This document shows, piece by piece, positions 1-64,000 of a DNA stretch of 64,000 nt. Position numbers and translations under genes: made by a program. Location of the stretch: positions 1 through 64,000 of the forward strand of contig JAIPGM010000005.1 in the NCBI GenBank assembly GCA_021735655.1, given 5' to 3'. Numbering within the stretch: position 1 is the stretch's first letter; the number at the start of each line of letters is the position of its first letter. Origin of the DNA: Candidatus Omnitrophota bacterium (GTDB lineage Bacteria > Omnitrophota > Gorgyraeia > Duberdicusellales > 4484-171). The notes below the pieces were generated by a model. It worked only from the letters and a program-made list of their open reading frames with translations, was not told the origin of the DNA and ran no database searches.

Positions 1-141
1 GGTATTTGAAGATTTTAGTAATTTTAAATTACAATCTGATAAAAAAGTTTACCATTTATCTCCAGCCTAATGTAGGGCTTGCGATAAATGGCTTGATATT
101 TTGAGAGTAGAATATACTGGACAATTAACATAGGAGGAAAT

Positions 142-1677
142 ATGGCTAGAGAATACTTAACCCCTACTGAAGCAGCTAAGATACTTAACCTATCACGCCA
201 AGCAGTAATTGAACGAATTAAGGCTGGTTCGCTTTATGCTGAACGGGTTGGTAAACGCTACATCATCCCCCGGAATCAACTCCCTTCTGAAAACGAGACT
301 TTAAACATCAAGAAACCAGCTGAAATCGGAATTTCTCTAAATAAAAAATCGCGAAAAGAGGCTATCAAAAAAGTCTTAGACAAAATAGCCAAAGATAACA
401 TCAGAACAATCCAACTTTGGTTTGTTGATATCTTAGGAATATTAAAGTGTGTCTCAATAACTCAAGGTGAATTAAAGGAAGCCCTTGATCACGGCAAAGG
501 CTTTGATGGCTCGTCAGTGACCGGATTCGCTGAAGCCCAAGAATCCGATATCCTCGCTTTGCCTGATCCCTATACTTTTAAAGTATTGCCTTGGACAGCA
601 AAAGACAATCCAATTGCCAGGATGTTTTGTGATATTTTAAATACTGACTCAACTCCCTATGCCGGAGACCCCCGTTATGTTCTAAAGCGATCTTTGGCCC
701 GAGCTGAGAAACTGGGGCTTACTTTCTTTGTCGGACCGGAGTTAGAATATTTTTATTTCAAATCCGACAAAAAACCAGAAGTAATCGACGAAGGGTCATA
801 TTTTGAACTAATCCCTAATGATCTCGCTGATGTCTTAAGAAACAAAACCGTACGAATACTAGAAGAAATGGGCATTGAAATGGAAGCAACCCACCATGAG
901 GTAGCCCCTTCCCAACATGAAATAGATCCCAAATATAACGACGCCCTTACCATGGCTGATAATGTAATGACCTGTAAATACGTAATCAAGGAAATTGCCC
1001 AACAAAACGGGGTTTATGCAACTTTTATGCCTAAACCTCTATTCGGTGAAAATGGCTCTGGCATGCATGTTCATCAATCACTTTTCAAAGGCGAAAAGAA
1101 CGCCTTTTTTGATAAAAAAGATAAACACCATTTGTCAGCTATAGCTAAAAATTTCATTGCCGGTGAGCTTAAGCATGCGCGAGAAATATCCTCGCTTACC
1201 GCTCAATGGGTAAATTCCTACAAAAGATTGGTCTCCGGTTATGAAGCACCAGTCTATGCCTCCTGGGCTCAAAAGAACCGTACTGCTCTATTAAGGGTTC
1301 CTCTCTATCGACCAGGCAACGAAAAGGCAACTCGAGTCGAATTGCGCTGTCCAGATCCGGCCTGTAACCCTTACCTTGCTTTTGCCGTAATGCTGGCAGC
1401 CGGACTAGAAGGAATCGAAAAAAAATACGAAATTCCTGCACCGGTTGAACCAAACATCTATCATATGGCCATGGAAGAAAGAGAAAGACGAGGATTGACT
1501 TCTCTACCGGGGAATCTCTTTGAAGCAATTATCGAAACAGAAAAAAGTAGCTTCGTAAAAGACACCCTCGGTGAACATATCTTCAATCGTTTCTTATTCA
1601 ATAAGAAGAAAGAATGGGAAGAATACCGTACTCAAATCACCGAACACGAAATTAAAAAGTATTTACCTTTACTTTAA
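142..1677 (+). CDS. Glutamine synthetase type I paralog with a ~70-aa N-terminal excisionase/MerR-like HTH extension.
   Basis: 511-aa ORF. Strong RBS (taggaggaaat) before the ATG. N-terminus LTPTEAAKILNLSRQAVIERIKAGSLYAERVGKRYIIP matches the excisionase-family HTH pattern. The rest is full-length GS-I (DGSS, MPKPLFGENGSGMHVHQSL, NPYLAFA motifs), about 60 % identical to the second glnA in this window. Confidence 0.85.
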   Translation: MAREYLTPTEAAKILNLSRQAVIERIKAGSLYAERVGKRYIIPRNQLPSENETLNIKKPAEIGISLNKKSRKEAIKKVLDKIAKDNIRTIQLWFVDILGILKCVSITQGELKEALDHGKGFDGSSVTGFAEAQESDILALPDPYTFKVLPWTAKDNPIARMFCDILNTDSTPYAGDPRYVLKRSLARAEKLGLTFFVGPELEYFYFKSDKKPEVIDEGSYFELIPNDLADVLRNKTVRILEEMGIEMEATHHEVAPSQHEIDPKYNDALTMADNVMTCKYVIKEIAQQNGVYATFMPKPLFGENGSGMHVHQSLFKGEKNAFFDKKDKHHLSAIAKNFIAGELKHAREISSLTAQWVNSYKRLVSGYEAPVYASWAQKNRTALLRVPLYRPGNEKATRVELRCPDPACNPYLAFAVMLAAGLEGIEKKYEIPAPVEPNIYHMAMEERERRGLTSLPGNLFEAIIETEKSSFVKDTLGEHIFNRFLFNKKKEWEEYRTQITEHEIKKYLPLL

Positions 1678-2795
1678 AAATACTTTTCTAAAATAATTTT
1701 TACTCTTTCAGCGATAGCCAAGCAAGCGGTTAAGCCGGGAGATTCAATGCCAATCAAGTTAATAAAACCCGGTAGGCCTTTTTGGCTTTCTTCAGAAATC
1801 ACAAAATCCCTGAAAGCTTCATCCTCCTTCTGCAATTTAGCCCTTACCCCAACTGTATCCGGTATTAAATCTTCAAGTTCTAAAGACGGTAAGATTTTTT
1901 TTACTGAATTGTAAAAATTGACCTTGTCAGTTTCATCGATATTGTAGTCAATTTCTGAAATATACTTTGCATCCGGACCCAAGCGTAATCCGCCGACTAG
2001 ATCCGGAGTAACATGAATACCTAAGTCTATCTTTGTTGCCGGTGGGTAAACTAAATGCTTTATTGAAAACTTCTCAGGCTTCTTAATTCTAAAGTATTGC
2101 CCTTTACAGTAGCTAAGTTTGTAGTTTTCAGCTTGAATATTAATTCCTGCCATTTCTGCTATTTTATCAGAACAAAGACCAGCAGCATTAACTACTATTT
2201 TACTTTCAAAGGAAAAAGACTCTCCGTTAGGCTCTTTTACCATAACTTTATAGCCAGAACTCTGCTTATCAATTCCAACAACTTCAGTCAAAAAAGAAAA
2301 AGTTACCCCTTGTTGCTTAGCTCGATTATAAAGAAAATTCATTAAACCATGAGAATCTATTATTCCAGAGTTAGGAGAAAAAAGGACTTTTTTGGCTCGA
2401 ACTTGTGGCTCTAAGCGACATAATTCGGCTGGATCTAAAAAGTTTAAATTCTTAACTCCACTATTTAAAGCATTGTCATAAATTGCTTCTATTTTTTGAA
2501 CTTCATCTTGGTTGCAAGCAACAACTAACTTTCCTAAACGCTTAAAAGAGATGCCTTGTTCTAGGCATAACTGATACAAAAGCTTGTTGCCTTGAATGCA
2601 GGTTTGAGCTTTTAACGATCCTGACCGGTAATAGAGGCCGGAATGGATTACTTCGGAATTTCGTGAGCTTGACTCCTGTCCGAAAGAATCATTCTTTTCG
2701 ATAGCAACAATATTTTGGTTAAACTTAGAAAGCTGAGAAGCTATGCTTAGGCCAACGACCCCGGCTCCAATTATGGTAATATCATTCTGCTGCAT
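1674..2795 (-). CDS. FAD-dependent oxidoreductase, L-2-hydroxyglutarate oxidase/dehydrogenase (LhgO)-like.
   Basis: N-terminal GAGVVG dinucleotide-binding motif. Family-level similarity to the LhgO / glycerol-3-P dehydrogenase-like flavoprotein fold. Its stop is convergent with and overlaps the stop of the fused GS. Confidence 0.7.
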   Translation of the reverse strand: MQQNDITIIGAGVVGLSIASQLSKFNQNIVAIEKNDSFGQESSSRNSEVIHSGLYYRSGSLKAQTCIQGNKLLYQLCLEQGISFKRLGKLVVACNQDEVQKIEAIYDNALNSGVKNLNFLDPAELCRLEPQVRAKKVLFSPNSGIIDSHGLMNFLYNRAKQQGVTFSFLTEVVGIDKQSSGYKVMVKEPNGESFSFESKIVVNAAGLCSDKIAEMAGINIQAENYKLSYCKGQYFRIKKPEKFSIKHLVYPPATKIDLGIHVTPDLVGGLRLGPDAKYISEIDYNIDETDKVNFYNSVKKILPSLELEDLIPDTVGVRAKLQKEDEAFRDFVISEESQKGLPGFINLIGIESPGLTACLAIAERVKIILEKYF

Positions 2796-2837
2796 TTTCC
2801 TTATTATAATCGAAAAATGGTAGAAACAAAATAGTAA

Positions 2838-4436
2838 TTACCGCTTGAGCAAGGCAGCCTTAATGAAATCCCTAAATAAAGGGTGAGCAGAGTCAGGTTT
2901 AGATTTAAATTCAGGATGGAACTGGCAAGCTACAAACCAAGGATGGTTTTTTAATTCAATTATCTCAACTAAATTCTTTTGAGGATTAATCCCTGAAAAA
3001 ATCATACCTGCCTTTTCCATTAAATCTCTATATTTATTATTAAACTCATAACGATGTCGATGGCGTTCAGAAATTTTTTCTTTCTTATAGGCCTTGTAAA
3101 CTGTCTCTTTTTTCTTCAAGCAACAATCGTAAGCACCCAAACGCATCGTTGCCCCCTTGTCGCTTAGCATCTTTTGATTTTCAAGTATTGAAATAACCGG
3201 ATATTTAGTATTTTTATTAAACTCTGAAGAATTTGCATTTTTCAGTCCACAAACATTACGCGCAAATTCAATTGCTGCCGTCTGCATCCCTAAACATATG
3301 CCTAAAAAAGGAATTTTATTTTCCCGGGCGAATTTAACTGCTTTGATCTTTCCTTCGATGCCACGGTTACCAAAACCACCCGGGATTAAAATTCCTTTAA
3401 CTTCTTTTAAATATTTCAAAGCATCTTTCTTTTCAATATCTTCAGAGTCAACTTTCTTTATCGAAAGTTTTACGTTATTCTCAATTGCCCCATGGACTAA
3501 GGCCTCATAAATTGACTTATAGGCATCCTGGAGGGCTATATATTTTCCAACAACTGCAATTTCAACCTTTTTTGTCGGAGATTTAACTCTCTTAAGCATC
3601 TTAATCCAATCGGTCAAGTTATCTTCTGGACATTTTAGATTAAGTAACCTAATAATTAACCTGTCTAGTCCCTCCTTCTTGAAAGCAACCGGAACCTCAT
3701 AAATACTTTTTACATCAATAGCAGTAACCACCGCCTCCTTATCGACATTACAAAAAAGAGAAATTTTTTCCCGTGCCTCTTTATTGAGATTTCTTTCGGT
3801 TCTGCAAACAATAATATCGGGAATAATTCCTATCTCACGAAGTTTACCAACACTATGTTGGGTCGGTTTAGTTTTAATCTCTCCGGCCGACTTTATATAA
3901 GGAACTAATGTTACATGGATGTTAATTGCATAGTCGCGACCTAAATCAAGTCGCAGCTGTCTAATTGCCTCCAGGAAAGGGAGTCCCTCGATATCCCCTA
4001 CAGTCCCTCCGATTTCAACAATTACAACATCAACCTGCTGTTTGGTGGCAACTTTGATAATACCTTTTTTTATCTCATCGGTTATGTGAGGAATAATCTG
4101 AACAGTTTTTCCTAAATAATCACCGTGTCTCTCTTTGGAAATAACCGAGTAATATATTTTTCCAGTAGTAATATTATTATCTTTGGTTAACTTAGAATTA
4201 GTAAAACGTTCATAGTGTCCTAGATCTAAATCAGTCTCTGCTCCGTCGTCGGTAACGTAAACCTCTCCGTGTTGAAAAGGATTCATGGTCCCCGGATCAA
4301 CATTAATATAAGGATCACACTTGATAATTGTGACTTTAAGCCCCCGGGATTCAAGAAGCTTGCCAATTGCAGCCGCAGCAATCCCCTTGCCTAAACTCGA
4401 TACGACACCACCGGTAATAAAAATATATTTTGCCAT
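2838..4436 (-). CDS. pyrG: CTP synthase.
   Basis: N-terminus [18 protein letters not shown]...[13 protein letters not shown] and C-terminal GATase domain (GICLGMQ, HPEF) are canonical PyrG. Confidence 0.95.
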
Positions 4437-5812
4437 TACCTCCTCCTTTCTAAAGATCGTTTAGAAAACTTTTTAGGAATTTTTGTCGGATATTTACCAC
4501 TAAAACAAGCTGCGCAAAACTTATCTTTCTCCAAAGGCATAGATTTTAACATACCCTCAAGGCTTAGATACTCCAAACTGTCTAAACCGATAAATTTTTT
4601 AACCTCTTCAATCGTACGACTCGAAGCTATTAACTCTTTCTTTGTCGGAAAGTCTATCCCATAAAAACAAGGTGATATGATTGGCGGGCAACTTACCCGC
4701 ATGTGGATTTCTTTAGCCCCGAACTCCCGTAAAGTTCTCACTCGACTCTTGGAAGTTGTTCCTCGAACAATTGAATCCTCAATAACTACTATTCTTTTAC
4801 CTTTCAAAACATCTCTAATCGGATTAAGCTTCACTCTAACTCTAAAATCTCTAATATATTGAGACGGTTGAATGAAAGTTCGTCCAATGTAATGATTACG
4901 AATCATGCCAACCTCCAAGGGTATACCGCTTTCTTCAGCATAACCCATAGCTGCATAGTTTCCCGAATCAGGAACCGGCATCACTATATCAGCGTCTACC
5001 GAGCATTCTTGGGCAAGTTGTCTACCTAACTGTTTACGCGCTAGATAAACGTTGTTGCCAAAAATATTGCTATCCGGCCTGGCAAAATAAATATATTCAA
5101 AAATACATGACGCTTGATTGCTTTTAGCAAATGGCTTTACCGACTCCAAACTATCTTTTTTTATAAATACTACCTCACCCGGGGCAACATCTCTAACATA
5201 AGTAGCACCAATTAAATCTAAAGCACATGTTTCGCTAGCTAACACATAAACTCCATCAAGTTTTCCTAAGCAGAGTGGACGAAATCCCTGAGGATCTCTT
5301 GCTCCAACTAAAACATCATCCACCATTAATGTTAACGAATAGGCCCCAGCAAGTTTAGAAAGAACTTCAATAACTTTATCTTTAGTACTTTTATTGGACG
5401 ATTTAGCTAAAAGATGGACAATCACCTCTGAATCCATGGTGCTTTGGAAAATAGAACCCTTCTCTTCTAACTCCTTGCGCAAAACTGAAGTATTGGTGAG
5501 ATTCCCATTATGAGCAATAGCTATGTGGCCTTTTTTATGATTAACCAAGAAAGGTTGAATATTTTTAGAAATGCTTGATCCGGTCGTTGAATAACGGACA
5601 TGTCCGACAGCTACATCTCCCCGCAGAGCTTTTATTGCTCGTTCATCAAAAACATCACCAACCAAACCCATAGCCTTATGATATCTGACTCGCCGTCCGT
5701 CATAAGTAACCACCCCGCAGCTTTCTTCGCCACGATGCTGAAGTGCATACAATCCTAAATAAGCCAAACGCGAAGCATCTTTATGTCCAATAACACCAAA
5801 TATTCCACACAT
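4436..5812 (-). CDS. purF: Amidophosphoribosyltransferase.
   Basis: MCGIFGV N-terminal nucleophile Cys and PRTase domain. One-nucleotide overlap with pyrG. Confidence 0.95.
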
Positions 5813-5833
5813 TTTATTATTTCACTCCTTTTG

Positions 5834-8800
5834 TCAGCTAATATATTCCTGTATTGATTTAACTCCTAATTCACCCTTTAGCGCCGACTCTATACCATTA
5901 ACTGCTGCCTGGGCACCCTGAATCGTAGTGATACAAGGAATTCCATACATTACTGCCATGCTCCTTATCGATTTCATATCTGACTGACCTCTTTGGCCAG
6001 AAGGTGTATTTATTATTAATTTTATTTCGCCGCTCTTAATTAAATCCAATAATTGGCCATCGCCTTCGCTAATTTTTCCAACCTCTTTGGCTAAGATATC
6101 GTTGGAACGAAAAACTTTACAAGTGCCCCTGGTTGCCAATATTTTAAACTTCATATCCTTTAGCTTCTTAGCTATAAAAACAATACTTCTTTTATCGTCA
6201 TTTTTAACACTTATAAATATTTTTCCTTCTAACGGCAAAGCTTGACCAGCTGCTACCTGTGACTTATAAAAAGAAGCTCCGAAAGAACTATCTATACCCA
6301 TAACCTCACCGGTTGACTTCATTTCAGGGCCCAGGAGTATGTCTACTCCGGAAAACCTTGAGAATGGCAAAACCGACTCTTTTACCCCACAATGGAAAAT
6401 TTCCTTCTCCTGAGTAAAACCAATTTCATTCAATGTCTGACCAACCATAACCCTAGCAGCAATCTTAGCTAAGGCTACTCCAGTAACTTTACTCACGAAA
6501 GGTATTGTTCTTGAAGCCCGCGGATTTACTTCCAAAACATAAACGATATCGCCTTTTACGGCAAACTGGATATTAATTAACCCACAAACTTTCAATTCCT
6601 TTGCTAAAAGATGTGTATGTTTTCTTATTGTCCCTATAATTTCATCACTCAACGTGTGTGGCGGAATAACACAGGCTGAATCTCCAGAATGAACACCAGC
6701 CTCCTCAATATGCTCCATAATGCCACCGATAACCGTATCTTTTCCATCAGAAACAGCATCCACATCTACCTCCACTGCATCTTCCAAAAATTTATCAATC
6801 AATATCGGGCGGCCTCCCGAAATATTAACTGCCCCTTTGACAAATTGATCTAAAGATTTTTCATCATAAACTATCTTCATTGATCTTCCACCTAATACAT
6901 AAGAAGGTCTAACTAAAATTGGATAACCGATTTCTTTAGCTATCTTTCGGGCAGATTCTTTTGAAATAGCTGATCCGTTTGGTGGTTGGTTAAGGCCCAA
7001 ATCTTTTATTAATTCCGAAAACTTATCTCTATCCTCGGCTCGGTCAATAGAAGATACTGCTGTACCAATAATTGGCGCACCAGCCGCCTCCAATTTTTTA
7101 GCTAGATTAAGCGGAGTCTGACCGCCCAATTGCACTATTACCCCTTGAGGCTTCTCCTTTTCGATAATATTCATTACATCCTCAAAGGTCAATGGCTCAA
7201 AATAAAGCTTATCCGATGTATCGTAATCGGTTGAAACTGTCTCAGGATTCGAATTAACCATAATTGTTTCAAATCCAGCCTCCCTAAGCGCAAACGCAGC
7301 ATGACAACAGCAATAATCAAATTCTATGCCTTGCCCAATACGATTAGGCCCACCACCCAAAATCATTATTTTTTTGTTCTGAGAAACTCTAGTCTCATCT
7401 TCAGTCTCATAAGTAGAATAATAATATGGTGTATAGGCCTCGAACTCGGCCGCACAGGTATCAACCAACTTAAAAGTAGCGGTAACGCCTTTTTCTTTTC
7501 GTAACTTATTTATCGATAACTCATCCGACCCAATCAAATCAGCTATCTGGCGATCACTAAATCCGTACTGCTTGACCTTCTTTAAAAAAACAGCATTTAG
7601 ATCTTTATTGCTTTTAATTTCTTCCTCAAGCTCAACAATCTGCTTTATGTTATCGATAAACCAAAGGTCTATACCCGTCTGTTCAACAATATCATCCAAC
7701 TGCCAGCCTTTCTGAATAGCGTACTTAATATAAAATATTCTTGAGGCATTTGGCTCTTTTAACCTTAAGCTGATTTTCTCATCGGAAACTTCTTTATAAT
7801 CTGACTTGTTGTCCAGCCCGGTATGGCCAATCTCTAATCCTCGCAAACCTTTTTGAAGGGCTTCCTTAAAAGTTCGACCAATAGCCATAGTTTCTCCGAC
7901 TGACTTCATTGATATCCCCAAAATATCCTTTGCCTCGGGAAACTTTTCAAAAGTAAAACGGGGAATTTTAACTACACAGTAATCTATCACCGGCTCAAAT
8001 GAAGCCGGGGTTTCTTTAGTAATATCGTTTTTAATTTCATCCAGGGTATAGCCCACCGCTAGCTTAGCAGCAAACTTTGCTATCGGAAAACCAGTAGCCT
8101 TACTCGCTAGAGCTGAACTGCGTGAAACTCTCGGGTTCATCTCAATAACTACCATTCTTCCATCTTTAGGGTTGACCGCAAATTGAATATTTGAACCGCC
8201 GGTTTCAACGCCGATGGCTCGAATTATATCAATAGAGGCATCGCGCATTTTTTGATATTCTTTATCAGTTAAGGTTTGAGTCGGAGCCACAGTAATTGAG
8301 TCCCCGGTATGAATGCCCATCGGGTCAAAATTCTCTATCGAACAAACTATAACTACATTATCTTTTTTATCACGCATAACTTCTAATTCATACTCTTTCC
8401 AACCAACGATAGACTCCTCAATAAGGATTTCACTAATCATACTGTTATTTAAGCCTAAAGCGGCTATTTCTTCAAATTGTTTTTGGGTGGTAGCGATGCC
8501 TCCTCCAGTTCCACCAAGAGTAAAGCTGGGCCTAATTATCACTGGCAAGCCTATGGCTTTAACCGCTTCTTTTGCTTCTTTGATGTTGTAAGCTAAGGCA
8601 CTCTTAGGTAAATCCAGCCCAATCTCCTGCATTGTTTTTTTAAAAATTTCCCTGTCTTCAGCCTTTTTTATAGCTTCGCAATCGGCACCAATCATCTTAA
8701 CTCCATACCTGTCTAAAATTCCCTGTTCGAAAACCTTCATCGCCGTATTTAGCCCGGTTTGACCACCTAAGGTAGGTAATAATGCATCCGGAGACTCTTT

Positions 8801-9037
8801 CTTGATGATTTTTTCGACTATCTCGGGAGTTATCGGTTCAATATAGGTTGCATCAGCCATTTGTGGATCAGTCATGATCGTGGCTGGATTAGAGTTAAGA
8901 AGAACCACCTTAAAACCTTCTTCTTTTAAAGCCTTGCAAGCTTGAGCCCCAGAATAGTCAAACTCGCAAGCTTGACCAATTATTATTGGCCCAGAACCAA
9001 TGATTAAAATTTTTTTAATATCCTCTCTTTTAGGCAT
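5834..9037 (-). CDS. carB: Carbamoyl-phosphate synthase large subunit.
   Basis: 1067 aa with duplicated ATP-grasp halves and an MGS-like C-terminus; canonical CarB motifs. Confidence 0.95.
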
Positions 9038-10109
9038 AACTCTTTATCATTGAAATGAATTCATCGAATAAATATTCAGCATCATGCGGACCGGGCGAAC
9101 TTTCAGGATGAAATTGAACTGAAAATAACGGCAAGCTTTTGTGACGCAACCCTTCAAGGGTATTATCATTAAGGTTAACCTGCGTTACTTCTATTGATTC
9201 GCAATCTAAAGAATTAATGTCAACGCAAAACCCATGATTTTGTGCCGTTATTGAAACTTTACCGGTTTTTAAATCCTTAACTGGATGATTTCCACCATGA
9301 TGACCAAATTTAAGTTTGTAGGTTCTGCCACCCAAAGCCTGACCAAGTATCTGATGCCCAAAACAAATTCCAAAAAGCGGAACTTTACCGATCAGCCCCT
9401 TTACTGTATCAACAAGATAAGTAACGGCCGAAGGGTCTCCCGGACCATTAGAAAGTAACACTCCGTCAGGTTTAATTTTAAAAATTTCGTCTAAAGCGAT
9501 ACTTGCCGGCACAACCGTTACCTTGCAATTCCTCTCACTTAATTTCCTTAAGCTGTTCAGTTTTAAACCGCAGTCAATAACAACTATCTTAAATTTTCCC
9601 TTATCACTCCAAACCCAAGGCTCCTTACAGGTAACCTCTTTTACCAAATCAATACCGATTAACCCTTTTGATTCTCTAGCCCGCTTAACTAAAATTTGGT
9701 CACTACAATTTTCAGTTGAAATCACCGCTTTCATCGCTCCCTTAAGTCTTATTTGTCGCGTAAGGGCTCTAGTATCAAAACCTTCAATGCCAATTACATC
9801 ATTCTCAGTCAAATAATCCGGAAGGCTCTGGGTAGCACGCCAATTACTATAAACCCTGCTGCATTCGCGCACTAAAAACCCTTCCAAAAATGGCTTCTTT
9901 GATTCAACATCACCAGGATTAATTCCATAATTACCAATTAAAGGATAAGTCATTAAAACAATTTGCCCTTTATAGGAAGGATCGGTAATTATCTCCTGAT
10001 AACCACTTAAGCTGGTATTGAAAACTACTTCACCACTCCTTTCCCCCGAACCAGAGAAGCAATCTCCTTGGAAAATAATTCCATTTTCAAGAGCTATTCG
10101 AGCTTTCAC
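9030..10109 (-). CDS. carA: Carbamoyl-phosphate synthase small (glutaminase) subunit.
   Basis: CPSase_sm N-domain plus GATase1 (GICFGHQ, HPE). Eight-nucleotide overlap with carB. Confidence 0.95.
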
Positions 10110-12694
10110 GACGACGTCTCCTTTTTACTAAAAAAACATATAACCCTTTGCGAAGTAACATCGGAGATTATCCTCAAATCTTCGCTGCTTAGGTCATAGA
10201 CACTAATAATATCTTTATACTTAGCAGAACCAGGTACTAATTTAGCGAGCAAATTATCATGCTCAATCAACCAAGACTTATTAAATATAACTCCCTTATT
10301 TTCAGGAAAAAGAGCAATATAAAATATGCTAGTTTCGACTAAATCCTGAAAGAAATGGGTTCCAAAAGATAATTCCGGCATAAGGTTTCCAGCTGAAAAT
10401 GCAACCTCAGCTAAGACTGCTATATTATTTATCTCGGCAAATTTTACTGGAACGCCCAAGGATGGAGTTGTTGTGCCCCATCTTCCCGGTCCGATAAGAA
10501 GAGTATAGAACTGCTCCCGATCAGTCAGATTCCGATTGAGCCGCCCGACAACCCGAGCGATTTCATACTTATCTGATAAAACTAATTTATTGTAACCTTC
10601 CGGATCAATATAGATAATTCTTTCTACTTTATGAGAAATATTTCCGCCGAAAAAATACCCTTGAGACTCAAAAAATATATCAGTTTTAAGTATTTTCTTA
10701 GGCATCCTGACCCTTTTACCGATACCAACTGTTTGTAATGGTCTACACTGTAATACATTTATTTTAAATAAATCATCCTCAGTAAAATTAACGGTAAATT
10801 CTAATTCTACTGGATAATTATAACTTTTCTCAAGTAATTCCAGTATCTTCTTAAAAGAATTGGCTAATTTACTCTTGCTAAAAGCCTTATCTAAAGTTAA
10901 TATCCAGTAATCCTTATCTTTTAAATTTCTACCGCGCATCATTTCTGTAGCTTCATAATCTTTAACCGCCATGCGGTTTAAATCGTTATAAATATTACTA
11001 CGAGCCAAATCATTAAATGAAATGGTTTCAAAACTATTATTTTTTGTATTTATAACATCGACCTCGTGCTGTGAGAATTTTCGCAAATCGTCTTTTTCGG
11101 CATACGGCCTTCGCAAAGGATCATCTAAAGCAACCATCCTCGGATAATCACCTTCAACCCGATTAACCGCTCTAGTGCCCAGCCCAAAAACTACCCTAAG
11201 CATTCCCGCTTTAGGGTCAATATCTTTATTCCAAACATGGGTATTGTGTGAAACTCCAACCCCAGCTAGATCAGGGAAAAAACAACAATCATGATGGGCT
11301 CCAGAAACTCGTTGTATTAAAAGCGCCATCTGCTCATCCAACTTGTCCAAACCACGCTGCTTCCGGTAGACTAAAGCATCCTCGCTCATGGTGCTGGCAT
11401 AAATTTTTCTTACTGCCTCGGCAAACATAAGATATCTTTGCTCGGGGCTGCCCTGGTTAGCCAAAAATATACTCTCATACTTACCAGCAAAAGCATTACC
11501 AAATCCGTCCTCAAGCAATGAACTTGACCGTATGATAATCGGTGAAGAGCCAAAATATTCAATAATTTGTTGAAAATGTTCTCTGATCTCCTCAGAAAAA
11601 GTTCCATAAAGCATCTTATCTTTAAGAATCTTCGCAATCGAAAAATAACCTTCTTCGCCTCTTTGCTGCATACGTAATTTCCACCAGCGGTTTTGCACAA
11701 TATAAGAATAAAATATATCTGAACCAATATAAAACGAATCGTGTGGTTCTGAAAGTTTAGGCCAATCCGGCAATTTTTCCGAAAGCATCTTACGGGCCAA
11801 AAGCATACCAGCGCTTTTACCACCGATAAAACCAGTTCCAATTAAGCGAGATTTTATATCAATTAACTCAGCCAGTGATAAATTATTCACTGCCAACGAC
11901 ATAATTTTTTCATTTTTGCTTATCATCAAGCTACAAATTTTCTTAACAATATCGGATATTTTTTCCTTAGCCGGCCGGACCTTAATTAGTTCGTCAGCTT
12001 CAAGAAATAAACGATCCCAATAATCAAGATTTCGCTTTGCGCTTTCAAGGCCCTTTTCGCTAATATGAGAAAGTATTTCTACCGCATTAATGCTGTCGGC
12101 AATTGGTGTCCAGCGATCATCTTCTCTTTGATGCGGAAGAAACATTGTCGGTGTATACCGATTCCAAACTTTCAACGGATGGATATAAAAACTTCCCCGA
12201 CAGCGATAGACATCCATAAGCAGTTGTGTGGTTTCTCGTATTTGAGCTATCGACTTAAAAGAATGACTATTACGTAATATCGAAAAATAAGTTAAAGTTT
12301 TAAGTTCGTAAAGATAAGGACAAGTTACCATAAAAAAATTACCAATCATTAAATCACTGGCCCAAGCCGAGAGCAACTCTGAAAGGCAATCAAAAACATA
12401 ATAAGCGCCCTGGCCTTCTTTAGTAATAATTTGATTTAATTCGGTAGCAAACGACTCAAAACCAATCGAAGGTTTAAGATCATATCGCTTTATCTTAGCT
12501 GAAGATTCTAGTAACTCTTTATGTGAAGCAAAACGGATATAGATAACCTTCTTATCCTCAAGCAAAGCCTGATCAACAAAAGGCTTAACCAGCTCAACGT
12601 AGTCTTCTATATCATCAATTTGCCAAACAACATTGTCACCAGCTCGTAACCCGGTAATTACTTTATCCAAACCTTTTATTCCCGTACTTATCAT
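10106..12694 (-). CDS. Large protein of unknown function: degenerate KaiC/RecA-like N-domain plus a PEP-synthase/PPDK_N-type ATP-grasp domain.
   Basis: 862 aa. The N-terminus GIKGLDKVITGLRAGDNVVWQID resembles KaiC/RecA domain starts but has no Walker A motif. The central region has PpsA/PPDK_N signatures (IIRSSSLLEDGFGNAFAGKYESI; ...FKINVLQCRPLQ). The C-terminus has GPGRWGTTTP, a swivel-like stretch without the catalytic His. ATGA overlap with carA and an 11-nt gap after gltD place it in the same operon. Confidence 0.55.
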   Translation of the reverse strand: MISTGIKGLDKVITGLRAGDNVVWQIDDIEDYVELVKPFVDQALLEDKKVIYIRFASHKELLESSAKIKRYDLKPSIGFESFATELNQIITKEGQGAYYVFDCLSELLSAWASDLMIGNFFMVTCPYLYELKTLTYFSILRNSHSFKSIAQIRETTQLLMDVYRCRGSFYIHPLKVWNRYTPTMFLPHQREDDRWTPIADSINAVEILSHISEKGLESAKRNLDYWDRLFLEADELIKVRPAKEKISDIVKKICSLMISKNEKIMSLAVNNLSLAELIDIKSRLIGTGFIGGKSAGMLLARKMLSEKLPDWPKLSEPHDSFYIGSDIFYSYIVQNRWWKLRMQQRGEEGYFSIAKILKDKMLYGTFSEEIREHFQQIIEYFGSSPIIIRSSSLLEDGFGNAFAGKYESIFLANQGSPEQRYLMFAEAVRKIYASTMSEDALVYRKQRGLDKLDEQMALLIQRVSGAHHDCCFFPDLAGVGVSHNTHVWNKDIDPKAGMLRVVFGLGTRAVNRVEGDYPRMVALDDPLRRPYAEKDDLRKFSQHEVDVINTKNNSFETISFNDLARSNIYNDLNRMAVKDYEATEMMRGRNLKDKDYWILTLDKAFSKSKLANSFKKILELLEKSYNYPVELEFTVNFTEDDLFKINVLQCRPLQTVGIGKRVRMPKKILKTDIFFESQGYFFGGNISHKVERIIYIDPEGYNKLVLSDKYEIARVVGRLNRNLTDREQFYTLLIGPGRWGTTTPSLGVPVKFAEINNIAVLAEVAFSAGNLMPELSFGTHFFQDLVETSIFYIALFPENKGVIFNKSWLIEHDNLLAKLVPGSAKYKDIISVYDLSSEDLRIISDVTSQRVICFFSKKETSS

Positions 12695-12705
12695 TTTAGA
12701 AACCT

Positions 12706-14151
12706 CTAAGTAACCGATAAGTTACTTTCTCCGATTAAATACTTATCAATATAATGAGCACAACGCCTGCCTTCAGAAATAGCCCAAACAACCAGTGACT
12801 GGCCACGTCGCATATCTCCGGCCGAAAAAACTTTATCAACCGATGTCATATATTTATTATCGGTTTTTACATTTCCCTGCTTGTCAAGTTTAACTTTAAG
12901 ATCGCTAAGTAAGCCAGCATGTTCCGGATGTAAAAACCCTATAGCCAAAATAACTATATCAACCTCAATCTCAAAATCACTCCCGAGAATATCTTGCATA
13001 ACCGGGCAACTCTTGCCATCAGCTGCAACAAATTCTACCCTTTTACAGCAAATTTTCTTTAAGCGACCACCCTTGCCAACAAATTGCTTTGTCAAAACAG
13101 CCCATTGACGTTGACCACCCTCCTGATGACTTGAGGTCGTCTTTAAAAGTAAAGGATAATTCGGCCAAGGATAATCTTTACTACGGCACCGTAAAGGCTT
13201 CGGCATGACTTCTATCTGGACAACCCTAGCTGCCGACTGACGATGAGCAGTCCCTAAACAATCAGCCCCGGTATCGCCTCCGCCGATAACAACAACTCTT
13301 TTACCAGAGACATCAATAATTTGATCCTCTGGAATACTCTCACCGGAAAGCCTTCTGTTGACTTGGGTTAAATAGTCCATAGCGTAATAAATACCCTTAA
13401 GTTCCCTGCCCTTTATTTTAAGATCTCTTGGAACGCGTGAGCCTCCGGCTAAACAAATAGCATCAAATTCAGTTGTCAGTTTTTCAACCGAATAATCTCT
13501 TCCTACATCAACACCGGTCTTAAAAACAACCCCTTCCTCTTTCCAAATATTGATACGCCGATCGATTATAGACTTTTCAAGTTTAAAATCAGGTATACCA
13601 TAACGAAGAATTCCTCCCGGTTGATTGTCGCGCTCAAAAATAACTACCCTGTGTCCGGCCCGGTTTAGTTGAGTTGCCACAGTTAAACCAGCTGGGCCTG
13701 AACCAACAACCGCTACTTTTTTGCCAGTCCGCTCGCCTACAGTGATCGGTTTAATTATCCCGGCTCTAAAACCAAATTCACTAACAGCCAGCTCATTTTC
13801 AGCAATAGTAACAGCATCACTATTCAAAGCTAACACGCAAGCATGCTCGCAAATAGCCGGACAAATTCTACCAGTTATTTCTGGAAGATTGTTGGTCGCT
13901 TCTAATAACTTAACTGCTTCTTCCCAATTGCCCTTAAACATATAATCATTCCACTCCGGGATATAGTTTCCTATCGGACAGGCCCAATGACAAAAAGGCG
14001 TACCACAATCCATGCAACGTGATGCCTGCTCCTGCGACTGCTCATCGGGTCGCAGATAGCGAACTTCTTTAAAATCCTGAATTCGCTCATCGACCTGACG
14101 ATACTTACCCTCTTTTCTTGATGCCTTCAGAAAACCTCTTAAATCACCCAT
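12706..14151 (-). CDS. gltD: Glutamate synthase (NADPH) small subunit.
   Basis: Cys cluster CMDCGTPFC...CP and the VAVVGSGPAGL FAD/NAD motif. Start taken at the ATG (MGDLRG) preceded by GGAG. An alternative TTG start at 14172 is possible. Overlaps the gltB stop. Confidence 0.9.
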   Translation of the reverse strand: MGDLRGFLKASRKEGKYRQVDERIQDFKEVRYLRPDEQSQEQASRCMDCGTPFCHWACPIGNYIPEWNDYMFKGNWEEAVKLLEATNNLPEITGRICPAICEHACVLALNSDAVTIAENELAVSEFGFRAGIIKPITVGERTGKKVAVVGSGPAGLTVATQLNRAGHRVVIFERDNQPGGILRYGIPDFKLEKSIIDRRINIWKEEGVVFKTGVDVGRDYSVEKLTTEFDAICLAGGSRVPRDLKIKGRELKGIYYAMDYLTQVNRRLSGESIPEDQIIDVSGKRVVVIGGGDTGADCLGTAHRQSAARVVQIEVMPKPLRCRSKDYPWPNYPLLLKTTSSHQEGGQRQWAVLTKQFVGKGGRLKKICCKRVEFVAADGKSCPVMQDILGSDFEIEVDIVILAIGFLHPEHAGLLSDLKVKLDKQGNVKTDNKYMTSVDKVFSAGDMRRGQSLVVWAISEGRRCAHYIDKYLIGESNLSVT

Positions 14152-17100
14152 CGTATGTCTCCGACAAACCAAGTTTTTCCTCTATCTGTGCTTCCTCTAA
14201 TATGCGCTTATACTCTATCGGTATAACCCGGATAAATTTTTTGAGTTCTTCATTCATGCTATCGATAACCCTTTTTGCTCTTTTGCTTCCGGTATATTTG
14301 AAATGGTTATCAAGTAAATTATACAATACATCTTTGTCCTTCTCCTTGATCTCTTGAAGTTCAACCATATCTAAATTACATTTATTTCTAAAGGTCTTAT
14401 CTTGATCATAAATATAAGCTATTCCGCCACTCATACCAGCAGCAAAATTTCTGCCGGTTTTGCCTAAAACAATTACTCGACCACCAGTCATATATTCACA
14501 ACCGTGATCGCCAAGACCTTCAACAACTGCATACAACCCGGAGTTTCTTATGCAAAACCTCTCACCAGCTACACCACAAATATAAGCCTCACCGGAAATT
14601 GCTCCATAAAAACTAGTATTGCCGATAATTATATTCTCAGTCGGTTCAAAATCAGCTCTTTTATCCGAATATACTATTATTTTTCCACCGGATATACCTT
14701 TTCCGATATAATCATTAGCCATCCCCTCTAATTCAAAAGTAATGCCCTTAGCTAGAAATGCACCAAAACTTTGTCCGGCTGCACCCTTAAACTTACAATT
14801 AATTGTGTCCTCTAAGAGCACTCCATCACCGCATCTGCGTGAAAGTTCACCGCTCAACATTGCACCGGTAGCCCGATTGGTATTATTAATATCCATAACT
14901 ATATTTACCGGCCTATTTTTCTTAAAAGCAACTTCACTCATCTTTATTAGCTTACTATCTAAAACCGAACCTAAATCTTTAGCCTGTTTAGACTTTCGAT
15001 ATGGTTTGATATTTTGATTAGAGCAATCCGGACGATAAAGAATTCTTGATAAATCCAATCCTTTTGCTTTTTCCGGAACAATCGCCCTATCCATTTCAAG
15101 CAAATCAGTACGTCCAATCATCTCATTAATAGTTCTTATTCCTAAACTTGCCATAATCTGACGGAGTTCTTTTACGACAAAATGAAAATAATTTACTATA
15201 TATTCCGGACGGCCCCTAAACCGTTTCTGCAAAATATCATCCTGGGTAGCTACCCCGACTGAACAATTATTTAAGTGGCAATGCCTGAGCATAACACAAC
15301 CACTGATAATCAAGACAGCCGTACAAAAACCATATTCTTCGGCTCCCAATAAGGCAGCTATTGCAACATCGCGACCAGTGCGTATTTGTCCATCGGTCTG
15401 TATGCGAACTCTCGAACGTAGCTTGTTAAGTATCAAAGTCTGATGTGTTTCAGAAAGGCCCAACTCCCAAGGAAGCCCAGCATAACGTATTGAACTCATT
15501 GGCGAGGCACCAGTACCGCCATCACCCCCTGAAATAAGTATCATGTCAGCGTGACCCTTAGCTACCCCGGCAGCAACCGTGCCCACGCCTAGCTCCGAAA
15601 CAAGCTTCACACTCACCCGGGCATTAGGGTTGGCATTTTTTAGATCAAAAATTAACTGGGCTAAGTCTTCAATTGAATAAATATCATGATGTGGTGGCGG
15701 TGATATTAAAGTTACTCCCGGAGTAGTAAACCTAGTCCTAGCAATTGATTCACTGACTTTATGTCCCGGAAGTTGACCGCCTTCTCCTGGCTTTGCGCCT
15801 TGGGCAATTTTTATCTGTATTTCATCAGCATTAACTAAATAATTTATAGTTACCCCAAAGCGGCCAGAAGCAACCTGTTTTATGGCACTTCTTCTGGAAT
15901 CACCGTTAGGTAAAGTTATAAATCTAGATGGATCCTCTCCGCCCTCACCAGTATTAGACTTTCCACCTATTCTATTCATAGCAATAGCAATAGTTTCATG
16001 AGCCAATCTACTTATTGAGCCAAAACTCATGGCACCGGTAGCAAAACGTTTCATGATATCCTTAGCTAGCTCAACCTTATCAATCGGAATTTCCTTTTGC
16101 TTCTTAAACTTAAACAAACTCCTCAAAGTCGTTGGATTAGCTGACTGATCGTTTATAACCTGAGCAAATTCGCAATAACGATCATAATCATTATTAGTTG
16201 CAGCGTCCTGTAAAGTTGCTATACTTTTTGGATTCCAAAGATGAAACTCGCCGTCTTTTTTCCACTGGTAAATTCCACCACTAGCCAAGTAAGGTTTCTC
16301 AATCACTCTCCTAGGATAAGCCTCTTTATGTCTTTCGATGGTTTCGTTAGCAACCCCTAATAGGCTAACTCCGCCAATCCGAGATGCTGTACCAGTAAAA
16401 TATTTGTCAATAAAATCGGAAGCTAAACCCAAAGCTTCAAATATCTGAGCGCCCCGATAACTTCTCAAGGTAGATATCCCCATCTTTGAAAGTATCTTTA
16501 AGATACCGTCAGTTAAAGCTTTTCGGTAATTAGTTAAGGCTTTTTGATAATCAAGAAAAATTTCTTTTTTATCGATCAGATAACCAATAGCTCCATAAGC
16601 AAGGTAAGGATTTATACAATCAGCCCCATAGCCAATAAGTAGGGCAAAATGGTGTACTTCCCGAGGCTCAGCACTTTCAACAACTATCGCCACCTGTGAA
16701 CGAATAGTCTTTTCTACCAAATGCTGGTGGACAGCGCTTACCGCTAAAAGAATCGGAAGAGCAATATTATCTTTATTAACTCCCCGATCGCTGAGAATAA
16801 CAAAAGAATATCCTTGTTCAATGGCATATTCTGTTTCAAAACAAATTCGCTCTAGAGCTCGGACAAAACCTTCTTGACCACTGGCAGCATCAAAAAACGT
16901 ATATACTGTTTTGGCTTTAAATCCATTTATACTGATATCACGTAAATTCTGAAACTCTTGATCATTCAATATTGGATTTTTAACTCTAAGCTTATGACTA
17001 TGCCCCGGAGTTTCCTCAAGAATATTCTTCTCCGGGCCGACATAGCTCTCCAAACTCATAACTAACTTCTCTCTAATTGAATCTATGGCCGGATTAGTAA

Positions 17101-18676
17101 CTTGAGCAAAAAGCTGCTTAAAATAACTATAAAGCAGTTGGGGTTTGGCCGATAAAAAAGCATGCGGAGTATCATTACCCATTGAGCTAACCGGTTCTTT
17201 CCCACTTTCAGCCATAGGCTTTATAATTAACCTAAGGTCTTCACGTGAATAGCCAAAAGCTTTTAAACTGTAGATTATTTCTTCATATTCCTCTCGGTTA
17301 CAATCACCAATAGCCAATTCATCAAAATTAACCATGCCTGCATCGTTCCATTGTTTGTAAGGAAAACGAGAAGCTACCCGTCGCTTAATTTCCGAATCAT
17401 CTACTATTGAGCCGGATTCAGTATCAATAAAAAATATCTTTCCCGGCTCGAGCCGTCCAGAAAGCTTGATTTCTGCTGGATCTATATCTAAAACACCAAC
17501 TTCCGATGCCATTACCACGAATCCATTCTTGGTTATTATGTACCGAGCTGGTCTGAGACCATTTCGATCAAGAGCGGCTGCTATGTTTTTTCCATCAGTA
17601 AAAGCTACAGCGGCCGGGCCATCCCAAGGCTCCATAAAACAAGCATGATACTTATAGAAATGTTTTAGCTCCGAGCTCATTGATTTGTCGTCTTCCCAGG
17701 CTGCTGGGATTAACATCATCATCGCATGCTCGATAGATCTTCCCGACAAAACCAAGAGCTCCAAAATGTTATCGAGCGCAGCTGAATCACTTCCACCCTT
17801 AACGATAACTGGTTTCAACTTATCAATATCGCTACCAAATGATTGACTAACCAACAACCTTTCCCTGGCGCTTACCCAATTTATATTGCCACGTAAAGTG
17901 TTTATTTCGCCATTGTGGGCTAAAAAACGGAAAGGTTGGGCTAAATCCCAAGTAGGAAAAGTATTTGTACTATAACGTGAATGGACTAAACAAAGTGAAC
18001 TTTCTAAGGAGCTATCCTTTAAATCAACAAAAAAATCACGTAGTTGCGAAGGCATTAGCAAACCTTTATAGCTTAAAGTCCGAGACGACAGGTTAGTTAT
18101 ATAAAAAAAAGATTTCTGCTTTAATCCGGCTACGCTAATTGCATTTTCGATTTGTTTACGAATAACATAAAGTTTTCGTTCAAAACCAAGCTGATCATCT
18201 AATTCCCCGCTTCTACCAATAAAAGCCTGAGATATAAATGGCATGCTACGCCTAGCACCTTTGCCAATCACTGAAACTTCAACCGGAACGTCACGCCAAC
18301 CTAAAAACTCTTGGCCTTCCTGTTTAATCTTTTTTTCGAATATACCGCGGCAAATGTCTCGTTCGTTCTTATCGGTCGGTAAAAATACTAAGCCAGTACC
18401 ATAGAAATTTGCCTTTGGCAAATTAATTCCGCTAGCTTTACATTTTTCAAACAAAAACTTATGTGGTATCTGAATAAGCATACCGGCGCCATCCCCGGTA
18501 TTAGGATCTGAACCAACAGCTCCACGATGACTTAAGCGCTCAAGAACCTCAATGCCCTTATCAATAAGAGCATAAGATTTCTTGCCGTTTATATTACAAA
18601 CAAACCCTACACCACAGCTATCATGCTCAAACTGCGAATCATATAAACCCTGGGTTTTAGGAAAATTGGAAAACAT
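14144..18676 (-). CDS. gltB: Glutamate synthase large subunit.
   Basis: 1510 aa. Ntn amidotransferase Cys (DSCGVGF), FMN/Fe-S central domain and the GXGXG C-terminal domain. Confidence 0.95.
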   Translation of the reverse strand: MFSNFPKTQGLYDSQFEHDSCGVGFVCNINGKKSYALIDKGIEVLERLSHRGAVGSDPNTGDGAGMLIQIPHKFLFEKCKASGINLPKANFYGTGLVFLPTDKNERDICRGIFEKKIKQEGQEFLGWRDVPVEVSVIGKGARRSMPFISQAFIGRSGELDDQLGFERKLYVIRKQIENAISVAGLKQKSFFYITNLSSRTLSYKGLLMPSQLRDFFVDLKDSSLESSLCLVHSRYSTNTFPTWDLAQPFRFLAHNGEINTLRGNINWVSARERLLVSQSFGSDIDKLKPVIVKGGSDSAALDNILELLVLSGRSIEHAMMMLIPAAWEDDKSMSSELKHFYKYHACFMEPWDGPAAVAFTDGKNIAAALDRNGLRPARYIITKNGFVVMASEVGVLDIDPAEIKLSGRLEPGKIFFIDTESGSIVDDSEIKRRVASRFPYKQWNDAGMVNFDELAIGDCNREEYEEIIYSLKAFGYSREDLRLIIKPMAESGKEPVSSMGNDTPHAFLSAKPQLLYSYFKQLFAQVTNPAIDSIREKLVMSLESYVGPEKNILEETPGHSHKLRVKNPILNDQEFQNLRDISINGFKAKTVYTFFDAASGQEGFVRALERICFETEYAIEQGYSFVILSDRGVNKDNIALPILLAVSAVHQHLVEKTIRSQVAIVVESAEPREVHHFALLIGYGADCINPYLAYGAIGYLIDKKEIFLDYQKALTNYRKALTDGILKILSKMGISTLRSYRGAQIFEALGLASDFIDKYFTGTASRIGGVSLLGVANETIERHKEAYPRRVIEKPYLASGGIYQWKKDGEFHLWNPKSIATLQDAATNNDYDRYCEFAQVINDQSANPTTLRSLFKFKKQKEIPIDKVELAKDIMKRFATGAMSFGSISRLAHETIAIAMNRIGGKSNTGEGGEDPSRFITLPNGDSRRSAIKQVASGRFGVTINYLVNADEIQIKIAQGAKPGEGGQLPGHKVSESIARTRFTTPGVTLISPPPHHDIYSIEDLAQLIFDLKNANPNARVSVKLVSELGVGTVAAGVAKGHADMILISGGDGGTGASPMSSIRYAGLPWELGLSETHQTLILNKLRSRVRIQTDGQIRTGRDVAIAALLGAEEYGFCTAVLIISGCVMLRHCHLNNCSVGVATQDDILQKRFRGRPEYIVNYFHFVVKELRQIMASLGIRTINEMIGRTDLLEMDRAIVPEKAKGLDLSRILYRPDCSNQNIKPYRKSKQAKDLGSVLDSKLIKMSEVAFKKNRPVNIVMDINNTNRATGAMLSGELSRRCGDGVLLEDTINCKFKGAAGQSFGAFLAKGITFELEGMANDYIGKGISGGKIIVYSDKRADFEPTENIIIGNTSFYGAISGEAYICGVAGERFCIRNSGLYAVVEGLGDHGCEYMTGGRVIVLGKTGRNFAAGMSGGIAYIYDQDKTFRNKCNLDMVELQEIKEKDKDVLYNLLDNHFKYTGSKRAKRVIDSMNEELKKFIRVIPIEYKRILEEAQIEEKLGLSETYDG

Positions 18677-18897
18677 TAACTCCTCCAGTCTTTAACACGA
18701 ATGCCCAGCCTTTTAATCTTTGAATGAAGAGTGTTTCTATTAAGGCCTAAAATCTTTGCCGCCTGAAGCTTATTGCCATCAACACGAGCTAAAACTGACT
18801 CAATCAAAGGTTTTTCAATGGCCTCGATGACCATTCGGTAAACTTCACCATCTTTAGCTTTAAAAAAAATATCATCAAATTCTACCATTTTTTTCAT
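18676..18897 (-). CDS. Small Fis/NtrC-C-terminal-type HTH DNA-binding protein.
   Basis: 73 aa. The C-terminus LQAAKILGLNRNTLHSKIKRLGI is a Fis-family HTH_8 motif. Its stop overlaps the gltB start, suggesting translational coupling. Confidence 0.65.
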   Translation of the reverse strand: MKKMVEFDDIFFKAKDGEVYRMVIEAIEKPLIESVLARVDGNKLQAAKILGLNRNTLHSKIKRLGIRVKDWRS

Positions 18898-18904
18898 CCC
18901 CTAC

Positions 18905-18945
18905 CAAAAAATAAAAATAAATTATTTTGCCTATATTTTAGGCAA
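18905..18945 (-). terminator. Terminator-like AT-rich hairpin plus U-run between the GATase1 gene and the Fis-HTH/gltB start.
   Basis: Minus strand: UUGCCUAAAAUAUAGGCAA followed by a U-rich tract, ending about 8 nt before the RBS GGTAGGGG of the Fis-like gene. Confidence 0.45.
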
Positions 18946-18961
18946 GCCTGGTCAAAATTTT

Positions 18962-19690
18962 TTAGACAACCAAATTTGCTTTTCTTTCAGAAATAATACG
19001 GGAAAAATTTAAGTAAAGCATCTTTGCCTGATAAATATATTTTTCCTGACAATTAAAATAATCAAACAATAATTTAGTCCTATCAATATCGGCAGAGTAA
19101 TGTTGACACCAACCTTTTAACATCTCAAGATTCATCTCCGGATGAAACTGTACCCCCCAAGCACAAGGGGAAAAACGCACCGCCTGATTTCTGCAAGCTC
19201 TTCCCTCAGCTAAAAGTTTAGCTTCCTTCGGTAATTCAAAGGTATCTTCATGCCATTGGAACACATCAAGCCTTTCGTCTAAACCCCTAAATAATCTGTC
19301 GGCTTGAGCCTCCTCTGTTAAAGAAACTTTAGACCAACCAATTTCCTTATTTTCACACCTTGTAACCTTAGCTCCTAGGGCTTTAGCGATAAGTTGTGCT
19401 CCCAAACATATCCCGAGAACCGGAATTTCCTCCCTAATCAGATACCTTAAAAACTCCTCTTCAACTTCAAGAAAAGGAAACTCCCTCTTCTGGTAGACAT
19501 TCATCGGCCCGCCAAAAACAACCACTCCTTCAATCTGAGAAATATTTTTAATTAGCGAGCCATCTTTAAACTCAAGAAATTGTTTAGGCTGACTTATATC
19601 CAAAATGCGAGTATCCCACTTAGTGCTTTCCAGGAACTTTCCAAAAGTCCCTGGACCTTCCAAACCTAAATGCTGTATAAAAATAATCAT
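18962..19690 (-). CDS. Class I glutamine amidotransferase (GATase1-like, GMP-synthase/PuuD-like).
   Basis: 242 aa with catalytic triad context GICLGAQL ... FHPE. Five-nucleotide gap after glnA. Confidence 0.8.
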   Translation of the reverse strand: MIIFIQHLGLEGPGTFGKFLESTKWDTRILDISQPKQFLEFKDGSLIKNISQIEGVVVFGGPMNVYQKREFPFLEVEEEFLRYLIREEIPVLGICLGAQLIAKALGAKVTRCENKEIGWSKVSLTEEAQADRLFRGLDERLDVFQWHEDTFELPKEAKLLAEGRACRNQAVRFSPCAWGVQFHPEMNLEMLKGWCQHYSADIDRTKLLFDYFNCQEKYIYQAKMLYLNFSRIISERKANLVV

Positions 19691-19695
19691 TCTTT

Positions 19696-21027
19696 TTACA
19701 AAATTGAAAGATACTTATCCAATTCATATTGAGGAACTTGGATTTTATAATTATCCCACTCCTTCTTCTTTAACTCCACAAACCTGGGAAAAATATGTTC
19801 ACCGAGCACCTTTTTAACCAATTCACTCTCTTCGGTTATTGAAACTGCATGTCCCAAGCTATCCGGAAGAGTCTCAATGCCTTGATCTTTTCGCTCGGAA
19901 TCGCTAAGATGATACAAATTTTTCTCCATCGGATTAGGCACCTTATAGCCTTTTTCAATGCCTTCAAGCCCGGCATGAAGCATTGCTGCAAAGGTAAGAT
20001 AAGGGTTACATGCTGGATCGGCAGCCCGAAATTCACAACGAGTAGCCTTTTCTTGACCAGGATGGTACAAAGGAACTCTAACCAAGGCGCTTCGATTCCT
20101 ACGACTCCAAGCAATATAAACCGGAGCCTCATAACCAGGAACCAACCGCTTGTAAGAATTAGTAGTTTGAGCAAATATTGAACAAATTTCCTTGGAATGC
20201 TTAAGAAGTCCGGCTATATAGCTGTGACCAACCCCAGAAAGAAAATCTTCAGCCTTAGGATCAAAAAAGGCGTTCTTTTCGCCTTTAAACAGTGATTGAT
20301 GAACATGCATACCAGAACCATTTTCGCCAAATAAGGGTTTAGGCATAAAAGTAGCGTAAACTCCGAATTTGCTAGCGATTTCTTTTACTACCACTCGATA
20401 AGTTATTACATCATCAGCCATCTTTAATGCATCTTGATAACGCATGTCTACTTCATGTTGAGACGGTGCTACTTCATGATGTGAATACTCAACATGAATT
20501 CCCATTTTCTCTAAAGCCAACACTGTTTCTCTTCGTAGATCACTAGCAACATCAAGAGTGGTTAGATCAAAATAACCCCCTTTATCCAAAGTTTCAGTAT
20601 TATTTTCGCTTTTGAAATAAAAGAACTCTAGTTCGGGACCTAGATAGAAATGGTCAAATCCCATTTTTTTAGCCCGCTCCAAGGCTCTTTTTAAAACATA
20701 GCGCGGATCGCCAACATATGGCGTACGATCAGGATTAAGCACGTCACAAATCATTCGAGCAACTGCCTTTTCCCTCGGCCGCCAAGGCAATATTGCAAAA
20801 GTTTCCGGATCAGGCATAGCAATCATATCTGATTCTTCAATGTCCTGATAACCGGTAATCGAAGAGCCATCAAAACCCATACCATTTTCTAAAGCTCCCT
20901 CTAATTCATTATCGGTTATCGAAAAACTCTTTACCTGCCCTAGAATATCAGTAAACCATAAACGAATAAACTTAACATCATTCTCCTTAACCAGTTTTAA
21001 AATATCCTGCTTTGTTTTCTTAGCCAT
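19696..21027 (-). CDS. glnA: Glutamine synthetase type I (I-alpha-like, 443 aa).
   Basis: Canonical GS-I motifs (DGSS, KPLFGENGSGMHVHQSL, NPYLTFAAML). RBS cggagg before the ATG. Confidence 0.95.
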   Translation of the reverse strand: MAKKTKQDILKLVKENDVKFIRLWFTDILGQVKSFSITDNELEGALENGMGFDGSSITGYQDIEESDMIAMPDPETFAILPWRPREKAVARMICDVLNPDRTPYVGDPRYVLKRALERAKKMGFDHFYLGPELEFFYFKSENNTETLDKGGYFDLTTLDVASDLRRETVLALEKMGIHVEYSHHEVAPSQHEVDMRYQDALKMADDVITYRVVVKEIASKFGVYATFMPKPLFGENGSGMHVHQSLFKGEKNAFFDPKAEDFLSGVGHSYIAGLLKHSKEICSIFAQTTNSYKRLVPGYEAPVYIAWSRRNRSALVRVPLYHPGQEKATRCEFRAADPACNPYLTFAAMLHAGLEGIEKGYKVPNPMEKNLYHLSDSERKDQGIETLPDSLGHAVSITEESELVKKVLGEHIFPRFVELKKKEWDNYKIQVPQYELDKYLSIL

Positions 21028-21052
21028 CTTACACCTCCGTTTTGTTTATGCT

Positions 21053-21098
21053 CCTAAAAATAAAAATGGTGTCTTAAGCCCTAAGGCTTTAAAACACC
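21053..21098 (-). terminator. Intrinsic-terminator-like hairpin plus U-run between glnB and glnA, ending ~25 nt before the glnA start codon.
   Basis: Minus strand: GGUGUUUUAAAGCCUUAGGGCUUAAGACACC followed by AUUUUUAUUUUU, then RBS GGAGG and ATG. Two further hairpins sit upstream (21119-21133, 21140-21155). Confidence 0.55.
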
Positions 21099-21228
21099 AT
21101 TGTTTTGAAAGCTTTTTTGCACAAACTTTGTGCTTTTTTGGCTGAAATTTCAGCCCTCAATATATATAAGTAAAAAAATGGGTCTTTTGGTAACCTTTTT
21201 TTTAAAATTTTTTCCTGGCCCATAAAAT

Positions 21229-21570
21229 TTACCCTATAGCATCACTTCCTCGCTCTCCGGTCCTTATTCTAATGCACTCCGGTAAATCTAATACAAATAT
21301 CTTGCCATCACCGATTGTACCGGTTTTAGCCCCTTTAATTATCGCTTTAACCGTAGGTTCGACAAAATCCTTATTTACGGCTATTTCAAGACGCACTTTT
21401 TTTAAAAGATTAACCTCATGGATGACGCCCCTATAGGTTTCGGTGTAGCCTTTCTGCTGACCACAACCTAAAGCATTAGAAACAGTCATCTTGTGAACAT
21501 CGGCATCAAAGAGAGCCTGTTTAACATCTGATAATTTATGCGGCTGAATCATTGCAATTACTAACTTCAT
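21229..21570 (-). CDS. glnB: PII nitrogen regulatory protein.
   Basis: 113 aa GlnB/GlnK fold ([13 protein letters not shown]..., T-loop [12 protein letters not shown]). His replaces the Tyr51 uridylylation site. 14-nt gap after amt. Confidence 0.9.
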
Positions 21571-21584
21571 GGTTTACCTCCCTG

Positions 21585-22931
21585 TTATTTAGTAGTAAAT
21601 ATTTCAAATCCAGAATAAGTCTCCATGCCATGCTGGGTGATATCTAAACCCTTTAACTCTTCTTCCCTGGATACTCTCAAGCCGATAAACCGGTCAATCA
21701 GCTTAAACACGGTAAACATCACAACTGACACAAAACTGACGACGGCTAAAACACCCAAAGCCTGAACGCCTAACTGAGCAATACCACCGCCATGAATCAA
21801 ACCATCGCGGGCTAAACCCAATGATTTATGGCCAAAAATACCAACAGCTAAAGTACCCCAAACACCATTCATCATATGTACCGGAACCGCTCCCACCGGA
21901 TCATCAACTCTAATCTTATCAAGAAAAACAGTGCCGACAACCACAATAATACCGCCGATAGCTCCAATAATCATAGCCTCTAAAGGAGTTACAAAGGCAC
22001 AAGGCGCAGTTATCGCCACCAAACCGGCTAAAGCTCCGTTCATAGTCATAGTTAAATCCGGCTTGCCAAACTTTTTCCAGTTAAAAAACATAGCCGATAA
22101 AGCTCCCGCAACTGCAGCCATATTAGTAGTAACAGCAACATGAGCTATTTGACTGCCATCGCCAACACTCAAAGTTGAACCGGGATTAAAACCAAACCAA
22201 GCAAACCATAAAATTAAGGTCCCCAACGATGCTAAAGTCATAGAATGCCCCTCAATAGCATTGGCTGATCCATCTTTATTGAACTTACCAATACGCGGCC
22301 TCAATACAATTGTCCCCATAAGGGCTGCTGTGCCGCCTACAGCGTGAACTACGCTCGATCCGGCAAAATCGGCAAAATTTAAATTACTGAGCCAACCGCC
22401 GCCCCAAATCCAATGGCCAATTATCGGATAAACTGTGGCTGAAATTAAAAATGAATATATAAGATACGCTTTAAACTTCATTCTTTCGGCTACACCACCA
22501 GCAACTATAGTTGCTGCGGCTCCGCAGAATACAGCGTGAAAAAACCAAGCCGCATAGAGAGGCAAATGTCCATCATGAGCGGCATTAACCATAAACCAAC
22601 CCTTAAAGCCCATAAAACCATTTCCGGCGCCAAACATTATGGCATAACCAAATATGAAAAATCCCACAGAAGCCATACAAAAATCTAAAAAGTTATTCAT
22701 CAACACATTACAAGTATTTTTAGCCCTAATTAACCCCGCTTCCAACATACCAAATCCAGCCTGCATGATAAAAACCATGAAGGCTGCAATCATAACCCAA
22801 AGAGTATCAATTCCAGCTACCGTAGCGTAAGCCGTATTCTCATCGGCAAAAACCGACCCTAAAGCCACGGAACTAATTACTCCTAAAAATAATACCGCCG
22901 AAACTAACTTTTTAATTTTTTTTATCTTCAT
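21585..22931 (-). CDS. amt: Ammonium transporter (Amt family), copy 1.
   Basis: 448 aa with signal peptide and 11 TM helices. Amt signatures; 60-70 % similar to copy 2. Confidence 0.92.
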   Translation of the reverse strand: MKIKKIKKLVSAVLFLGVISSVALGSVFADENTAYATVAGIDTLWVMIAAFMVFIMQAGFGMLEAGLIRAKNTCNVLMNNFLDFCMASVGFFIFGYAIMFGAGNGFMGFKGWFMVNAAHDGHLPLYAAWFFHAVFCGAAATIVAGGVAERMKFKAYLIYSFLISATVYPIIGHWIWGGGWLSNLNFADFAGSSVVHAVGGTAALMGTIVLRPRIGKFNKDGSANAIEGHSMTLASLGTLILWFAWFGFNPGSTLSVGDGSQIAHVAVTTNMAAVAGALSAMFFNWKKFGKPDLTMTMNGALAGLVAITAPCAFVTPLEAMIIGAIGGIIVVVGTVFLDKIRVDDPVGAVPVHMMNGVWGTLAVGIFGHKSLGLARDGLIHGGGIAQLGVQALGVLAVVSFVSVVMFTVFKLIDRFIGLRVSREEELKGLDITQHGMETYSGFEIFTTK

Positions 22932-22982
22932 CTACGTCCCCCCTTTTTTATTCGTACCGAATGGAACTTATTTTGTTTTTAT

Positions 22983-24329
22983 TTATTGAGTAGTAAAAAT
23001 TTGAAACCCTGAGTATGCTTCCATACCATGCTCATCGATATCTAAACCTTTTAACTCTTCTTCTTTGGATACTCTTAAGCCTATAGTAGCTTTAACTATT
23101 TTAAAAAGGATCAAAGCTGTACCAAACACCCAAGCAAACACCGACACAACACCAATTAGCTGAGTAATAAATTGGCCTATACCCCCACCAAAAAATAAAC
23201 CATCAACTCCACCATAAGATTTTTGGGCAAATAATCCTGCAGACAGTGTCCCCCAAGCGCCACACACACCATGAACCGATACGGCGCCGACCGGATCATC
23301 GATATGAAGCACCTTGTCTATAAATTCAACACTCAACACAACAAGAATGCCGCCGATAGCGCCAATTATGATTGCGCTTAAGGGTGAAACGTTAGCACAA
23401 GGAGCAGTTATCGCTACCAATCCAGCAAGTGCACCATTTAAAGCCATGCTAGTATCCGGCTTACCAAATCTTATCCAAGCCGTAAACATAGCTGCAGTAG
23501 CTCCGGCTGCAGCTGCTAAATTTGTAGTTACCGCAATTACAGCAATACTTAAATCTGTCCCCGCAGTTGTGCTTCCGGCATTAAATCCAAACCATCCAAA
23601 CCAAAGAATAAACACACCCAAAGCTGCCAAAGGGATACTATGACCAGGAATAGCATTTGATGAACCATCTTTATTATATTTGCCAAGTCTAGGGCCAAGC
23701 ATCATTGCTCCGGCTAAAGCTGCCCAACCGCCGACCGAATGAACCACAGTTGAACCAGCAAAGTCAATCATTCCCTTAGCTGATAACCAGCCACCACCCC
23801 AAATCCAATGTCCGGCAACCGGATAAATTATGGCCGTAATAAAAACACTGTACCAAAGATAACCGCTGAACTTTGTTCTTTCAGCCATAGCTCCGGAAAC
23901 TATTGTGGCCGCGGTAGCGGCAAACACTACTTGAAACATCCAAAAAGCAAATTGCCACAAACCATCAGCAGTAGCCGGATTAGCTGCACTCAAAAAAAAT
24001 CCGTCTTTGCCAAAAAGGCCAAAAGTACTGGTTCCAAACATTATGCCAAAGCCAACAGCCCAATAGGTAATTGAACCAACTGAAAAATCCATAAGGTTCT
24101 TCATCATAATGTTACAAGCATTTTTGGCCCGGGTAAAACCGGTCTCAACCATGGCAAAGCCGGCTTGCATAAAAAATACCAAGAATGCTGCGACCAAAAC
24201 CCATACTGTATCAATAGAAACAGCGTTGCTGGCTGAAGTTGCCTCCTCAGCAAAAGCCGAGAAGCTCAACCCCAATAGCACAATACCGATACTAAACATT
24301 AATGATAATTTTTTTAGTTTTATTAACAT
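22983..24329 (-). CDS. amt: Ammonium transporter (Amt family), copy 2.
   Basis: 448 aa with signal peptide, an Amt-family paralog, in tandem with copy 1. Confidence 0.92.
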   Translation of the reverse strand: MLIKLKKLSLMFSIGIVLLGLSFSAFAEEATSASNAVSIDTVWVLVAAFLVFFMQAGFAMVETGFTRAKNACNIMMKNLMDFSVGSITYWAVGFGIMFGTSTFGLFGKDGFFLSAANPATADGLWQFAFWMFQVVFAATAATIVSGAMAERTKFSGYLWYSVFITAIIYPVAGHWIWGGGWLSAKGMIDFAGSTVVHSVGGWAALAGAMMLGPRLGKYNKDGSSNAIPGHSIPLAALGVFILWFGWFGFNAGSTTAGTDLSIAVIAVTTNLAAAAGATAAMFTAWIRFGKPDTSMALNGALAGLVAITAPCANVSPLSAIIIGAIGGILVVLSVEFIDKVLHIDDPVGAVSVHGVCGAWGTLSAGLFAQKSYGGVDGLFFGGGIGQFITQLIGVVSVFAWVFGTALILFKIVKATIGLRVSKEEELKGLDIDEHGMEAYSGFQIFTTQ

Positions 24330-24344
24330 AAGGATACCTCTCTC

Positions 24345-25136
24345 TTAGAATCCGTAGCTAACTTCAAAACCACCCCATAATTCTTCATCACCATTATTAA
24401 TCTCTTCTTCATGATTAATCGTATAGTGCAAACTAGGAGTTAGACTGAAACCACCCAAAGCATAAGAAGTTGATAATGAAAGTTCAGTCGCATAAAGCGA
24501 GCTAGGTTCAAGATCGGCAACTCCGTCATTGCCCCAGTTAACTACTCCTAAGGCAAGAGTTTGTCCTTCTTGAATTAAAGAATGCTTCAGAAGCGGGAGT
24601 TCAGCATCAAAACCCCAAGAATAATACCAACCCTCATCAGGACCACCGGATTTGGCTTGAAAATCATAGCCGGCAAAAAAGCTTGCTGAAACGTCAATTG
24701 GAAGAAAAGGTATTTTATTCAAGGTTCCGGAAAGCCAAGACTCAGAAACATCAGCCGTGCTGGCTGTATTAGGAAAGTCAAAGTAAGTATATCCGGTTGA
24801 AAAATTAAATTGATCATCGAATAGATCTCGAGAAAAAGTTACAGTATAATCAAGCTCTTCGCCGTCTTCATGCCCACTATTCATCGGAAATGATCCCCAG
24901 ACATTGAATGAAAGGTCAACCCCATCGATAAGCCCAGGAAATCCAATATCAATACTCGGCTGGTGTGCTCCATCATTATCGCTATAGAGATCTTGCCCAC
25001 GCCAGATATATCTAGAAACATAAGTATCAGTTACGGTAACCTCAACCGGCTGGCCAGCAAACTCAAAAGCATAAATATCCCCTAAAAAAATAACACTAAA
25101 TATTATATTCATTAACCAAACTGATATTTTTTTCAT
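24345..25136 (-). CDS. Putative outer-membrane beta-barrel protein (porin-like), first gene of the amt operon.
   Basis: Signal peptide, alternating amphipathic beta-strand pattern, aromatic-rich, C-terminal ...SYGF. 15-nt gap to amt. Confidence 0.6.
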   Translation of the reverse strand: MKKISVWLMNIIFSVIFLGDIYAFEFAGQPVEVTVTDTYVSRYIWRGQDLYSDNDGAHQPSIDIGFPGLIDGVDLSFNVWGSFPMNSGHEDGEELDYTVTFSRDLFDDQFNFSTGYTYFDFPNTASTADVSESWLSGTLNKIPFLPIDVSASFFAGYDFQAKSGGPDEGWYYSWGFDAELPLLKHSLIQEGQTLALGVVNWGNDGVADLEPSSLYATELSLSTSYALGGFSLTPSLHYTINHEEEINNGDEELWGGFEVSYGF

Positions 25137-25149
25137 AATTTTCTCCCTT

Positions 25150-25200
25150 AAAAATAAAAAAGCGCATTATTCCAAATATCCACCTTTGGAATAACACGCC
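25150..25200 (-). terminator. Intrinsic-terminator-like hairpin plus U-run in the 5' leader immediately upstream of the OMP-amt operon RBS.
   Basis: On the minus strand: GCGUGUUAUUCCAAA-(loop)-UUUGGAAUAAUGCGC (~14 bp stem) followed by UUUUUUAUUUUU, then the RBS AAGGGAG and ATG. There is no room for a promoter between the terminator and the start. Confidence 0.6.
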
Positions 25201-25245
25201 TTTGTGTTTTTACTTAACCTCTACAATCAATTAAGTAAAAAAACT

Positions 25246-25758
25246 CTATCTTTGGTAACCTTTATTTTTCCATTTTTGAACTATTTTCTTTTTATGCTTA
25301 ATAATCATAACATGAGAACAATCAAGCTCTTTGGCTATTTCACGAACAGTATATCCTTTCAACAAATAAGACAAAACCGATTTATCCTTATCAGTTAAAC
25401 CTAAACTATTAATTTCATCAATCGTAAGATTATGATCTATATTTGGTATAAAGTCGGCTTTTTCATCCTTAAGAATATCGCCCAAGGTTTGTCCATTAGG
25501 AGAAATTAACTTATCCAAGCTTGAAATATTCGCCTTAGGCCTACCTTTTCTTAAGAAATTCTGTAGATGAAACTCACAGCCCTTAATTACATAGGCTTGA
25601 TTAATGCCGATCGGCAACCCATTAGAATAATTTTCCCAAAGATAAAGACACATCTCTTGGTATAGATCTTCCTCACTATAAAAACCACGCAGCAAATGCT
25701 TGCGTGCAACAAATCTTAAGCTGGGAGTTATTTTTTCTAATAATATCCTAAAGTCCAT
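25246..25758 (-). CDS. Small sigma-70-family (ECF-like) sigma factor or sigma-like regulator.
   Basis: 170 aa. Region-2-like DLYQEMCLYLWENY. Region-4 HTH LLKGYTVREIAKELDCSHVMIIKHKKKI. Confidence 0.6.
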   Translation of the reverse strand: MDFRILLEKITPSLRFVARKHLLRGFYSEEDLYQEMCLYLWENYSNGLPIGINQAYVIKGCEFHLQNFLRKGRPKANISSLDKLISPNGQTLGDILKDEKADFIPNIDHNLTIDEINSLGLTDKDKSVLSYLLKGYTVREIAKELDCSHVMIIKHKKKIVQKWKNKGYQR

Positions 25759-25777
25759 AAACTTTACCCCTGAAAGT

Positions 25778-25818
25778 CAAAAAGCCCCCATTAGACTTCT
25801 TATTGTCTAGTGAGGGCT
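25778..25818 (-). terminator. Terminator/attenuator-like hairpin in the leader of the sigma-like gene.
   Basis: On the minus strand: AGCCCUCACUAGAC-(loop)-GUCUAAUGGGGGCU (13/14 pairs) followed by UUUUUG. It lies 20 nt upstream of the RBS and downstream of a candidate extended -10. Confidence 0.55.
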
Positions 25819-25848
25819 TCTTTGCCAAAATTAACTTCTTTGTTATTA

Positions 25849-25884
25849 ATTTATACCATGTAAAGTAAAAATCTATTTGTCAAG
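25849..25884 (-). promoter_or_regulatory. Candidate promoter: TTGACA-like -35 and extended -10 TGgTATAAAT on the minus strand, upstream of the leader hairpin.
   Basis: cttgacaa ... catggtataaat read on the minus strand. The 22-nt spacer is non-canonical, so the call rests on the extended -10. Confidence 0.3.
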
Positions 25885-27228
<1,344 letters not shown>

Positions 27229-27323
27229 TTAACTTTTACCAATAAATACTATAACTAACTAGAACAAATGCTCCAAGGGTATGATCCATCTTCCATCTTT
27301 ACTAAATCTTTCCATAAAGTTCT

Positions 27324-28721
27324 CTACCATTTACCTGTTTCTAAATACTGATCAATTGCCAAAGCAGCGGCTTTTCCAGCCCCCATAGCTAAGATTACCG
27401 TAGCTGCACCAGTAGCAATATCTCCTCCGGCAAAAACCCCTTTTTTGCTGGTTTTGCCGGTGTCAGTATCGACTACGATATTTCCCTTTCTTCCTATTTC
27501 AAGACCACTAGTTGTAGAAGGAATCAAGGGATTCGGGCTATTGCCAATAGCTACAACCACTAAATCTACCGGAAGCTTAAAATTTGAGCCCTCGATCGGA
27601 ACTGGACGCCGGCGACCTGAAGTATCCGGTTCACCCAAATCCATTCGCAAACATTCCATATCTTTTACCCAACCTTTTTCATCAGCATGATAGGCAATCG
27701 GCAGGGTTAGAAACTCAAAGATTACTCCTTCTTCTTCGGCATGATGGATCTCTTCTTCTCTAGCCGGCATCTCCTTACGTGAGCGCCGATAGATAATCCT
27801 AGCTTCTTCTGCACCTAAGCGAAGGGCGGTTCTTACTGAATCCATAGCTACATTACCACCACCAATCACAGCAACGTGTTTTCCTTTTATGATTGGAGTA
27901 TCATATTCAGGAAACTTATAGGCCTTCATTAAATTTACTCGAGTTAAATACTCATTGGCCGAATATATACCGTTAGAGTTTTCACCGGGTAAGTCCATAA
28001 ACCAAGGTAAACCAGCCCCGCTACCGATAAATACCGCATCAAATTCATTTAATAGCTCATCTACAGTTTCAAGTTTTCCAACCACAAAGGAAGTTACTAC
28101 TTCCACCCCTAAAGACTTTATATATTCAACCTCTCGTTCAACTACCTTTTTCGGTAAACGAAACTCAGGAATCCCATATATTAACACCCCGCCCATCTTA
28201 TGCAGGGCTTCAAATATTTTTACCTTATGCCCTAATTTAGCTAACTCGCCAGCCACAGTAAGCCCGGCTGGGCCGCCGCCAACTACAGCTACCTTTTTAC
28301 CGGAAGAAGCAACTTTTCTAGGAGCTTCTCGGTTGGTTTGCTCTGCCTCCCAATCAGCGATAAACCGCTCTAGGCGGCCGATACCTACTGGTTCGCCCAT
28401 TTTAGATAATATACAAACCTTCTGGCACTGCTCCTCCTGAGGACAAACTCTACCGCAGATTGCTGGAAGACTATTAGTTTCCTTCATCTTCTTTATTGAG
28501 CCCTTTAAATCTCCCTTAGCAATTAAATCGATAAAGCCGGGGATATCGATACCCACCGGACAACCATCTATACATAAGGGTTTTTTACATTGTAAACAAC
28601 GCTTAGCTTCGCAAATAGCTTCATCAAGCGAATAACCATAAGGCACTTCTTTAAAGTTATTTCTTCGCTCGGACGGATCCTGTTCGCGCATTGGTACCAT
28701 TTTAGGGTCAGGTTTATTCAT
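27324..28721 (-). CDS. GltD-like NAD(P)H oxidoreductase subunit: NfnB / SudA-type (GOGAT small-subunit homolog).
   Basis: 465 aa with Cys clusters CLQCKKPLCIDGCP and CGRVCP, and VAVVGGGPAGL. Paired with a PyrK-like subunit. A genuine gltBD is present elsewhere in the window, so NfnAB is more likely than GOGAT. Confidence 0.75.
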   Translation of the reverse strand: MNKPDPKMVPMREQDPSERRNNFKEVPYGYSLDEAICEAKRCLQCKKPLCIDGCPVGIDIPGFIDLIAKGDLKGSIKKMKETNSLPAICGRVCPQEEQCQKVCILSKMGEPVGIGRLERFIADWEAEQTNREAPRKVASSGKKVAVVGGGPAGLTVAGELAKLGHKVKIFEALHKMGGVLIYGIPEFRLPKKVVEREVEYIKSLGVEVVTSFVVGKLETVDELLNEFDAVFIGSGAGLPWFMDLPGENSNGIYSANEYLTRVNLMKAYKFPEYDTPIIKGKHVAVIGGGNVAMDSVRTALRLGAEEARIIYRRSRKEMPAREEEIHHAEEEGVIFEFLTLPIAYHADEKGWVKDMECLRMDLGEPDTSGRRRPVPIEGSNFKLPVDLVVVAIGNSPNPLIPSTTSGLEIGRKGNIVVDTDTGKTSKKGVFAGGDIATGAATVILAMGAGKAAALAIDQYLETGKW

Positions 28722-29547
28722 TGTTAATTTGCTTATTTAATTTGCACATTGACTTATCCTCATGCTGCAAAAATCTCTTCTGCCTGGTCATCAACTCATT
28801 AAAATCTACCTTGTGTCCGTCAAAGTCCGGGCCATCAACACAGGTAAACTTAGTTTTATTATTAACCGTAACTCGACAGCCACCGCACATACCAGTTCCG
28901 TCAATCATAATTGCATTAAGACAAACTATAGTTTCTATCTTGTATCCTCTAGTTAAATCAGAAACCGCCTTCATCATTACAACTGGCCCAACACAAAATA
29001 CCAAACCCCAGTCTGAACTTTCACTAAGCAAGCGCTTTAAAGGATCGATTACCAGGCCTTTTTCACCAAGTGAGCCATCATCAGTAGTAATATAAAGCTG
29101 GTCTGAAAACTCCTTAACCTGATCGCGCAAGATCACTAACTTTTCAGTGCGGCCGCCTAAAATTGAGCTTATCTCACACCCAGCTTTTTTAAAAGCCTTA
29201 ACTACCGGCAAAAGCTCAGCAATACCTACACCGCCACCGACAACAATAACCTTTCCATAATTCTTAATCTCTGTGGGTTTGCCTAAGGGTCCGACTAAAG
29301 AATAAAGTGAATCTCCAACTGCTAGTTTACCAAGCAACTTAGTAGTGTAGCCTACCTCTTGAAAAATAATTGTAATCAACCCTTTTTCTTTATCGACATC
29401 AACAATAGTCAAAGGAATACGTTCACCAGCCTCATTAACCATCAACACAACAAACTGACCGGGTAATGCCTTTTTGGCAATAAGCGGTGATTGGATAACA
29501 AACTTGGTTAAATCTTTAGCAATCGACTCTTTAACGATAATTTTCAC
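28714..29547 (-). CDS. PyrK/ferredoxin-NADP reductase-like FAD/[2Fe-2S] subunit (NfnA / SudB-type).
   Basis: 277 aa. FAD/NAD-binding fold and C-terminal CGGC...C cluster. Eight-nucleotide overlap with the GltD-like gene. Confidence 0.75.
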   Translation of the reverse strand: MKIIVKESIAKDLTKFVIQSPLIAKKALPGQFVVLMVNEAGERIPLTIVDVDKEKGLITIIFQEVGYTTKLLGKLAVGDSLYSLVGPLGKPTEIKNYGKVIVVGGGVGIAELLPVVKAFKKAGCEISSILGGRTEKLVILRDQVKEFSDQLYITTDDGSLGEKGLVIDPLKRLLSESSDWGLVFCVGPVVMMKAVSDLTRGYKIETIVCLNAIMIDGTGMCGGCRVTVNNKTKFTCVDGPDFDGHKVDFNELMTRQKRFLQHEDKSMCKLNKQINNE

Positions 29548-29639
29548 TCTTGTCTCCCCTTACCCTTACATTCTGTCAATTTTTCAAAAATAGCACAGAA
29601 AATAAAAAAACGCCTTTTCTTTGCGCTGCTGTGCAAAAA

Positions 29640-29672
29640 AAAGACGTCCTTGTCTCCTGTATAAATATACCA
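29640..29672 (-). promoter_or_regulatory. Candidate sigma70-like promoter (TTGACA-16-TATATT) upstream of the nfnA-nfnB-gdhA unit.
   Basis: Minus strand: cacTTGACAattcgatttagattggTATATTtatac, about 100 nt upstream of the nfnA start, followed by a structured leader. Confidence 0.4.
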
Positions 29673-29698
29673 ATCTAAATCGAATTGTCAAGTGATTT

Positions 29699-30400
29699 TC
29701 AGTCTTTTTTTATTTCTTGAGCTAAGATAACTGCCTCAGCAATTTCCTTCATCGAAACCCGCTTGTCCATACTTATCTTTCTTATTAAAGCATAGGCTTT
29801 ATCTTCGGTTAATTTTTGCTGATTCATCAAAATGCCTTTGGCCCGCTCGATCTTTTTACGGGCCTGAAGCTCTTCCTGAACTATCTGAGTCTTAACCATT
29901 AACTCCGTATTCTCAATAGCAACTGCGGCCTGATTAGCCACAGTACTGAGAAGCTTAATGTCGCCTTTGGTGAACTTATACTCTGTAGTCGTATAGCAGT
30001 TAATAACTCCGACTGCTCTTCGCTTAACCATCATCGGCACACTAAGCATTGAAACCAACCCTAGCAATTTAGCCAGCTTTTTTTCTTTATAGCTCTTATC
30101 TTTGGAAACATCTAAAATAGTTATCGGTTTTTTGTCATGAGCAACCAGACCGACTATACCTTCGCCTATCTTTAAACTCCGCTCCTTTAAATATTCGCTA
30201 TTTAAAGCCTGGGTAGCTCTTATTTTTAACTCTTTTTTCTTATCATCTAAAAGCCATAAAGCACAAATCTTGGCCTTCATTACATTAGCAGTTAAAGTTA
30301 CTATCAACTTCAATACGTCTTCCAAATATAAATCAGAAGTAATAGCAATGCTAATTTTACTTAAAGTATCGATGTAAGCTTTGTAAGAAGTTTTTGGCAT
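29699..30400 (-). CDS. GAF-ANTAR RNA-binding antitermination regulator.
   Basis: 233 aa. N-terminal GAF-like domain. The C-terminus (ELQARKKIERAKGILMNQQKLTEDKAYALIRKISMDKRVSMKEIAEAVI) is a typical ANTAR coiled-coil/helical domain. Confidence 0.8.
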   Translation of the reverse strand: MPKTSYKAYIDTLSKISIAITSDLYLEDVLKLIVTLTANVMKAKICALWLLDDKKKELKIRATQALNSEYLKERSLKIGEGIVGLVAHDKKPITILDVSKDKSYKEKKLAKLLGLVSMLSVPMMVKRRAVGVINCYTTTEYKFTKGDIKLLSTVANQAAVAIENTELMVKTQIVQEELQARKKIERAKGILMNQQKLTEDKAYALIRKISMDKRVSMKEIAEAVILAQEIKKD

Positions 30401-30410
30401 AATATTTTAT

Positions 30411-30890
30411 TTACCGACCTAAGCGCAGTTCAAATTGACTCGTTCCGTCAGATAAAAGAACTGTGCTCGGGGTAATTTCGATTATAGTCTTTTTACCAAC
30501 CTGATCACCTAGCCCGACTATTCTATCGTCAATTACTGCCTTCGGATCTTTTTCATTCCAAATAATACCACCAAGGCTTAGCCCGCTGCCAATTACTTTA
30601 GTTTCAATCCGATTTTGAGTAAAAGGGTCTCTTTTTAAAGCAAGCAGCCTGGTCTCTTCTTCTAGTTTTTGATACAACCCTTCAGTTAGTTGCTTGGCAA
30701 CAGTATTTGGATACAAAGTATTATAAGGTATATTGCTATCTTCTTGCTCAGTTAAAACAGTAGATTCCAATGTTTTTTTTCTACGCTCCTGAACCTTCTG
30801 AACAGTTTTCTTAGCATTACCAATAGCCATAATCAATATTAGCACTAGGAAACCGGTAATTATGAGTTTTATTTTATCCTTCTTGCTCAT
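30411..30890 (-). CDS. Pilus assembly protein, PilP-like (tentative).
   Basis: 159 aa. N-terminal TM then a beta-rich domain. Position after PilO in the cluster. Confidence 0.4.
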   Translation of the reverse strand: MSKKDKIKLIITGFLVLILIMAIGNAKKTVQKVQERRKKTLESTVLTEQEDSNIPYNTLYPNTVAKQLTEGLYQKLEEETRLLALKRDPFTQNRIETKVIGSGLSLGGIIWNEKDPKAVIDDRIVGLGDQVGKKTIIEITPSTVLLSDGTSQFELRLGR

Positions 30891-30907
30891 GATTGCAATA
30901 CCTGTAT

Positions 30908-31492
30908 CTACGATAAAAGATAAATCTTGAAATCCAAACTAACTTTCAATTTTCTATCCTTAGCCGATGAGTCTTTGATAATCTCTATTCTCTCAACGGT
31001 CACCAAGGCTAAGAGCTCGCTCCTAAGCCTCTCGATGTATTGCACTAACTCTGTATATGTGCAGTTAATCTCAATAGCAACCAAAATACTTTGGCAAATT
31101 CTTTGACCTATTGCTAGAGCCTCCTTTTTGCCTTGGAGAACTGCTTGCTTAGCTCCCGGCTTAAAAGAAATAATACTAATATTCGACTGACGAGCTAAAT
31201 CAGAAATCTTACTTAAAGCCTCCTCTTCCTTGACTGGAAACTTACCCTCTAGGGCTGAGAATCTTTCTTTAAGCAGAGTTATCCCTTTTTCTAAAGAGCC
31301 TGCTTCCAGGGCTATTTTTTCAATGTCTGAAACCTCTTTCTCGATATTTGCAAGTTCTAACTTTAAGGCTGCTACTTTCTTACGGCTAGGGCTATAAATT
31401 AATGACCAAAAAATTATAAAAGCTAACAAAACAATAACAGTGATGATTATTATCTTTTTTTGACTCTGAGTTATTTGATTTAAACTTATCAT
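30908..31492 (-). CDS. Type IV pilus assembly protein PilO-like.
   Basis: 194 aa. N-terminal TM plus coiled coil plus C-terminal domain. Synteny after PilMN. Confidence 0.55.
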   Translation of the reverse strand: MISLNQITQSQKKIIIITVIVLLAFIIFWSLIYSPSRKKVAALKLELANIEKEVSDIEKIALEAGSLEKGITLLKERFSALEGKFPVKEEEALSKISDLARQSNISIISFKPGAKQAVLQGKKEALAIGQRICQSILVAIEINCTYTELVQYIERLRSELLALVTVERIEIIKDSSAKDRKLKVSLDFKIYLLS

Positions 31493-31506
31493 GAACTTAA
31501 TTATTA

Positions 31507-33135
31507 CTAATCTGCCAACTCACAAGCTAGTTCAAATTTTTGGATCGAACCTTCTTTTTTTGAAGAAGTTAAACCAGCTTCAATAAAAAAGGCTGAACTC
31601 TCCAACCGCTGCATAAATTTAGATAAAACTGTTTCGGACAATTCACCGCTTGCTAAAACATGACCCCGGAGAGTCAAGTTACTTCTCTCCTGATTAAAAC
31701 TTACCTGATCTAAAATTACCTCATCAGGAACTAAAACACTTAATAACTTAAGTAAACCATCGGCCGGAACCTTTCCGATCTGCAATTGATTAACCAAGGC
31801 TTCTCTGGCTAGAATACCCTGCCTAAGAGTCCTCACTTCGCTAATAGTTTCAAGGTGGGCTTTAGCATTAAAAATTCTAACCTTATAACTAGCCTCTTGA
31901 GACTTAAGAATCAATACCGCAAAAAAGAATAAAGCCGCTATGGTTATCGCTGAAACTCGCAACGATACTGTCTGGATTAATTCTGACTTTTGAGCTTTTA
32001 TCTCTTTAGGGAGCAGGTTAATTGCTGTCGCAGAAAAAAGAACCGCCCCAAGATTATTTAGCAGCTGAAGACGAGAATTATCTAACTTATCCTGGCCGAT
32101 CTCGCCAAAATCAAAGTTTTCAAGAAAAGGCAAGCTTAAAACTTCCAAAGATAACTCTTTGGCCAGGTAACTATCTAAATTTTTTAAATTAGCGCCACCG
32201 CCAACCAAGTACAGCTTGGAAGAAATCTCTTGATCAAGCTCAGAAACAAAATAATCAAAACTACGTTTTAATTCTTTAGCTAGAATCTCTAAATGTGGCC
32301 GCATCAAAGAAATAACTTGAATCGCCTCAATATTGCCCTTGATAGCCTGGTTTTGACTTTTCGGAAAACCAAAGGTCTGCTTTATCTCCTCGGCCTCGGC
32401 ATAACTAAGTTGAACTTTTCCTTTATCGGAAATAAGCGTTCCGGTTAAGTCTTGGGTAAGCTTTTCTGAAGAAAAAGGTATTTTTCGAGAAAATTTCAAA
32501 GTATTATTAAGATAAATATAGAGACTACTCTGGTTGTAGCCAATATCAAGGATACTTTCAACTTTAAAACTTTCCGGCTGAGACTTTAAAATATTGCTAT
32601 AATTAAAAGGCGCTAAGGAAACCTTTGATGGGGTAATATTGCATTCTTTTAATACCGATATATATTCATTAACCGCTTCTGCGTTAGCGACAGCAAAAAC
32701 TATCTCGTTTTTCTTTACTTGCTCTTGATCGGTAAATTCTCTAATAACCTGCCACTCAATAGTCGCATCTTTTAAATCGAAGTTAAGCTCATCTTTCAGC
32801 TGCCACTTAGCTGCTCCGATAATTTCAGCCTTAGGTAAAACCGGCAACTCAAGATTTTTTATTACTATTGAATCCGGGTCGGAAATAGTTAAACAAACTT
32901 GGGCTTCCAAGATAGAATTTCTTTCTAAGAAAGATTTAATCAGCGCTATTAAGTCATCTTTTGTCTGATTAGTTAAAGATATTTTCTCAATTAATAAATC
33001 TTTGAGCTTAAACCTATTCCTGTATGGTTCTAAAAAAGAAATCTTTAAAAAAGCCTGGCCAAACTCAATAGATACCACTACCTTCGGCTTTTTTTGAAAA
33101 ATACTAGTTAAATTTGCAATAAGCCCATTAACCAT
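31507..33135 (-). CDS. PilM-PilN fusion protein (actin-like ATPase fold plus TM/PilN-like C-terminal part).
   Basis: 542 aa. A TM segment around residue 390 separates a ~380-aa PilM-like region from a ~150-aa PilN-like tail. Confidence 0.6.
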   Translation of the reverse strand: MVNGLIANLTSIFQKKPKVVVSIEFGQAFLKISFLEPYRNRFKLKDLLIEKISLTNQTKDDLIALIKSFLERNSILEAQVCLTISDPDSIVIKNLELPVLPKAEIIGAAKWQLKDELNFDLKDATIEWQVIREFTDQEQVKKNEIVFAVANAEAVNEYISVLKECNITPSKVSLAPFNYSNILKSQPESFKVESILDIGYNQSSLYIYLNNTLKFSRKIPFSSEKLTQDLTGTLISDKGKVQLSYAEAEEIKQTFGFPKSQNQAIKGNIEAIQVISLMRPHLEILAKELKRSFDYFVSELDQEISSKLYLVGGGANLKNLDSYLAKELSLEVLSLPFLENFDFGEIGQDKLDNSRLQLLNNLGAVLFSATAINLLPKEIKAQKSELIQTVSLRVSAITIAALFFFAVLILKSQEASYKVRIFNAKAHLETISEVRTLRQGILAREALVNQLQIGKVPADGLLKLLSVLVPDEVILDQVSFNQERSNLTLRGHVLASGELSETVLSKFMQRLESSAFFIEAGLTSSKKEGSIQKFELACELAD

Positions 33136-33375
33136 AAGTTTTTACTACATAGTAAGCAATAAACAATAATAAAATAGAAATTAGAATGCTCGAAACTCCT
33201 ATACCAACCCTTAAATTATAAACTGTTTCTTCAAAGGATACAAGGGCTTTATTGGTATACTCGGAAATCAATCTAAGTGTATCTGGGCAAATAAACAAAA
33301 CCATACCAAAAAAGGAAGGAAACTAAACCTACAACTATTTAAAAAACCATCATAGACCTCCTTTTATAAATATTA

Positions 33376-33972
33376 CTAAAAACTTTTAATTTCTACACTC
33401 TGGGTAAGGTCAACTGAACCTTGAAAATCATCAAAGTTGCCGGTTGCGGTTTTAACAGTAATACTAATGATTACTCGCCGGATATCGGTTAAAGCATCCA
33501 CCCCTAAAACCCAATCAGCATCAGAAGCCTTTTTATAACTAAAAATAACTCCTGTAGTATCCTTACCGTCAATAGTAAGTTCGGTTGGAATATAGTAAGG
33601 TACAACTGATTCAGCTGACCAGCTCCCACCACTATTGGTGCTAATTGAGCGGTAAATATGACCGTCACCACTGTCCCAACGAAACCGAACTGAAAGCACA
33701 ACTGCCGGGTAACCATAACTATAAGAAAATTGGGTACTCGAAGCATCGATTATGCTCCGAGTGTATCTTAAGCCCCGGGCATCAGGCGTACCCTCAATCA
33801 TTAGATTGCTAATTTCTTGAGCAATTTTTTGACAATCAAGCTGCCGCGGACTATAAATAAATAACTGAACAAAAAAAATCATCGCTCCAGCTACTACAGC
33901 AGCGACAATTGAAACTATCAACATAGTCATTATTAACTCAATTAAGGTCTCGCACTTTTTTATTTTTACCAT
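33376..33972 (-). CDS. Minor pseudopilin / type IV pilin-like protein.
   Basis: N-terminus ...ETLIELIMTMLIVSIV is a class III (prepilin) signal-like hydrophobic helix. Confidence 0.6.
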   Translation of the reverse strand: MVKIKKCETLIELIMTMLIVSIVAAVVAGAMIFFVQLFIYSPRQLDCQKIAQEISNLMIEGTPDARGLRYTRSIIDASSTQFSYSYGYPAVVLSVRFRWDSGDGHIYRSISTNSGGSWSAESVVPYYIPTELTIDGKDTTGVIFSYKKASDADWVLGVDALTDIRRVIISITVKTATGNFDDFQGSVDLTQSVEIKSF

Positions 33973-34733
33973 GAGTAAGCTGTGGTTTCAGTTGCATCGC
34001 TCATTACAAACACTAGACTACTAACTGAGCTTAAATTTTTACTAAAAGTAAATAGACCAGTATTGTTATACGTTGCTCCAGCCGAAAGAGTAAAATTAGT
34101 ATCAAAAGTGATAGTTGATCCTGAACTCTGAGTACCGCTCCACCTTTGAGAACCGTCCATAGTAATAGTTTTAACCTTTATGCCGCTTGCACCGCTAAAA
34201 CTGATAGTTACTCCAGTAATAGTTATGCCGCTGCCACCAGTATTCTCTAAGGTAATATTCTGTAAATTCTTAGCCACTATACTTCCTCCGGATACTGCCA
34301 ATGAGTCTGCTTCGTTGCCACCCACCCCAGCAACGCCTCCACCGCTTCCAGAACCAAAAGAAGCATTAGCCAAGTAAGTGACTACTCTTGCTAGTTGGCT
34401 CGCGCTACCGCCCTCATAAACCGTAACTACAACTTTCTTTAAGGTACTGTTTGAACCAACAACAAAATCAACTTCACGTCTTAAATCCTGACTATAGCCC
34501 TCATAATTTGAAGTATTAGTATCATAACCATCAGCTAGAGTAATATTATCATAGGCTAAGCTATTAATCTTAGACATCTCAGTTTTAGCTAAACCTTCAG
34601 CAACCAACAGTTGACGAGAATAAGCTATTGAACGTATGTACTCCATAGTCATAATACTGCTTGGTATCACCACTATTGCTATAATTACTATAGCGATAAT
34701 TAACTCAATAAGGGTAACGCTCTTTCTTATCAT
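33966..34733 (-). CDS. Minor pseudopilin.
   Basis: N-terminus KSVTLIELIIAIVIIAIVV, a prepilin-type motif with Glu at +5. Ser/Gly/Thr-rich. Confidence 0.6.
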   Translation of the reverse strand: MIRKSVTLIELIIAIVIIAIVVIPSSIMTMEYIRSIAYSRQLLVAEGLAKTEMSKINSLAYDNITLADGYDTNTSNYEGYSQDLRREVDFVVGSNSTLKKVVVTVYEGGSASQLARVVTYLANASFGSGSGGGVAGVGGNEADSLAVSGGSIVAKNLQNITLENTGGSGITITGVTISFSGASGIKVKTITMDGSQRWSGTQSSGSTITFDTNFTLSAGATYNNTGLFTFSKNLSSVSSLVFVMSDATETTAYSW

Positions 34734-35500
34734 GGCAGTATGTGATCCTGTGATTCTTCCCAGGAGACAATCTTGCTAGTTCCTATATCATAAGCTGCCT
34801 TAAGAGTACGTCTCCAGGTATAATTTGTGACTATCTTACCAGTAGAAGTTATATTCATAACATTATCAGAAGTAAGACCAGAGTTTAAAAGCATAACTTC
34901 AACCGTACTCCCATCGCTAAAAGTAATAACTGCTGTAATAGTCATGGGAGTAATATCGCTGCCTATTTCCCAATCCAACCAAACATCATTCTCAGTTGTA
35001 CCAGCCGGTATTGTAAAATCAGCCATGTCAATGTTAGTTCCACTCTGAGCGGTTCCAGTCCACTCAGCAGTTGCCCGACCCAAATCTATACTAATTAAGT
35101 TCTCACCGGCATCAGGGGTCCAGCTTACCTGCACATGAGTTATAGTAAGATCACCACCGCTAACATTGGTCATGCTAACATTTTTCAATTTTCGATTAGC
35201 AATTATGTTTGTGGTGCTTGAATCAGCAATAAAAAACATGCCTGAGCCGCCAAAAGAATAATAAGTATTTGGGTCTATCGCAATATCGGCTTGAGCGCTA
35301 ACTAAACCATCAGCTTCGTAGTCAGCTACTGCCGCCATAACTCCGGCCTGAGCAGCATAAAAAGCCTTTTGCTGATCAATGCTAGCGATATTATACTCTA
35401 AGGCTTGACTTATATAGACTACAATACCTAAGGCTACTATAGCCATTAAAACAACTATAATGATTACTGCAATTAAAGCAAAACTCTTATGTTTGATCAT
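34730..35500 (-). CDS. Minor pseudopilin (PilX/GspK-like, lacks Glu+5).
   Basis: N-terminus KSFALIAVIIIVVLMAIVALGIVV. Overlaps the neighbouring pseudopilin. Confidence 0.55.
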   Translation of the reverse strand: MIKHKSFALIAVIIIVVLMAIVALGIVVYISQALEYNIASIDQQKAFYAAQAGVMAAVADYEADGLVSAQADIAIDPNTYYSFGGSGMFFIADSSTTNIIANRKLKNVSMTNVSGGDLTITHVQVSWTPDAGENLISIDLGRATAEWTGTAQSGTNIDMADFTIPAGTTENDVWLDWEIGSDITPMTITAVITFSDGSTVEVMLLNSGLTSDNVMNITSTGKIVTNYTWRRTLKAAYDIGTSKIVSWEESQDHILP

Positions 35501-35591
35501 TGTTAACTAACAATAATGACAGTAAAAAGGGGGCAGAGAAATTAGAATGTTAATTTTCTGCCCCCTGCTTCTTCATAATCAATTAAACTCT

Positions 35592-35969
35592 TTATTGAAA
35601 CGTTCCGTTGGCAACAGTGTAGTTGTAAACAGTACCGGTCGGACCAGTATAGTTAACACCTGAGGCCCTGCTCCAATCCTGAGTTACTCCTTGAGCCAAT
35701 ACATTCTCAAAGCAAGGATCAGCTACGCTGCAAGTAGTATTATTATTATCCCCAAGAGTAGTCGGCCAAGCACAAGTCCCACCGGCACAAGCATTAGCAT
35801 AAAAAGTTGCTATGCCAGAGCGCACACCGCCGATTATACCCTTCTCGGCAGCTATCTGGGCTTGAGATTGAAGATCGTAGTATTTAGGAATAGCTACCGC
35901 AGCTAAGATTCCCAAAATAACAATGATCATGATTAGCTCGATCAAAGTAAAACCTTTTCTCATAAACAC
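35592..35969 (-). CDS. Major type IV pilin / GspG-like pseudopilin.
   Basis: MFMRKGFTLIELIMIIVILGILAAVAIP is a canonical prepilin N-methylation motif. 125 aa, Cys-rich C-terminus. Confidence 0.85.
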   Translation of the reverse strand: MFMRKGFTLIELIMIIVILGILAAVAIPKYYDLQSQAQIAAEKGIIGGVRSGIATFYANACAGGTCAWPTTLGDNNNTTCSVADPCFENVLAQGVTQDWSRASGVNYTGPTGTVYNYTVANGTFQ

Positions 35970-35973
35970 CTCC

Positions 35974-37191
35974 TTATCGTTTAAAAATTGCCATTAAATT
36001 CCACATTGGTAAAAATATTCCCAGAGCCATAAAAAGAACACCACAGCCTAAAACAAGTATCATTATCGGCTCAATCAAGGAACTAAAATTTTCAATTGTA
36101 TATTCAATCTGGCTATCGTAATAGTCAGAAACAAATAAAAGTAGTTCATCAACTCTACCGGAATCTTCACCTACTGCAACCATTTGAGTTACTACCGGAG
36201 CAAACATTCCACTCTTCTTCATTGGATTGGCAATTCCCTCTCCCTCATTGACCGAAGTCCGGATATCATTTATCGTCTTTTCAATCACTGCATTGCCTAT
36301 ACCACCGGAAGAAAGCTCCAAAACCCGCAAAATTGGCACGCCTGAATGCATCAGAGTGCCGGTGGCCCGGCAGAAACGAGACATATACATTTTCAAAAAT
36401 AACGGCCCAAAAACCGGAACCTTTAATTTAAATTTATCCCATAAAAATCGCCCGCCTTTCGTATTGATATATTTGTAAAAAGAAAAAATAACTATACCTA
36501 ACAAAATCCCGGTAAGCCACCAATATTGACTGACCGCAGTATTAATCCAAATAAGCACCCGGGTTGGTAAAGGTAAAACTATATTAGCCGCTGAGTAAAT
36601 CTTAACAAAACGAGGAATTACAAAAATGATCAGAATAAAAAAAGCAATCGCCATAGCGCAAACTACCATCATCGGATAACGAGTTGCGCTCTTAATCTGC
36701 ATCTTTATTTTTTCTTCATGGACTCCTAAGGCGCTTAAGCGCTCTAAGGATTCACCTAGGGTTCCACTTTCCTCAGCCGACTTAAGCATATTAGTATAAA
36801 GCGGACTGAAAACTTTCGGGTGTCTCTCAAGAGCGCTTGATAAGTCATTGCCCTCTCTTATTTCTCGAGACACCGCTTCTAAGGTTTTTTTAAAAAGTTT
36901 ATTACTAGTTTGATCACCGAGTGCCACTAGGCTTGAAAGAATAGTTACTCCAGCCCGTTGCAAAGTTGCAAACTGACGAGTAAACATATTAATTTCAGAA
37001 AGTTTAACCTTTTTAAACCGGCGTAACAACTCATTTAAAAAATTAGCTTCCTTACTCGACTCTTCTATAGTTACAGGCAAATAGTCCATTTCTTTAAGCT
37101 TATTAGCAACTGCATTTTCGGTTTCAGCTTCCATTGAACCGGTGACCAGCTTACCTTGTTTGTCGCGAGCCTTGTATTGAAATTCAGCCAT
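35974..37191 (-). CDS. Type IV pilus / T2SS inner-membrane platform protein (PilC/GspF).
   Basis: 405 aa with the duplicated GspF-domain architecture and three TM helices. Confidence 0.85.
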   Translation of the reverse strand: MAEFQYKARDKQGKLVTGSMEAETENAVANKLKEMDYLPVTIEESSKEANFLNELLRRFKKVKLSEINMFTRQFATLQRAGVTILSSLVALGDQTSNKLFKKTLEAVSREIREGNDLSSALERHPKVFSPLYTNMLKSAEESGTLGESLERLSALGVHEEKIKMQIKSATRYPMMVVCAMAIAFFILIIFVIPRFVKIYSAANIVLPLPTRVLIWINTAVSQYWWLTGILLGIVIFSFYKYINTKGGRFLWDKFKLKVPVFGPLFLKMYMSRFCRATGTLMHSGVPILRVLELSSGGIGNAVIEKTINDIRTSVNEGEGIANPMKKSGMFAPVVTQMVAVGEDSGRVDELLLFVSDYYDSQIEYTIENFSSLIEPIMILVLGCGVLFMALGIFLPMWNLMAIFKR

Positions 37192-38864
37192 TACTTAACC
37201 TTGGTTACCTTTAATACTTCTTCCGCTGTAGTAATACCCTGACTTACCTTCTCTAAGCCGTCCTCGCTTAAGGTTTTTATCCAACCTGAGGCTACGGCCC
37301 TTTCTAATATCTTATCAGCTGATTGTTTTTCATTAACCATATTGCGTATCTCATCGTTAATAGTGAAAAACTCATAGATTCCAGTTCTTCCCATAAATCC
37401 AGTATTATCGCATTTTTTGCAACCCTTGCCACGATAAAATAAATTCTTGATTTTAACACCTAAATCTTTCAAAATAGACTCTGATGGTTTATACTCTTCT
37501 TTACACTTATCACAAATTACTCTCACTAATCTTTGAGCAATAACCCCAATAACCGAGCTAGAAACTAAAAACGGTTCAACCCCCATATCAACCAAACGGG
37601 TTAAAGATGATACAGCATCATTAGTGTGTAGTGTCGAAAGAACCAAATGTCCGGTAAGCGAAGCTCTAATTGCAATCTCAGCGGTTTCCTTATCACGAAT
37701 TTCACCAACCATAATCACATCCGGATCCTGACGCAAAATTGCTCGAAGACCTTCAGCAAAAGTAACACCAATTTTAGAATTTACCTGGGTCTGGCGTATT
37801 AAAGGCAATTCATATTCAACTGGATCCTCAATAGTAATAATATTTTTATCAATTGAATTAATAGTAGTTAGAGCTGCATAAAGAGTAGTAGTTTTTCCGC
37901 TTCCGGTAGGCCCAGTTACTAGAATAATTCCATTAGGCCGATGGATAAGTTTATTAAGTGCCTCTAGACTTTCATTAGATAAACCTAGATCTTTAAGCCC
38001 TAAAACAACTGACGACTTATCTAAAATTCTCATTACCACATTCTCTCCGTGAACTGTCGGAAAAGTTGAAACTCTGATGTCAATATCCCGATTTTCTATC
38101 TTTAAACGAATTTTTCCATCTTGGGGCCGGCGATTCTCAGCAATATCTAAATTAGCCAAAATTTTAATTCGCGAGGTTAAAGCTCGATTTAAGGCTTTGG
38201 GTAAATTGTGGGACTCACGGAGAACTCCATCAACTCGGTTGCGGACCAGTAAAGTTTTAGCTTCTGGTTCAATATGAATATCCGAAGCCCGTTCCTTCAC
38301 TGCCTTAGAAATAATTAAGCTAACCAATTTTACTACCGGAGCTTCTTCGGCAATTTCAGCTAAATCCTTATCGTCCTTGACTGAAATTCTTTCAGTATCG
38401 ATAGAATCAACGATTTCGTCAACTGTAGATGAACCACCATAATAGATATCTAAAATCTTTTGAATCCCGGTCTCAGAGGCTACAACCGGATCAATAGCAT
38501 CCATCTGGCTCATCTTACGAGCCTGATCCAAAGCTACTATGTCCTGAGGGTTAAACATAGCTACGGTTAAACTAGTACCAACCTTAAATAAAGGCACCAT
38601 TTTATATTTTTTAGCTAATTTTTCAGGAATTAACTTGGTTAATTCTGAATCAATAACGTATTCGCCTAAATCCATATAGGGCACACCTAAAGCTTTAGCC
38701 CTAACTTCAGCAATACTTTCCTCACTGATAAACTTTAACTTTTCCAAAGCCTTAATAATCGAAAGGCCAGTACGCCTGGTCTCGATCGTTGCCTGATCGA
38801 GCTGTTCCTGAGTAATCAAATTCTCTTTTAGTAATAAATCAGCTATCTCTTGTTTTTTAGCCAT
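37191..38864 (-). CDS. Type IV pilus assembly / T2SS ATPase (PilB/GspE).
   Basis: 557 aa. N-terminal GspII_E_N domain, Walker A GPTGSGKTTT, and a C-terminal tetracysteine CDKC...CKKC. Confidence 0.9.
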   Translation of the reverse strand: MAKKQEIADLLLKENLITQEQLDQATIETRRTGLSIIKALEKLKFISEESIAEVRAKALGVPYMDLGEYVIDSELTKLIPEKLAKKYKMVPLFKVGTSLTVAMFNPQDIVALDQARKMSQMDAIDPVVASETGIQKILDIYYGGSSTVDEIVDSIDTERISVKDDKDLAEIAEEAPVVKLVSLIISKAVKERASDIHIEPEAKTLLVRNRVDGVLRESHNLPKALNRALTSRIKILANLDIAENRRPQDGKIRLKIENRDIDIRVSTFPTVHGENVVMRILDKSSVVLGLKDLGLSNESLEALNKLIHRPNGIILVTGPTGSGKTTTLYAALTTINSIDKNIITIEDPVEYELPLIRQTQVNSKIGVTFAEGLRAILRQDPDVIMVGEIRDKETAEIAIRASLTGHLVLSTLHTNDAVSSLTRLVDMGVEPFLVSSSVIGVIAQRLVRVICDKCKEEYKPSESILKDLGVKIKNLFYRGKGCKKCDNTGFMGRTGIYEFFTINDEIRNMVNEKQSADKILERAVASGWIKTLSEDGLEKVSQGITTAEEVLKVTKVK

Positions 38865-38884
38865 TATCTCTCCAATTATTGTAT

Positions 38885-40216
38885 TTATCTACGTATCCTC
38901 AAATTCTTAGGAAGAGTGACTGTAAAAGTTGTCCCTTTGTTAATTTCAGAATCAACGAAGGTCTCTCCTCCGTGCATCTCAACAATATCCTTAACGATCG
39001 ATAAGCCCAAGCCGCTACCTTTAACTTTATCCTTAGAATACCCTTCGATTCTTTTGAATCGATCAAAAATTTTGTCTAAATCTTGCTTCGGCATACCAAT
39101 GCCAGTATCAGAAACGATAATCTTTACATTTTTTTCAGTATCTTCAAGTTTCAGGTTAATCTTACCCTTTGGTTTGTTATATTTTATAGCATTGTCGATA
39201 AAGTTTGAGATAACTTCATAAAGCTTATCTTCGTCCCCCCAAATTTCTATTTTTCTATTTGGCAAAGAAATCTTGATGTCGACTTCCTTTTTTTGGGCCA
39301 GCGGCCTAAGGGTTGCTACTGCTAATTCAGCTATCCTTCCTATATCAAAAAGGGTTCTTTTCATCTCCCTAGTTTCAGCATCTACTTTTGAAAAATCTAG
39401 CAAATCATCAATTAGGCGACTTAGACGACTAATGCTTTGAACCGCCAAGCTTAAAAGTTTTTTCTGCTGGCTATTAATATTTCCAGCTATTTCCTCTAGA
39501 ATAATCCCTACCGATTCTTTAATTGCCGTCAAGGGCGTGCGTAACTCATGAGATACATTAGCAATAAAATTGGCCCTTAGGTCATCTAAATGCTTTGTGT
39601 CTTCTCTGAGACGAGAATTAGTGACCGCTAAGGCAGCTAAATCGGCTAACTTGCTTAAAATATCAAGGTCTTCTTCATTGAAAACACCTTTAGAAATTTT
39701 ATTGTTAACATTTATCACCCCAATAACCTTATCTTGTATTTTTAAAGGAACGCTTAATAAAGAATTGGTATTATACTTCCCGTTACGTTTAGAAAAGCGC
39801 GGATCTTTGCTGATATCTTTAACTAATAAAGACTGCCCAGTTTGGGCAACCCAACCAGAAACGCCTTCACCTAGCTTAACTTTTACGTTCTTAATAATCT
39901 CTTTATCTAGACCTTTAGCAAACTTGATTAGCATCTCGCCGGTATTTTTTCCAACCAACATAAGTGAAACAATCCCAACTGACATTACATTAGCGATTCT
40001 ATCCACAAGCATATTAAGAGTTTTCTCTAAATTAAAATTACCGGATATTTCTTTACTAATATTATAAGCCATCGTTAATTTAAAAAGTTCTTTCTCTAAA
40101 AAATCTCGGTTTTCTTTACTTAAGCTACTCTTAAAATCTTTTAAATTAACTAAAGATTTAGTAACCTCTGTTATCGACTTCTTGCGCTTAAACAAACGTG
40201 CGACCGTATTAATCAT
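38885..40216 (-). CDS. GAF-domain sensor histidine kinase.
   Basis: GAF domain, HisKA (VSHELRTPL), HATPase_c (GSGLGLSIV). Confidence 0.85.
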   Translation of the reverse strand: MINTVARLFKRKKSITEVTKSLVNLKDFKSSLSKENRDFLEKELFKLTMAYNISKEISGNFNLEKTLNMLVDRIANVMSVGIVSLMLVGKNTGEMLIKFAKGLDKEIIKNVKVKLGEGVSGWVAQTGQSLLVKDISKDPRFSKRNGKYNTNSLLSVPLKIQDKVIGVINVNNKISKGVFNEEDLDILSKLADLAALAVTNSRLREDTKHLDDLRANFIANVSHELRTPLTAIKESVGIILEEIAGNINSQQKKLLSLAVQSISRLSRLIDDLLDFSKVDAETREMKRTLFDIGRIAELAVATLRPLAQKKEVDIKISLPNRKIEIWGDEDKLYEVISNFIDNAIKYNKPKGKINLKLEDTEKNVKIIVSDTGIGMPKQDLDKIFDRFKRIEGYSKDKVKGSGLGLSIVKDIVEMHGGETFVDSEINKGTTFTVTLPKNLRIRR

Positions 40217-40587
40217 GCTTGTTCTCCAGTCAACTCTTTAATCTTATCTAGTAAAACCTTAGGCTCAAAAGGCTTAACTATATAAGCATCAGCCCCAACT
40301 TCTTGCCCCATTTTCTTATCACTATCTTGAGCCCGGGCCGTAAAAAGAATAATCGGTATGCTTTTATACTTTTCATCAAATTTAAGCATTCGGCAGACTT
40401 TATAACCATCAACCTTAGGAAGCATTAAGTCTAAAATAATTAAATCCGGATTACTCTTCTTTGCTTTGTCCAACGCCTCCTGGCCATCATAAGCAAATAG
40501 AACATCATAACCGCTAGCTTCTAGCCTCATCTTTAACATCTCAACCAACGCTGCTTCATCGTCAACTACGAGTATTTTTTTTGCCAT
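40213..40587 (-). CDS. Single-domain response regulator (CheY-like REC).
   Basis: MAKKILVVDDE..., D...D...K receiver motifs. Start chosen at the ATG preceded by AAAGGGGAGAG. The longer ORF to 40638 would overlap the upstream REC gene. Confidence 0.8.
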   Translation of the reverse strand: MAKKILVVDDEAALVEMLKMRLEASGYDVLFAYDGQEALDKAKKSNPDLIILDLMLPKVDGYKVCRMLKFDEKYKSIPIILFTARAQDSDKKMGQEVGADAYIVKPFEPKVLLDKIKELTGEQA

Positions 40588-40628
40588 CTTGCTCTCCCCT
40601 TTTAAATCCTGATAAATTAACTTTTGTT

Positions 40629-41009
40629 TTATTGACAATACTTATCTGCTACGCTTAAAACCTTATTTATATTTTTAACCTCTTGGGACAAATCTCCAGT
40701 TTTAACAATAAACCCCGAAGCACCCATATCTTTTGCTTTATCGAAAAGTTTCTGATCAGAATAAGCAGTTATAATGAATATCGGTAAATGCTTATCATGT
40801 TTTCTGATTTTTTTTAAGGTGTCTAGACCATTAAGCTTAGGCATTAATATATCAAGTAATACCACGTCCAGCCTTTCATTCTTTATCTTCTCTAAACCCT
40901 CCTTGCCATCAGAAGCAGTGATAACTTCATAATTATTCTCTTTTAGCCTCTGGCTAATCAGATCTAAAAAATCTGGTTCATCGTCCACAACCAATATCTT
41001 TTTTTTCAT
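40629..41009 (-). CDS. Single-domain response regulator (REC).
   Basis: MKKKILVVDDEPDF... receiver domain, 126 aa. Confidence 0.85.
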   Translation of the reverse strand: MKKKILVVDDEPDFLDLISQRLKENNYEVITASDGKEGLEKIKNERLDVVLLDILMPKLNGLDTLKKIRKHDKHLPIFIITAYSDQKLFDKAKDMGASGFIVKTGDLSQEVKNINKVLSVADKYCQ

Positions 41010-41030
41010 CGAACACCTCGCTTTTGATTC

Positions 41031-41402
41031 CTAATCATCTTTCTTAATTTTCTTTAAAATACTTTCTATTTCTTCTTTAATATTACCATCTTTAACGATA
41101 AACCCGGTTGCCCCTGCTCTTTTAGCCTCTTCTTTTCGATTCTCGGTGGAAAAAGATGTCAACATAAATACTGGCAACTTCTTATGTTTATTTCTTATTA
41201 TCTCTAAAGCCGACATTCCGTCAAGTACCGGCATCAATATATCTAAAAAGACTATGTCAGGACTATCACTCTCTACCTTCTCTACTCCTTTCTGACCATT
41301 AACAGCGCTACATATCTCACAATTATTAGCCTCTAATCTAACTTTCATTATCTCCACGAAAACCGGATCATCATCAACAAGTAAAACTTTAAGTTTAGGC
41401 AT
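41031..41402 (-). CDS. Single-domain response regulator (REC).
   Basis: MPKLKVLLVDDDPVF... receiver domain, 123 aa. Confidence 0.85.
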   Translation of the reverse strand: MPKLKVLLVDDDPVFVEIMKVRLEANNCEICSAVNGQKGVEKVESDSPDIVFLDILMPVLDGMSALEIIRNKHKKLPVFMLTSFSTENRKEEAKRAGATGFIVKDGNIKEEIESILKKIKKDD

Positions 41403-41411
41403 AACTACCCC

Positions 41412-44400
41412 TTAACTCCTTCTTGCTTTATCGATTAAGTCAGCTTCACCTTTAGCATCATCGGGATAAGTTGATATCCTTACCCCGAAGGAAACCTTTT
41501 TAACTAATCGTTTTTTAATTAAATAACTATCCAAAGCCCTTCTTAGTCTTTCTTCTATCCTTAAGGCATTATACCTATTACAATCGGCAAGAGTAATTAT
41601 ATACTCCCCGACGACATCCCTAGTCACCAGTCTCCCTTGACCCTTAATAGCACTTTCAAGAATACTGCTAATTTCCTTTACGATTATTTTCATCTCCCTT
41701 AAAGATAACTCTTTATTTAACTCAATAAAATTATCAATATTTAGTATCACAAGCGACATTTTAATATTATCTCTAGCCGCATCCCTGATAGCATCCTTAA
41801 TAAACTCCTTAAATAAAGCATCACTATTATAATTAGGAAAAGTAAAAATAAATTTTGTTCCTTTGCCTTTTGAACTTTCAACCCAAATCCTTCCATTATG
41901 CAACGTAACAATCCCCTTAACAATAGATAAACCCAAGCCAGTTCCTTTTTCACCAGCTCCGACATCGCGCTCAAACTGCTGGAATTTATCGAATATCTTA
42001 GATAAATCACTCTTTGCAATACCTTTCCCGGTATCAACCACGCTACAAACAACCTCGTCATTCTTCGCCTCGATTACGATCTCAATGTAGCCTTTTTCGG
42101 TAAACTTAAAAGCATTATTAATCAAATTAACAAATATTTGAACAGCTTTATCCGAATCAAGATAAACCTCAAGTTTTTTTGTCGGAAGTTTAGTTTTAAT
42201 CTCAAGGCCTTTTTCTTTTGCCTTAAGCTCAAAAGATGAAACCACATCTTTTATTAATCTATTAATATTAATCAACTGCCTTTTAAGTATCACCTTTCCA
42301 GATTCAATTTTAGATATATCCAAAAGTTCATTTATAATCCGAGCTAACCGATCAATATTATTCTTAGAAGTAACAAGAATCCTTTCCTGTTTTTCATTAA
42401 TTTCACCCGGTATCTTATCTAAAATTAAACTTATCCCCTCCTTAGTGATAGATAAGGGAGTACGTAATTCATGAGATACGGTTGCGACAAAATTACTCTT
42501 TAAATCATCAAGTCTTTGAAGCTCGATATTTTTCTGCTCCATTTCTTCATAAAGCATCCTAATAGCTTCTTGATTCTTTTTCCGTTGAGTAATATCCTCG
42601 GCAACCTTAAGGTAATAGTTAACTTCACCGCTGTACTCTCTAATCGGTGATATCGAGGCTTGCTCCCAATAAAGCTGACCATTCTTTTTTTTATTATGGA
42701 ATTCACCTCGCCACTCTTTACCTGCAATAATAGTCTTCCATAAATCGCTATAACTATCCGAAGGCATATCTCCTGACTTTAAAACTCGAGGATTTTTTCC
42801 TAAAACTTCTTCCGATGAATAGCCGGTGAGCTGAGTAAACTTTGGATTTACATAAACAAGATTCCCTTTGACATCAGTAATTACCACCACACTCGGACTT
42901 TGCTCAACGGCACGTGATAATTTTTCCAATTCCTGTTGAGCAATTTTATGCTCAGTGATATTGCGGACTGTAGCCTGAAGGAGCTTCTTACCACTAATTT
43001 CCATAGCAGTTAAGAGAACTGTCGCGAAAAATTCTTCTCCTTTCATCGTTTTATGCTTCCACTCAAAAAAATGTGAGCCTTTATCAATTGCCATTTCCAT
43101 CATTTGTTTAGATTTGACAAAAGAAGAAAGTCCATCTGGTTGCTGTTCGGGCGATACCTCTGCCGGCCCCTTACTAATGAACCCTTCCTCGCTCTCGCAA
43201 GCGAATAATTCTAAAGTGGCCTTGTTGCAGCTCAAAAACTTTCCTTCACAATCTAATGTCATTATCGCATCGCGAGACGAATCGAAAAGAATTCGATATT
43301 TCTCTTCACTCATTCGCACTGCTTCTTCTACTTTTTTGCGCTCAGTGATATCTTCAAAAATTTCTAAAATTGCTTTCTTGCCCTTATAAACCATACCAGC
43401 ATACGTTATTTGAACTACTCGTCCACCAAGCACATCTCTACTTTCACAAGTCTCAATTCCCTCCACCCATACATCTTTCTTAAGCGGACAAAGATCACAT
43501 TGCTTTTTATTGTCTTTATAAGCCTCCCAGCACTTTCTCCCTTCAAGATCGTCGCCACAGGCATGCTTCAATATATTATTGGCAAAAATTATAGTTCCAT
43601 CTTCAGCAACAATATCTATCCCAAAAGGTATAGTAGCTAACAAAGCTTGGTTAAGTTCGTTAATTTTTACTAGCTCTCCCTCAGCTTTTTTACGCATGTC
43701 AATTTCTTTATTTAAATCACTTATAAAGGTAGTCGTATTTTTTAATTTATCGATCATCACATTAAAAGAGTCAGAAAATTGTTCAATTTCATCACCAGTA
43801 TTTATCTCCACTTTGAAATTTAAATTTCCCTCAGCAACCTTAGTTGTAGCTTCATGCAATATTGTTATCGGTTTTACAAAGATTCCGCTAAAAATAAATC
43901 CTAAACCGGCCAACACTATCAATAGAATAATAATAATAATAAGTGAATTAAAAATTAACCTATTTAAAGATTCAAACACCTCGGCTGATTCCTGATCTAT
44001 GCAAATTCTCCACGATAGCCCTCGCTCCAAAAGATTAGATTGCATAACTAAGGCATAAGCGACAAACATTCTCTTTCCTTGAATTTTAGATTTATCTATC
44101 ATCATCCATTGATTCTTATTTTCTAATAGTTTACCTAAATCTTTAGTGCTGAAAAATTTAGCAGTTAGCGGTTTAAATTCAGGATGGTATAGAATGTTGG
44201 CTTCTTGATCAATTAAGACAGCATGGCCAGTTTTTCCGATTTTAAAATTTTCTAAAGCTGAAAAAAAACGTTTTATGTCTAATACGGCCTTACAGACACC
44301 TATCACTTCTCCGGAGCCTCTGATCGGGACCGCTAGAGATATCCCTAAAACATTACTTGATTCATCATAGTTAGCGCCCTCAATGTAAACCTTACCTTCA

Positions 44401-44939
44401 CCGTTATTAAACGCCTCTTGCCACCACTGCTCATCTGCCTGGTAAAAGTCAGTAGTCTTACCTGACGCGGCGACTAAACCTCCAAATCTATCAGTTACGA
44501 ATATTTCACTTAAACTGTTATCGACATCTTTTACTCTAGTTAATCGCTTACTTACTGGACTTTCTAAATATCTTTTAACCAATAAGTTATCTTCGGAATC
44601 GCTAATCCATTCCTCATCCCGGCTTTTAAAATAAGCTCGAATAGCATCCTGATCCATACCTTCATAGTTCAAATTATGCCTTTTAATCTCATCTATACGC
44701 AGAGGATGCGACATGTATATATCTATATCTAAAATTTCCTCATCAATAATCCTAGCCATTGCTGCGCTGAGTAGCTGTGCCATATCGCGATAATCTTCAC
44801 CAATATTATTCCGCAACAGATTAGCTGCCCAAAAATATCCTAAGCTAAGGACTACCGACGCAAAAATAACGAGACACAAACAAATCATTAAGGTAATCTT
44901 GCGTCTAATACCGGTTTTATGTTTTATTTCTTGTTGCAT
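41412..44939 (-). CDS. Multidomain sensor histidine kinase: TM-dCache-TM-HAMP-Cys-rich-PAS(x3)-HisKA-HATPase_c-degenerate GGDEF.
   Basis: 1175 aa. Two TM segments flank a periplasmic Cache-like region. Cys cluster C-x6-C...C-x2-C. Repeated PAS-like blocks. HisKA at SHELRTPL. HATPase at GTGLGLSIV. The C-terminal ~150 aa resemble GGDEF, but with VGEYI in place of GGDEF. Confidence 0.8.
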   Translation of the reverse strand: MQQEIKHKTGIRRKITLMICLCLVIFASVVLSLGYFWAANLLRNNIGEDYRDMAQLLSAAMARIIDEEILDIDIYMSHPLRIDEIKRHNLNYEGMDQDAIRAYFKSRDEEWISDSEDNLLVKRYLESPVSKRLTRVKDVDNSLSEIFVTDRFGGLVAASGKTTDFYQADEQWWQEAFNNGEGKVYIEGANYDESSNVLGISLAVPIRGSGEVIGVCKAVLDIKRFFSALENFKIGKTGHAVLIDQEANILYHPEFKPLTAKFFSTKDLGKLLENKNQWMMIDKSKIQGKRMFVAYALVMQSNLLERGLSWRICIDQESAEVFESLNRLIFNSLIIIIILLIVLAGLGFIFSGIFVKPITILHEATTKVAEGNLNFKVEINTGDEIEQFSDSFNVMIDKLKNTTTFISDLNKEIDMRKKAEGELVKINELNQALLATIPFGIDIVAEDGTIIFANNILKHACGDDLEGRKCWEAYKDNKKQCDLCPLKKDVWVEGIETCESRDVLGGRVVQITYAGMVYKGKKAILEIFEDITERKKVEEAVRMSEEKYRILFDSSRDAIMTLDCEGKFLSCNKATLELFACESEEGFISKGPAEVSPEQQPDGLSSFVKSKQMMEMAIDKGSHFFEWKHKTMKGEEFFATVLLTAMEISGKKLLQATVRNITEHKIAQQELEKLSRAVEQSPSVVVITDVKGNLVYVNPKFTQLTGYSSEEVLGKNPRVLKSGDMPSDSYSDLWKTIIAGKEWRGEFHNKKKNGQLYWEQASISPIREYSGEVNYYLKVAEDITQRKKNQEAIRMLYEEMEQKNIELQRLDDLKSNFVATVSHELRTPLSITKEGISLILDKIPGEINEKQERILVTSKNNIDRLARIINELLDISKIESGKVILKRQLININRLIKDVVSSFELKAKEKGLEIKTKLPTKKLEVYLDSDKAVQIFVNLINNAFKFTEKGYIEIVIEAKNDEVVCSVVDTGKGIAKSDLSKIFDKFQQFERDVGAGEKGTGLGLSIVKGIVTLHNGRIWVESSKGKGTKFIFTFPNYNSDALFKEFIKDAIRDAARDNIKMSLVILNIDNFIELNKELSLREMKIIVKEISSILESAIKGQGRLVTRDVVGEYIITLADCNRYNALRIEERLRRALDSYLIKKRLVKKVSFGVRISTYPDDAKGEADLIDKARRS

Positions 44940-45008
44940 TTTCTATTAAGTATTTTAGGTAAGTTTCTTGTATTTATCAGTTTATCATCCTGCCGAAAAA
45001 TTACAAGA

Positions 45009-45024
45009 TGATATTACAATATCA
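45009..45024. promoter_or_regulatory. Perfect 7-bp inverted repeat TGATATT-ac-AATATCA in the leader of the large sensor kinase operon.
   Basis: Read directly from the sequence, about 70 nt upstream of the HK start codon. Confidence 0.3.
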
Positions 45025-45066
45025 TATATCTAGAAAGGATAAATTAAGAAAAAGGAAGGTATATCT

Positions 45067-45759
45067 TTAGAAAGAAACTTTCAGCTTTGTCCCAAAAATA
45101 TGCAAATCATTCCACTTATCGCTCTTTTCGGTAGTTTCCCAAAGATAGTAGACTTCACCTTTTAGGTTTTTGATGATTTTAAGACCAAATCCGCCATAGA
45201 ACCGGTTGCGGTTTAAAGTTTCAACATCAAAATCATAAAAAATCTCATCAGCTATATAAGGCTGAATCTCTAGTTTGGTAAGCTTAAACGGAGCTTTTAT
45301 GCTAAACTTATTACGATAACGCCAATAATTATCAGCATCCTCACGATTTCGATATTCTAAGCGGCCACGATTGCTAAAGGCCAAATCAAATAATTTCCAT
45401 TTTAGATCAGCATTTAGGTGAGGTCGGTTCTCTACCTTCCAATCGCTACTTTTATCTTCATGAATATGCCGATAGTTTACACCGAGATCTAACCAACTAA
45501 CCAAGCCAGAATAAGTTACTCCTAGATCTGAATGATTATAGTAAGGATTATTAGCATTATCGCCCCAGCGGAACTCTTCTTCAAACGATAGTTTCCAATC
45601 ATCATTAATCTTTTTAGATACGTTCGAAGTATTCCAATATTGAAAGTCGCCATCATCAAAAGAAAAGGAACAAAAAGGAAATAATGCAATCGCAATAGTT
45701 AAAACAATTAACTTTCTCATAGAAAAATAATATACATCACGAAACAAAACTGTCAACAA
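45067..45759 (-). CDS. Putative outer-membrane protein (DUF2490-like beta-barrel).
   Basis: Signal peptide, Trp/Tyr/Asn-rich alternating pattern, C-terminal ...KVSF. Confidence 0.5.
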   Translation of the reverse strand: MLTVLFRDVYYFSMRKLIVLTIAIALFPFCSFSFDDGDFQYWNTSNVSKKINDDWKLSFEEEFRWGDNANNPYYNHSDLGVTYSGLVSWLDLGVNYRHIHEDKSSDWKVENRPHLNADLKWKLFDLAFSNRGRLEYRNREDADNYWRYRNKFSIKAPFKLTKLEIQPYIADEIFYDFDVETLNRNRFYGGFGLKIIKNLKGEVYYLWETTEKSDKWNDLHIFGTKLKVSF

Positions 45760-45780
45760 TAAAGTATATAAAGTTGTCTG

Positions 45781-47307
45781 TTAAACGGGTAGAGTAAATA
45801 TAAAACGGGAGCCTTTTCCTTCACCCTTAGAACTAGCCTCTATTTTTCCCTTATGTTCCTGAATGATATCTTTACAAATTGCAAGGCCCAGCCCAGTTCC
45901 TTCAACTTTTCCGCTTCTGGCTGGTTTAATTTGCTCAAAGGAATGAAAAAGTTTTGGAATATCATTTTTCTTTATACCGATTCCGGTATCAAAAACTTCA
46001 ACTTCGATACTATTGTCTATTTTTCTGGTAACTACAATAACTTCGCCTTTTTTGGTAAATTTAATCGCATTACTGACTAAGTTGCTGATAACTTGACTAA
46101 TCCGATCCTTATCAAACCTTGGCTTAGGTAAATCCTGACCAAGCTTTAAGCTAAACTGCAAACCTTTACGCTCAGCCAAAGGTTGCATTATTTCATAAAC
46201 ATCCCTGACAACCTCATTGACATCGTCCTCTTTAAGCCTAAGCTCCATCTTGCCGGCTTCCAGCTTTTGAAATTCTAAAACATCATTAATCAAACGAGCT
46301 AGACGATTAACGTTCTTTTTGGCCATCGAGAGAAGGTTCTTTTGCTCAGTGTTTGTATCTCCGGCCAACCCATCGAAAACTATACTAATGCTGGTTTTAA
46401 TTGCCGCCAAAGGTGTCCGCAGCTCATGAGAAACCATTGAAGTTAGTTTTGACTTATATTCCACAGCCTCGCGTAACTTTTCTTCAACTCTTTTACGTTC
46501 GCTAATCTCTTTTTTAAGTTCAAGAGTACGCTCATCGACTAATTCTTCAAGATGATCCTGATATTTCTTTAACTCATCGGTCATCGTATTAAACAAAGAA
46601 GCCAAATCGCCGATCTCGTCATTGCCCTTGACCTCGGTATGACGTCCAAATTCCTTATGAGAAATAATATATCTAATAGCTCCCAACAGCTTCGAAATCG
46701 GAACAATAACAATCCTAGAAAGGCTCTGATAAAATAAAAATATACAAAAACCTAAGGCTAACAGTAAAACCAAAAGGTTTTGAGCCCGCATTTTTCTTAT
46801 TTTACTATTTATAATTTCTTGTTTTATCCCAACATTGATCGTCCCGATAACCTCTTCGAACCAAGGAATTGGAATAATTGACTCATAATACTTACCAATA
46901 ACCAAAGTCCTCCGTTGGGAAGTTTTTAACGGATAGAGGTCACCGTATTTACCTTTGTCATAAATACTACTAAAAAAAGGAGATTTAGCATGGTATAAAA
47001 TCTTTCCATCCCGATCAGCAATAAAGCAATAATCAATGCCTTCATTTGCAAATAAAACACTCTGCAAATATTCATCCATACCCGAAAATTCATCGAGCGA
47101 AAAATAACGTAAATTATTGTGTACAGTCCGACGCAAAGCCTTACCAACCGCATAAGATTTTTCCTCCAAGGCTTCTTTATAAGCTACTTTAAAAGAAAAA
47201 ATGGTAATCAATGAATTAGCAGCTACCGCTACAACAATAACTAAAAGAATAACCGAAAATAGCTTGGTTTTGACACTTATATATTTCTTCTCTGATTTTT
47301 TATTCAT
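45781..47307 (-). CDS. Sensor histidine kinase (two TM, periplasmic sensor, HAMP, HisKA, HATPase_c).
   Basis: 508 aa with SHELRTPL and GTGLGLAIC motifs. Confidence 0.88.
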   Translation of the reverse strand: MNKKSEKKYISVKTKLFSVILLVIVVAVAANSLITIFSFKVAYKEALEEKSYAVGKALRRTVHNNLRYFSLDEFSGMDEYLQSVLFANEGIDYCFIADRDGKILYHAKSPFFSSIYDKGKYGDLYPLKTSQRRTLVIGKYYESIIPIPWFEEVIGTINVGIKQEIINSKIRKMRAQNLLVLLLALGFCIFLFYQSLSRIVIVPISKLLGAIRYIISHKEFGRHTEVKGNDEIGDLASLFNTMTDELKKYQDHLEELVDERTLELKKEISERKRVEEKLREAVEYKSKLTSMVSHELRTPLAAIKTSISIVFDGLAGDTNTEQKNLLSMAKKNVNRLARLINDVLEFQKLEAGKMELRLKEDDVNEVVRDVYEIMQPLAERKGLQFSLKLGQDLPKPRFDKDRISQVISNLVSNAIKFTKKGEVIVVTRKIDNSIEVEVFDTGIGIKKNDIPKLFHSFEQIKPARSGKVEGTGLGLAICKDIIQEHKGKIEASSKGEGKGSRFIFTLPV

Positions 47308-48503
47308 TTAACTATATTTTCTCCGGACATTTCTATATATTCAACCGGAACTTTAATTCCGAACTCCTCAGCTTTACGCAAATCAAAAGCAAAACCATTA
47401 TTCTTCGGCCATTCTGGATATATCTCTTTGATTGATCTACCTTCGAATAGCTCTTTAATCATTCTGGCAGCTTGGTGGCCCATGCTTCGGTTAGAAGGAT
47501 ATACAACCATAGTCGCTCCCCAGCCTTGCATAACCGACTCCTTTCCTAGACCAATCAAAGGCTTAGTCGCGTTTTCATAAACCATACGACAAAAATACTC
47601 CTGCACCCCCATCTGATCATTAGGGGCCAAGAAAACATCAACTATCGGATCAAGTTCTAAAACAAACCTCTTAGCTGCTTCAGCCATATATTTGCTTCCT
47701 TTTTCGCCAACAACTAAAGGCACTGAACGAAAAATAATCTTAAAATTCTTAAACTCAAGATTAGTTTTAAAAAGCTCCTCGGCCCACTTACGATAACTCC
47801 TTGACTGAGGCATATCAGCATAAATAAGACCAATAATTTTTGCCTTAGGCATTAACTCTTTGATAAATTCAAAACGGGTCGCAACTCTTAGAGGGTAATG
47901 GACTCCGGTAAAATTATACTTAGGCGGCGCATCAAAATCTTCAATTACTCCAATTCCAACTGGATCGGTATTAGCAGCAAAAACAGCTACTTGATCCTTG
48001 CCTAAAAGTACATTTTTAGCAGCAACGGTCATCACTGTACCATTAATAAAAATAATATCATAATTGTTCGGTAACTGTTCCTTGAGAATCGCCTCGCCTT
48101 TTTTTATATCATTTTCAATGACAAAGTAAGCCAGGCTTAAATTGCCCCCTTCTCGATAACCCCAATAACTGAGACGTTCAAGCATAGCTTCCCTTACCTC
48201 TTTATAGGGCTCTCCGGTTTGAGAATCCAAAATAAGCAGTTTAAAATTTCGGGAAGAATTTTTAGCCACCGCTGGCTGATTCTCGGTAAATAGTGCGGTT
48301 TCCTCAACTCGATCAGAATTAGTACAGGAAATAATTAGGCCTAGGCAAACAAAAATAAACGACCTTAATAATAAATTTAAAAAATTAACACCTTTCATCT
48401 TATGGTGATATTTTACCATAAACCATAAGACACAAAAACAAAAAATCCCCACCTTTTTTAAGGTGGGGATAGCTTGCTTAATTGTTCCTTCAGCCCAATT
48501 CAA
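47304..48503 (-). CDS. Periplasmic ABC-type substrate-binding-like protein (PF04392-like), probable ligand-binding partner of the downstream kinase.
   Basis: 399 aa. Signal/TM N-terminus and periplasmic-binding-protein-like alpha/beta pattern. Four-nucleotide overlap with the HK. Confidence 0.55.
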   Translation of the reverse strand: MNWAEGTIKQAIPTLKKVGIFCFCVLWFMVKYHHKMKGVNFLNLLLRSFIFVCLGLIISCTNSDRVEETALFTENQPAVAKNSSRNFKLLILDSQTGEPYKEVREAMLERLSYWGYREGGNLSLAYFVIENDIKKGEAILKEQLPNNYDIIFINGTVMTVAAKNVLLGKDQVAVFAANTDPVGIGVIEDFDAPPKYNFTGVHYPLRVATRFEFIKELMPKAKIIGLIYADMPQSRSYRKWAEELFKTNLEFKNFKIIFRSVPLVVGEKGSKYMAEAAKRFVLELDPIVDVFLAPNDQMGVQEYFCRMVYENATKPLIGLGKESVMQGWGATMVVYPSNRSMGHQAARMIKELFEGRSIKEIYPEWPKNNGFAFDLRKAEEFGIKVPVEYIEMSGENIVK

Positions 48504-48512
48504 GGACTAAGG

Positions 48513-49690
48513 TTATTTCCCTAAGTTAATCGCTCTGACCTTTACAACACCTTCAATCTTAGAAAGAGCTTTTATAGTCTCCTCCTTAGGTTCATCTGAA
48601 GCATCGATAATCGTACAAGCATAGCCGGCTTTACTCTTATTTAACATCTCAACGATATTAATATTGGCTTTAGCTAAAATCGTTGAAACCTGACCAACCA
48701 TATTCGGAATATCTTTATTCATAACTATCAACCGGTGACTAGAATTTTGCTCTAATTTACAGTCAGGAAAATTAACTGAATTCTTAATAACCCCCCGCTC
48801 AATGAAATTACGCAACTGCTTAACAACCATTACTGCGCAATTAGTTTCGGCCTCTTGGGTTGAAGCACCAAGATGAGGTATGGCTATTACCTTATCCATG
48901 TTAAGTAGTTCATCATCAGGAAAATCAGTTACATATCTCTCAACTATACCGTCTTTGATTGCTTTAGCTAAATCATCATTGTTTACTATTCCACCACGGG
49001 AAAGATTTAAAATCCTGACACCTTTTTTCATCCGAGAAAACTTCTCACTATCAACCATTCCTTTAGTTGCATCAGTCAAAGGCGTGTGCAGCGAAATATA
49101 ATCTGCTTCAGCCATAAGTGCATCTAAACCATTAGCTCGTTTTACCTGTCTTGAAAGACCCCAAGCCGACTCAACCGAGATAAACGGATCATAGCCAACA
49201 ACCTCCATACCCAAATCTAAAGCAGCATTGGCCACCATAACCCCGATTTTACCTAAGCCAACAATACCGAGAGTTTTGCCCATAATCTCAAAACCGGCAA
49301 AATCTTTCTTATTCTTTTCTACCGAGGTCGGAACTTCAGTTCCCTTTCCCTTAAGTGATTCAGAAAAGGCAATACCCTTAGAGATATCCCTTGAAGCTAG
49401 CAGCAATCCGGCTATAGTCAACTCTTTTACGGCGTTAGCATTGGCTCCCGGAGTATTAAAAACAACCACCCCTCTTTCTGAGCACTTATCAATCGAAATA
49501 TTGTTGGTTCCGGCTCCAGCCCGACCCACCGCAAGAAGAGATTTCGGTAACTCCATATCATGCATCTTAAAGCTTCGGAGGATTATTGCTTCGGGATTAG
49601 TAACTTCAGTACCAATCTCATATTGATCAAGCGGAAAAAGGGCTAAGCCCTCTGTTGAAATTTTATCTAGTTTCATTACCTTATACATCA
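48513..49690 (-). CDS. serA: D-3-phosphoglycerate dehydrogenase (with C-terminal ACT domain).
   Basis: 2-hydroxyacid dehydrogenase NAD-binding GxGxxG (GIVGLGKIG). ACT-like C-terminus. Start assigned to the MMYKVMKL ATG preceded by AAAGGAGGA; the longer ORF would overlap serC. Confidence 0.85.
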
Positions 49691-49707
49691 TATCCTCCTT
49701 TAGTTGC

Positions 49708-50790
49708 TTATCGGTTTGTTTTTTCGAATTCTTCCATAAGTTCAACAAGTTTTTTAACCCCTTCAACCGGCATGGCATTGTAAATACTAGCTCGCATGCC
49801 GCCGACAGTACGGTGTCCTTTCAAAGTCTTAAAACCTTTAGCTGAAGCCTCCTCGATGAATTTCGCATCTAGCTCCTTATTCCCGGTAACAAAAGGGACA
49901 TTCATCAAAGAACGGTTTTCTTTTTTAACCGGACTGCTGAAAAGTTTTGACTGATCTAAATAGCTATAGAGAATTTCTGCTTTTTCACGATTGAGCTTTT
50001 CGATTGCCGCCAGTCCTCCTTTTCCCTTAATCCAGGCAAAAACTAACCCGGCTATATAGATTGAATAGCAGGGCGGTGTATTGAACATCGAACCGGCGTC
50101 AAGATGAGTTTTGTAATTAAGCATCGCCGGAATACTGTCTGGAGCCTGGCCTACTAAATCTTCACGGATGATAACCAAGGTAACACCGGCTGGTCCGATA
50201 TTTTTCTGAGCTCCGGCAAAGATAACTCCAAATTTTGAAACATCAATTGGCTCAGACAAAATATTAGAAGACATATCGGCGATTAAAGGAACTGCCCCTG
50301 TATTAGGGATCTTTTCATAAACTGTTCCGTAAATCGTATTGTTAGTTGCGATATAGAAATAGTCAGCGTCTTTAGAAAAATCATCAGAATTAAGTTCCGG
50401 GATATAAGTAAAATTCTTATCTTCGGAACTGGCAACAACCTTAACCGCCCCCTGTTTCTTAGCTTCGGCTATTGCTTTCTTGGTCCATTGGCCGGTATGC
50501 ACATAGTCGGCTTTTTTATTTTTGACCATTAAGTTCAAGGGAATCATCGAGAACTGTAAACTTGCCCCGCCTTGCAAAAACAAAACCTTATAGTTATCCG
50601 GAATAGCCATGATTTCTCGTAGGGTAGCTTCGGCCGTCTCGATAATACCTTTAAACTCCTTGCCGCGATGAGAAAGTTCCATTACACTCATACCACTTCC
50701 TTGATAATTAAACATCTCTGCGGCAGCTTTCTTCAAAACTTCCTCTGGCAAAACTGCTGGTCCAGCACTAAAATTGTATACCCTCTCCAT
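49708..50790 (-). CDS. serC: Phosphoserine aminotransferase.
   Basis: MERVYNFSAGPAVLP... class V aminotransferase with PLP Lys context. Confidence 0.92.
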   Translation of the reverse strand: MERVYNFSAGPAVLPEEVLKKAAAEMFNYQGSGMSVMELSHRGKEFKGIIETAEATLREIMAIPDNYKVLFLQGGASLQFSMIPLNLMVKNKKADYVHTGQWTKKAIAEAKKQGAVKVVASSEDKNFTYIPELNSDDFSKDADYFYIATNNTIYGTVYEKIPNTGAVPLIADMSSNILSEPIDVSKFGVIFAGAQKNIGPAGVTLVIIREDLVGQAPDSIPAMLNYKTHLDAGSMFNTPPCYSIYIAGLVFAWIKGKGGLAAIEKLNREKAEILYSYLDQSKLFSSPVKKENRSLMNVPFVTGNKELDAKFIEEASAKGFKTLKGHRTVGGMRASIYNAMPVEGVKKLVELMEEFEKTNR

Positions 50791-50792
50791 GG

Positions 50793-51410
50793 TTACCCCC
50801 CTTTAAGTGATGCGGCAACAAACCGCAAAGCATTAGTAAAATCCATATCTAAATACATAATATTTTCTGGCACTATAATTTTAATCGCTGAAAAATTTAA
50901 AATACCACGCACCCCGGCTTTGATTAACTTATCGGCTACGGCCTGAGCTGAGCCTGCCGGAACAGCGATTATTGCCAACTCAATGTTTCGCTGTTTAATA
51001 ATACTTTCTAATTGGTTATCGCCAAAAACATCGATAGCAGTGCGAATTCTTTCAATCTTATTAATACTGCAATCAAACCCAGCCACAATTTCAAATCCAT
51101 CCTCCTGAAACTTTTCATAATCTAGGAGAGCGCTCCCGAGACGTCCCAAGCCAACAATACAGGCCTTGCGCTTCTGATTTAAATTAAGCTTACGCCCCAA
51201 CTCTTGCTTTAAACCGCTAACTTCGTAGCCTTTTCGAGTGTAACCGGTAAGGCCTAAAGAGCTAATATCTTTACGCACCGTATATTCAGTAGCACCAATA
51301 GCTTTAGCCAGATTCAGAGAAGATACAAAATCAACTCCTTGCTTTTCTAAGGTGTTTAAATATCCAAAAATCTTACAAATTCGCTCAAGACTATTATCTG
51401 ATAAACTCAT
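50793..51410 (-). CDS. rex: Redox-sensing transcriptional repressor Rex.
   Basis: 205 aa. N-terminal winged helix plus Rossmann NADH-binding domain (ACIVGLGRLGSAL). Confidence 0.85.
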   Translation of the reverse strand: MSLSDNSLERICKIFGYLNTLEKQGVDFVSSLNLAKAIGATEYTVRKDISSLGLTGYTRKGYEVSGLKQELGRKLNLNQKRKACIVGLGRLGSALLDYEKFQEDGFEIVAGFDCSINKIERIRTAIDVFGDNQLESIIKQRNIELAIIAVPAGSAQAVADKLIKAGVRGILNFSAIKIIVPENIMYLDMDFTNALRFVAASLKGG

Positions 51411-51431
51411 ATATGTTCCTTAACCTTATTT

Positions 51432-51448
51432 AAGTGAAATAATTCACT
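51432..51448. promoter_or_regulatory. Candidate Rex operator (GTGAA-N4-TTCAC inverted repeat) about 25 nt upstream of rex.
   Basis: aaGTGAAataaTTCACt resembles the Firmicute-type Rex box TTGTGAA-W4-TTCACAA. Confidence 0.5.
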
Positions 51449-51604
51449 ATTATAGCTAATTTATACCCTATATTACCCTGAATGTCAAGATATTTTATGG
51501 TATTTTTTAGGCTAACTAATAAATGTATATTTTTCAATCGATTATCAGTATGATTCCTATAATATTAGTGAAATTTTTCACCCCATTATCAAAAAAAGGG
51601 GCGA

Positions 51605-53011
51605 TTATTGCCGGCCAGACAAAAATACAGTTTCGTCTTTTGCCGGAATACTGACTTTAATATTGTGCTTTTTCAGGTTAGTTCTTAATACCTCAGACTG
51701 CTCTTCGTCACCATGAACAATAAAAACCTTCTTTAACTTACCTTGGCATTTTTTAACATATTCGACCAGACCATTTTTATCCGAATGTGAACTAAAAGCA
51801 TTTAAAGTAACTACTTCGGCATTTAATTTATAAGGATGACCAAAGATCTTAACTTCCGGGTTTCTTTCAACAATTCTTCGGCCTAAGGTATTTTTAGCCA
51901 TATAGCCAATTGCAATTATGGTGTTGTGTGGATTTTCAATATTGTTTTTTAAATGGTGAAGTATTCGACCATTTTCGCACATTCCGGAAGCTGATATTAT
52001 TATCATCGGGCTTTTCTTTTCATTAAGCTTCTTTGATTTGTTGACATCAGTTATATAGGTAATGCTGCCATAACCTAAAGGATCCTCTTCTCTTTGAAAA
52101 GCCTGCTGAGTGATATCATCGAAATACTGCCAATTTTCCCGAAATACTTTAGTCAAATTCACCGCCAGGGGACTATCAACATAAATTGGAATCTTTTTTA
52201 TCTTTTTACGCTTTATCAACTCACTGATAAAAAATACAATTAACTGTGTTCTTTCTAAAGCAAAAGAAGGGATGATAATTTTACCGCCCCGCTTAATCGT
52301 ACGATTTACAGCAGCAGCCAGCTCTTCCTCAGCATCTTCGATACTTGAGTGACTTCTCCCACCATAGGTACTTTCAATTATAAGGTAATCTATATCTTTG
52401 GGAACTTCCGGATTTCTAAGTAAGGGCATGCCATAGCGGCCTAGGTCTACGGCATAAGCTATGCGCATATTGCCATGAGTAGTTTTAATATCAAGGGTTG
52501 GTACAGTTGAACCAAGAATATGCCCGGCTTCAAAAAAAGTTAAATCTATCTCTCTGGCCAAAGGAAATTTTTGATGATATTCCAAAGATCTAATATATTT
52601 AAGTGACTTCTCAGCATCTTTTTTAGTATAAAGTGGTTCCCTTGGCGGGAGATGTTTACGACGGTTAATCTTATTTACATAACGAACATCTTCTTCCTGG
52701 ACATAACCACTATCAGCAAGCATGTAATGCAATAATTTCTTAGTGACCGGAGTAGCAAATACATGTGAACGATAGCCGTTTTTTATTAAAGTCGGGATAT
52801 TACCACAATGATCGATATGAGCGTGGGAGACCACGCAGGCCTTTAAGCTTTGTGGGTTAAAGGAAAACTTTGAATTAACTTGGTAGGTTTCATCCCGACG
52901 ACCATGGAAAAGGCCGCAATCAAGCAATATACTGGAATGATCTGTAGATACAAGATGCTGCGAGCCGGTAACTGTACGAGCTCCGCCGCAGAATTTAATC
53001 GTTACTGTCAA
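51605..53011 (-). CDS. MBL-fold beta-CASP family ribonuclease/hydrolase.
   Basis: HAHIDH metal-binding motif, beta-CASP and RNA-specificity-like C-terminal region; 468 aa. Confidence 0.8.
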   Translation of the reverse strand: MTVTIKFCGGARTVTGSQHLVSTDHSSILLDCGLFHGRRDETYQVNSKFSFNPQSLKACVVSHAHIDHCGNIPTLIKNGYRSHVFATPVTKKLLHYMLADSGYVQEEDVRYVNKINRRKHLPPREPLYTKKDAEKSLKYIRSLEYHQKFPLAREIDLTFFEAGHILGSTVPTLDIKTTHGNMRIAYAVDLGRYGMPLLRNPEVPKDIDYLIIESTYGGRSHSSIEDAEEELAAAVNRTIKRGGKIIIPSFALERTQLIVFFISELIKRKKIKKIPIYVDSPLAVNLTKVFRENWQYFDDITQQAFQREEDPLGYGSITYITDVNKSKKLNEKKSPMIIISASGMCENGRILHHLKNNIENPHNTIIAIGYMAKNTLGRRIVERNPEVKIFGHPYKLNAEVVTLNAFSSHSDKNGLVEYVKKCQGKLKKVFIVHGDEEQSEVLRTNLKKHNIKVSIPAKDETVFLSGRQ

Positions 53012-53126
53012 CTAATACTCCTGGTGTTTTCATATCTACGTAGGAAACTTTTATTCCATGATTAATTATACCCTAATAATGAGAAAACCTAAAGTAAAAA
53101 TAATTAGCGATTTCTTTGAATTAAAC

Positions 53127-53693
53127 TTACTTTAGATAAGCCTTGATGATTTTTTGCTCTTTTAACGGCTTACTGGCTGAATTAACCGCTGTGCCTTCTA
53201 TTTTTTGAACAACTTCATAACCGGAGATTACTTCGCCAAAAATTGTATGCTTCATGTTAAGCCAAGGAGTAGGAACCGTAGTAATAAAAAATTGACTTCC
53301 GTTACTATTGGGTCCGGAATTAGCCATCGCCAATAGACCCGGCTTATCAAATTTAAGAGTTGGAGTAAATTCATCCTCAAACGACGCACCCCAAATTGAG
53401 CGACCGCCCATGCCGGTACCAGTCGGGTCTCCGCCTTGAATCATGAAATCAGCCATCACCCTGTGAAATATTATTCCGTTATAATAACCCTGCTCAACCA
53501 GTCCGATGAAATTTTCACAAGCTTTCGGTGCCCGCTCCGGCATAAGTTTAAGCTCGATATTACCCTGATTTGTTTCTAGAACTACTATATTTTTTTCCAT
53601 AGCTTTAACCTCCCCAAAAATACTGCCGGTAAAAATACCAATTAATAAAAAAACAAATAACCTTTTCATAAACCCCCTCTCCTCCTTCAGCAA
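53127..53693 (-). CDS. ppiB: Cyclophilin-type peptidyl-prolyl cis-trans isomerase (secreted).
   Basis: Signal peptide plus cyclophilin motifs (FHRVMADFMIQGGDP). Confidence 0.9.
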   Translation of the reverse strand: MLKEERGFMKRLFVFLLIGIFTGSIFGEVKAMEKNIVVLETNQGNIELKLMPERAPKACENFIGLVEQGYYNGIIFHRVMADFMIQGGDPTGTGMGGRSIWGASFEDEFTPTLKFDKPGLLAMANSGPNSNGSQFFITTVPTPWLNMKHTIFGEVISGYEVVQKIEGTAVNSASKPLKEQKIIKAYLK

Positions 53694-53708
53694 TATTTCA
53701 ACCGATCC

Positions 53709-54878
53709 CTAAACCATTCTTATCGCTAGGGCCAAAGCACTGCCACCGCCTAGACAAGTAGCGGTTAAACCAATTTTTTTATTCTGAACCTTAAGCACAT
53801 TGATCAAAGTAACTAGCCCTCGGGCTCCGGAAACTCCCAAGGGATGACCCAAGGCAAGGGTTCCGCCAAAAACATTCAAACGTTGCTTATCCGCACCGCT
53901 TAAATTCATAGTCACTAAAGCTTGAACTGAAAAAGCCTCATTTATTTCAAATATATCCACGTCAGACAATTCAAGCGAGCTCAACTTAAGGCACTTTTTA
54001 ATCGCCAAGGCCGGAGCAGTAAAAACTAACTTTGCTTCAACAGCAACTGTAGCATATCCCAAAATATAAGCTAAAGGAGTAAGTTTATTTTCCTTAAGCC
54101 CCTTATCGGAAGAAAAAATCAAAGCCGCGGCTCCGTCTGCCGGGGCTGAAGAACTACCGGCAGTAACCGTACCGTTAGCTTCGAAAGCCGCAGGTAAATT
54201 GGATAATTTTTCTAAAGATAAGTTTTTTCTTGGCTTTTCATCGAGACTGAAAATCTTATCGTCATTTATAGAAATTGGTACAATTTCATTAGCAGATAGT
54301 CCTTGTTCTTGAGCATGGATCGCTTTGCGATGACTATCTAAAGTATAGATATCCTGATCCTCTCGGGATATATTAAACTCTTTAGCCGTATACTCAGCGA
54401 TTACTCCCATATGAGTATTGTTTAACTTACACCAAAGGCCGTCGTCAATTAAACTGTCACCTAAATCTTCCTTCTTGAATTCTCCTGACTTTTTATTTCG
54501 TGGCAAAATATATGGACATTGAGAAGCACTTTCCAAGCCTCCGGCAATAATTAAATCTGAATCTCGACAAAGTATAGCCTGACTTGCCAAAACTGCTGAT
54601 TTTAAACCCGAACCACAAACTTTGTTTATGGTAAAAGCCGGAGTTTCAACTGACAAACCGGCAGCAACTAAAGCCTGCCTAGCCGGATTCTGCCCTAAAC
54701 CGGTGCTTATGACATTCCCCATTATTACTTCATCTAGTGACGATTTATTTATCGAATTTTTTTCAACAATTTTTCTGATTACCGAACCGCCAAGTGAAAC
54801 CGCAGATAGCGTTTTCAAGCTCTGCCCCATGCCACCGATAGGAGTTCTTAAGCCATCTACTATAAATACCTTTTCCAT
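53709..54878 (-). CDS. Acetyl-CoA C-acetyltransferase (thiolase).
   Basis: Thiolase N- and C-domains with active-site Cys (NKVCGSG), GHPLG and CLGGG near the C-terminus. Confidence 0.92.
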   Translation of the reverse strand: MEKVFIVDGLRTPIGGMGQSLKTLSAVSLGGSVIRKIVEKNSINKSSLDEVIMGNVISTGLGQNPARQALVAAGLSVETPAFTINKVCGSGLKSAVLASQAILCRDSDLIIAGGLESASQCPYILPRNKKSGEFKKEDLGDSLIDDGLWCKLNNTHMGVIAEYTAKEFNISREDQDIYTLDSHRKAIHAQEQGLSANEIVPISINDDKIFSLDEKPRKNLSLEKLSNLPAAFEANGTVTAGSSSAPADGAAALIFSSDKGLKENKLTPLAYILGYATVAVEAKLVFTAPALAIKKCLKLSSLELSDVDIFEINEAFSVQALVTMNLSGADKQRLNVFGGTLALGHPLGVSGARGLVTLINVLKVQNKKIGLTATCLGGGSALALAIRMV

Positions 54879-54895
54879 ATCCTGAAATATCTCCT

Positions 54896-55996
54896 CTAGC
54901 GAGACTTCGATTTAATTAATTCAAGTATCCGACCTACATCAACATACTTATCAATCAAATCTTCAGTTTTTTTAATCTTAGGTTTATCTTCGGCCCGGAT
55001 CTTAAAAATCATATTGTTAATCCTTCTAGCTGTAGAAAAAGAATCTTCCTCAACCAAGATTAAAGGAATATTAGCCCGGTCAATCGCCTCAATTATCTTT
55101 TTGACTGGTTTTTTTCCATAAGTAGCTATGATCCCGGAGATGTGATATTTATCAGCCACACCCAAAACCCAGCCACTTAAGGCTGAAAATATGATATCTT
55201 CACGATTTCCAGGAACAATCAAAAGAGTTCCGCCGGAAAAATAATCTAAAGCCTGATGAGCAACCACATCTCCAATGACAAAACGCTCAACCACTCTACC
55301 GAGACCATTATGACCACAGATAAGCTTACCCTTAAAATCCTCAAGCAACTCCGAAATTGTAGGATTAGAAAGCACCTCTTCAAAAGGAATCACTCCCAAA
55401 ACCTCTACCCCTTTTCTGGTTAAGCCTTTGCGAATTAGACGGTTAATTTTTTTGTATTTACTTTTTTTAACCTTATTAATGATTACCCCTAAAACTTCTA
55501 CCCCTCGAAGATCGAATTCAGCCCGATTAAGCATAATTTCATCAATCGGCCGGCCAATACCACCACAGCTCACAATAATAACTTTGAGTTTAAGTAACTT
55601 TGCCACATCAGCATTAGACATGTCAAACACCGAACCCACGCCAGCATGGCCAGTTCCTTCAACTAACAAAAAATTACACGACTTCTTTAAGCGCTCATGG
55701 GAACTTTTAACTTTATTAGCCAAAACAGAACGTTTACCGTGCAAGATATATTCCTCGGTAAAACCTGGAGGGATAGCTATCGGACTCATATCCTGCAAAT
55801 TACCCTTAAAGCCAAATATCTGTTTCATAAGCACTGCGTCTTTATCTATCTTTTTACCGTCAACAATCCGATACTGCTGCCCAACCGGTTTCATATAGCC
55901 TAGGCGCTTAACCCGTTTTTTCAAAACTGAAAGAAGCCCCAATGAAACTATAGTCTTTCCGTCATTTTGCCTGGTAGCACCAATATAAATACTCAT
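54896..55996 (-). CDS. Standalone phosphotransacetylase N-terminal-like protein (P-loop-like plus DRTGG domain).
   Basis: 366 aa resembling the N-terminal regulatory region of long Pta proteins. No PTA_PTB catalytic domain. Confidence 0.55.
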   Translation of the reverse strand: MSIYIGATRQNDGKTIVSLGLLSVLKKRVKRLGYMKPVGQQYRIVDGKKIDKDAVLMKQIFGFKGNLQDMSPIAIPPGFTEEYILHGKRSVLANKVKSSHERLKKSCNFLLVEGTGHAGVGSVFDMSNADVAKLLKLKVIIVSCGGIGRPIDEIMLNRAEFDLRGVEVLGVIINKVKKSKYKKINRLIRKGLTRKGVEVLGVIPFEEVLSNPTISELLEDFKGKLICGHNGLGRVVERFVIGDVVAHQALDYFSGGTLLIVPGNREDIIFSALSGWVLGVADKYHISGIIATYGKKPVKKIIEAIDRANIPLILVEEDSFSTARRINNMIFKIRAEDKPKIKKTEDLIDKYVDVGRILELIKSKSR

Positions 55997-56064
55997 AAAT
56001 TATCACCTCTCTCTTCTAATCTGCTCCGGTAAAAAATATAAAAAATCGTCTTGCCAAAATCATC

Positions 56065-57279
56065 CTAACTTTTTTTCTCTAAGCTCTGCCACTTAGTTTT
56101 TAAATCATCTCTATTTATCGCTTCTAAAAGATAATTAGTAAATTCACCGGCAGTTGCACCATTATCACGACCGGTAATTTTAATTTTTTGTTCAAAGTTT
56201 CCGCAAATATCCAAAGCCATACTTACCTTCTCAGCCTGATCCTTAAAACCAATATGGTTTAAAAGCATTGAACTTGCCCGAATCATTGATGATGGATCAG
56301 CATACTTAGCCCGTCCCTCCTTAACCATTCGAGGAGCACTCCCATGGATAGCCTCAAACATTGCCCAAAATTTACCGATATTAGCACTACCGGCAGTCCC
56401 TACTCCGCCTTGAAGTTGAGCAGCTTCATCAGTTAAAATATCACCGTAAAGATTAGGTAATACCATAACTTGAAAGTCGCTGCGACGGGCCGGATCAAGT
56501 AGTTTAGCAGTCATAATATCAATATACCACTCATCAGAGCTTATGCCTTCGGCTTCATACTCTTTAGCAATAGCTTTAGCTACTTTTGAAAATCTACCAT
56601 CAGTAGTTTTAACTACATTTGATTTTGTAACTACAGTTACCCGTTTTAAATTATTTTTCCGGGCATATTCAAAAGCCATACGGATAATTCGCTCAGCCCC
56701 TTGTTCAGTAATAACCTTAAAATCAATACTTAGATCATCACCGACATTTACCCCGCTAGAACCTAGAATATAGGCGCCTTCAGTATTCTCACGAAAAAAA
56801 ATCCAATCAATACCTTGGGCCGGGACTTTAACCGGCCGAACATTAGCAAAAAGATCCAACTCCCGACGCATAGCAACATTAGCACTTTCAATATTCGGCC
56901 AAGAATCTCCGGCTTGCGGCGTGGTAGTCGGACCTTTTAAAATAACATGGCATTTTTTTATTTCCTTTAAAACGTCATCGGGAATTGCCTTCTTATGTTT
57001 TGCCCGGTTTTCAATAGTTAAACCTTCAATAGTTTTAAAAGCGACTTTTCCTTGCTCAAGCTCTTTAGCCAACATGGCCTCTAAAACCTTACGGGCATGT
57101 TTTGAAATTTCCAGGCCAATTCCATCTCCGGCACAAATACCGATAATTATCGGTTTCAAAGTTGCATAATCAATCCAATCTTTAGCCTGTTTCATTTCCT
57201 TAATCCGCAAAAGTTGTTCTCTAATCAATTGGTCAAATTTATTCTTTGCTTCCTCTATTAATTTAGACTCTTTAAACAT
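56065..57279 (-). CDS. Isocitrate/isopropylmalate dehydrogenase-family enzyme (probable isocitrate dehydrogenase) with ~45-aa N-terminal coiled-coil extension.
   Basis: IIGICAGDGIG, NLYGDILTD/A and related family motifs. Confidence 0.75.
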   Translation of the reverse strand: MFKESKLIEEAKNKFDQLIREQLLRIKEMKQAKDWIDYATLKPIIIGICAGDGIGLEISKHARKVLEAMLAKELEQGKVAFKTIEGLTIENRAKHKKAIPDDVLKEIKKCHVILKGPTTTPQAGDSWPNIESANVAMRRELDLFANVRPVKVPAQGIDWIFFRENTEGAYILGSSGVNVGDDLSIDFKVITEQGAERIIRMAFEYARKNNLKRVTVVTKSNVVKTTDGRFSKVAKAIAKEYEAEGISSDEWYIDIMTAKLLDPARRSDFQVMVLPNLYGDILTDEAAQLQGGVGTAGSANIGKFWAMFEAIHGSAPRMVKEGRAKYADPSSMIRASSMLLNHIGFKDQAEKVSMALDICGNFEQKIKITGRDNGATAGEFTNYLLEAINRDDLKTKWQSLEKKS

Positions 57280-57337
57280 CGCTTGCTCCTCGTTTATTAC
57301 ACTTTATCAAAAAAATTGAAAACCGGCTGAAATTTAT

Positions 57338-59278
57338 TCATTCAAAAAATAAGTTGTGCCAAATAGCAAAATTAAGCAAAGCCCAAATTTTAAAAGTATT
57401 ATTTCCGGCTCCGGAAAAATGTCGCTTTAGCAAACTTTGAACATATTCCACGTTAAAGTAACCCATTTTTTTCAGATTCGCCTCAGAAAGATAATCAGTA
57501 ACCATAGGCTTAGCTTCCTTTTTCATCCATGGACCCACTGGCACACTGAGCCCTTTTTTAGCATTAAATATAATTTTAGCAGGAAGTTTACCTTTCATAG
57601 CTTTTTTTAGGCAATATTTCGATTCCAACCTCCTGACTTTTAAATTAAACGGCATCGCCATTATAAAATCTATCAAAGAATTATCTAGAAACGGTGATCT
57701 TATTTTTAATCCGGTAGCTCTACTTGCACAATCAAACATCGGCTGCAGAAAGTTTGGAGAAAGTATGTTAAAATCAGCAGCTATAATCTTATTGAAATCA
57801 CTTATACCTTTTATACCGCTTAATTGTTTTTTATAGGCATCAAAAGAATCATGCGAAGCAACCCCTCGTAAATCATTGCTATAAAGCTTCTGCTTTTCCT
57901 GCTCGCTGAAACTCAAACGCCAAAAATAATGGGCTCGGGCAACATCATTATAACGAGTTCCAGTCATAAGGTGCCGGATTTTAAAACTTAGGCTAACCGG
58001 CCAATTAGAAATCGAAAATTTATCGGCAATCGTTGCGATACCTCTTTTTAATCCTTTGGGAACTAACCGACTGTAATGAAAATTTGCTATATCTGCCAAG
58101 TAAGTATTAAACCCGCCTAGCGTTTCATCCGAGCCAGATCCGCTAAAAGCCACTTCTAAATCGGTATTATTTTTGATATAGTCAGAAACCAAATAAGTTC
58201 CCAGTATGGCCGGATTAGCGGCTAGACTGTCCCGATGCCAAATAATCTTTGGCAGCAATTTACATGCTTCTGGTCCAACATCTACCCTAGTAGCATCAAT
58301 GTTTAAACTATCCGAAGCATCTAAAACAGTCTTAGCAGTGTTATACTTTTTAACCCTGAATGCTGCATAAAAAGCTCTTGGCTTAACTTTTCCAAAGCTA
58401 TCAGTCAAATATGCTAAGCTGCTAGAATCTACCCCTCCACTGAAAAGAAGGCCGATGGATTTTTCCTGATCCAACTGACGTACCGCTGATTCTTTCAACT
58501 TTTCATAGAACGAATCAAAATAATAAGAGTCAGATTTTGCCTCTTGTTTAACTTCTGAAGGCTTCCAATACTCTCTTAAGCTAACTTTTTTTCCCGAACA
58601 CAACAATAAATGCCCCGGAGGAAGTGTATTTACGTCTTTGACTAATGTCTTAGGATCAGGAACATAGTTGTAAGAAAAAAAATCATGTAATCCGGAATAA
58701 TCTAAATGCTTATTGAAATTAGGATCGGCTAATATGGCCTTAATCTCTGAGCCAAAACTAATTCCTCCAGATTGAATAGTATAAAATAAAGGTTTATTGC
58801 CGAACCTGTCCCTGGCCAGCAATAATGCTTTTGCTCTTTTATCCCAGATTGCCAAAGCAAATATTCCATTTAAATACTTTATGCAATCAGCTCCGTATTC
58901 TTCGTAAAGATGGATTATAACTTCTGCCCGGTGAGCTGTTTTTAAGATATGGCCTTTCTGTTCTAGATCCTGCCTTAATTCATTAAAGTTATAGAGCTCC
59001 CCTTCATAGACTAGTAGGAGATCTTTTTCTTTAGAAGTTAACCCTTTAGCTTTTTCTAAATCAGCTGTATTTTGAATCCCAGTGCATACGCAACCAGAAC
59101 ATCTAGTTTCTTTTTTGCTGCCACAACAATTCGTTATGAGGCCTAATCCGATATTATCATCAATAAATACATCTCGCTTGCTGGGACGATGTTTTAAAGT
59201 ATCGGCCATCTTGATGATCACACTTTGACTCACCTGCCGATCAGAATTAAACTCAAATTTTCCGCATATTCCACACAT
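57338..59278 (-). CDS. asnB: Asparagine synthetase (glutamine-hydrolysing).
   Basis: MCGI N-terminal Cys. AsnB synthetase domain SGGVDSS. About 25-aa Cys-rich insertion in the glutaminase domain. Confidence 0.9.
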   Translation of the reverse strand: MCGICGKFEFNSDRQVSQSVIIKMADTLKHRPSKRDVFIDDNIGLGLITNCCGSKKETRCSGCVCTGIQNTADLEKAKGLTSKEKDLLLVYEGELYNFNELRQDLEQKGHILKTAHRAEVIIHLYEEYGADCIKYLNGIFALAIWDKRAKALLLARDRFGNKPLFYTIQSGGISFGSEIKAILADPNFNKHLDYSGLHDFFSYNYVPDPKTLVKDVNTLPPGHLLLCSGKKVSLREYWKPSEVKQEAKSDSYYFDSFYEKLKESAVRQLDQEKSIGLLFSGGVDSSSLAYLTDSFGKVKPRAFYAAFRVKKYNTAKTVLDASDSLNIDATRVDVGPEACKLLPKIIWHRDSLAANPAILGTYLVSDYIKNNTDLEVAFSGSGSDETLGGFNTYLADIANFHYSRLVPKGLKRGIATIADKFSISNWPVSLSFKIRHLMTGTRYNDVARAHYFWRLSFSEQEKQKLYSNDLRGVASHDSFDAYKKQLSGIKGISDFNKIIAADFNILSPNFLQPMFDCASRATGLKIRSPFLDNSLIDFIMAMPFNLKVRRLESKYCLKKAMKGKLPAKIIFNAKKGLSVPVGPWMKKEAKPMVTDYLSEANLKKMGYFNVEYVQSLLKRHFSGAGNNTFKIWALLNFAIWHNLFFE

Positions 59279-59338
59279 TATCTCTACCTGTTTATCTGCA
59301 AGTATCGATCACGACTGTTGTTTTGATTAAGCTACGGT

Positions 59339-60931
59339 TTACTTGAAACGTTTTTTCTTCTTTGTGTTTTTAGCTCTTTCGACTAGCGGTTTTTTACCTG
59401 ATTTTGTTTTTTTAAAAGCATCGAGGATTTTTTCGGCTTCCTTAAAGGATACCGTAATAAATGAAAACTTATCAAAAACACTGACATCATTTATTTTTCT
59501 CTGGTCGATTCGCGAAACCTGCTGAATCAGTTCAACTATTTTGCGGGCAGTCATTTTATCAATCTTACCCTTAGCTACAAAAAGTCGAGTTGTTCCCTTT
59601 TTGTCAACATAGGGTTCTCGAATCATCGAATATTTAGCTTCATCCAGCTCTTCGCCAAAGGAATACTCAATTAAAGCTGAGATTACACTTTCCGGATCAT
59701 TTTCAGCTAAGATATCTTTAGCAAAAGATTTATGCTTTTGTGCATTCTCGGTATCAATTAAATCATCAAGACTTTTTTTAATCCGTACCTTCTTTGAGCT
59801 AATAACTTCTTCAACCCCAGGAATCTCTTTCCGACGAATATCAGTCTTAGTAAGTCTTTTGATAAATGTTAACTTTCGGTATTCATCAGAGGTAACAAAT
59901 GTGATCGCCGTACCAGTTCTGCCAGCTCTACCGGTTCTACCGATTCGATGCACATAGCTATGTGGGTCTTGAGGAAGTGCAAAATTTATAACGTGAGTTA
60001 AATCATTCACATCGATTCCTCTGGCGGCAACATCGGTAGCGACCAAAATAGTAGAACGCTTTTGCTTGAACTTATCAAGAATTCGTTCACGTTGGTTTTG
60101 AGAAATATCTCCATGAAGGCCATCTGAATCGTAACCACGGAAGCTAAGTTTTCGTGCTAATTCATCAACATCAATTTTAGTTCTACAAAAGATTAAACCA
60201 TAAAATTCATTTTCGCTATCAATAATTCTACATAATGCCTCAAATTTGTCGGCTCGATTCACTTCGAAATATATCTGATCAGTTAAACTTACCGTTAATT
60301 GATCTTGAGAAGCTCTAACCAGTTTATAACTTTTCATGTATTTCTTAGCAAGTTCGAGTATCGGCCTTGGCATGGTGGCCGAAAAAAGTAAAACCCGTTT
60401 TTCTTTACTCGCATAAGAAAGTATCTCCTCAACATCATCAATGAAACCCATATTAAGCATTTCATCAGCTTCATCGAGAATAAAATAGTTCACCTCGGAG
60501 AGATCTAAGGTTTTTCTTAATAAATGGTCTTTTACCCTTCCCGGGGTGCCAACTACAATGTCTACACCTTTGCGCAATCTGCGTAATTGCTGGTCTATAG
60601 ACTGACCGCCGTAAATTGCGGCAATATCTAGACTCTTATTGCCTCTTAAAGAATTTATTTCTTCAGCAACTTGCACTGCTAGCTCTCTAGTCGGGGTTAA
60701 GATGATAGCTTGGGGGGATCTTGTTCTATTGGTAATTTTTTCAATTAAAGGCAGGCCAAAAGCAGCAGTTTTACCGGTTCCGGTTTGGGCTTGGCCAACA
60801 ATATCGCAGCTATCCTTTAAAAACAAAGGAATAATTTCCTTTTGTATTTGGGTTGGTTCTTCAAAGCCTTTTCTTTTTAAGGCTGCTAAAGTGCTATCGG
60901 CTAAACCTAATTCTTTAAATTTCTCTAACAT
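59339..60931 (-). CDS. DEAD-box ATP-dependent RNA helicase (DeaD/CshA-like with C-terminal extension).
   Basis: Q-motif, AQTGTGKT, DEAD, SAT and HRIGRTGR motifs; 530 aa. Confidence 0.92.
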   Translation of the reverse strand: MLEKFKELGLADSTLAALKRKGFEEPTQIQKEIIPLFLKDSCDIVGQAQTGTGKTAAFGLPLIEKITNRTRSPQAIILTPTRELAVQVAEEINSLRGNKSLDIAAIYGGQSIDQQLRRLRKGVDIVVGTPGRVKDHLLRKTLDLSEVNYFILDEADEMLNMGFIDDVEEILSYASKEKRVLLFSATMPRPILELAKKYMKSYKLVRASQDQLTVSLTDQIYFEVNRADKFEALCRIIDSENEFYGLIFCRTKIDVDELARKLSFRGYDSDGLHGDISQNQRERILDKFKQKRSTILVATDVAARGIDVNDLTHVINFALPQDPHSYVHRIGRTGRAGRTGTAITFVTSDEYRKLTFIKRLTKTDIRRKEIPGVEEVISSKKVRIKKSLDDLIDTENAQKHKSFAKDILAENDPESVISALIEYSFGEELDEAKYSMIREPYVDKKGTTRLFVAKGKIDKMTARKIVELIQQVSRIDQRKINDVSVFDKFSFITVSFKEAEKILDAFKKTKSGKKPLVERAKNTKKKKRFK

Positions 60932-61209
60932 GGCGGTTATTATAGCAGATTATCCAATATTATAAAGGGTTTGTTTTAGGCGACGATATTGACTTGGGGA
61001 ACGTAAATTGCTCCTACAAGCCCAATTCAAACTAGATTCCAATCAACCTTTTTATAAACATACTCAAAAACTACCCTGCGACAGGCTAATAGGAAAAAAC
61101 AGAATTAAAAAAATAGCTTTTATTTTACAATTCTTGTCAACTTTTTTAACCTACCCTACGTCTTATATATGTAAAGATTGAAATATCAAGCCTAAAAAAG
61201 GAGGTAGCC

Positions 61210-61599
61210 ATGAAAAACCTAGTTGTTCTGATTCTCATTACTATGATGTCCCTAACCGGTACGGTTAAAGTTTTTGCTAGCGACTGGGATGTTGCTGGTA
61301 AAGTACTAACCGGTATTGCCGGATTAAGAGTTATTACCGGCGGCAAAGTAGATTTAATTGGTGGTATAACTGGTATAAACAAAAACCGCTATGTTTCCAG
61401 TAAAAAATATCGTAATCAAAGTAAAAACCATGAATACTGTCAACAAGAATGGGTTCCCTACTACAGTTGGGAACGAGAATGGATTCCGACCCATAGTGAA
61501 TACAGCAAGAAAAAAGGTGAGATTATTGTCGAAGGCCACTACATTAAATATAAAGTCACCAACAATGGTCATTGGCAAACAAATCACAGATGCAGATAG
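61210..61599 (+). CDS. Small secreted hypothetical protein.
   Basis: Strong RBS aaaggaggtagccATG. Signal peptide MKNLVVLILITMMSLTGTVKVFA. Gly-rich segment, then Trp/Cys-containing C-terminal half. This is the only plus-strand gene in the last 60 kb. Confidence 0.55.
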   Translation: MKNLVVLILITMMSLTGTVKVFASDWDVAGKVLTGIAGLRVITGGKVDLIGGITGINKNRYVSSKKYRNQSKNHEYCQQEWVPYYSWEREWIPTHSEYSKKKGEIIVEGHYIKYKVTNNGHWQTNHRCR

Positions 61600-61648
61600 A
61601 TCCCTTTTCAACTAAACCAATAAGTCTGATTTAACATCTAGGTAAGAC

Positions 61649-62884
61649 TCATAAGCTATTACCACAAACCCAGCCGGTAGAAAATGCTGCTTGCATATTA
61701 TATCCACCGGTTCCAGCGTCAATATCAATCATCTCGCCGGCAAAATAAAGTCCGGAGATGAGTTTTGACTCCATTGTCTTAGGATTAATTTCTTTTGTGT
61801 TAACGCCGCCCCTGGTAACAACGCCATCTTTAAGTGGCATCACTCCGGTTACAGTTAACCGTAAATCAGATAACCCCTTGACCATCCTCTTTCTCTCCTC
61901 AGCTGTAATTTGACTTGCTGTTTTGCCTGCATCAAGGCAACAATATTGGAAAAATCCATCTATTACCTTATTTGGCAAAAGGTTTTTGAATATATTTTTT
62001 ATAGTCTTTTTGGGGCTAGTGCTGAACTCACTCAAAAACATTGCATCTAACTTTTTATTATCCAGGGTCGGTTTAAAATTAATTCCTAGAGTTACTTTAT
62101 CTGCGGACCTTAAAGCATCATAGATATCGGCGCTAAGATCAAGAACAATTGGACCGGATATCCCAAAATGAGTAAAAAGCATCTCACCAAAACGATGGCT
62201 CATCTCTTTTTTGCCCGAAAAAAGGGTCAAGCGTACATTTTTAAATGCTATCCCCTGCCAAGCTCTGATAAATTTTTCTTTAATCCTCACCGGGACTAAG
62301 GCCGGCTTTAAAACTATGATTTCATGACCAAGCTCCTCTGCCATTCTATATCCATCGCCACTTGAGCCGGTCAAAGGATAGGAAAGACCCCCGGTTGCAA
62401 TCACCACTTTCCTGGCACTAAAAGAGTTATTAGAATTAGTTAAAACTCCCCTAACTGATCCATCTCTAAGCAAAACTTTTTTTACCCGCTGATTAAAAAT
62501 AATTTTAATATTTCTATTTTTTAACCTTGTTTTTAAAGCGCCTAGAACATCTCCGGCTTGATCAGTTTTGGGAAATATTCTTCCGTCATTCTCCACCTTA
62601 AGTTTAAGATTGGAATTTTCAAAAAATGATACTAGTTCAGTGTTAAAGAATTTTGCAAAAGCATTTCTTAAAAAGTTACCGGAAGCAGAAAACTTATCTA
62701 AAAATTCTCTAATCTCACAGGAATTAGTCAGATTGCACCTACTATTTCCTGAAATAAGCAGTTTCTTGCCTGGAGAACTATTTCGTTCAATCAATAAAAC
62801 TTTTCTTTTTCTTTGGGCCGCGCCGATTGCTGCCATCATCCCCGAAGGACCGGCCCCGACTATAATTACATCAAATTCTTCCAT
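61649..62884 (-). CDS. HI0933/BaiN-like NAD(P)/FAD-dependent flavoprotein.
   Basis: VIIVGAGPSGMMAA dinucleotide motif; 411 aa, typical for this family. Confidence 0.8.
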   Translation of the reverse strand: MEEFDVIIVGAGPSGMMAAIGAAQRKRKVLLIERNSSPGKKLLISGNSRCNLTNSCEIREFLDKFSASGNFLRNAFAKFFNTELVSFFENSNLKLKVENDGRIFPKTDQAGDVLGALKTRLKNRNIKIIFNQRVKKVLLRDGSVRGVLTNSNNSFSARKVVIATGGLSYPLTGSSGDGYRMAEELGHEIIVLKPALVPVRIKEKFIRAWQGIAFKNVRLTLFSGKKEMSHRFGEMLFTHFGISGPIVLDLSADIYDALRSADKVTLGINFKPTLDNKKLDAMFLSEFSTSPKKTIKNIFKNLLPNKVIDGFFQYCCLDAGKTASQITAEERKRMVKGLSDLRLTVTGVMPLKDGVVTRGGVNTKEINPKTMESKLISGLYFAGEMIDIDAGTGGYNMQAAFSTGWVCGNSL

Positions 62885-63017
62885 AAAAAATACTCCGAGG
62901 CATTATACTTTCTTAAACACCTCTAGTCAAAAGCAAAACGGTCTGACCCATAAGCCCAGCGCTCGACTGAAGCACTTCATAAAACCACTTATTACTATTT
63001 TAAAAAAAATCGTAAAT

Positions 63018-64000
63018 TTAGGTAAGCATTGCCAGCAGTTGGGAGAGCTTTATCGTAGCTACACCGATCACCGAATCAGCTCCTCCATAATAATTATAAA
63101 TAGTGTTGCCACGACAAATATGGCCGCAAGGAAAAACAACATTGGGAATTTGACCTTCTTTTTCGTATTTTTTTTCCGGGTTAAATATTGCTTCGCTGGT
63201 ACGCGAAAGAACAACCAGAGGGTTTTTAAGATCAAGTAAAGCCGCCCCTAAACTATAATGACAATCTTCAGAAACTCCGTGATAAAATAAAATCCATCCA
63301 GCCTTGGTTTTTATCGGTGGCCCGGCTAAGCCAATTTTTTTACTGTCCCACATTCCATAACGCGGACCCATGAGCCAAAGACCTTTAGCAACCTCCTGTG
63401 GTGCTTTTTCCAAAGAATTCACAAAATCCACACAGATCTGACTATTGATCCGATGAACTATCAAGTATTGACCATTAATCTTTTCAGGAAAAATGCAGGC
63501 ATCTTTATCATCAATCCCCAAAGGAGTAATCAAAACTGGTTTCGTCCAATTCCATTTATGGTTGAGAAAATCTTTCACGCTGATCGAAGAAAGCCCTACC
63601 CGCGGTGGCTCAACTCCGTTATAGGCGGTATAGCACATATATAAAGTATTACCTATTCTAACAATTCGCGGATCTTCACAGCCAGAGTTACCATTAGGAA
63701 CTTTCTTTATCTCACAATCTAAACGCGGCAGGTAAATCGGTTCAGACAACCTCTGAGTAATTGTTAAACCATCCGAACTCATCGCATAACCCAAGGTTGA
63801 AGTATTATCTTCAGACATTGCCCGGTAAACAATATGAATTTTACCATCAAGCTCAATTGCTGCCGGGTTAAAAGTTGCCTTGCTTTCCCAAGGATGTCCG
63901 CTAATCGGAGCAATTATCGGATTCTTCTTATGCCGAACAACGTAGCCAGATTTTGACTTCGGATGAATACTATTAATTAAATCTTTCAGCCTGACCTTAG
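63018..64000 (-). CDS. GH130-family (DUF377) glycoside hydrolase/phosphorylase, 5' end truncated by the window edge.
   Basis: The ORF continues in frame beyond 63818 to the window end (…GHPWESKATFNPAAIELDGKIHIVYRAMSEDNTSTLGYA…). Beta-propeller GH130-like motifs. The N-terminus is not in the window. Confidence 0.75.
   Translation of the reverse strand, partial: KVRLKDLINSIHPKSKSGYVVRHKKNPIIAPISGHPWESKATFNPAAIELDGKIHIVYRAMSEDNTSTLGYAMSSDGLTITQRLSEPIYLPRLDCEIKKVPNGNSGCEDPRIVRIGNTLYMCYTAYNGVEPPRVGLSSISVKDFLNHKWNWTKPVLITPLGIDDKDACIFPEKINGQYLIVHRINSQICVDFVNSLEKAPQEVAKGLWLMGPRYGMWDSKKIGLAGPPIKTKAGWILFYHGVSEDCHYSLGAALLDLKNPLVVLSRTSEAIFNPEKKYEKEGQIPNVVFPCGHICRGNTIYNYYGGADSVIGVATIKLSQLLAMLT

Follow-up and report, generated by a model that had tools for sequence, protein, structure and literature searches.

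A terminator hairpin before ammonium transporter genes of an Omnitrophota bacterium as the probable target of a GAF-ANTAR antiterminator

Introduction

Directly in front of a putative OMP gene, two ammonium transporter genes (amt), and glnB in the 64,000-nt stretch of Omnitrophota DNA analyzed here (the window) lies a strong terminator-like hairpin, and its position raises the question of whether it simply closes the sigma factor gene upstream or governs transcription of the nitrogen genes downstream. The Omnitrophota are uncultured and widespread; a literature search found nothing on gene regulation in the phylum and no link between it and ANTAR proteins. The latter are RNA-binding antiterminators whose target is a pair of hairpins with stems of at least 3 bp and hexanucleotide loops carrying A1 and G4, one of which lies over the 5' part of a terminator, and bioinformatic work has predicted such sites in several phyla, where they precede genes for P-II, ammonium transporters, and glutamine and glutamate synthases (PMC3369931).

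Results

Organization of the nitrogen cluster

All coordinates are those of the window; the genes of the cluster lie on the minus strand, and their features are read on that strand (Table 1). Leaders are named A (before the OMP gene), B, C, and G, and the 80 loci used for comparison, described below, are numbered L001-L080.

Table 1. Genes and leader elements of the nitrogen cluster, listed in the direction of transcription
Feature	Position	Strand	Details and basis
GAF-ANTAR one-component regulator, 233 aa	30400-29699	-	Pfam ANTAR E = 1.3e-19, GAF_2 E = 1.1e-19; 4.5 kb upstream of the leader A hairpin
Leader B, before gltD-like/gdhA unit	29691-29599	-	sigma-70-like promoter 29691-29664 (11/12 matches + TG)
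Leader B hairpin AGGAGAC-AAGGAC-GUCUUUU	29658-29639	-	
Leader B terminator	29651-29606	-	U-tract 29610-29599
Leader B candidate hairpin UGC-ACAGCA-GCG	29635-29624	-	
GltD-like pair	29547-27324	-	upstream of gdhA
gdhA	27213-25885	-	upstream of the sigma gene
Leader G, before sigma gene	25845-25779	-	canonical dual hexaloop: UAAC-AAAGAA-GUUA 25845-25832 and GGC-AAAGAA-GCC 25826-25815
Leader G terminator	25817-25784	-	overlapped by second hairpin; U5 25783-25779
ECF-like sigma-70 family factor, 170 aa	25758-25246	-	TIGR02937
-35-like box GTTACC	25259-25254	-	in last codons of sigma gene (stop 25248-25246); predicted alternative-sigma promoter
-10-like box TACTTA	25237-25232	-	16-nt spacing, constant across loci
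Upstream hairpin ACUUAA...UUAAGU	25239-25209	-	11-bp stem, 9-nt loop; stable; folding
P1 hexaloop hairpin AACAC-AAAGGC-GUGUU	25208-25193	-	loop 25203-25198, A1 and G4; hexaloop scan, covariance model R2, folding
Leader A intrinsic-terminator stem-loop	25203-25158	-	5' arm 25203-25185, loop 25184-25177, 3' arm 25176-25158; consensus terminator scan and folding
Candidate P2 UCC-AAAGGU-GGA	25190-25179	-	loop 25187-25182, A1 and G4; terminator apex
U-tract UUUUUUAUUUUU (U6AU5)	25161-25150	-	terminator scan, sequence
RBS and start of first gene	25149-25134	-	AAGGGAG 25149-25143; ATG 25136-25134
Controlled genes OMP-amt-amt-glnB	25136-21229	-	ORFs and Pfam
Putative OMP, 263 aa	25136-24345	-	guess; signal-peptide-like N-terminus, C-terminal ...SYGF
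amt (first)	24329-22983	-	Pfam
amt (second)	22931-21585	-	Pfam
glnB/P-II	21570-21229	-	Pfam
Leader C, before glnA	21194-21056	-	promoter box 21194-21168
Leader C hairpin GCAC-AAAGUUU-GUGC	21133-21119	-	
Leader C hairpin AAAAC-AAUGGU-GUUUU	21106-21091	-	overlaps terminator 21101-21065; U5AU5 21066-21056
glnA, glutamine synthetase	21027-19696	-	Pfam
Fis-type HTH protein, 73 aa	18897-18676	-	Pfam HTH_8 E = 1e-13

A preliminary description of this DNA had proposed a single OMP-amt-amt-glnB-glnA operon. The order amt, amt, P-II, and glutamine synthetase is upheld by Pfam; glnA, with a promoter-like box and an attenuator of its own in its leader, does not simply close the same operon. The name given to the first gene is only a guess, as its product yields no match in Pfam or NCBIfam, even at E <= 10, and the assignment is drawn from the two terminal features listed in Table 1. 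An OMP-like gene is kept directly upstream of amt among the comparison loci (OMP-like genes occur in L006, L012, L017, L023, L027, L032, L033, and L049), and the protein may be an outer-membrane channel for ammonium. A metagenome scan with the OMP protein for close leaders returned a single locus, which was truncated at its 5' end and uninformative. Divergent extra P-II-like genes, with 33-40% identity to the P-II of the window, are found just upstream of OMP/amt in some loci (L018 11664-11978, L023 6901-7083, L027 1323-1637, and L070 13322-14017). Downstream, beyond glnA, the cluster continues with a class-I amidotransferase, the HTH gene of Table 1, and gltB. The HTH and gltB genes overlap at TAATG, which holds the stop codon of the former and the start codon of the latter, and the HTH product may be an extra small regulator co-transcribed with glutamate synthase.

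An intrinsic terminator adjoins the ribosome-binding site

The minus-strand sequence past the stop codon of the sigma gene is AGUUUUUUUACUUAAUUGAUUGUAGAGGUUAAGUAAAAACACAAAGGCGUGUUAUUCCAAAGGUGGAUAUUUGGAAUAAUGCGCUUUUUUAUUUUUAAGGGAGAAAAUUAUG, in which the terminator scan located a hairpin of 19 pairs followed by UUAUUUUU. The stem is composed of 16 Watson-Crick and 3 G-U pairs, five of the 19 being G-C, with a loop of 8 nt and the U-tract directly 3' to it, such that the first four U residues of the tract (25161-25158) double as the last pairs of the stem. A stable stem-loop with G+C-rich pairs and a following U-tract is the hallmark of an intrinsic (Rho-independent) terminator. Folding of the 121 nt from 25250 to 25130 with RNAfold gave -34.2 kcal/mol, as compared with -17.1 +/- 2.7 kcal/mol for dinucleotide shuffles (z = -6.4), and none of 200 shuffles folded as well. 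The strong terminator that the preliminary description had placed before the OMP gene is thereby borne out, with a stem of 19 rather than ~14 bp. Its statement that the hairpin sits on the RBS does not hold, since the hairpin makes no pairs with the RBS and ends just before it; the AAGGGAG and ATG reported close behind the U-run are as described, the RBS following the U-tract with a gap of 0 nt (25150 to 25149). As the U-tract ends immediately 5' of the RBS, a terminated RNA would be without the RBS, and there is no room for a promoter between the terminator and the RBS.

With its start 43 nt past the end of the sigma gene and every hallmark of intrinsic termination, the hairpin looks as would be expected if it were an ordinary 3' terminator of the sigma gene only and OMP-amt were expressed from a separate, unregulated start. 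The space that a downstream promoter of this kind would need is absent, and further evidence against this explanation comes from the promoter-like box and the comparative data presented below.

The U5-7 A U4-5 form is common to the U-tracts of attenuators in the window (25161-25150, 21066-21056, and 29610-29599, minus strand) and in L049, L006, and L005, and these tracts commonly adjoin the RBS. RNA terminated at such sites would lack translation signals.

A predicted promoter and an ECF-like sigma factor

The protein encoded immediately upstream matches TIGR02937 over its full length (residues 3-165; E = 2.5e-9) with 37 bits, below the curated cut-off of 42.9 bits, and the model is matched by all 12 family members scanned, of which 11 are orthologues encoded in other loci and one is the protein of the window (best E = 4e-18). 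Profile matches in the PDB are mainly to sigma region 4 and LuxR-type HTH domains. The earlier naming of this gene as a sigma factor is probably right, with the window protein itself scoring below the cut-off.

The pattern GTTACC-N16-TACTT occurs exactly twice in the window, at 25259-25233 in leader A and 21194-21168 in leader C. Among the comparison loci, it is found in 12 of the 13 that bear the sigma gene (all 13 if N17 is allowed) and in none of the 67 others (Fisher p = 2e-13). The fuller form, GTTACC-N16-TACTT(A/G)TA, is present at 17 sites, all on the gene strand, in L005, L006, L012, L014, L017, L018, L055, L056, L058, L061, L063, and L070, where it stands shortly past the sigma gene and again past P-II. 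From the TIGR02937 matches and the co-occurrence of box and gene we infer that the 170-aa protein is probably an alternative sigma factor with the GTTACC box as its promoter.

The OMP-amt transcript thus probably starts at a dedicated promoter that overlaps the stop codon of the sigma gene, with a predicted start near 25228-25224. In the preliminary description, a transcript from the sigma gene or its promoter had to pass the terminator before the transporters could be expressed; the start upstream of the terminator and the 0-nt gap to the RBS agree with this, whereas the origin of the transcript would be the dedicated promoter and not only that of the sigma gene itself. The conserved box upstream of the hairpin is a second argument against a hairpin that serves the sigma gene only. 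The leader A terminator may, in addition, end transcripts reading through from the sigma gene.

A hexaloop hairpin overlaps the terminator

The P1 hairpin, which precedes and extends into the terminator, has the attributes of an ANTAR target: its stem exceeds the 3-bp minimum and closes a six-nucleotide loop, AAAGGC, that carries A1 and G4. The P1 loop and 3' arm supply the first 11 nt of the terminator 5' arm, and this overlap with the 5' part of the terminator makes the two folds mutually exclusive. P1 is the proposed site of ANTAR binding. The candidate P2 starts 2 nt past P1 (the 3-bp cores are 4 nt apart), and the orthologous leaders do not retain its apex hexaloop, having a pentaloop in L006 and a heptaloop in L012. 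When the nascent RNA was folded as it would exist before synthesis of the terminator 3' arm, P1 and a variant of P2 formed, without the upstream hairpin. The P1 and P2 fold amounts to -6.1 kcal/mol against a minimum free energy of -25.2 kcal/mol dominated by the terminator stem, suggesting that termination would be the default state and that the competing fold would persist only with the help of a protein. Default termination combined with a protein-held alternative is the logic of ANTAR regulation. Folding, which the preliminary description had proposed as a check, yields both the strongly non-random terminator (z = -6.4) and P1 as a competitor for its 5' arm.

The same description had suggested antiterminator pairing with the upstream hairpin ACUUAA...UUAAGU. 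This is probably not the case, because the likely promoter is located before the terminator: the 5' arm of the upstream hairpin holds the -10 box and the predicted start is in its loop, so the hairpin is probably incomplete in RNA made from the GTTACC promoter. It is also absent from L006 and from leader C, the glnA leader, and P1 folds without it; as an antiterminator partner it was rejected. An inverted repeat pairing the -10 box TACTT with a downstream AAGTA is seen in leader A and in L012 (~3254-3270), and not in leader C or L006.

These observations bear on whether the attenuator could answer to some other effector: a small molecule acting on a riboswitch, a different RNA-binding protein, a leader peptide, or an alternative fold that involves the upstream hairpin. 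That the GAF-ANTAR protein binds the leader is a prediction, the upstream hairpin is stable, and the leader contains a 6-codon frame with a UUG start (25230-25210), all of which leave some scope for such a mechanism. The mini-frame lacks an RBS and is not conserved, on which grounds leader-peptide attenuation was discarded; the upstream hairpin is likewise not conserved. Rfam produced no match anywhere in the window at the gathering score and, between 20900 and 30000 at E <= 10, only meaningless sub-threshold matches, none of them a credible family. The leader is short, ~75 nt from the predicted start to the U-tract, with the hexaloop hairpin as its sole conserved element; the motif fits the ANTAR consensus, and an ANTAR gene is syntenic with such leaders in the 80 loci. 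A different effector is accordingly considered unlikely.

Sister leaders in the window

A hexaloop scan identified four gene-strand hairpins that overlap strong terminators, all in the intergenic leaders of the nitrogen cluster (leaders A, B, C, and G). Each has an A1/G4 hexaloop on a C-G closing pair, positioned over the 5' arm of the terminator; about 0.02 such matches would be expected by chance in the ~700 nt of leader sequence, a figure that we scaled from the shuffle mean for the core pattern.

Two covariance models were built from other genomes only: R1, describing the dual-hairpin (class I) arrangement and trained on 20 sites, and R2, describing the single hairpin. Leaders A, B, G, and C are the top four R2 matches in the 64 kb, with A first (21.3 bits, E ~0.01) and B second (19.5 bits). 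R1 has one significant match in the window, leader G (39.6 bits, E = 3.7e-8), which displays the two hairpins and short linker in full. Leader A gave no match to R1 (E > 10) and, with P2 absent in L006/L012, is not claimed as a canonical dual site.

The hairpin and its hexaloop could in principle be a chance product of an AT-rich intergenic region, and the core 10-nt pattern ACAANGNNGT by itself is indeed not enriched across the window (7 matches against 4.5 expected from shuffles). Specificity must then come from position and context. The fold z-score, the presence of four co-located instances, their ranking first by models made from other genomes, and the covariation of the stem described below render a chance origin hardly credible at all.

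The GAF-ANTAR regulator

The ANTAR domain of the 233-aa regulator scores 70.2 bits in Pfam against a cut-off of 27.3; the genome encodes an ANTAR protein, and its gene is syntenic with the proposed targets in the 80 loci. This part of the protein matches PDB entries 6wsh, 1s8n, and 4akk. The GAF domain is nearest to those of PtsP (EI-Ntr; E = 1.7e-19) and NifA (E = 3.2e-15) in NCBIfam, with matches to 3ci6 and 3trc in the PDB. In NifA and PtsP, the GAF domain responds to 2-oxoglutarate, glutamine, or both, and by analogy the signal sensed here is probably one of these two metabolites.

In ~30 of the 80 loci glnA lies immediately upstream of the GAF-ANTAR gene, often with a class I site of its own (e.g. 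L032 528-557, L049 8403-8433, and L018 8370-8402), an arrangement in which the regulator may be autoregulated. The GAF-ANTAR gene of the window instead follows pilus-assembly-like genes.

Conservation of the sites in related loci

Orthologues of the regulator (63-86% identity) were collected from 80 loci, nearly all in genome bins of Candidatus Omnitrophota and all picked for carrying the ANTAR gene. Across this set the gene stands beside glnA, the sigma gene, OMP, amt, P-II, gltB, gdhA, and gltD. Dual hexaloop sites linked to a terminator were counted 104 times on the gene strand, as compared with 10 on the opposite strand, and are located in front of those nitrogen genes; the 36 matches to R1 are all on the gene strand. 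Class I sites consist of (U)AAC-AAnGnn-GUU(A), 3-8 nt, GGC-AAnGnn-GCC, and then a terminator, whereas in class II sites xGRAC-AAAGRC-GUYCx comes directly behind a promoter and is fused to the terminator. Leaders behind a GTTACC promoter have GCAC-RUWGnn-GUGC and then xAC-AAAGGC-GUx with the terminator, often as two attenuators in tandem. Where attenuators are found in tandem past a GTTACC box (L005, L006, L017, L018, L033, L055, L056, L061, and L063), the second takes the form GAC-NNRGGC-GUC, in which G4 is kept and position 1 varies. A second hexaloop formed by the terminator 3' arm and U-tract (class II, AAYGYC loops) was not counted as evidence, as it follows automatically from complementarity to GRCGUU.

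For covariation, 95 sites were chosen by sequence only (ACAA.G..GT with a nearby U-run). Pairs 3-5 of the stem covary, 76% of cells being paired as compared with 34-51% when the 3' partner was slid, and none of 500 shuffles reached the score; the third pair alone occurs as AU, GC, GU, CG, and UA. Loops with A1 and G4 were counted 135 times at the 5' edge of 1065 terminator-like hairpins; G1/G4 loops reached 92, and 14 decoy types gave 43-75. This specific enrichment at terminators would not be expected of hairpins that merely end the sigma gene, and the same design of hairpin and terminator stands behind promoters with no upstream gene to terminate, in leader B and in many loci. Together with the missing space before the RBS and the conserved promoter-like box, these data make a terminator of the sigma gene only very improbable.

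Discussion

Proposed mechanism

The attenuator or antitermination geometry envisaged in the preliminary description is substantiated at the level of sequence by the upstream promoter-like box, the overlap of P1, the GAF-ANTAR gene, the three sister leaders, and the 80 loci. We conclude with good confidence that the hairpin is the terminator part of an ANTAR-type attenuator of transcription, which lies in the leader of OMP-amt-amt-glnB, 5' to these genes, and would be opened by the GAF-ANTAR protein. Structures, motif, conservation, and genetic linkage to the ANTAR gene are the observations from which a course of events, including promoter use, binding, read-through, and signal, can be proposed. 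Transcription would start at GTTACC-N16-TACTTA (25259-25232), presumably read by the neighboring ECF-like sigma factor. With no protein bound, the 19-bp terminator would form and RNA polymerase would halt in the U-tract just before the RBS. Active GAF-ANTAR protein would bind P1, possibly also the adjacent UCC-AAAGGU-GGA, and keep the first 11-19 nt of the terminator 5' arm in an alternative structure, resulting in read-through. The attenuators of leaders G, B, and C, ahead of the sigma gene, the gltD-like/gdhA unit, and glnA, would be opened by the same protein.

The sigma gene of the window has a canonical ANTAR site in front of it, as do those of 12 of the 13 sigma-bearing loci, which suggests a feed-forward arrangement. 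In such a two-tier circuit, the GAF-ANTAR sensor, probably responding to 2-oxoglutarate or glutamine, would unlock the sigma leader; the sigma factor would then fire GTTACC-N16-TACTT(A/G)TA promoters before OMP-amt-glnB and glnA, and those leaders would again need the ANTAR protein, acting at many sites, including leader A, through a single hexaloop. We put this circuit forward tentatively and rate it a little short of probable. A search of the literature found no description of a two-tier GAF-ANTAR/sigma feed-forward circuit.

The analysis offers a concrete regulon for nitrogen assimilation in the Omnitrophota, proposed to take in amt, P-II, glutamine synthetase, GOGAT, and GDH, and specifies its RNA sites, its regulator, and a candidate pair of sigma factor and promoter. 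It also provides a natural system in which to study a GAF-ANTAR protein, representing a large architecture class, and a case for asking whether one hexaloop is enough for an ANTAR protein to act on. In genome annotation, the implication is that terminator-like hairpins directly before nitrogen genes in Omnitrophota genomes should not be equated with operon ends.

Comparison with known systems

The closest parallels are the dual-hexaloop RNAs targeted by ANTAR proteins (EutV/eut of Enterococcus faecalis, NasR/nasF, and AmiR/amiE; Ramesh et al. 2012, PMC3369931; PMC8934654), with which the leaders described here share A1/G4 hexaloops over a terminator and termination by default; in the published systems it is the protein that stabilizes the competing fold. 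As in those systems (PMC3369931), an ANTAR gene is nearby and the targets belong to nitrogen metabolism, including amt, P-II, and glutamine and glutamate synthases. Leader G is a textbook ANTAR target, in which GGCAAAGAAGCCC can be set against AGCAANGRRGCUY, the sequence shared by the eut sites (PMC3369931). The regulator differs from EutV, NasR, and AmiR in having a GAF sensor in place of a receiver, pseudo-receiver, or NIT domain, and no characterized GAF-ANTAR protein is named in PMC3369931 (2012) or PMC7496416 (2020). Both hairpins are required for full binding by EutV (PMC3369931); leader A and many related sites depart from the canonical dual hexaloop in having one conserved hexaloop hairpin, fused directly to the terminator.

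In Geobacter sulfurreducens, the ANTAR response regulator GnfR relieves premature terminators before glnK, amtB, and nif genes via CAGGCAANGGCGCC (PMC2995071). The site of this GnfK/GnfR system (Ueki and Lovley 2010, PMC2995071) reads GGC-AANGGC-GCC and is similar to the AAAGGC and AAAGAA loops of the leaders described above; there, as is proposed here, a second regulatory tier acts on promoter activity. GnfR is a phosphorylated response regulator working with RpoN/GnfM promoters, whereas the window encodes a one-component GAF regulator, and promoter control apparently falls to an ECF-like sigma factor with an ANTAR site in the leader of its own gene. With NifA and PtsP (EI-Ntr) the regulator has the GAF domain in common; unlike theirs, its output is an RNA-binding ANTAR domain.

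By most of its defining features, the leader A element belongs to the ANTAR-target attenuators already known for nitrogen genes. What is new is the host, a member of the uncultured phylum Omnitrophota, in addition to the GAF sensor, the frequent single-hairpin form, and the apparent coupling to a dedicated sigma factor.

Follow-up and report, generated by a model that had tools for sequence, protein, structure and literature searches.

A predicted ANTAR-type transcription attenuator upstream of a sigma factor-like gene in the ammonium-assimilation cluster of an Omnitrophota bacterium

How is a small sigma factor-like gene that lies among ammonium-assimilation genes of an uncultured Omnitrophota bacterium controlled? 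The gap of 126 bases that separates this gene from gdhA carries a series of regulatory elements, all of which read on the minus strand of the window (the whole 64,000-nucleotide stretch of DNA analyzed). The initial annotation described an extended -10 element followed by a hairpin with a U-run and then by the RBS of a sigma-like ORF, and each of these parts could be located in that order, together with others listed below.

25885–27213, minus strand: gdhA (glutamate dehydrogenase; Pfam ELFV_dehydrog, 7.5e-95), whose transcripts enter the terminator of the sigma leader
25887–25885, minus strand: gdhA stop codon, TAG
25883–25878, minus strand: TTGACA, a -35-like hexamer, mis-spaced at 22 nt from the -10
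25858–25849, minus strand: extended -10, TGgTATAAAT, with the -10 hexamer TATAAA at 25855–25850
25832–25845, minus strand: P1 mini-hairpin, UAAC-AAAGAA-GUUA, a hexaloop with A1 and G4 (rule-based scan)
25815–25826, minus strand: P2 mini-hairpin, GGC-AAAGAA-GCC, a hexaloop with A1 and G4 (rule-based scan, folding)
25779–25819, minus strand: intrinsic terminator, with its hairpin at 25819–25782 and its U-run at 25783–25779 (energy-based scan, folding)
25756–25771, minus strand: RBS AGGGG (25771–25767) and ATG (25758–25756) of the sigma gene
25246–25758, minus strand: putative sigma-70-family protein (ECF-like, sigma2 and sigma4) of 170 aa (profile and structure comparisons)

Possible sources of transcription for the leader

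A TGn element stands directly before a TATAAT-like hexamer (TGgTATAAA, 25858–25850). No -35 hexamer occurs 16–18 nt upstream of this -10 in the window and, because TTGACA lies 22 nt away, only the extended -10 could operate. The same 22-nt spacer explains why the consensus promoter scan does not list the leader promoter. In orthologous leaders the corresponding spacing is 16–17 nt, and alignment with them reveals that the window leader has a 5–6 nt insertion. An ATGnTATAnT box is present at an equal distance from P1 in the related loci L065/L066, L034, L011, L040 and L016, and a TTGAC -35 at suitable spacing accompanies it in L034, L011, L040, L016 and L065. The TGGTATA sequence on its own is mildly enriched (14 observed vs 7.4 expected).

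Transcription would also arrive from further upstream, from the unit that ends with gdhA and has a promoter of the housekeeping type.

29664–29691, minus strand: sigma-70 consensus promoter of the nfnA-gltD-gdhA unit, TTGACA-16-TATATT with TG (top match in a 15-kb scan, 11/12 positions plus TG)

The extended -10 might not be a working promoter at all, and the leader could be an internal operon attenuator that is reached solely by read-through from gdhA. We take this as a serious possibility, with chances somewhat short of even. It would account for the distant -35 and for the omission of the promoter from the consensus scan, and it fits the absence of the extended -10 box from L013 and from the 85%-identical relatives L067/L068, whose leaders lack the -10 so that gdhA is the only possible source of transcription there. 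Moreover, if transcription began at the extended -10, P1 would retain just 3 bp. Against it stand the boxes that other relatives keep at the matching distance from P1 with a well-spaced TTGAC, as well as the established ability of an extended -10 to function without a -35.

The sigma-like protein and a bipartite promoter-like motif

The initial annotation made its sigma assignment depend on homology to sigma-70 regions 2 and 4, and such homology is present. The TIGR02937 model aligns with the window protein over its full length (residues 3–165; 37.0 bits, E 2.5e-9), and structure comparison identifies the N-terminal domain as a sigma region-2 fold, not a receiver or ligand-binding domain. A region-4 helix-turn-helix is likewise present, for which GerE (1.9e-8) is the sole Pfam match above the cut-off, with Sigma70_r4 (0.022) and Sigma70_r4_2 (0.057) both under it. 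A profile search of PDB sequences returned region 4 of sigma-F, sigma-B and sigma-H and was limited to region-4/LuxR helix-turn-helix matches, and thus the region-2 assignment needed structure comparison. The top 20 full-length Foldseek matches are all sigma factors, but their E-values are weak (8e-3 and above). The protein also scores under the curated cut-offs of TIGR02937 (37 vs 42.9 bits) and of Pfam Sigma70_r2 and Sigma70_r4. Among its relatives, TIGR02937 matches 30 of 30 over their full length at E <= 1e-3 (best 1.3e-14), and a DLYQE motif resembling region 2.1/2.2 is invariant. Many relatives are named 'sigma-70 family' by NCBI, whereas some databases use 'LuxR C-terminal-related transcriptional regulator'. 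From these comparisons, the product is predicted to be a two-domain, ECF-like protein of the sigma-70 family.

Two candidate promoter sites for the sigma factor are present in the cluster.

25233–25260, minus strand: bipartite promoter-like motif before OMP-amt-amt-glnB, with GGTTACC overlapping the last codons of the sigma gene (G-Y-Q) (PWM 37.9 bits)
21229–25136, minus strand: OMP-amt-amt-glnB unit, comprising an OMP-like gene (24345–25136), two amt genes (22983–24329 and 21585–22931) and glnB (21229–21570) (Pfam Ammonium_transp, P-II)
21168–21195, minus strand: second copy of the bipartite motif, before glnA (PWM 48.5 bits)
19696–21027, minus strand: glnA (glutamine synthetase; ORF translation, with Gln-synt_N and Gln-synt_C carried by homologues in relatives)

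The OMP-like protein (24345–25136) has no family match. Among the 53 loci with enough sequence, the sigma gene is followed within 2.5 kb by an amt gene in 49.

The motif, GGTTACC-N16-TACTT, is found in 58 of 64 related loci, with 101 instances of which 99 have a spacer of exactly 16 nt, and in these 64 loci it is always on the coding strand and never on the opposite one. Rare variants of its -35 half occur, such as AGTTACC in L031. The two sites in the 64-kb window (0.05 expected) are its sole PWM matches, the next best scoring 0.8 bits. No sigma-70-type promoter was called by the consensus scan in the intergenic regions before the amt unit and glnA. A pattern scan of the metagenome yields mostly chance matches, and so only its high-PWM subset is meaningful; there, 17 of the 19 sites with the highest scores lie next to genes of the nitrogen cluster, namely the sigma gene, amt, glnB-glnA, an OMP-like gene, gltB, glutamine synthetase type III and a GAF(-ANTAR) gene. 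The sigma gene in the window has no GGTTACC-N16-TACTT of its own upstream.

A shorter sequence common to three leaders, TTTTTACTTWA, was rejected as an independent motif (19 occurrences vs 16.8 expected) and corresponds to the -10 half of the bipartite motif. Its copy within the sigma leader was not counted as a site, as it has no GGTTACC at the right distance and scores -5.5 bits.

By association, GGTTACC-N16-TACTT is likely to be the cognate promoter of the sigma factor. The conservation of this motif before the amt and glnA units, which was observed directly along with the fold of the protein, lends support to the earlier idea of a sigma cascade. The prior remark that sigma54-type -24/-12 elements are lacking also held, in that a pattern search revealed no enrichment of the sigma-54 pattern and no site in the leaders.

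An alternative explanation is that the 170-aa protein is a LuxR/GerE-type activator that binds the near-palindromic GGTTACC and aids the housekeeping holoenzyme at a weak -10, and is not a sigma factor. GerE alone exceeds its Pfam threshold, some databases name the relatives accordingly, and GGT-T-ACC is a palindrome with an odd center. However, the sigma region-2 fold without a receiver or ligand-binding domain and the full-length TIGR02937 alignments in all 30 relatives argue for a sigma factor. In addition, the downstream box TTTTTACTT never varies and does not resemble the TATAAT-type -10 of consensus promoters in the same loci, and the spacer is fixed at 16 nt in nearly every site. We therefore consider an activator of this kind unlikely.

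A terminator that overlaps paired hexaloop hairpins

The terminator of the sigma leader is a hairpin positioned directly before a run of U nucleotides (UUUUU, 25783–25779) and is rich in G and C. On the minus strand, its 5' arm is AAGCCCUCACUAGAC (25819–25805), its loop is AAUAAGAA and its 3' arm is GUCUAAUGGGGGCUU (25796–25782). Within the 13-position core, GCCCUCACUAGAC/GUCUAAUGGGGGC, one pair is G-U and one position is a C-A mismatch, and because of this internal mismatch the hairpin was missed by a consensus-tool terminator scan and was found instead by an energy-based scan. The hairpin alone has a predicted energy of -20.3 kcal/mol, and folding of the whole leader gives a z-score of -4.76 relative to 200 shuffles. 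The U-run ends about 20 nt before the ATG of the sigma gene, which implies that the sigma ORF is transcribed only by read-through of the terminator.

ANTAR targets are defined by two adjacent hairpins whose hexaloops carry A1 and G4, by a short linker between them, and by a second hairpin that overlaps the foot of the terminator (PMC3369931, PMC8934654). All of these characteristics are evident in the sigma leader. P1 and P2 are adjacent, both present the loop AAAGAA with A1 and G4, and they are joined by a linker of 5 nt (AUUUU). Linkers of eut leaders range from 5 to 12 nt, and lengths of 3 nt or 14 nt abolished induction (PMC3369931). The 3' arm of P2 (GCC, 25817–25815) also supplies the first three G-C pairs of the terminator, and when P1 and P2 are enforced in constrained folding, the three G-C pairs beside the U-run stay open. 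Thus, P2 and the intact terminator are mutually exclusive. The stems are minimal, with P1 having four A/U-rich pairs (0 kcal/mol alone) and P2 having three pairs. P1 and P2 alone reach -3 kcal/mol vs -18.4 for the terminator fold, which suggests that a protein would be needed to hold the antiterminator.

Orthologous leaders keep P1 and P2 whereas the sequence of the terminator changes. The P1 hairpins take forms such as UUAAC-AAAGUG-GUUAA, UGAC-AAUGAA-GUU and UUGAC-GAAGUA-GUUAA, whereas the P2 sequence GGCAA[A/U]GAAGCC is invariant. G4 is invariant in these leaders and A1 is present in six of seven P1 loops.

The same device was observed four times in the cluster, including a looser version before glnA.

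29600–29658, minus strand: attenuator 1, nfnA-gltD-gdhA unit; AGGAGAC-AAGGAC-GUCUUUU and UGC-ACAGCA-GCG hairpins within the 5' half of the terminator (29648–29609), plus a U-run (scans)
25778–25884, minus strand: the sigma leader described above
25152–25208, minus strand: attenuator 3, OMP-amt-amt-glnB unit; AACAC-AAAGGC-GUGUU and UCC-AAAGGU-GGA overlapping the terminator at 25199–25162, plus a U-run (scans, folding)
21056–21134, minus strand: attenuator 4 (looser), glnA; GCAC-AAAGUUU-GUGC with a 7-nt loop, a 12-nt linker and AAAAC-AAUGGU-GUUUU overlapping the terminator at 21101–21065, then a U-run (scans, folding)

When both strands of the 64-kb window were searched with a rule-based scan, only three strict dual-hexaloop terminators (-19 to -20 kcal/mol) emerged, and all of them are in the nitrogen cluster. 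Dinucleotide shuffles (600 in number) averaged 0.012 sites at dG <= -18, and in no shuffle did two or more sites reach <= -15. A covariance model whose seed comprised only the amt leaders of other loci recovered the amt leader of the window (25.3 bits, E 5e-4) and its glnA leader (17.3 bits, E 0.034). The seed of this model has limited covariation, with three of four P1 pairs invariable, and the model is too sequence-specific to assess the sigma leader, which reaches only 8.7 bits with it (E 3.3, rank 7), although in the proposed register. The assignment of the sigma leader consequently depends on the alignment of orthologous leaders, together with the shuffles and the rule-based scan.

Among relatives, at least one strong terminator is present in the 260 nt before the sigma gene in 53 of 57, and 41 of the 57 have an A1/G4 hexaloop hairpin at the foot of a terminator. 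When hexaloop hairpins of any sequence at terminator feet are considered, 30% carry A1 and G4 vs 7.5% at offset control positions, and dual-motif terminators in the related loci are found 42 times on the plus strand vs once on the opposite strand. In these loci the dual-hairpin scan often mistook part of an upstream terminator, its 3' half, for P1, and for this reason we rely on the statistic for P2 at the terminator foot and on orthologous alignments.

The initial annotation interpreted the hairpin as an attenuator and offered the end of the gdhA transcript as an alternative. The attenuator interpretation has gained from the discovery that dual A1/G4 hexaloops compete with the terminator and from the recurrence of the promoter-terminator-sigma gene layout in relatives that have no gdhA upstream. 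The alternative stands insofar as the hairpin can end gdhA transcripts, but it does not appear to be a simple gene-end terminator, and the two roles are compatible. In its strict form, the alternative would make the hairpin a plain intrinsic terminator of gdhA, with coincidental hexaloops and with the sigma-like gene expressed by unregulated leak-through. The hairpin does look like a textbook terminator, placed 66 nt beyond the gdhA stop codon, and no promoter lies between gdhA and the leader in L067/L068 and L013. However, the downstream gene so close to the U-run needs read-through, where gdhA is not upstream, relatives carry a consensus promoter dedicated to the sigma gene, with one to four terminators in between, and the dual motif at three window leaders far exceeds its expectation from shuffles and is kept in orthologues. 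This strict form strikes us as very improbable.

Searches of Rfam, with the whole window at the gathering score and the 19–31 kb region at E <= 10, gave no relevant match, and we have rejected a known riboswitch or catalogued RNA family for the sigma leader. Least probable of all is an attenuator operated by another agent, such as a small-molecule riboswitch, a different RNA-binding protein or a leader peptide: ANTAR binding is only predicted here and the ANTAR gene is not always beside the sigma gene in relatives, but Rfam was blank for riboswitches, the region of about 60 nt before the terminator has no leader ORF beyond ATG-GTA-TAA, and conservation falls exactly on the loop positions recognized by ANTAR proteins.

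A candidate for the cognate protein is encoded in the same organism, 3.8 kb upstream of the sigma leader at the head of the cluster.

29699–30400, minus strand: GAF-ANTAR regulator gene, 233 aa, candidate antiterminator protein (Pfam GAF_2, 1.1e-19; ANTAR PF03861, 1.3e-19)

The ANTAR part matches solved structures 6wsh, Rv1626 (1s8n) and NasR (4akk), and for the GAF part the matches are the PtsP GAF domain (3ci6, 3trc) and NifA/PtsP models. An ANTAR gene also adjoins the cluster in L065 and L067, and only 17 of 64 relatives have one no more than 9 kb from the sigma gene. The RNA motif and its repetition are seen directly in the sequence, and the sigma leader appears to be a new member of the known ANTAR attenuator class, for which predictions before nitrogen genes already exist.

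The proposed circuit and its relation to known systems

We believe that the region from 25778 to 25884 is probably a protein-dependent ANTAR-type transcription attenuator that gates a sigma factor for a nitrogen regulon, operating in the manner described here. The assignment of proteins to elements, the transcription start sites and the sensed signal are what we infer in this model. RNA polymerase would come from gdhA (promoter at 29691–29664) and possibly also from the extended -10 at 25858–25849. By default, the nascent RNA would form the terminator of -20 kcal/mol and transcription would end in the U-run, which lies 20 nt short of the sigma gene. The GAF-ANTAR protein (29699–30400), when active, would bind the AAAGAA hexaloops of both P1 and P2. 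With P2 held closed, GCC would be withheld, the terminator would remain incomplete and the polymerase would read into the 170-aa gene. The active state of the GAF-ANTAR protein might report nitrogen status, as suggested by the resemblance of its GAF domain to those of PtsP and NifA.

The 170-aa sigma would then direct polymerase to the bipartite motifs before OMP-amt-amt-glnB (25260–25233) and glnA (21195–21168). Because each motif promoter is followed by its own ANTAR-type attenuator, sigma and antiterminator would together form a feed-forward AND gate over ammonium assimilation. A more general proposal, to which we assign about even odds, is that ammonium assimilation in Omnitrophota uses a dedicated, as yet undescribed ECF-like sigma with its own promoter code, connected both serially and in parallel to a GAF-ANTAR antiterminator, which gates first the sigma gene and then each sigma-dependent operon (amt, glnA, glnN, gltB and, in certain lineages, the gene of the ANTAR protein itself). 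This coherent feed-forward AND gate would replace sigma-54/NtrC.

If true, the model would provide a concrete and testable regulatory circuit for an uncultured phylum, here represented by a MAG, and would add one more pair of sigma factor and promoter to those known. A GAF-ANTAR protein would gain its first candidate role in physiology, linked to nitrogen status, and the cluster would offer a clean natural case in which initiation and antitermination act jointly on the same operons. In the literature searched, we found neither a sigma factor gene as an ANTAR target nor a near-invariant, phylum-wide promoter motif that is tied to a sigma factor and restricted to nitrogen-assimilation genes. The sharpness of the motif, with two sites in 64 kb and a next-best score near zero, permits direct annotation of the regulon in metagenomes.

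Some features of this arrangement have precedents. As with sigma-54/NtrC in Proteobacteria, an alternative sigma would be dedicated to amt/glnA-type genes, but the protein family and the promoter geometry are different, and the cluster has no -24/-12 elements and no evident enhancer-binding protein. The ECF (group 4) sigmas, such as E. coli sigma-E, M. tuberculosis SigH/SigK and S. coelicolor SigR, are closer in that they share a size of about 170 aa and an architecture of sigma2 (three helices, DLxQE), a flexible linker and sigma4, and the candidate promoter likewise has two short boxes at a fixed spacing of 16 nt. The usual ECF boxes are of the GGAAC/CGT type, from which GGTTACC and TACTT differ. 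The 170-aa protein also differs from these ECF sigmas in having no neighboring anti-sigma factor, no sign of autoregulation and a housekeeping-type promoter of its own; its activity is apparently set by transcription attenuation, and it scores under the curated cut-offs of the family.

ANTAR-type leaders have been predicted before genes for P-II, ammonium transporters, glutamine synthetase and glutamate synthase in Desulfotomaculum acetoxidans and Pelobacter carbinolicus (PMC3369931). These regulons, and NasR-nasF of Klebsiella, resemble the present cluster in having leaders before nitrogen genes and many attenuators per regulon. They differ in belonging to another phylum and in having no reported ANTAR-controlled dedicated sigma or second layer at the promoter level, and Klebsiella NasR carries a NIT sensor domain. 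EutV/EutW of Enterococcus faecalis employs a phospho-receiver where a GAF sensor is found here, a pairing with ANTAR for which no characterized example existed as of 2012 (PMC3369931), and the targets here are ammonium-assimilation and sigma-factor genes. Unlike in eut, both hairpins are inside the 5' half of the terminator in two window leaders, and in the glnA leader the P1 loop measures 7 nt and the linker 12 nt. Nevertheless, the eut leaders share with the sigma leader two A1/G4 hexaloop mini-hairpins, the formation of P2 from the 5' foot of the terminator, and a short linker (5 nt here; 5–12 nt in eut), and they share with the cluster the presence of several leaders and of a cluster-encoded ANTAR protein (PMC3369931, PMC8934654).

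Organization of the gene cluster and the leader

The leader precedes a 170-aa sigma-like ORF within a series of minus-strand genes whose order is retained in the close relatives L065 and L067 (L numbers denote related loci or contigs from other genomes or metagenomes):

30908-33135, minus strand: pilM/N/O-like genes, upstream of the GAF-ANTAR gene and at the 5' end of this order
30400-29699, minus strand: GAF-ANTAR regulator gene (233 aa), between pilM/N/O and nfnA-like
29547-27324, minus strand: nfnA-like and gltD-like genes
27213-25885, minus strand: gdhA, directly before the 126-nt gap that holds the leader
25758-25246, minus strand: sigma-like ORF (170 aa)
25136-21229, minus strand: OMP-like gene, two amt genes and glnB
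21027-19696, minus strand: glnA
downstream of glnA, minus strand, in order: GATase gene, 73-aa HTH_8 ORF, gltB and gltD

The 73-aa ORF (18676-18897, minus strand), located between the GATase gene and gltB, is of the Fis type, and this small gene is also found 5' of gltB in L065, L067 and L173. At the position of the pilM/N/O-like genes, L065 (1-588) carries a GAF-HisKA-HATPase histidine kinase gene immediately 5' of the GAF-ANTAR gene. In many relatives the OMP-like gene (24345-25136, minus strand) keeps its place between sigma and amt. Its product of 263 aa has an N-terminus resembling a signal peptide and a C-terminus (...SYGF) resembling a beta-barrel; it gave no match in Pfam or NCBIfam, and might be an ammonium-related porin. 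The record titles of six MAGs bearing this highly conserved cluster (L001, L008, L009, L045, L051 and L053) assign them to Planctomycetia, Elusimicrobia, WOR-3, Clostridia or an archaeon, which probably reflects mis-binning or mis-labelling rather than a true spread of the system.

The initial annotation suggested an attenuator in the gap, and the -10, hairpin, U-run and RBS that it named are all present where it placed them. Two mini-hairpins that it did not report, P1 and P2, lie between the promoter element and the terminator:

25858-25849, minus strand: extended -10, TGgTATAAAT
25845-25832, minus strand: P1, UAAC-AAAGAA-GUUA, just 5' of the terminator
25826-25815, minus strand: P2, GGC-AAAGAA-GCC, after a 5-nt linker and with the same hexaloop as P1
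25819-25782, minus strand: terminator hairpin, -20.3 kcal/mol, with one G-U pair and one C-A mismatch in its 13-position core
25783-25779, minus strand: U-run, UUUUU
25771-25767, minus strand: RBS, AGGGG, with the ATG at 25758

The leader folds much more stably than shuffled sequences (z = -4.76). The U-run and the ATG are only about 20 nt apart, so that expression of the ORF requires read-through of the hairpin. The hairpin was alternatively suggested to be the gdhA terminator, a role it can play when the antiterminator is inactive. However, a mere gene-end signal is ruled out, since the ORF 20 nt downstream can be reached only through the hairpin.

The attenuator reading is favored by this need for read-through and by the competition between P2 and the terminator, whose foot is the 3' arm of P2. 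Known ANTAR targets are characterized by a pair of hexaloops that each carry A1 and G4 (A as the first and G as the fourth loop base), by a short linker, and by a P2 that competes with a terminator (PMC3369931; PMC8934654). When P1 and P2 are kept closed in constrained folding, three G-C pairs adjoining the U-run remain open. P1 and P2 together contribute only about -3 kcal/mol versus -18.4 kcal/mol for the terminator fold, and thus the default state would be 'stop', with a protein required for 'go'. A gene for an ANTAR protein is located 3.8 kb upstream.

Statistics, conservation and inputs of the proposed attenuator

Both strands of the window were scanned for pairs of hairpins (stems of at least 3 bp, A1 and G4 in both hexaloops, linker of 0-15 nt) whose P2 shares sequence with the 5' half of a further hairpin that has a T-run after it. 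Exactly three sites were found, all in the nitrogen cluster:

29648-29609, minus strand: terminator of the site before nfnA
25819-25782, minus strand: terminator hairpin of the site before the sigma-like ORF
25199-25162, minus strand: terminator of the site before the OMP-amt unit

Among 600 dinucleotide-preserving shuffles, the mean was 0.012 sites per window at dG <= -18, and at dG <= -15 none carried more than one site. A looser form precedes glnA: its P1 loop has 7 nt, its linker 12 nt, and its P2 is AAAAC-AAUGGU-GUUUU. A covariance model seeded solely with the amt leaders of 25 other loci recovers the amt leader of the window (25.3 bits, E 5e-4) and its glnA leader (17.3 bits, E 0.034). 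The sigma-gene leader scores only 8.7 bits (E 3.3) in the proposed register with all pairs canonical, under a model dominated by amt-leader sequence. No Rfam family matches the leader. The glnA leader carries an additional hairpin (21140-21155, minus strand; GGGCUG-AAAUUU-CAGCC) with U rather than G at loop position 4, and relatives have the loops AUUGUA or AGUGUA at this place.

A one-genome-per-species scan yielded 64 loci encoding relatives of the ORF (38-76% identity), 57 of which have sufficient upstream sequence. At least one strong terminator is present within 260 nt 5' of the sigma-like gene in 53 of the 57 loci, and in 28 there are at least two. The foot of the terminator carries an A1/G4 hexaloop hairpin in 41 of 57 loci, and a TTGACn-N13-16-TGnTAnnnT promoter is present farther upstream in 41 of 57 as well. 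The gene strand has 42 dual-motif terminators, the opposite strand one. When hexaloop hairpins of any sequence are considered, A1 and G4 occur together in 136 of 452 (30%) at terminator feet versus 112 of 1487 (7.5%) at offset control positions. The most frequent foot loops are AAAGAC, AAAGGC, AAGGGC, AAGGGT and AAAGAA.

Orthologues of the leader (L065/L066, L067/L068, L034, L011, L040 and L016) conserve P1 (U[A/G]AC-A..G..-GUU) and P2 (GGC-AA[A/U]GAA-GCC), while their terminator stems vary. Relatives with 86% identity have two tandem ANTAR-type attenuators before the sigma gene (closest: L065 5800-5960 and L067 5800-5930), the second with P2 GGGU-AAUGAU-GCCC or GGC-AUUGAU-GCC. Because the terminator in the window is similar to the second one of these relatives, a deletion appears to have joined P2 to the second terminator in the window; the first seems to have been lost between two GCCC repeats.

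The ANTAR part of the 233-aa regulator matches three solved ANTAR-domain structures, those of a response regulator (6wsh), Rv1626 (1s8n) and NasR (4akk), and its GAF domain is nearest to those of PtsP (enzyme I-Ntr) and NifA. These GAF domains bind glutamine and/or 2-oxoglutarate, and thus nitrogen status would be the obvious candidate for the signal sensed. In 17 of 64 loci the sigma gene has an ANTAR homologue no more than 9 kb away, and in seven the homologue is found immediately 5' of it.

Most relatives carry a near-consensus housekeeping promoter for the sigma-like gene (cTTGACA-N16/17-TGTGGTATAMT). In the leader class of the window, an ATGnTATAnT box lies 4-5 nt 5' of P1, and so P1 would start at or near +1. 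The window retains the extended -10, but with 5-6 additional spacer bases. Its TTGACA (25883-25878, minus strand) is 22 nt from the -10 hexamer, and a consensus promoter scan did not call the pair. This spacer (25856-25877, minus strand) compares with 16-17 nt in orthologous leaders, and the additional bases resemble a tandem TTTAC-TTTAC duplication. The box is absent from L067/L068 and L013, where the leader lies directly 3' of gdhA, and the gdhA promoter (29691-29664, minus strand) is the best of the region in the consensus scan. Considering the mis-spaced promoter, the missing boxes and the strength of the gdhA promoter, read-through from gdhA is certainly one way into the leader; initiation from the extended -10 at 25858-25849 is plausible.

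The sigma-like protein and a bipartite promoter-like motif

The closest database protein is from a Candidatus Omnitrophota MAG. For the proposed sigma-70 identity, NCBIfam TIGR02937 (sigma70-ECF) aligns over the full length (2.5e-9), at 37 bits just short of its cut-off of 42.9. Sigma70_r4 (0.022) and Sigma70_r2 (0.07) fall below threshold in Pfam, where GerE (1.9e-8) is the sole match above it. All 30 relatives tested match TIGR02937 (best 1.3e-14). In the AlphaFold model (pLDDT 72), three helices (residues 3-71) are followed by a disordered linker (74-109) and a C-terminal domain of four helices. Across the family, neither the DLYQE motif (region 2.1/2.2 type) nor most of helix 3 varies. Based on this alignment, model and invariance, the product can be placed in the sigma-70 family as an ECF-like protein of two domains. 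With 329 matches at E <= 1e-3 and eight at E <= 1e-30 among 1.84 billion cluster representatives, the family is, by sequence, a small and isolated clade. No anti-sigma gene adjoins the ORF.

The bipartite motif GGTTACC-N16-TACTT, a candidate promoter for the sigma-like protein, came to light directly 3' of the sigma-like gene in relatives and is present before both OMP-amt and glnA. Its logo is A-rich, then GGTTACCAAAA, N7 and tTTTTTACTTAT. Exact copies are found in 58 of 64 loci. Of the 101 instances (window included), 99 have a 16-nt spacer, and no instance is on the opposite strand. Typical loci have two copies, the first at the sigma gene's 3' end (before the OMP/amt operon) and the second after glnB (before glnA), as does the window:

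25260-25233, minus strand: exact motif before the OMP/amt operon, 37.9 bits
21195-21168, minus strand: exact motif before glnA, 48.5 bits

Only 0.05 exact sites are expected in the window, and the third-best position in 128 kb scores 0.8 bits. No housekeeping-type promoter was called in the two intergenic regions by the consensus scan. As had been noted, sigma-54-type elements are lacking: a pattern search found none.

GGTTACC encodes a C-terminal G-Y-Q in many relatives, and at 25254-25260 (minus strand) it doubles as these codons in the window. Where the protein ends earlier, GGTTACC is non-coding and past the stop codon, indicating conservation at the DNA level; the loci cited for the box, coding or non-coding, are L004, L005, L009, L017, L026 and L028. 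An inverted repeat, TTTTTTTACTTAATT ... GGTTAAGTAAAAA, is found at about 25203-25239 (minus strand) and in L006, L012 and L016. It flanks the -10-like box and the expected amt-promoter start site, and would form a 13-bp hairpin only in transcripts that continue out of the sigma gene by read-through.

Scanning metagenome contigs for the pattern gave matches mostly by chance. Among the 19 top-scoring sites, 17 adjoin nitrogen-cluster genes: the sigma gene, amt, glnB-glnA, an OMP-like gene, HTH_8-gltB, glutamine synthetase type III and, at one site, a GAF(-ANTAR) gene. At each of the sites inspected directly (L175, L173, L157, L136, L170 and L098), hexaloop hairpins and a hairpin resembling a terminator come after the motif. 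Across L175 (minus strand, motif at 975), L173, L136, L170 and L157, the motif, dual hairpin and terminator precede a small ORF with a GAF(-ANTAR) gene after it, HTH_8-gltB, glutamine synthetase type III and an OMP-like gene. These arrangements suggest that the regulon is broader than the window shows, and that the antiterminator gene itself can be downstream of the motif. Its fixed spacer, its invariant -10-like box unlike TATAAT, and its restriction to nitrogen genes together with its fusion to the sigma gene make the motif, by association, more likely to be read directly by a sigma factor of its own than to serve as a site for an activator.

A model for the circuit and its relation to known systems

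In our model, polymerase would reach the leader from a housekeeping promoter and/or by gdhA read-through, and would be halted by the terminator as long as P1 and P2 are not bound by the GAF-ANTAR protein. The sigma factor, once made, would steer polymerase to the candidate GGTTACC-N16-TACTT promoters before the amt operon and before glnA, and the resulting transcripts would face a further ANTAR-gated terminator. Motif anatomy, statistics and conservation speak for the predicted gating of the sigma gene, and fold, synteny and motif distribution for the sigma-to-promoter step; we infer the binding partners, start sites and signal. ANTAR gating of the sigma gene appears rather probable to us, and the full sigma-plus-antiterminator circuit an evenly balanced proposition. 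The first suggestion, an attenuated nitrogen-cluster sigma factor heading a sigma cascade, is supported, the cascade independently by the motif before amt and glnA, and can be stated more sharply.

Literature searches found no sigma-factor gene as an ANTAR target, no GGTTACC-N16-TACTT motif, no double gating of each operon and no account of nitrogen regulation in Omnitrophota. ANTAR regulons of nitrogen genes have already been predicted in Firmicutes and Deltaproteobacteria (Ramesh et al.). Because it carries every sequence-level hallmark of the class, the leader is, judged on these features, probably a new ANTAR target RNA.

Follow-up and report, generated by a model that had tools for sequence, protein, structure and literature searches.

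A GAF-ANTAR protein is a probable antiterminator of nitrogen-assimilation genes in a lineage of Candidatus Omnitrophota

What does a protein with a GAF sensor and an ANTAR output control when its gene is followed by a nitrogen-assimilation cluster? The window analysed here, 64,000 nt from a Candidatus Omnitrophota MAG, contains such an arrangement, with all genes of the nitrogen cluster on the minus strand, downstream of the regulator (Table 1). A preliminary description of this DNA proposed that the protein is a one-component antiterminator acting on terminators in the leaders of the cluster. From our analysis of the protein, the leaders and 80 related loci, we consider it probable (about 0.7) that the GAF-ANTAR protein is the nitrogen-assimilation antiterminator of this Omnitrophota lineage, acting by leader read-through.

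The identity of the ORF product as a real GAF-ANTAR one-component regulator was confirmed by Pfam matches to both domains and by the retention of RNA-contact residues. The GAF match covers residues 26-163 (PF13185/PF01590, E 1e-19) and is separated by a linker of approximately 10-20 residues, ELMVKTQIVQEELQARKK, from an ANTAR match at residues 175-225 (PF03861, model positions 4-54 of 54, E 1.3e-19, 70.2 bits with a cutoff of 27.3). In phmmer comparisons the ANTAR domain also matched those of EutV (6wsh), Rv1626 (1s8n) and NasR (4akk), although the likeness to NasR reached only E 1e-7. EutV contacts RNA through K143, K147, Y164, R168, M172, N173, R175 and R177 (PMC8934654). At these eight positions the regulator contains K, R, Y, R, M, D, R and S, respectively, so that six contacts are kept, five as identical residues (K143, Y164, R168, M172 and R175) and K147 as R; the D at the position of N173 is likewise found in Rv1626 and NasR.

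The top NCBIfam matches of the GAF domain were to the N-terminal regions of PtsP (69.5 bits) and NifA (55.9 bits), with the next at 31 bits; the cutoffs of both models are out of reach for a single domain because these are full-length equivalog models. PtsP GAF domains from the PDB (3ci6 and 3trc) matched that of the regulator at E 1e-15 to 7e-14, with about 30% identity, and both regulator domains are thus placed by sequence matches to solved structures, of PtsP for GAF and of EutV, Rv1626 and NasR for ANTAR. PtsP (EI-Ntr) and NifA, the best sensor matches, both respond to nitrogen-status metabolites, but their outputs are a PEP-phosphotransferase and a sigma-54 AAA+ activator, respectively, instead of an RNA-binding ANTAR domain. 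NifA and EI-Ntr are reportedly responsive to 2-oxoglutarate. [quoted passage not shown] Judging from homology only, the ligand of the regulator may be glutamine or 2-oxoglutarate.

Table 1. Coordinates of the regulator, the nitrogen cluster and the leader elements in the window
Feature	Coordinates	Strand	Basis or detail
GAF-ANTAR one-component regulator gene	29699..30400	-	ORF, 233 aa; Pfam GAF + ANTAR
Putative regulon, nfnA-like through gltD	12706..29547	-	domain/family matches
Sigma-70-type promoter, nfnA-like leader	29664..29691	-	TTGACA, 16 nt, TGgTATATT; 11/12 match, extended -10
Hexaloop hairpin, nfnA leader	29639..29658	-	AGGAGAC[AAGGAC]GTCTTTT (A1, G4); -4.8 kcal/mol; loop + 3' arm form terminator 5' base
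Intrinsic terminator, nfnA-like leader	29596..29651	-	19-bp stem + T run; hairpin 29651-29606, -21.7 kcal/mol; then RBS
NfnA/PyrK-like	29547-28714	-	GTG start at 29547
NfnB/GltD-like	28721-27324	-
NADP-GDH (gdh)	27213-25885	-
Sigma-70-type promoter, sigma leader	25850..25883	-	TTGACA ... TGgTATAAA; sequence; P1 begins 5 nt past -10
Canonical ANTAR dual hexaloop, sigma leader	25815..25845	-	P1 TAAC[AAAGAA]GTTA, linker ATTTT (5 nt), P2 GGC[AAAGAA]GCC; covariance model
Intrinsic terminator, sigma leader	25779..25823	-	-23.4 kcal/mol; 5' arm is P2 loop + P2 3' arm
ECF-like sigma/GerE-HTH protein	25758-25246	-	170 aa; first gene under dual-hexaloop leader
Promoter-like motif 5' of porin/amt leader	25233..25260	-	GGTTACC-N16-TTTACTT
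Hexaloop hairpin, porin/amt leader	25193..25208	-	AACAC[AAAGGC]GTGTT; eutP P1 type; loop + 3' arm form terminator 5' base
Intrinsic terminator 5' of porin-amt-amt-glnB	25147..25203	-	hairpin 25203-25158, -22.9 kcal/mol; sigma-to-porin spacer
Putative porin	25136-24345	-	263 aa
Amt (first)	24329-22983	-
Amt (second)	22931-21585	-
PII (glnB)	21570-21229	-
Promoter-like motif 5' of glnA leader	21168..21195	-	second copy of GGTTACC-N16-TTTACTT
Upstream hairpin, glnA leader	21119..21133	-	GCAC[AAAGTTT]GTGC; 7-nt loop, A1 G4; possible degenerate P1
Hexaloop hairpin, glnA leader	21091..21106	-	AAAAC[AATGGT]GTTTT; overlaps terminator base; covariance model 12.4 bits, weak
Intrinsic terminator 5' of glnA-GATase	21051..21101	-	hairpin 21101-21065, -20 kcal/mol
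GlnA	21027-19696	-
GATase	19690-18962	-
Weak terminator-like hairpin 5' of Fis-like/gltB	18905..18945	-	TTGCCTA-AAATA-TAGGCAA + interrupted T run; 7-bp hairpin 18945-18927
Fis-like ORF	18897-18676	-	73 aa
GltB	18676-14144	-
GltD	14172-12706	-

A stringent terminator scan of the whole window, admitting clean, strong, intergenic structures on the coding strand, returned matches only at 29611, 25161 and 21066; the terminator of the sigma leader, which has a shorter T run, fell below this filter. As anticipated in the preliminary description, the leaders of the cluster contain promoter-proximal terminators, with hairpins of -20 to -23 kcal/mol and promoters 5' of them. From the predicted starts the terminator is reached within about 60-90 nt, and the 17-50 nt between the T run and the start codon hold the RBS only, without a promoter-like site. 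The terminators expected in the sigma leader and in the glnB-glnA spacer were found there, and the one attributed to the leader between the outer membrane protein and amt exists in the sigma-to-porin spacer, the porin-amt spacer having no terminator. The leader of the nfnA-like gene, directly 3' of the regulator, is the strongest case and was absent from that earlier list.

Hairpins followed by T runs could be ordinary operon-end terminators, with the downstream genes using their own promoters and the GAF-ANTAR protein acting elsewhere or nowhere nearby. Every structure does come after a stop codon, an A-tract followed by G is natural at the start of a terminator, and the hairpin between GATase and the Fis-like gene resembles a plain weak terminator. 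We nevertheless regard this explanation as very improbable, because the promoters lie 5' and not 3' of the terminators, the room behind the T runs is taken up by the RBS, no other operon in the window ends with such a terminator, and a dual hexaloop overlapping the terminator is kept in 33 of 36 related leaders.

That overlap, of a dual hexaloop with the 5' arm of a terminator, had been named as the decisive test, and it is present in the leader of the sigma-like gene, 3' of gdh. The element scored 45.3 bits (E 6e-10) with a covariance model of which it is a seed member, both of its hexaloops have A at position 1 and G at position 4 (A1/G4), and it agrees with published ANTAR seeds. The promoter preceding it has, in the window, a non-canonical -35 spacing of 22 nt; most elements in related loci are likewise preceded by a conserved sigma-70 promoter, with the layout TTGACA-N17-TGnTATAAA-N5-P1 in about 20 leaders. 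Conversely, the expectation of a dual motif in all four leaders named in the preliminary description failed, since it occurs in the sigma leader only, and the others contain a single A1/G4 hexaloop or none.

Besides the seed member, the covariance model gave only weak matches in the window, including one at 21083-21107 that comprises one hairpin only and another at 29621-29657 with E 8. A match at 19014-19044 (E 0.035) was rejected as an ANTAR site, since it falls within the 3'-terminal part of the GATase ORF and no terminator overlaps it. A loose regex for two A1/G4 hexaloop hairpins matched 23 times on the minus strand of the window, for the most part within genes; unspecific alone, it is informative only where a match is also intergenic, accompanied by a terminator and recurrent in related loci. 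An Rfam search of the whole window yielded no family at gathering score and left even the textbook dual hexaloop unflagged, so this result is unusable as a test for targets. Glutamine riboswitches and attenuators precede nitrogen genes in other phyla, and the leaders might be protein-free riboswitches, or leader-peptide attenuators, sensing a nitrogen metabolite. We find this scarcely credible, however, given the lack of an Rfam family at gathering score in the window, leaders whose brevity (about 50-70 nt from start site to T run) and simplicity leave no room for an aptamer and in which no leader ORF occurs, and a conserved part that is exactly the ANTAR hexaloop consensus.

The 80 related loci come from many different Omnitrophota MAGs and were all chosen for carrying the regulator, which shows 63-92% identity in all those returned. 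Its usual neighbours are a glnA/glnN paralog before it and, after it, either genes for the sigma-like protein, porin, Amt, PII, GATase and GltB, or gdh/carAB. In these loci the covariance model gave 52 matches (E<=1), every one of them on the same strand as the regulator gene. Among the 36 best matches, 24 are located 20-230 nt past the regulator stop codon, and for 27 a nitrogen gene was identified downstream; in 33 of the 36 the terminator begins inside the P2 3' arm, and terminator sequences differ widely among loci. The linker between P1 and P2 measures 3-8 nt in 29 aligned related elements, bracketing the 5 nt of the window. The model alignment shows compensatory changes in four of six pairs and 99% pairing, statistics that are biased because the seed was picked by a regex requiring pairing and A1/G4; compensatory stem changes also occur between close relatives.

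The leaders of nfnA, porin/amt and glnA each have one clear A1/G4 hexaloop hairpin and, at best, a second one of 3 bp. In the nfnA leader, whose promoter is kept in four close relatives, we looked for a P1 hairpin 5' of the hexaloop hairpin and found none, the promoter abutting the hairpin; a weak second hairpin, TGC[ACAGCA]GCG, is possible at 29635-29624. The corresponding loop of the closest relatives is GAAGGC, showing that position 1 varies, and a tetraloop closure is possible. The hairpin of the porin/amt leader is invariant in two related loci, L082 and L083, and might be followed by a second one, TCC[AAAGGT]GGA, at 25190-25179. For glnA, relatives contain the compensatory variant TAGAAC[AAGGGT]GTTCTA, and two related loci have GCAC[ATAGAT]GTGC hexaloops at the position homologous to the upstream hairpin. 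We also considered whether the terminators of this single-hairpin class have a second, conserved hairpin towards their apex, and discarded the idea: such a hairpin was seen in the window and a few loci, with no conservation.

The hairpins of the window are near-identical to published targets, namely eutP P1 ACAC[AAUGGC]GUGU and P2 GGC[AAAGGA]GCC, nasF GGAU[AAAGGC]GUCC, and GnfR GGC[AAnGGC]GCC (PMC2995071). Across the related loci, members of the single-hairpin class lie on the plus strand in 56 cases versus 5 on the minus strand, and loops of six nt are enriched, with 64 cases against 10-31 for the other loop lengths compared (3-5 and 7-9 nt), although terminators by themselves account for some of the A1/G4 pattern, since A1/G4 results whenever an A-tract runs into a G/C stem. 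In total, we found about 45 single-hexaloop attenuators. A single hexaloop with a stem of >=3 bp and G4 is bound by an ANTAR dimer and constitutes the minimal motif (Walshe et al. 2022; PMC8934654). The hairpins of the nfnA, porin/amt and glnA leaders may be single-hexaloop ANTAR sites.

Other spacers gave a mixed picture. For the spacer between GATase and Fis/gltB, the weak hairpin of the preliminary description is there, the whole 81-nt segment folding at -12.9 kcal/mol, but a search of this spacer of the window for an ANTAR-type hairpin yielded none; gltB leaders of other genomes do carry one. Similarly, the gdh leader of the window (27323-27214) has neither a terminator nor a hexaloop element, and those of two relatives do have the element. 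No elements were found in three further spacers, amt-amt (51 nt), porin-amt (15 nt) and amt-glnB (14 nt). Nitrogen supply usually moves GDH and GS-GOGAT in opposite directions. Genes for both stand under such leaders here, which counts against the reading of a shared regulon.

The 170-aa protein encoded behind the dual hexaloop has a GerE HTH as its sole Pfam match. Its score with the NCBIfam sigma70-ECF profile TIGR02937 (37.0 bits, E 2.5e-9, residues 3-165) is below the cutoff of 42.9; for that reason we use the term ECF-like and do not count the protein among the ECF sigma factors. The exact sequence GGTTAC-N17-TACTT occurs at 11 sites in the 206 kb of loci with this gene (13 loci plus the window), all of them following either the sigma gene or PII, and at none in 920 kb without the sigma-like gene. 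The restriction of the motif to loci with the sigma-like gene suggests a regulatory cascade.

This strict co-occurrence could also mean that the real nitrogen regulator is the ECF-like sigma/LuxR-type protein or, since in L082 and L083 the genes immediately before the regulator encode a GAF-HisKA kinase and REC proteins, a nearby GAF histidine kinase with receivers. The GAF-ANTAR protein would then be limited to the dual-hexaloop leader, and the single-hexaloop leaders would be protein-independent or under different control, as might be expected from the requirement of EutV for both hairpins in antitermination (PMC3369931, PMC8934654) and from the variable loop position 1 in the nfnA leader. 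We judge this combination unlikely. The single hairpins share the closing pair and loop consensus of known ANTAR hairpins, their enrichment is specific to hexaloops, and they also precede nitrogen genes, as well as the glnN-GAF-ANTAR operon, in loci that lack the sigma-like gene; moreover, the smallest site that ANTAR binds is a single hexaloop (PMC8934654).

Sequence and energetics indicate a default state that is off, with transcripts starting at the strong promoters and meeting a strong terminator before the RBS. The nitrogen genes would most likely be turned on by terminator read-through, since the leaders carry an ANTAR-type hairpin overlapping the terminator. As in other members of the family, an active GAF-ANTAR dimer would bind the A1/G4 hexaloop hairpins, which are weak (0 to -4.8 kcal/mol) and contain the first nucleotides of the terminator 5' arm; held folded, these hairpins would keep the terminator from forming, and RNA polymerase would read through. 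Two grades of site are predicted, the sigma leader combining a recruitment hairpin, P1, with an antitermination hairpin, P2, and the others having a single hexaloop fused to the terminator. By homology, the GAF domain would read nitrogen status, with low glutamine or high 2-oxoglutarate leading to RNA binding. Going by co-occurrence, the ECF-like sigma released through the dual-hexaloop leader would add a second tier by driving the GGTTACC-N16-TTTACTT promoters ahead of the porin-amt-amt-glnB and glnA leaders, and the attenuators of these leaders would complete a feed-forward loop.

A wider, three-tier circuit can be drawn from the same sequences, which we put forward as a tentative and rather doubtful proposal. 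In it, the GAF-ANTAR protein would sense glutamine/2-oxoglutarate and free the ECF-like sigma by releasing its dual-hexaloop leader. The sigma would then fire the GGTTACC-N16-TTTACTT promoters, and the single-hexaloop attenuators would gate these transcripts again, as well as those of gdh, nfnAB, carAB and glnN. The circuit would in this way form a coherent feed-forward loop.

The wiring had been described as distinct and new, which holds in part. A 2012 study had already predicted, across phyla, ANTAR targets ahead of genes for PII, amt, glnA and glutamate synthase (PMC3369931), and experiments on GnfR were carried out in Geobacter (PMC2995071). New here are the phylum and the use of GAF as the sensor, together with attenuators that have a single hexaloop and what looks like a sigma tier. 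In EutV/EutW of Enterococcus faecalis (REC-ANTAR), as here, an ANTAR output with the kept RNA-contact residues meets targets of the form P1 xAC[AAxGxx]GUx and P2 GGC[AAAGxx]GCC, P2 overlapping the terminator (PMC3369931, PMC8934654), but the input is a phosphorylated receiver and not a GAF domain, and the regulon concerns ethanolamine use instead of ammonium assimilation, with a single hexaloop, and no pair, in most leaders of our window. NasR of Klebsiella oxytoca (NIT-ANTAR) also unites sensor and ANTAR in one chain and has a nitrogen theme, and its nasF hairpin is nearly identical to the single-hairpin class, whereas its NIT sensor responds to nitrate/nitrite and it controls one nitrate-assimilation operon, not a multi-operon general nitrogen regulon.

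GnfK/GnfR of Geobacter sulfurreducens, acting on nif, glnK and amtB leaders, provides a precedent for ANTAR antitermination of general nitrogen genes within a regulatory cascade, and the GnfR site, CAGGCAANGGCGCC, equals the P2 consensus found here (PMC2995071). Unlike the one-component GAF sensor, GnfR belongs to a two-component system under the sigma-54/GnfLM master system; in our loci the promoters 5' of the leaders are of sigma-70 type, and the ECF-like sigma is downstream of the antiterminator, not upstream. The predicted regulons of Desulfotomaculum and Pelobacter (Ramesh et al. 2012) also contain many elements per genome, of dual hairpin plus terminator (PMC3369931), but they belong to other phyla, are predicted only, have a cognate ANTAR protein that the paper does not define as GAF-ANTAR, and were described with neither a sigma tier nor a single-hexaloop class.

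Our literature search for a GAF-ANTAR nitrogen regulator or for nitrogen regulation in Omnitrophota found nothing specific. To our knowledge, no GAF-ANTAR protein has been characterised. The one-component ANTAR proteins studied are only NasR and PAL (PMC7496416, PMC12591593). With its 233 aa, RNA targets of about 35 nt and candidate ligands, the regulator would open the GAF-ANTAR type to in vitro study for the first time. Whether single hexaloops serve as functional sites is a question raised by Walshe et al. (2022), and the single-hexaloop attenuators of these loci constitute a natural test set for it; if the doubtful three-tier circuit were true, they would be the first ANTAR sites known in nature at which a single hexaloop suffices for antitermination, and the circuit would be one so far undescribed in any phylum. 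Antitermination by ANTAR proteins is an established mechanism, and our proposal, if right, would extend the known link between ANTAR proteins and nitrogen without overturning it. For an uncultured phylum, it offers a candidate nitrogen regulator that is strongly conserved and whose cis-elements can be read from metagenomes.

The leader between the glutamate dehydrogenase gene (gdh) and the sigma-like gene contains a dual-hexaloop ANTAR target, consisting of a first (recruitment) hairpin, P1, and a second (antitermination) hairpin, P2, whose loop and 3' arm form the terminator 5' arm. The preliminary description had proposed searching for this overlap; the dual motif is present in the gdh-sigma leader but not in the sigma-porin and glnB-glnA leaders, which have one hairpin each, as does the nfnA leader. 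The element is nearly base-for-base like the published seeds of eutP (P1 ACAC[AAUGGC]GUGU, P2 GGC[AAAGGA]GCC) and eutS (GAGC[AAAGAA]GCUC; Fig. S1, PMC3369931), and also matches the GnfR site bound in experiment, GGC[AAnGGC]GCC (PMC2995071). Upon folding, the leader hairpins were weak (0 to -4.8 kcal/mol) as compared with the terminators (-20 to -23 kcal/mol), the design that would be expected of a protein-stabilised antiterminator. The mechanism predicted for the window is antitermination of the ANTAR type, known from EutV, NasR, AmiR, NasT and GnfR.

Two other dual-hexaloop matches, at 1081-1111 (+) and 20262-20289 (-), were false, lying inside glutamine synthetase (GS) coding sequence; this stretch of about 30 nt, AAAGGCGAAAAGAACGCCTTTT, occurs in both GS paralogs and probably encodes a conserved GS peptide. 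In two close relatives (L082, 15790-16034; L083, 15080-15343), the sigma leader carries tandem attenuators, namely the dual hexaloop and its terminator followed by a GGC[ATTGAT]GCC hairpin and a second terminator. The window sigma leader (25884-25759) has one element, resembling a fusion of the relatives' first P1-P2 with the second terminator.

Features of the window discussed in the text (terminators from folding and consensus scans)
Feature	Position	Strand	Details
Dual hexaloop, gdh-sigma leader	25845-25815	-	TAAC[AAAGAA]GTTA, ATTTT, GGC[AAAGAA]GCC; A1 and G4 in both loops, linker 5 nt
nfnA leader hairpin	29658-29639	-	AGGAGAC[AAGGAC]GTCTTTT
Porin leader hairpin	25208-25193	-	AACAC[AAAGGC]GTGTT
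glnA leader hairpin	21106-21091	-	AAAAC[AATGGT]GTTTT
Regulator-nfnA terminator	29651-29606	-	-21.7 kcal/mol
gdh-sigma terminator	25823-25779	-	-23.4 kcal/mol
Sigma-porin terminator	25203-25158	-	-22.9 kcal/mol
glnB-glnA terminator	21101-21065	-	-20.0 kcal/mol
Sigma-70 promoter, nfnA leader	29691-29664	-	11/12 match, extended -10
Promoter, sigma leader	25883-25850	-	TTGACA...TGgTATAAA; sequence match
Two-block motif, start of porin leader	25260-25233	-	GGTTACC-N16-TTTACTT
Two-block motif, start of glnA leader	21195-21168	-	GGTTACC-N16-TTTACTT
GAF-ANTAR regulator	29699-30400	-	233 aa; GAF residues 26-163, complete ANTAR residues 175-225, each E ~1e-19
263-aa protein	24345-25136	-	C-terminus ...FEVSYGF; conserved immediately before amt across many loci
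Fis/NtrC-C-terminal-type HTH_8 protein	18676-18897	-	Stand-alone, 73 aa; TAA stop overlaps gltB ATG (TAATG)
PPDK_N protein	10106-12694	-	862 aa; sole domain PPDK_N (PEP-utilising, ATP-binding); between gltD and carA in nitrogen cluster
GS-HTH fusion	142-1677	+	511-aa glutamine synthetase; N-terminal HTH_17 (MerR/excisionase-type) DNA-binding domain
GAF-HisKA-HATPase histidine kinase region	38885-41402	-	Kinase GAF 33% identical to regulator GAF; small ORFs adjoining

Strong terminators close to the ribosome-binding site (RBS), as previously described, were recovered in the sigma, sigma-porin and glnB-glnA leaders (-20 to -23.4 kcal/mol), but in the GATase-Fis spacer there is just a 7-bp hairpin, whose T run is interrupted. 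The RBS and start codon follow each leader terminator within 17-50 nt, and the promoters come before the terminators. Across the full 64 kb, stringent scanning yielded only three clean, strong coding-strand intergenic terminators, all among the four leader sites, indicating that they are specific to the nitrogen cluster and not general to operon ends. No recognisable ANTAR element was found for gltB in the window.

We mapped the window proteins onto 80 loci from other genomes, almost all Omnitrophota. The regulator usually follows a glnA paralog or type-III glnN, with a gap of 0-100 nt, and is usually followed by sigma-like, porin, amt, PII, GATase and gltB genes, or else by gdh or carAB. A regular-expression pass over these loci revealed the recurring element xAC[AAAGAA]GTT, 3-8 nt, GGC[AAAGAA]GCC, and a covariance model from 29 copies, searched against both strands of 1.06 Mb, produced 52 matches at E<=1, all 52 on the regulator's strand. 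Among the 36 best matches, 24 are located 20-230 nt past the regulator stop codon, 27 have an identified nitrogen gene at most 700 nt downstream, and in 33 the terminator begins within the P2 3' arm; terminator stems vary widely among loci. The genes downstream are sigma-like (8), glnA (6), porin (3), gltB (3), gdh (2) and PII (2), and also amt, carA and nfnA. The alignment is 99% paired, with compensatory changes at 4/6 pairs, figures of little weight because the seed was chosen for pairing and the alignment model-fitted. In about 20 elements, TTGACA-N17-TGnTATAAA ends 5 nt before P1, so that the first structure of the transcript would be the recruitment hairpin. Some elements lie upstream of glnA-GAF-ANTAR operons, which would imply positive autoregulation of GAF-ANTAR in those genomes.

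The single hairpins of the nfnA, porin and glnA leaders resemble nasF P2, GGAU[AAAGGC]GUCC, and in each leader the terminator 5' arm begins with the hexaloop and 3' arm of the hairpin. Antitermination by EutV needs both hairpins, the minimal binding unit being a single hexaloop (PMC8934654). We searched the loci for hexaloop hairpins in which loop plus 3' arm can pair with a second arm further downstream that leads into a T run, and obtained 56 cases on the + strand versus 5 on the - strand, with the consensus (A/G)GGAC[AAAGGC]GTCC(T). They precede gdh (9), glnA, PII, nfnA, gltB, carA, GATase and glnN-GAF-ANTAR. As a loop-length control, we took all terminator 5' arms with a 4-bp upstream extension folding back onto the arm: on the + strand there were 64 cases for a 6-nt loop, as compared with 10-31 when the loop had 3-5 or 7-9 nt, and on the - strand no length was favoured. 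The A1/G4 signal of this class is partly a by-product of A-tract terminators. Close relatives, at 86-92% identity, keep the same leaders. Their glnA hairpin, TAGAAC[AAGGGT]GTTCTA, differs from AAAAC/GTTTT in the window by compensatory change, and their porin-leader hairpin is unchanged while the top of the terminator has diverged. In the nfnA leader, three relatives have a G1 loop, AGAC[GAAGGC]GTCT, and the fourth the canonical AGGAC[AAAGGC]GTTCT.

A database protein identical to the regulator is annotated only as 'ANTAR domain-containing protein' (Candidatus Omnitrophica MAG). The family is, judging by 74-92% identity across the best 120 of 5,839 homologues, very strongly conserved. The ANTAR domain is alignable with EutV, Rv1626 and NasR, and at the EutV RNA-contact positions K143/K147/Y164/R168/M172/N173/R175/R177 (PMC8934654) its residues are K, R, Y, R, M, D, R and S. 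The GAF domain best matches the N-terminal GAF of PtsP/EI-Ntr (NCBIfam, 69.5 bits; PDB 3ci6 and 3trc, E 1e-15 to 7e-14), and then that of NifA (55.9 bits; Aquifex Nlh1, 4g3k); the next family scores 31 bits. Both EI-Ntr and NifA reportedly respond to 2-oxoglutarate (Lee et al. 2013; Little & Dixon 2003). [quoted passage not shown] Because of this proximity to PtsP/EI-Ntr and NifA, our best guess for the direct input of the regulator would be glutamine or 2-oxoglutarate.

In L082 (8144-9937) and L083 (7849-9927), the gene for this GAF-HisKA-HATPase kinase, together with one or two genes for REC-only proteins, sits immediately ahead of the GAF-ANTAR gene. An 8.4-kb type IV pilus/T2SS-like cluster (pilB, pilC, pseudopilins, pilMN, pilO) separates kinase and regulator in the window and in another close relative, L084.

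The two-block motif that starts the porin and glnA leaders takes the form (A/G)GTTACC-N16-TTTACTTGTA when the loci are included (L006, L007, L015, L018, L019, L059, L062 and others). Exact copies number 11 in the 206 kb with a sigma-like gene (the window and 13 loci) versus 0 in the 920 kb without; each of them follows the sigma-like gene or PII and comes ahead of a hexaloop hairpin and terminator. By our own arithmetic, assuming random placement by length, the chance of all 11 falling in this 18% fraction is ~1e-8. Its two blocks and fixed spacer make the motif a candidate -35/-10 promoter of the 170-aa sigma-like protein, which scores just under the ECF profile cutoff. In a plausible cascade, the regulator would act on the sigma leader, the sigma factor would be made, and it would direct transcription of the amt and glnA operons, to be gated again by the attenuators.

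The - strand carries nearly all window genes, and over 1-64000 GC skew stays below zero in each 2-kb bin, without a switch (cumulative skew -6.5), which places the window inside one replichore with strong gene-strand bias. Downstream of the regulator, on the - strand, lie genes for a PyrK/NfnA-like FAD/FeS protein, a GltD/NfnB-like protein and NADP-glutamate dehydrogenase, then for the ECF-like sigma/GerE-HTH protein, the 263-aa protein, two Amt, PII, GlnA and a class-I GATase, and finally for the Fis-type ORF, GltB, GltD, the PPDK_N protein, CarA and CarB. The 263-aa protein, without Pfam or NCBIfam match, is likely an outer-membrane porin and a candidate for an ammonium-related role. The N-terminus of its likely homolog in L073, another of the 80 loci, resembles a signal peptide. 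The overlap of the Fis-type ORF with gltB suggests translational coupling to glutamate synthase. The GS-HTH fusion, one of only two + strand ORFs of real size in the window, is kept beside gdh in L084 (16388-17917).

An earlier study had predicted ANTAR elements ahead of PII, amt, glnA and glutamate synthase genes in Firmicutes and Deltaproteobacteria (PMC3369931), and the earlier claim of an undescribed wiring narrows to the GAF-ANTAR protein, the putative Omnitrophota regulon, the single-hexaloop attenuators and the putative sigma tier. The searchable literature, including PMC7496416 and PMC12591593, yielded no characterised GAF-ANTAR protein; nor did we find there an earlier description of an Omnitrophota-wide ANTAR nitrogen regulon, of abundant single-hexaloop attenuators or of the sigma tier. 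As far as that literature shows, these four components would be new.

The gdh/nfnAB and GS-GOGAT/amt genes have the same kind of leader. These two sets usually respond in opposite ways to nitrogen supply. In L082 (13070-14272) and L084 (13574-14782), an isocitrate dehydrogenase gene (icd) lies between the nfnB-like gene and gdh, where the window has none; L083 and L084 also have a 163-aa ORF there. The attenuated operon of the icd-bearing relatives would yield NADPH, 2-oxoglutarate and glutamate together.

Follow-up and report, generated by a model that had tools for sequence, protein, structure and literature searches.

What do sensor kinases and receivers without output domains do when they directly precede the motor genes of a type IV pilus? 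In the Omnitrophota, a phylum whose members are uncultured and mostly ultra-small, type IVa pili have been proposed as one of the traits behind a host-dependent or predatory life, and the survey in question makes no mention of two-component signalling (PMC10066038). In a 64-kb stretch of DNA from an uncultured Omnitrophota bacterium (the window), we found two sensor kinases and three output-less receivers immediately before the pilus motor genes.

Organization of the sensory and pilus genes

An ORF and Pfam scan of the window revealed five close-packed genes on the minus strand, followed by pilB, pilC, the pilin genes, pilMN and pilO. The ORFs of the five sensory genes lay exactly where an earlier sequence-only reading of this DNA had placed them. 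The features are given below in the order of transcription, with the evidence in brackets; L002 is the closest syntenic relative of the window.

45067-48419, minus strand: upstream block in the same direction, with a periplasmic ABC_sub_bind gene, an sCache-HAMP kinase and a DUF2490 gene (Pfam)
45781-47307, minus strand: sCache-HAMP kinase of the upstream block
45067-45759, minus strand: DUF2490 gene of the upstream block
41412-44939, minus strand: large membrane multi-sensor histidine kinase, 1175 aa (Pfam, motif positions, tail alignments)
44046-44639, minus strand: dCache of the large kinase
43740-43889, minus strand: HAMP of the large kinase
42570-43652, minus strand: three PAS of the large kinase, the first bearing the Cys motif
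42297-42500, minus strand: HisKA of the large kinase, with H823
41832-42158, minus strand: HATPase_c of the large kinase
41421-41819, minus strand: degenerate GGDEF tail of the large kinase
41031-41402, minus strand: REC1, stand-alone receiver, 123 aa (Pfam Response_reg, residues)
40629-41009, minus strand: REC2, stand-alone receiver, 126 aa (Pfam Response_reg, residues)
40213-40587, minus strand: REC3, stand-alone receiver, 124 aa from the ATG (Pfam Response_reg, residues, ribosome-binding site)
38885-40216, minus strand: cytoplasmic GAF-HisKA-HATPase_c kinase, 443 aa (Pfam, motif positions)
37191-38864, minus strand: PilB-type assembly ATPase, 557 aa, MshEN fold and T2SSE (Pfam)
35974-37191, minus strand: PilC platform protein, 405 aa (Pfam)
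35592-35969, minus strand: pilin gene (Pfam; kept in L002)
34730-35500, minus strand: gene of unknown family (kept in L002)
33966-34733, minus strand: gene with an N-methylation motif (kept in L002)
33376-33972, minus strand: gene of unknown family (kept in L002)
31507-33135, minus strand: PilM-PilN fusion (pilus cluster)
30908-31492, minus strand: PilO (pilus cluster)
30411-30890, minus strand: conserved 159-aa protein, where the pilus cluster ends (30411-33135 block)

From the large kinase to the pilin gene, the intergenic gaps ranged from -4 to 41 nt. In particular, the REC3 stop overlapped the start of the GAF kinase (ATGA), pilB started 20 nt past the GAF-kinase stop, and the pilin gene started 4 nt past pilC; this spacing suggests that the sensory and pilus genes are co-transcribed. 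The sensory, pilB and pilC genes all gave strong Pfam domain matches, which excluded chance ORFs. The genes of the upstream block were syntenic in L002, with DUF2490 also found in L010, and may be part of the same sensory neighbourhood. Scanning positions 31000-48800 for promoters and terminators gave counts that were not above those of shuffled sequences, and a search with the sigma-54 consensus returned 23 matches against 22 expected by chance, none of them in the intergenic gaps of the cluster; these scans revealed neither a sigma-54 promoter nor another recognisable regulated promoter before the pilus genes. A strong terminator-like hairpin was seen after serA (48470-48445), and an 11/12 promoter-like match was seen upstream of DUF2490 (45756-45729).

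The Pfam scan of all large ORFs in the 64 kb revealed no Hpt, Spo0B-like element, hybrid receiver, CheA or DNA-binding regulator. This agrees with the sequence-only reading, which had listed no Hpt, CheA or DNA-binding regulator, and no cognate DNA-binding response regulator was present upstream. CheA, CheW and a methyl-accepting receptor were likewise found neither in the window nor in the 11 related pilB-linked loci described below. These results cover 64 kb of the genome, the rest of which could encode an Hpt protein or an orphan DNA-binding regulator.

The window ATPase scored 615 against the TIGR02538 PilB model, below its cut-off of 675.65, and 635.5 against the TIGR02533 GspE model, just over its cut-off of 630.25. 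The best solved matches of its N-terminus were T4aP PilB and PilF, and its neighbours were PilC, pilins, PilM-PilN and PilO, with neither a secretin nor PilT in the window. The MshEN fold was present (Pfam, 70 bits). We take the c-di-GMP-binding form of this fold, as in MshE, to carry two copies of RLGxx(L/V/I)(L/V/I)xxG(L/V/I)(L/V/I)xxxxLxxxLxxQ. Both copies in the window PilB were degenerate: the first, EIADLLLKENLI, had Arg replaced with Glu and Gly with Ala, while the second, SIIKALEKLKFI, had Arg replaced with Ser, Gly with Ile and Gly with Lys. The NCBIfam c-di-GMP motif model gave 32.4 against a cut-off of 38. Binding of c-di-GMP by this PilB through canonical MshEN motifs was rejected because of this degeneracy.

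Architecture of the kinases and receivers

Pfam annotation bore out the domain make-up that the sequence-only reading had assigned to both kinases and the receivers. The large kinase begins with a dCache_1 domain (residues 101-298, E 5e-20) flanked by hydrophobic segments (residues 11-42 and 321-361), followed by HAMP (351-400) and three PAS stretches reaching about residue 790. The Cys cluster described earlier was also present, with C461, C470, C481, C484 and C498 all located within the first PAS-like region. The core consists of HisKA (814-881) and HATPase_c (928-1036), both well over the Pfam cut-offs, and it has the features of a HisKA-type sensor kinase: H823, the N-box NNAFKF at 941, G1 DTGKGI at 969, the F-box FDKFQQF at 983 and G2 GTGLGLS at 999 were all intact. 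Homologues of this protein were nearly all from Omnitrophota. Elsewhere, the large kinase aligned piecewise to separate genes, namely kinases with dCache and HAMP, PAS proteins that stand alone and share the Cys motif, and short kinases with a tail. Judging from these alignments, the large kinase is a fusion of modules that are separate genes in other loci, which argues that the fused parts work together.

The GAF kinase contained GAF (residues 62-198), HisKA (214-281) and HATPase_c (327-437) domains, again well over the cut-offs, and no hydrophobic segment. It likewise had the features of a HisKA-type kinase, with H223 and intact ATP-binding boxes at 341, 370, 384 and 400. The cores of the two kinases were 46% identical, with a similar sequence around the phospho-His. 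The GAF-kinase family comprised about 80 clusters at 40-70% identity, of which the named ones were nearly all Omnitrophota. In a metagenome scan with the GAF-kinase alignment the patterns were generic; the best among the matches listed were 27-41% identical kinase cores and were of no use for context.

Each of the three receivers consisted of a single Response_reg domain (E 1e-26 to 1e-30) with no second domain, as the sequence-only reading had noticed. All had the acidic pair, Asp, Thr and Lys of CheY-like receivers: D10, D11, D54, T82 and K104 in REC1; D9, D10, D53, T81 and K103 in REC2; and D9, D10, D53, T83, K105 and P106 in REC3 (T82 of REC1 and D53 and T83 of REC3 were read directly in the sequence). 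The phospho-acceptor residues thus occurred throughout, with the Asp in 3/3 receivers and His in both kinases. In REC1 and REC2, the residue after the Lys was Asp or Thr and not the usual Pro. The sizes of 123-141 aa reported previously held for REC1 and REC2; the 141-aa TTG ORF for REC3 is probably too long, and the most likely start is the ATG at 40587, which is preceded by the ribosome-binding site GGGGAG and yields 124 aa.

REC1 was CheY/Spo0F/NtrC-like, with REC2 as its paralogue at 42-43% identity. The REC2 subtype was shared with L093_4514 (54%) and L009_730 (52%), both located in the same clusters as tailed kinases. REC3 resembled the PhoP, PleD-D1 and RR468 receivers; its best solved-structure match was the B. 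subtilis PhoP receiver (E 2e-33), and the other matches were PleD-D1 (E 3e-28), RR468 (E 2e-26) and DivK (E 7e-21). With the DVU0259/DivK family model (NCBIfam NF045717), REC3 and REC2 scored 79 and 60 bits, both below the cut-off of 160 bits.

The large kinase ends in a GGDEF domain (residues 1041-1173, 32.4 bits against a cut-off of 23.8). The sequence-only reading had taken this tail for a possible c-di-GMP or GTP receiver and not a cyclase. The second half of this proposal holds: the motif position reads VVGEY and not GG(D/E)EF, and an active diguanylate cyclase was rejected on this motif. Receptors of the SgmT/PopA type combine a degenerate A-site with an intact RxxD I-site five residues upstream. 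In the window tail, the A-site was degenerate in this way and the RxxD I-site was absent; the position reads GQGR, and among 148 aligned tails Arg replaced the I-site Asp in this one alone. The FKxxND.GH..GD stretch reads FIELNKELSLREMK, and the alignment revealed the loss of several residues at positions that we take, from PleD, to contact GTP. Because the I-site Asp is replaced, c-di-GMP binding is unsupported for the large kinase.

The tail belongs to a family with 112 representative clusters at E ≤ 1e-10; the exhaustive HMMER search behind this gave 958 matches, and taxon naming of the matches named one cluster, as Auribacterota. A word-index search with the 144-aa tail returned no match, not even to itself, which we took as an index artefact. 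The family consensus at the motif was D-(T/S)-G-E-(I/L) with a one-residue deletion. The cyclase motif was absent in all 148 aligned tails, whereas most kept the RxxD I-site, with Asp in 131 and Arg in 91-120. By these alignments, tail-bearing histidine kinases appear to be a sizeable family with a cyclase-dead GGDEF end and a mostly retained I-site, which is uncharacterised as far as our searches show. An SgmT-like role for the tail of the large kinase, in which binding of c-di-GMP (or GTP) would tune the kinase or set its location, is very unlikely. The tail is a genuine remnant of the GGDEF fold by its Pfam score, the family retains the I-site, a sister kinase in L096 has a PilZ domain in its place, and SgmT binds c-di-GMP through the I-site of exactly such a degenerate GGDEF; however, in the window tail the A-site is degenerate and the I-site lost, and even in SgmT kinase activity was unaffected by the tail (PMC3509222). 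For the family as a whole, which resembles SgmT, the receptor idea is plausible.

Recurrence of the arrangement in related loci

We compared the window with 11 other pilB-linked loci, which were found through the kinases themselves, so that the frequency of Omnitrophota pilus loci free of the module is not deducible from them. Nine were retrieved through GAF-kinase relatives of 40-65% identity (L002, L003, L008-L011 and L092-L094), and L096 and L097 were picked blind, by similarity to the GGDEF-like tail alone. The GAF kinase adjoined pilB in 9/9 of the former, sitting between pilB and pilC in L093, while L096 and L097 again contained kinase(s), receivers, pilB and pilC. This recurrence supports a link to the pilus genes that is functional and not accidental.

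A REC3-type receiver was located within a few genes of pilB in all 11 loci, whatever the kinases, and was always better conserved than its neighbours (56-85% identity to the window for REC3, 53-77% for PilB, 31-75% for PilC and 40-65% for the GAF kinase). Kinases and the remaining receivers differed in number and type, and particular receiver subtypes co-occurred with particular kinase subtypes. L002 lacked the large kinase and REC1 and kept the rest, which does not fit one fixed five-gene unit; L096 and L097 kept REC3 and pilB without the GAF kinase, which accordingly is no obligatory terminal element. No effector candidate was conserved across the loci. Because REC3 recurs beside pilB in every related pilB-linked locus compared, the cluster appears to be a sensory module for pilus control that is typical of the lineage, and not a true multi-step phosphorelay. 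A transcriptional route is hinted at by L011, where a small HTH_17 gene separates REC3 from pilB.

Proposed signal flow and comparison with known systems

We propose, with a probability of about 50%, that a branched two-component network forms the sensory front end of the pilus operon and has receiver-only proteins as its outputs, likely gating PilB or its platform. Both kinases would autophosphorylate on His. In the membrane kinase, dCache would bind a ligand outside the cytoplasm and the PAS domains, among them the one with the Cys motif, would respond to cues inside it. In the cytoplasmic kinase, the GAF domain would bind a ligand; the sCache kinase just upstream may contribute as a third sensor. 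From the kinases, the phosphoryl group would move onto the Asp of the stand-alone receivers. REC3, translationally coupled to the GAF kinase, would be its cognate partner, and the related core of the large kinase probably reaches REC3 too, whereas REC1 and REC2 would be large-kinase partners serving as extra outputs or phosphate sinks. Since no receiver has an output domain, phospho-REC3 would have to act by binding another protein, most likely the PilB extension motor or its platform, and pilus extension would be gated post-translationally. Such protein-protein control of the pilus motor, which the sequence-only reading had likened to PilG/PilH, is still the most likely output.

That reading had also spoken of a phosphorelay. 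Without an Hpt, a Spo0B-like step or a hybrid kinase, a His-Asp-His-Asp relay cannot run, and because none of these occurs in the 64 kb we favour a branched network; receiver subtypes that travel with kinase subtypes likewise fit parallel kinase-receiver pairs and not a chain. A relay in which phosphate leaves the large kinase, crosses the receivers and ends either at the GAF kinase, acting as a terminal phosphatase or accepting it in reverse, or at an Hpt and regulator encoded elsewhere, is thus very unlikely. It would account for the surplus of receivers over simple pairs in L009, L010 and L096, and with cores so similar around the phospho-His both kinases could act on a shared receiver, one phosphorylating it and the other dephosphorylating it; however, the ATP-binding boxes of the GAF kinase are intact, and natural loci dispense with either end of such a chain (L002; L096 and L097). 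A less probable reading than motor gating, although one that deserves weight, is that REC3 and the kinases run a general surface-attachment programme that covers pili and giant adhesins. Their effector would be encoded elsewhere, for instance a transcription factor, a c-di-GMP enzyme or an antagonist of a sigma factor, and adjacency to pilB would reflect co-regulation and not contact. In the Auribacterota locus L098/L099, a tailed kinase, a receiver and a REC3-type receiver (65% identity) precede a giant two-partner-secretion exoprotein (TPS domain, at least 3,922 aa) instead of pilus genes, so the REC3 partner may not be pilus-specific; a highly conserved non-pilus partner would also fit the stronger conservation of REC3 than of PilB, and the HTH_17 gene of L011 points the same way. 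Against this stand the constant proximity of REC3 to pilB whatever the kinases, the lack of a conserved effector candidate and the absence of a recognisable regulated promoter before the pilus genes.

Motor gating by REC3 was compared with known systems. Two-component systems also occur within type IV pilus clusters as PilS-PilR, in which PilR, built of receiver, AAA+ and HTH domains, activates the pilin promoter with sigma-54. The window receivers lack such AAA+ and HTH domains and the sigma-54 signal was at chance level; control of this type was rejected for want of either domain. HisKA kinases working with a stand-alone receiver are known from HK853-RR468 of Thermotoga and DivJ/PleC-DivK of Caulobacter, and in the latter two kinases act on one single-domain receiver; no orthology is implied.

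As in the window, CheY-like receivers, some of them output-less, are tied to type IV pili in the Pil-Chp system of Pseudomonas (PilG/PilH) and the Tax systems of Synechocystis (PixG/PixH and PilG). Two papers describe these receivers as steering type IV pilus extension and polarity by protein contacts, with several receivers per pathway, some antagonistic or acting as sinks (PMC10519157, PMC11181946). In contrast to the classical HisKA kinases of the window, their phosphate comes from a CheA-type kinase that works with CheW and a methyl-accepting receptor, and control of this chemosensory type was rejected since none of these components was found; the cyanobacterial Tax receivers also have a PATAN domain, which the window receivers do not.

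Experimental precedents are two receiver-only proteins of Xanthomonas. EmvR, fed by a classical sensor kinase, binds PilB and represses its ATPase (PMC11973254), and DrdR, with tandem receivers, binds PilB and PilT and alters ATPase activity (PMC13507683). The likeness lies in output-less receivers tied to PilB, in the case of REC3 by gene linkage and with no claim of orthology. Whereas EmvR and DrdR are described as orphan regulators (PMC11973254, PMC13507683), REC3 keeps its place next to pilB, and its conservation spans a phylum. Better conserved than the pilus motor and probably fed by changeable kinases, REC3 offers a testable handle on pilus-extension decisions in Omnitrophota.

A wider proposal, which we consider rather unlikely, makes REC3-type receivers a dedicated phospho-switch that directly gates surface-attachment machines in Omnitrophota and candidate phyla close to them. 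Such machines would be the type IV pilus motor and also, in the case of Auribacterota, a giant two-partner-secretion adhesin. Here c-di-GMP would be sensed above PilB, whose MshEN is degenerate, by interchangeable kinases with I-site-only GGDEF tails or PilZ. In these putative predators or parasites, which would need pili to make contact with a host, the pilus operon itself would bring along a plug-in sensory array, and all sensors would feed a single invariant output protein.

The closest likeness to the tailed kinases is SgmT of Myxococcus xanthus, a histidine kinase with a catalytically dead GGDEF that is linked to type IV pilus-dependent behaviour. SgmT has a GAF sensor, and the tail family, like SgmT, mostly keeps the I-site. 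The window kinase differs: SgmT has a receiver between kinase and GGDEF, an intact RHPD I-site and the DNA-binding partner DigR, whereas the window kinase has no fused receiver, a lost I-site and receiver-only partners. The analysis also defines a histidine-kinase family ending in a cyclase-dead, mostly I-site-bearing GGDEF domain.

Organization of the kinase, receiver and pilus genes

Every gene in and around the cluster of kinases, receivers and pilus genes was carried on the minus strand, and the same stretch was also present in a Logan assembly.

Genes at the core of the cluster
41412-44939 (-), large kinase, a 1175-aa membrane multi-sensor histidine kinase
41031-41402 (-), REC1, stand-alone receiver
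40629-41009 (-), REC2, stand-alone receiver
40213-40587 (-), REC3, stand-alone receiver
38885-40216 (-), GAF kinase
37191-38864 (-), pilB
35974-37191 (-), pilC

Downstream of the GAF kinase gene came pilB, pilC and a pilin gene, then three genes of which one encoded an N-methylation motif, and finally a pilM-pilN fusion, pilO and a conserved 159-aa gene. PilM and PilN formed one fused 542-aa protein (31507-33135). Neighbouring genes in the stretch that runs from the large kinase up to the pilin gene were spaced by -4 to 41 nt. The stop codon of REC3 overlapped the start of the GAF kinase gene, and 20 nt separated the GAF kinase stop from the pilB start. From this spacing we infer that the genes of the locus are co-transcribed; promoter, terminator and sigma-54 scans of the locus were uninformative. 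The sequence-only reading, which had placed two kinases and three receivers ahead of the pilus genes, was thus borne out in full by domains, residues and spacing. No PilT, secretin, CheA, Hpt or DNA-binding response regulator was found within the 64-kb window.

The GAF kinase was a soluble GAF-HisKA-HATPase_c protein with H223 and intact ATP-binding boxes. REC1, REC2 and REC3 were receiver-only proteins, and each of them had the acidic pair along with the phospho-accepting Asp and the conserved Thr and Lys. For REC3, the ATG at 40587 is the most likely start; a GGGGAG ribosome-binding site precedes it, and the resulting length of 124 aa agrees with the public gene call. The alternative 141-aa TTG ORF is probably too long. 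The N-terminus of the window PilB matched the structures of T4aP PilB and PilF and had the MshEN fold, with the key Arg and Gly residues gone from both copies of the c-di-GMP-binding motif; the NCBIfam c-di-GMP motif model scored under its cut-off on this protein.

Recurrence of the arrangement and conservation of REC3

Nine loci with GAF kinase relatives were examined (L002, L003, L008, L009, L010, L011, L092, L093 and L094), one of which, L003, is labelled Planctomycetia. The GAF kinase adjoined pilB in all nine, the L094 pilB being a fragment at a contig end, and pilC was present wherever the contig continued; in L093, the GAF kinase lay between pilB and pilC. Each locus contained one to five stand-alone receivers and none to two additional kinases. 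The closest syntenic relative, L002, had the upstream block Rex-serC-serA-ABC_sub_bind-sCache kinase-DUF2490 in common with the window and was devoid of the large kinase and REC1. The kinase-receiver arrangement recurs, yet its five genes do not form a constant unit. Since the comparison loci were retrieved via their kinases, the share of pilus loci without the module is not derivable from them. GAF kinase relatives comprised about 80 clusters at 40-70% identity, and the named ones were nearly all from Omnitrophota; a Nitrospirae-labelled homologue (39% identity) lay beside REC-EAL and REC-GGDEF genes, with no pili.

As a blind test of the link to pili, the contexts of two proteins picked solely by similarity to the GGDEF-like tail of the large kinase (L096 and L097) were inspected. 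The order in L096 was PAS-kinase-PilZ, PAS-kinase-tail, four receivers, pilB and pilC, and that in L097 was dCache kinase, receiver, CHASE3-kinase-tail, receiver, pilB and pilC. The GAF kinase was absent from both loci, and both contained a REC3-type receiver (81% identical in L096 and 73% in L097, directly before pilB in the latter). The first L096 protein (4025-6004) was a PAS-HisKA-HATPase_c kinase ending in a PilZ domain (63 bits), a direct hint of c-di-GMP input at the kinase level.

Clustering of 28 receivers from the window-related loci revealed that the REC3-type class, with the signature DLMLPK.DGYKVCRMLKFDEKYK.IPII.FTARAQ, was present in every locus. The REC1/REC2 class occurred in loci that also held large-kinase-like kinases (L093 and L009), a class of 131-134 aa accompanied tail-less Cache kinases (L002, L008 and L009), and in L010 and L094 one more class went with the short tailed kinases. 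Compared with their counterparts in the other pilB-linked loci, the window proteins showed identities of 56-85% for REC3, 53-77% for PilB, 31-75% for PilC and 40-65% for the GAF kinase, and REC3 exceeded the other three in each locus. The closest solved structures to REC3 were OmpR-family receivers (B. subtilis PhoP, E 2e-33), PleD-D1, the stand-alone RR468 and DivK, while REC1 and REC2 looked more like CheY, Spo0F or NtrC receivers. We also observed that in REC1 (41091-41093), REC2 (40701-40703) and their class the conserved Lys was followed by Asp or Thr (VKD, VKT) and not by the usual Pro; unlike this class, REC3 retained KP.

Modular structure and GGDEF-like tail of the large kinase

Domains of the large kinase (Pfam)
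Residues 101-298, dCache_1
Residues 351-400, HAMP
Up to about residue 790, three PAS stretches
Residues 814-881, HisKA
Residues 928-1036, HATPase_c
Residues 1041-1173, GGDEF (32.4 bits, gathering score 23.8)

Hydrophobic segments (residues 11-42 and 321-361) flanked the dCache domain, one on each side, and the domain therefore faces outwards. A cysteine cluster (C461, C470, C481, C484 and C498; window 43440-43555) lay in the first PAS-like region. Its motif, G(R/K)KC-x10/11-CxxC(P), was kept in stand-alone PAS proteins of related pilus loci (L009 3913-4902, L093 389-1303 and L008 5265-6545) and could serve as a metal or redox site.

Full-length homologues of the large kinase were abundant in Omnitrophota, and many carried a PF00990 annotation. 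The dCache-HAMP part aligned with the 659-692-aa kinases of L008, L009 and L010; residues 403-680, with G.KC-x10/11-CxxC, aligned with the stand-alone PAS proteins of L008, L009 and L093; and residues about 780-1175, the core and tail, aligned with the short kinases of L009, L010 and L094. The 1058-aa L093 kinase was 47% identical over this last part and aligned to the very end. The large kinase fuses recurring modules that other loci encode as separate genes.

When the 144-aa tail was searched exhaustively with HMMER, 958 representative clusters matched at E <= 1e-3, of which 112 passed E <= 1e-10. The match was at the extreme C-terminus in nearly all proteins among the matches listed, and all 10 sampled had a sensor-HisKA-HATPase_c-GGDEF architecture. 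When 148 tails were aligned with the canonical cyclase P0172 (RKSD ... GGDEF) as an internal ruler, the GGDEF motif was found in none of the kinase tails, and the consensus at its position was D-(T/S)-G-E-(I/L). The I-site Asp was kept in 131 of the 148 and the I-site Arg in 91-120, and the large kinase, with GQGR, was the sole sequence in which Arg replaced the Asp. Among characterised proteins, the closest analogue is SgmT, in which a dead GGDEF domain (GGGVF) binds c-di-GMP via an intact RHPD I-site (PMC3509222). Given this analogue and the mostly kept I-site, the earlier proposal that the tail is a c-di-GMP receptor is reasonable for the family, but for the window's own copy the GQGR sequence leaves it unsupported.

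Signal output and neighbouring genes

The locus had been read from sequence as a phosphorelay, an interpretation that we do not retain. There was no Hpt or hybrid step in the 64-kb window, components came and went among the relatives, and receiver classes followed kinase classes; the locus therefore fits a branched two-component network, of which REC3 is the invariant output. Since no receiver has an effector domain, the output would be exerted via protein-protein contact. The most likely target is the pilus motor or its platform, because the position of REC3 beside pilB persists. Experimental precedents support this reading: EmvR and DrdR bind PilB (PMC11973254, PMC13507683), and an interaction of PATAN-domain receivers with the cyanobacterial pilus motor has been reported. 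REC3 might instead control attachment functions more generally, via an unlinked partner. In an Auribacterota locus (L098 7001-16760, and L099), a HAMP-GAF-PAS kinase with the same dead GGDEF tail as in the tail family was followed by two receivers, one of them REC3-type (65% identity), and then by a TPS-domain exoprotein of at least 3,922 aa, with no pili there; it is on this order and on an HTH_17 gene in L011 that the second reading rests.

It is ordinary for pilus clusters to contain two-component genes, and receiver-only pilus regulators are ordinary too. What is new here is one extremely conserved stand-alone receiver with a fixed place beside pilB, whose input comes from a set of classical sensor kinases that are interchangeable; many of these have dead GGDEF tails, and one (L096) has a PilZ domain. 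Searches of the literature turned up no account of this kinase-receiver-pilB module, and the main Omnitrophota survey discusses pili and never mentions two-component signalling (PMC10066038).

Just upstream of the kinase-receiver-pilB block, a DUF2490 gene recurred (window 45067-45759, L002 8178-8834 and L010 3670-4329), and an OprB porin gene took its place in L092 (4379-5647) and L094 (2746-3891). Small genes, PF05635 (23S rRNA intervening-sequence protein, Avd-like) and an AbiEii-like gene, were inserted within several of the clusters (L003 9277-9813 and 12986-13351, L009 1162-1512, L092 6612-6968), between REC3 and the GAF kinase in L003 and L092 and also between pilB and pilC in L003. Directly after serA in the window, a strong terminator-like hairpin (48445-48470, minus strand; 11-bp stem, then a T run) fell within the long ORF that had been called from a TTG start for the ABC_sub_bind gene; the real start of this gene therefore lies further downstream, matching the public 371-aa call.

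The remainder of the window contained housekeeping genes, chiefly of nitrogen and carbon metabolism. A GAF-ANTAR protein (29699-30400), likely an RNA-binding antiterminator, was encoded 10 nt past the last pilus-cluster gene, at the head of a long nitrogen-assimilation block with glutamate synthase subunits, glutamate dehydrogenase, two AmtB, PII, glutamine synthetases and carbamoyl-phosphate synthase. One of only two plus-strand ORFs of at least 100 aa without minus-strand gene overlap (142-1677) encoded a glutamine synthetase-like protein with an N-terminal HTH_17 DNA-binding domain at residues 5-47.
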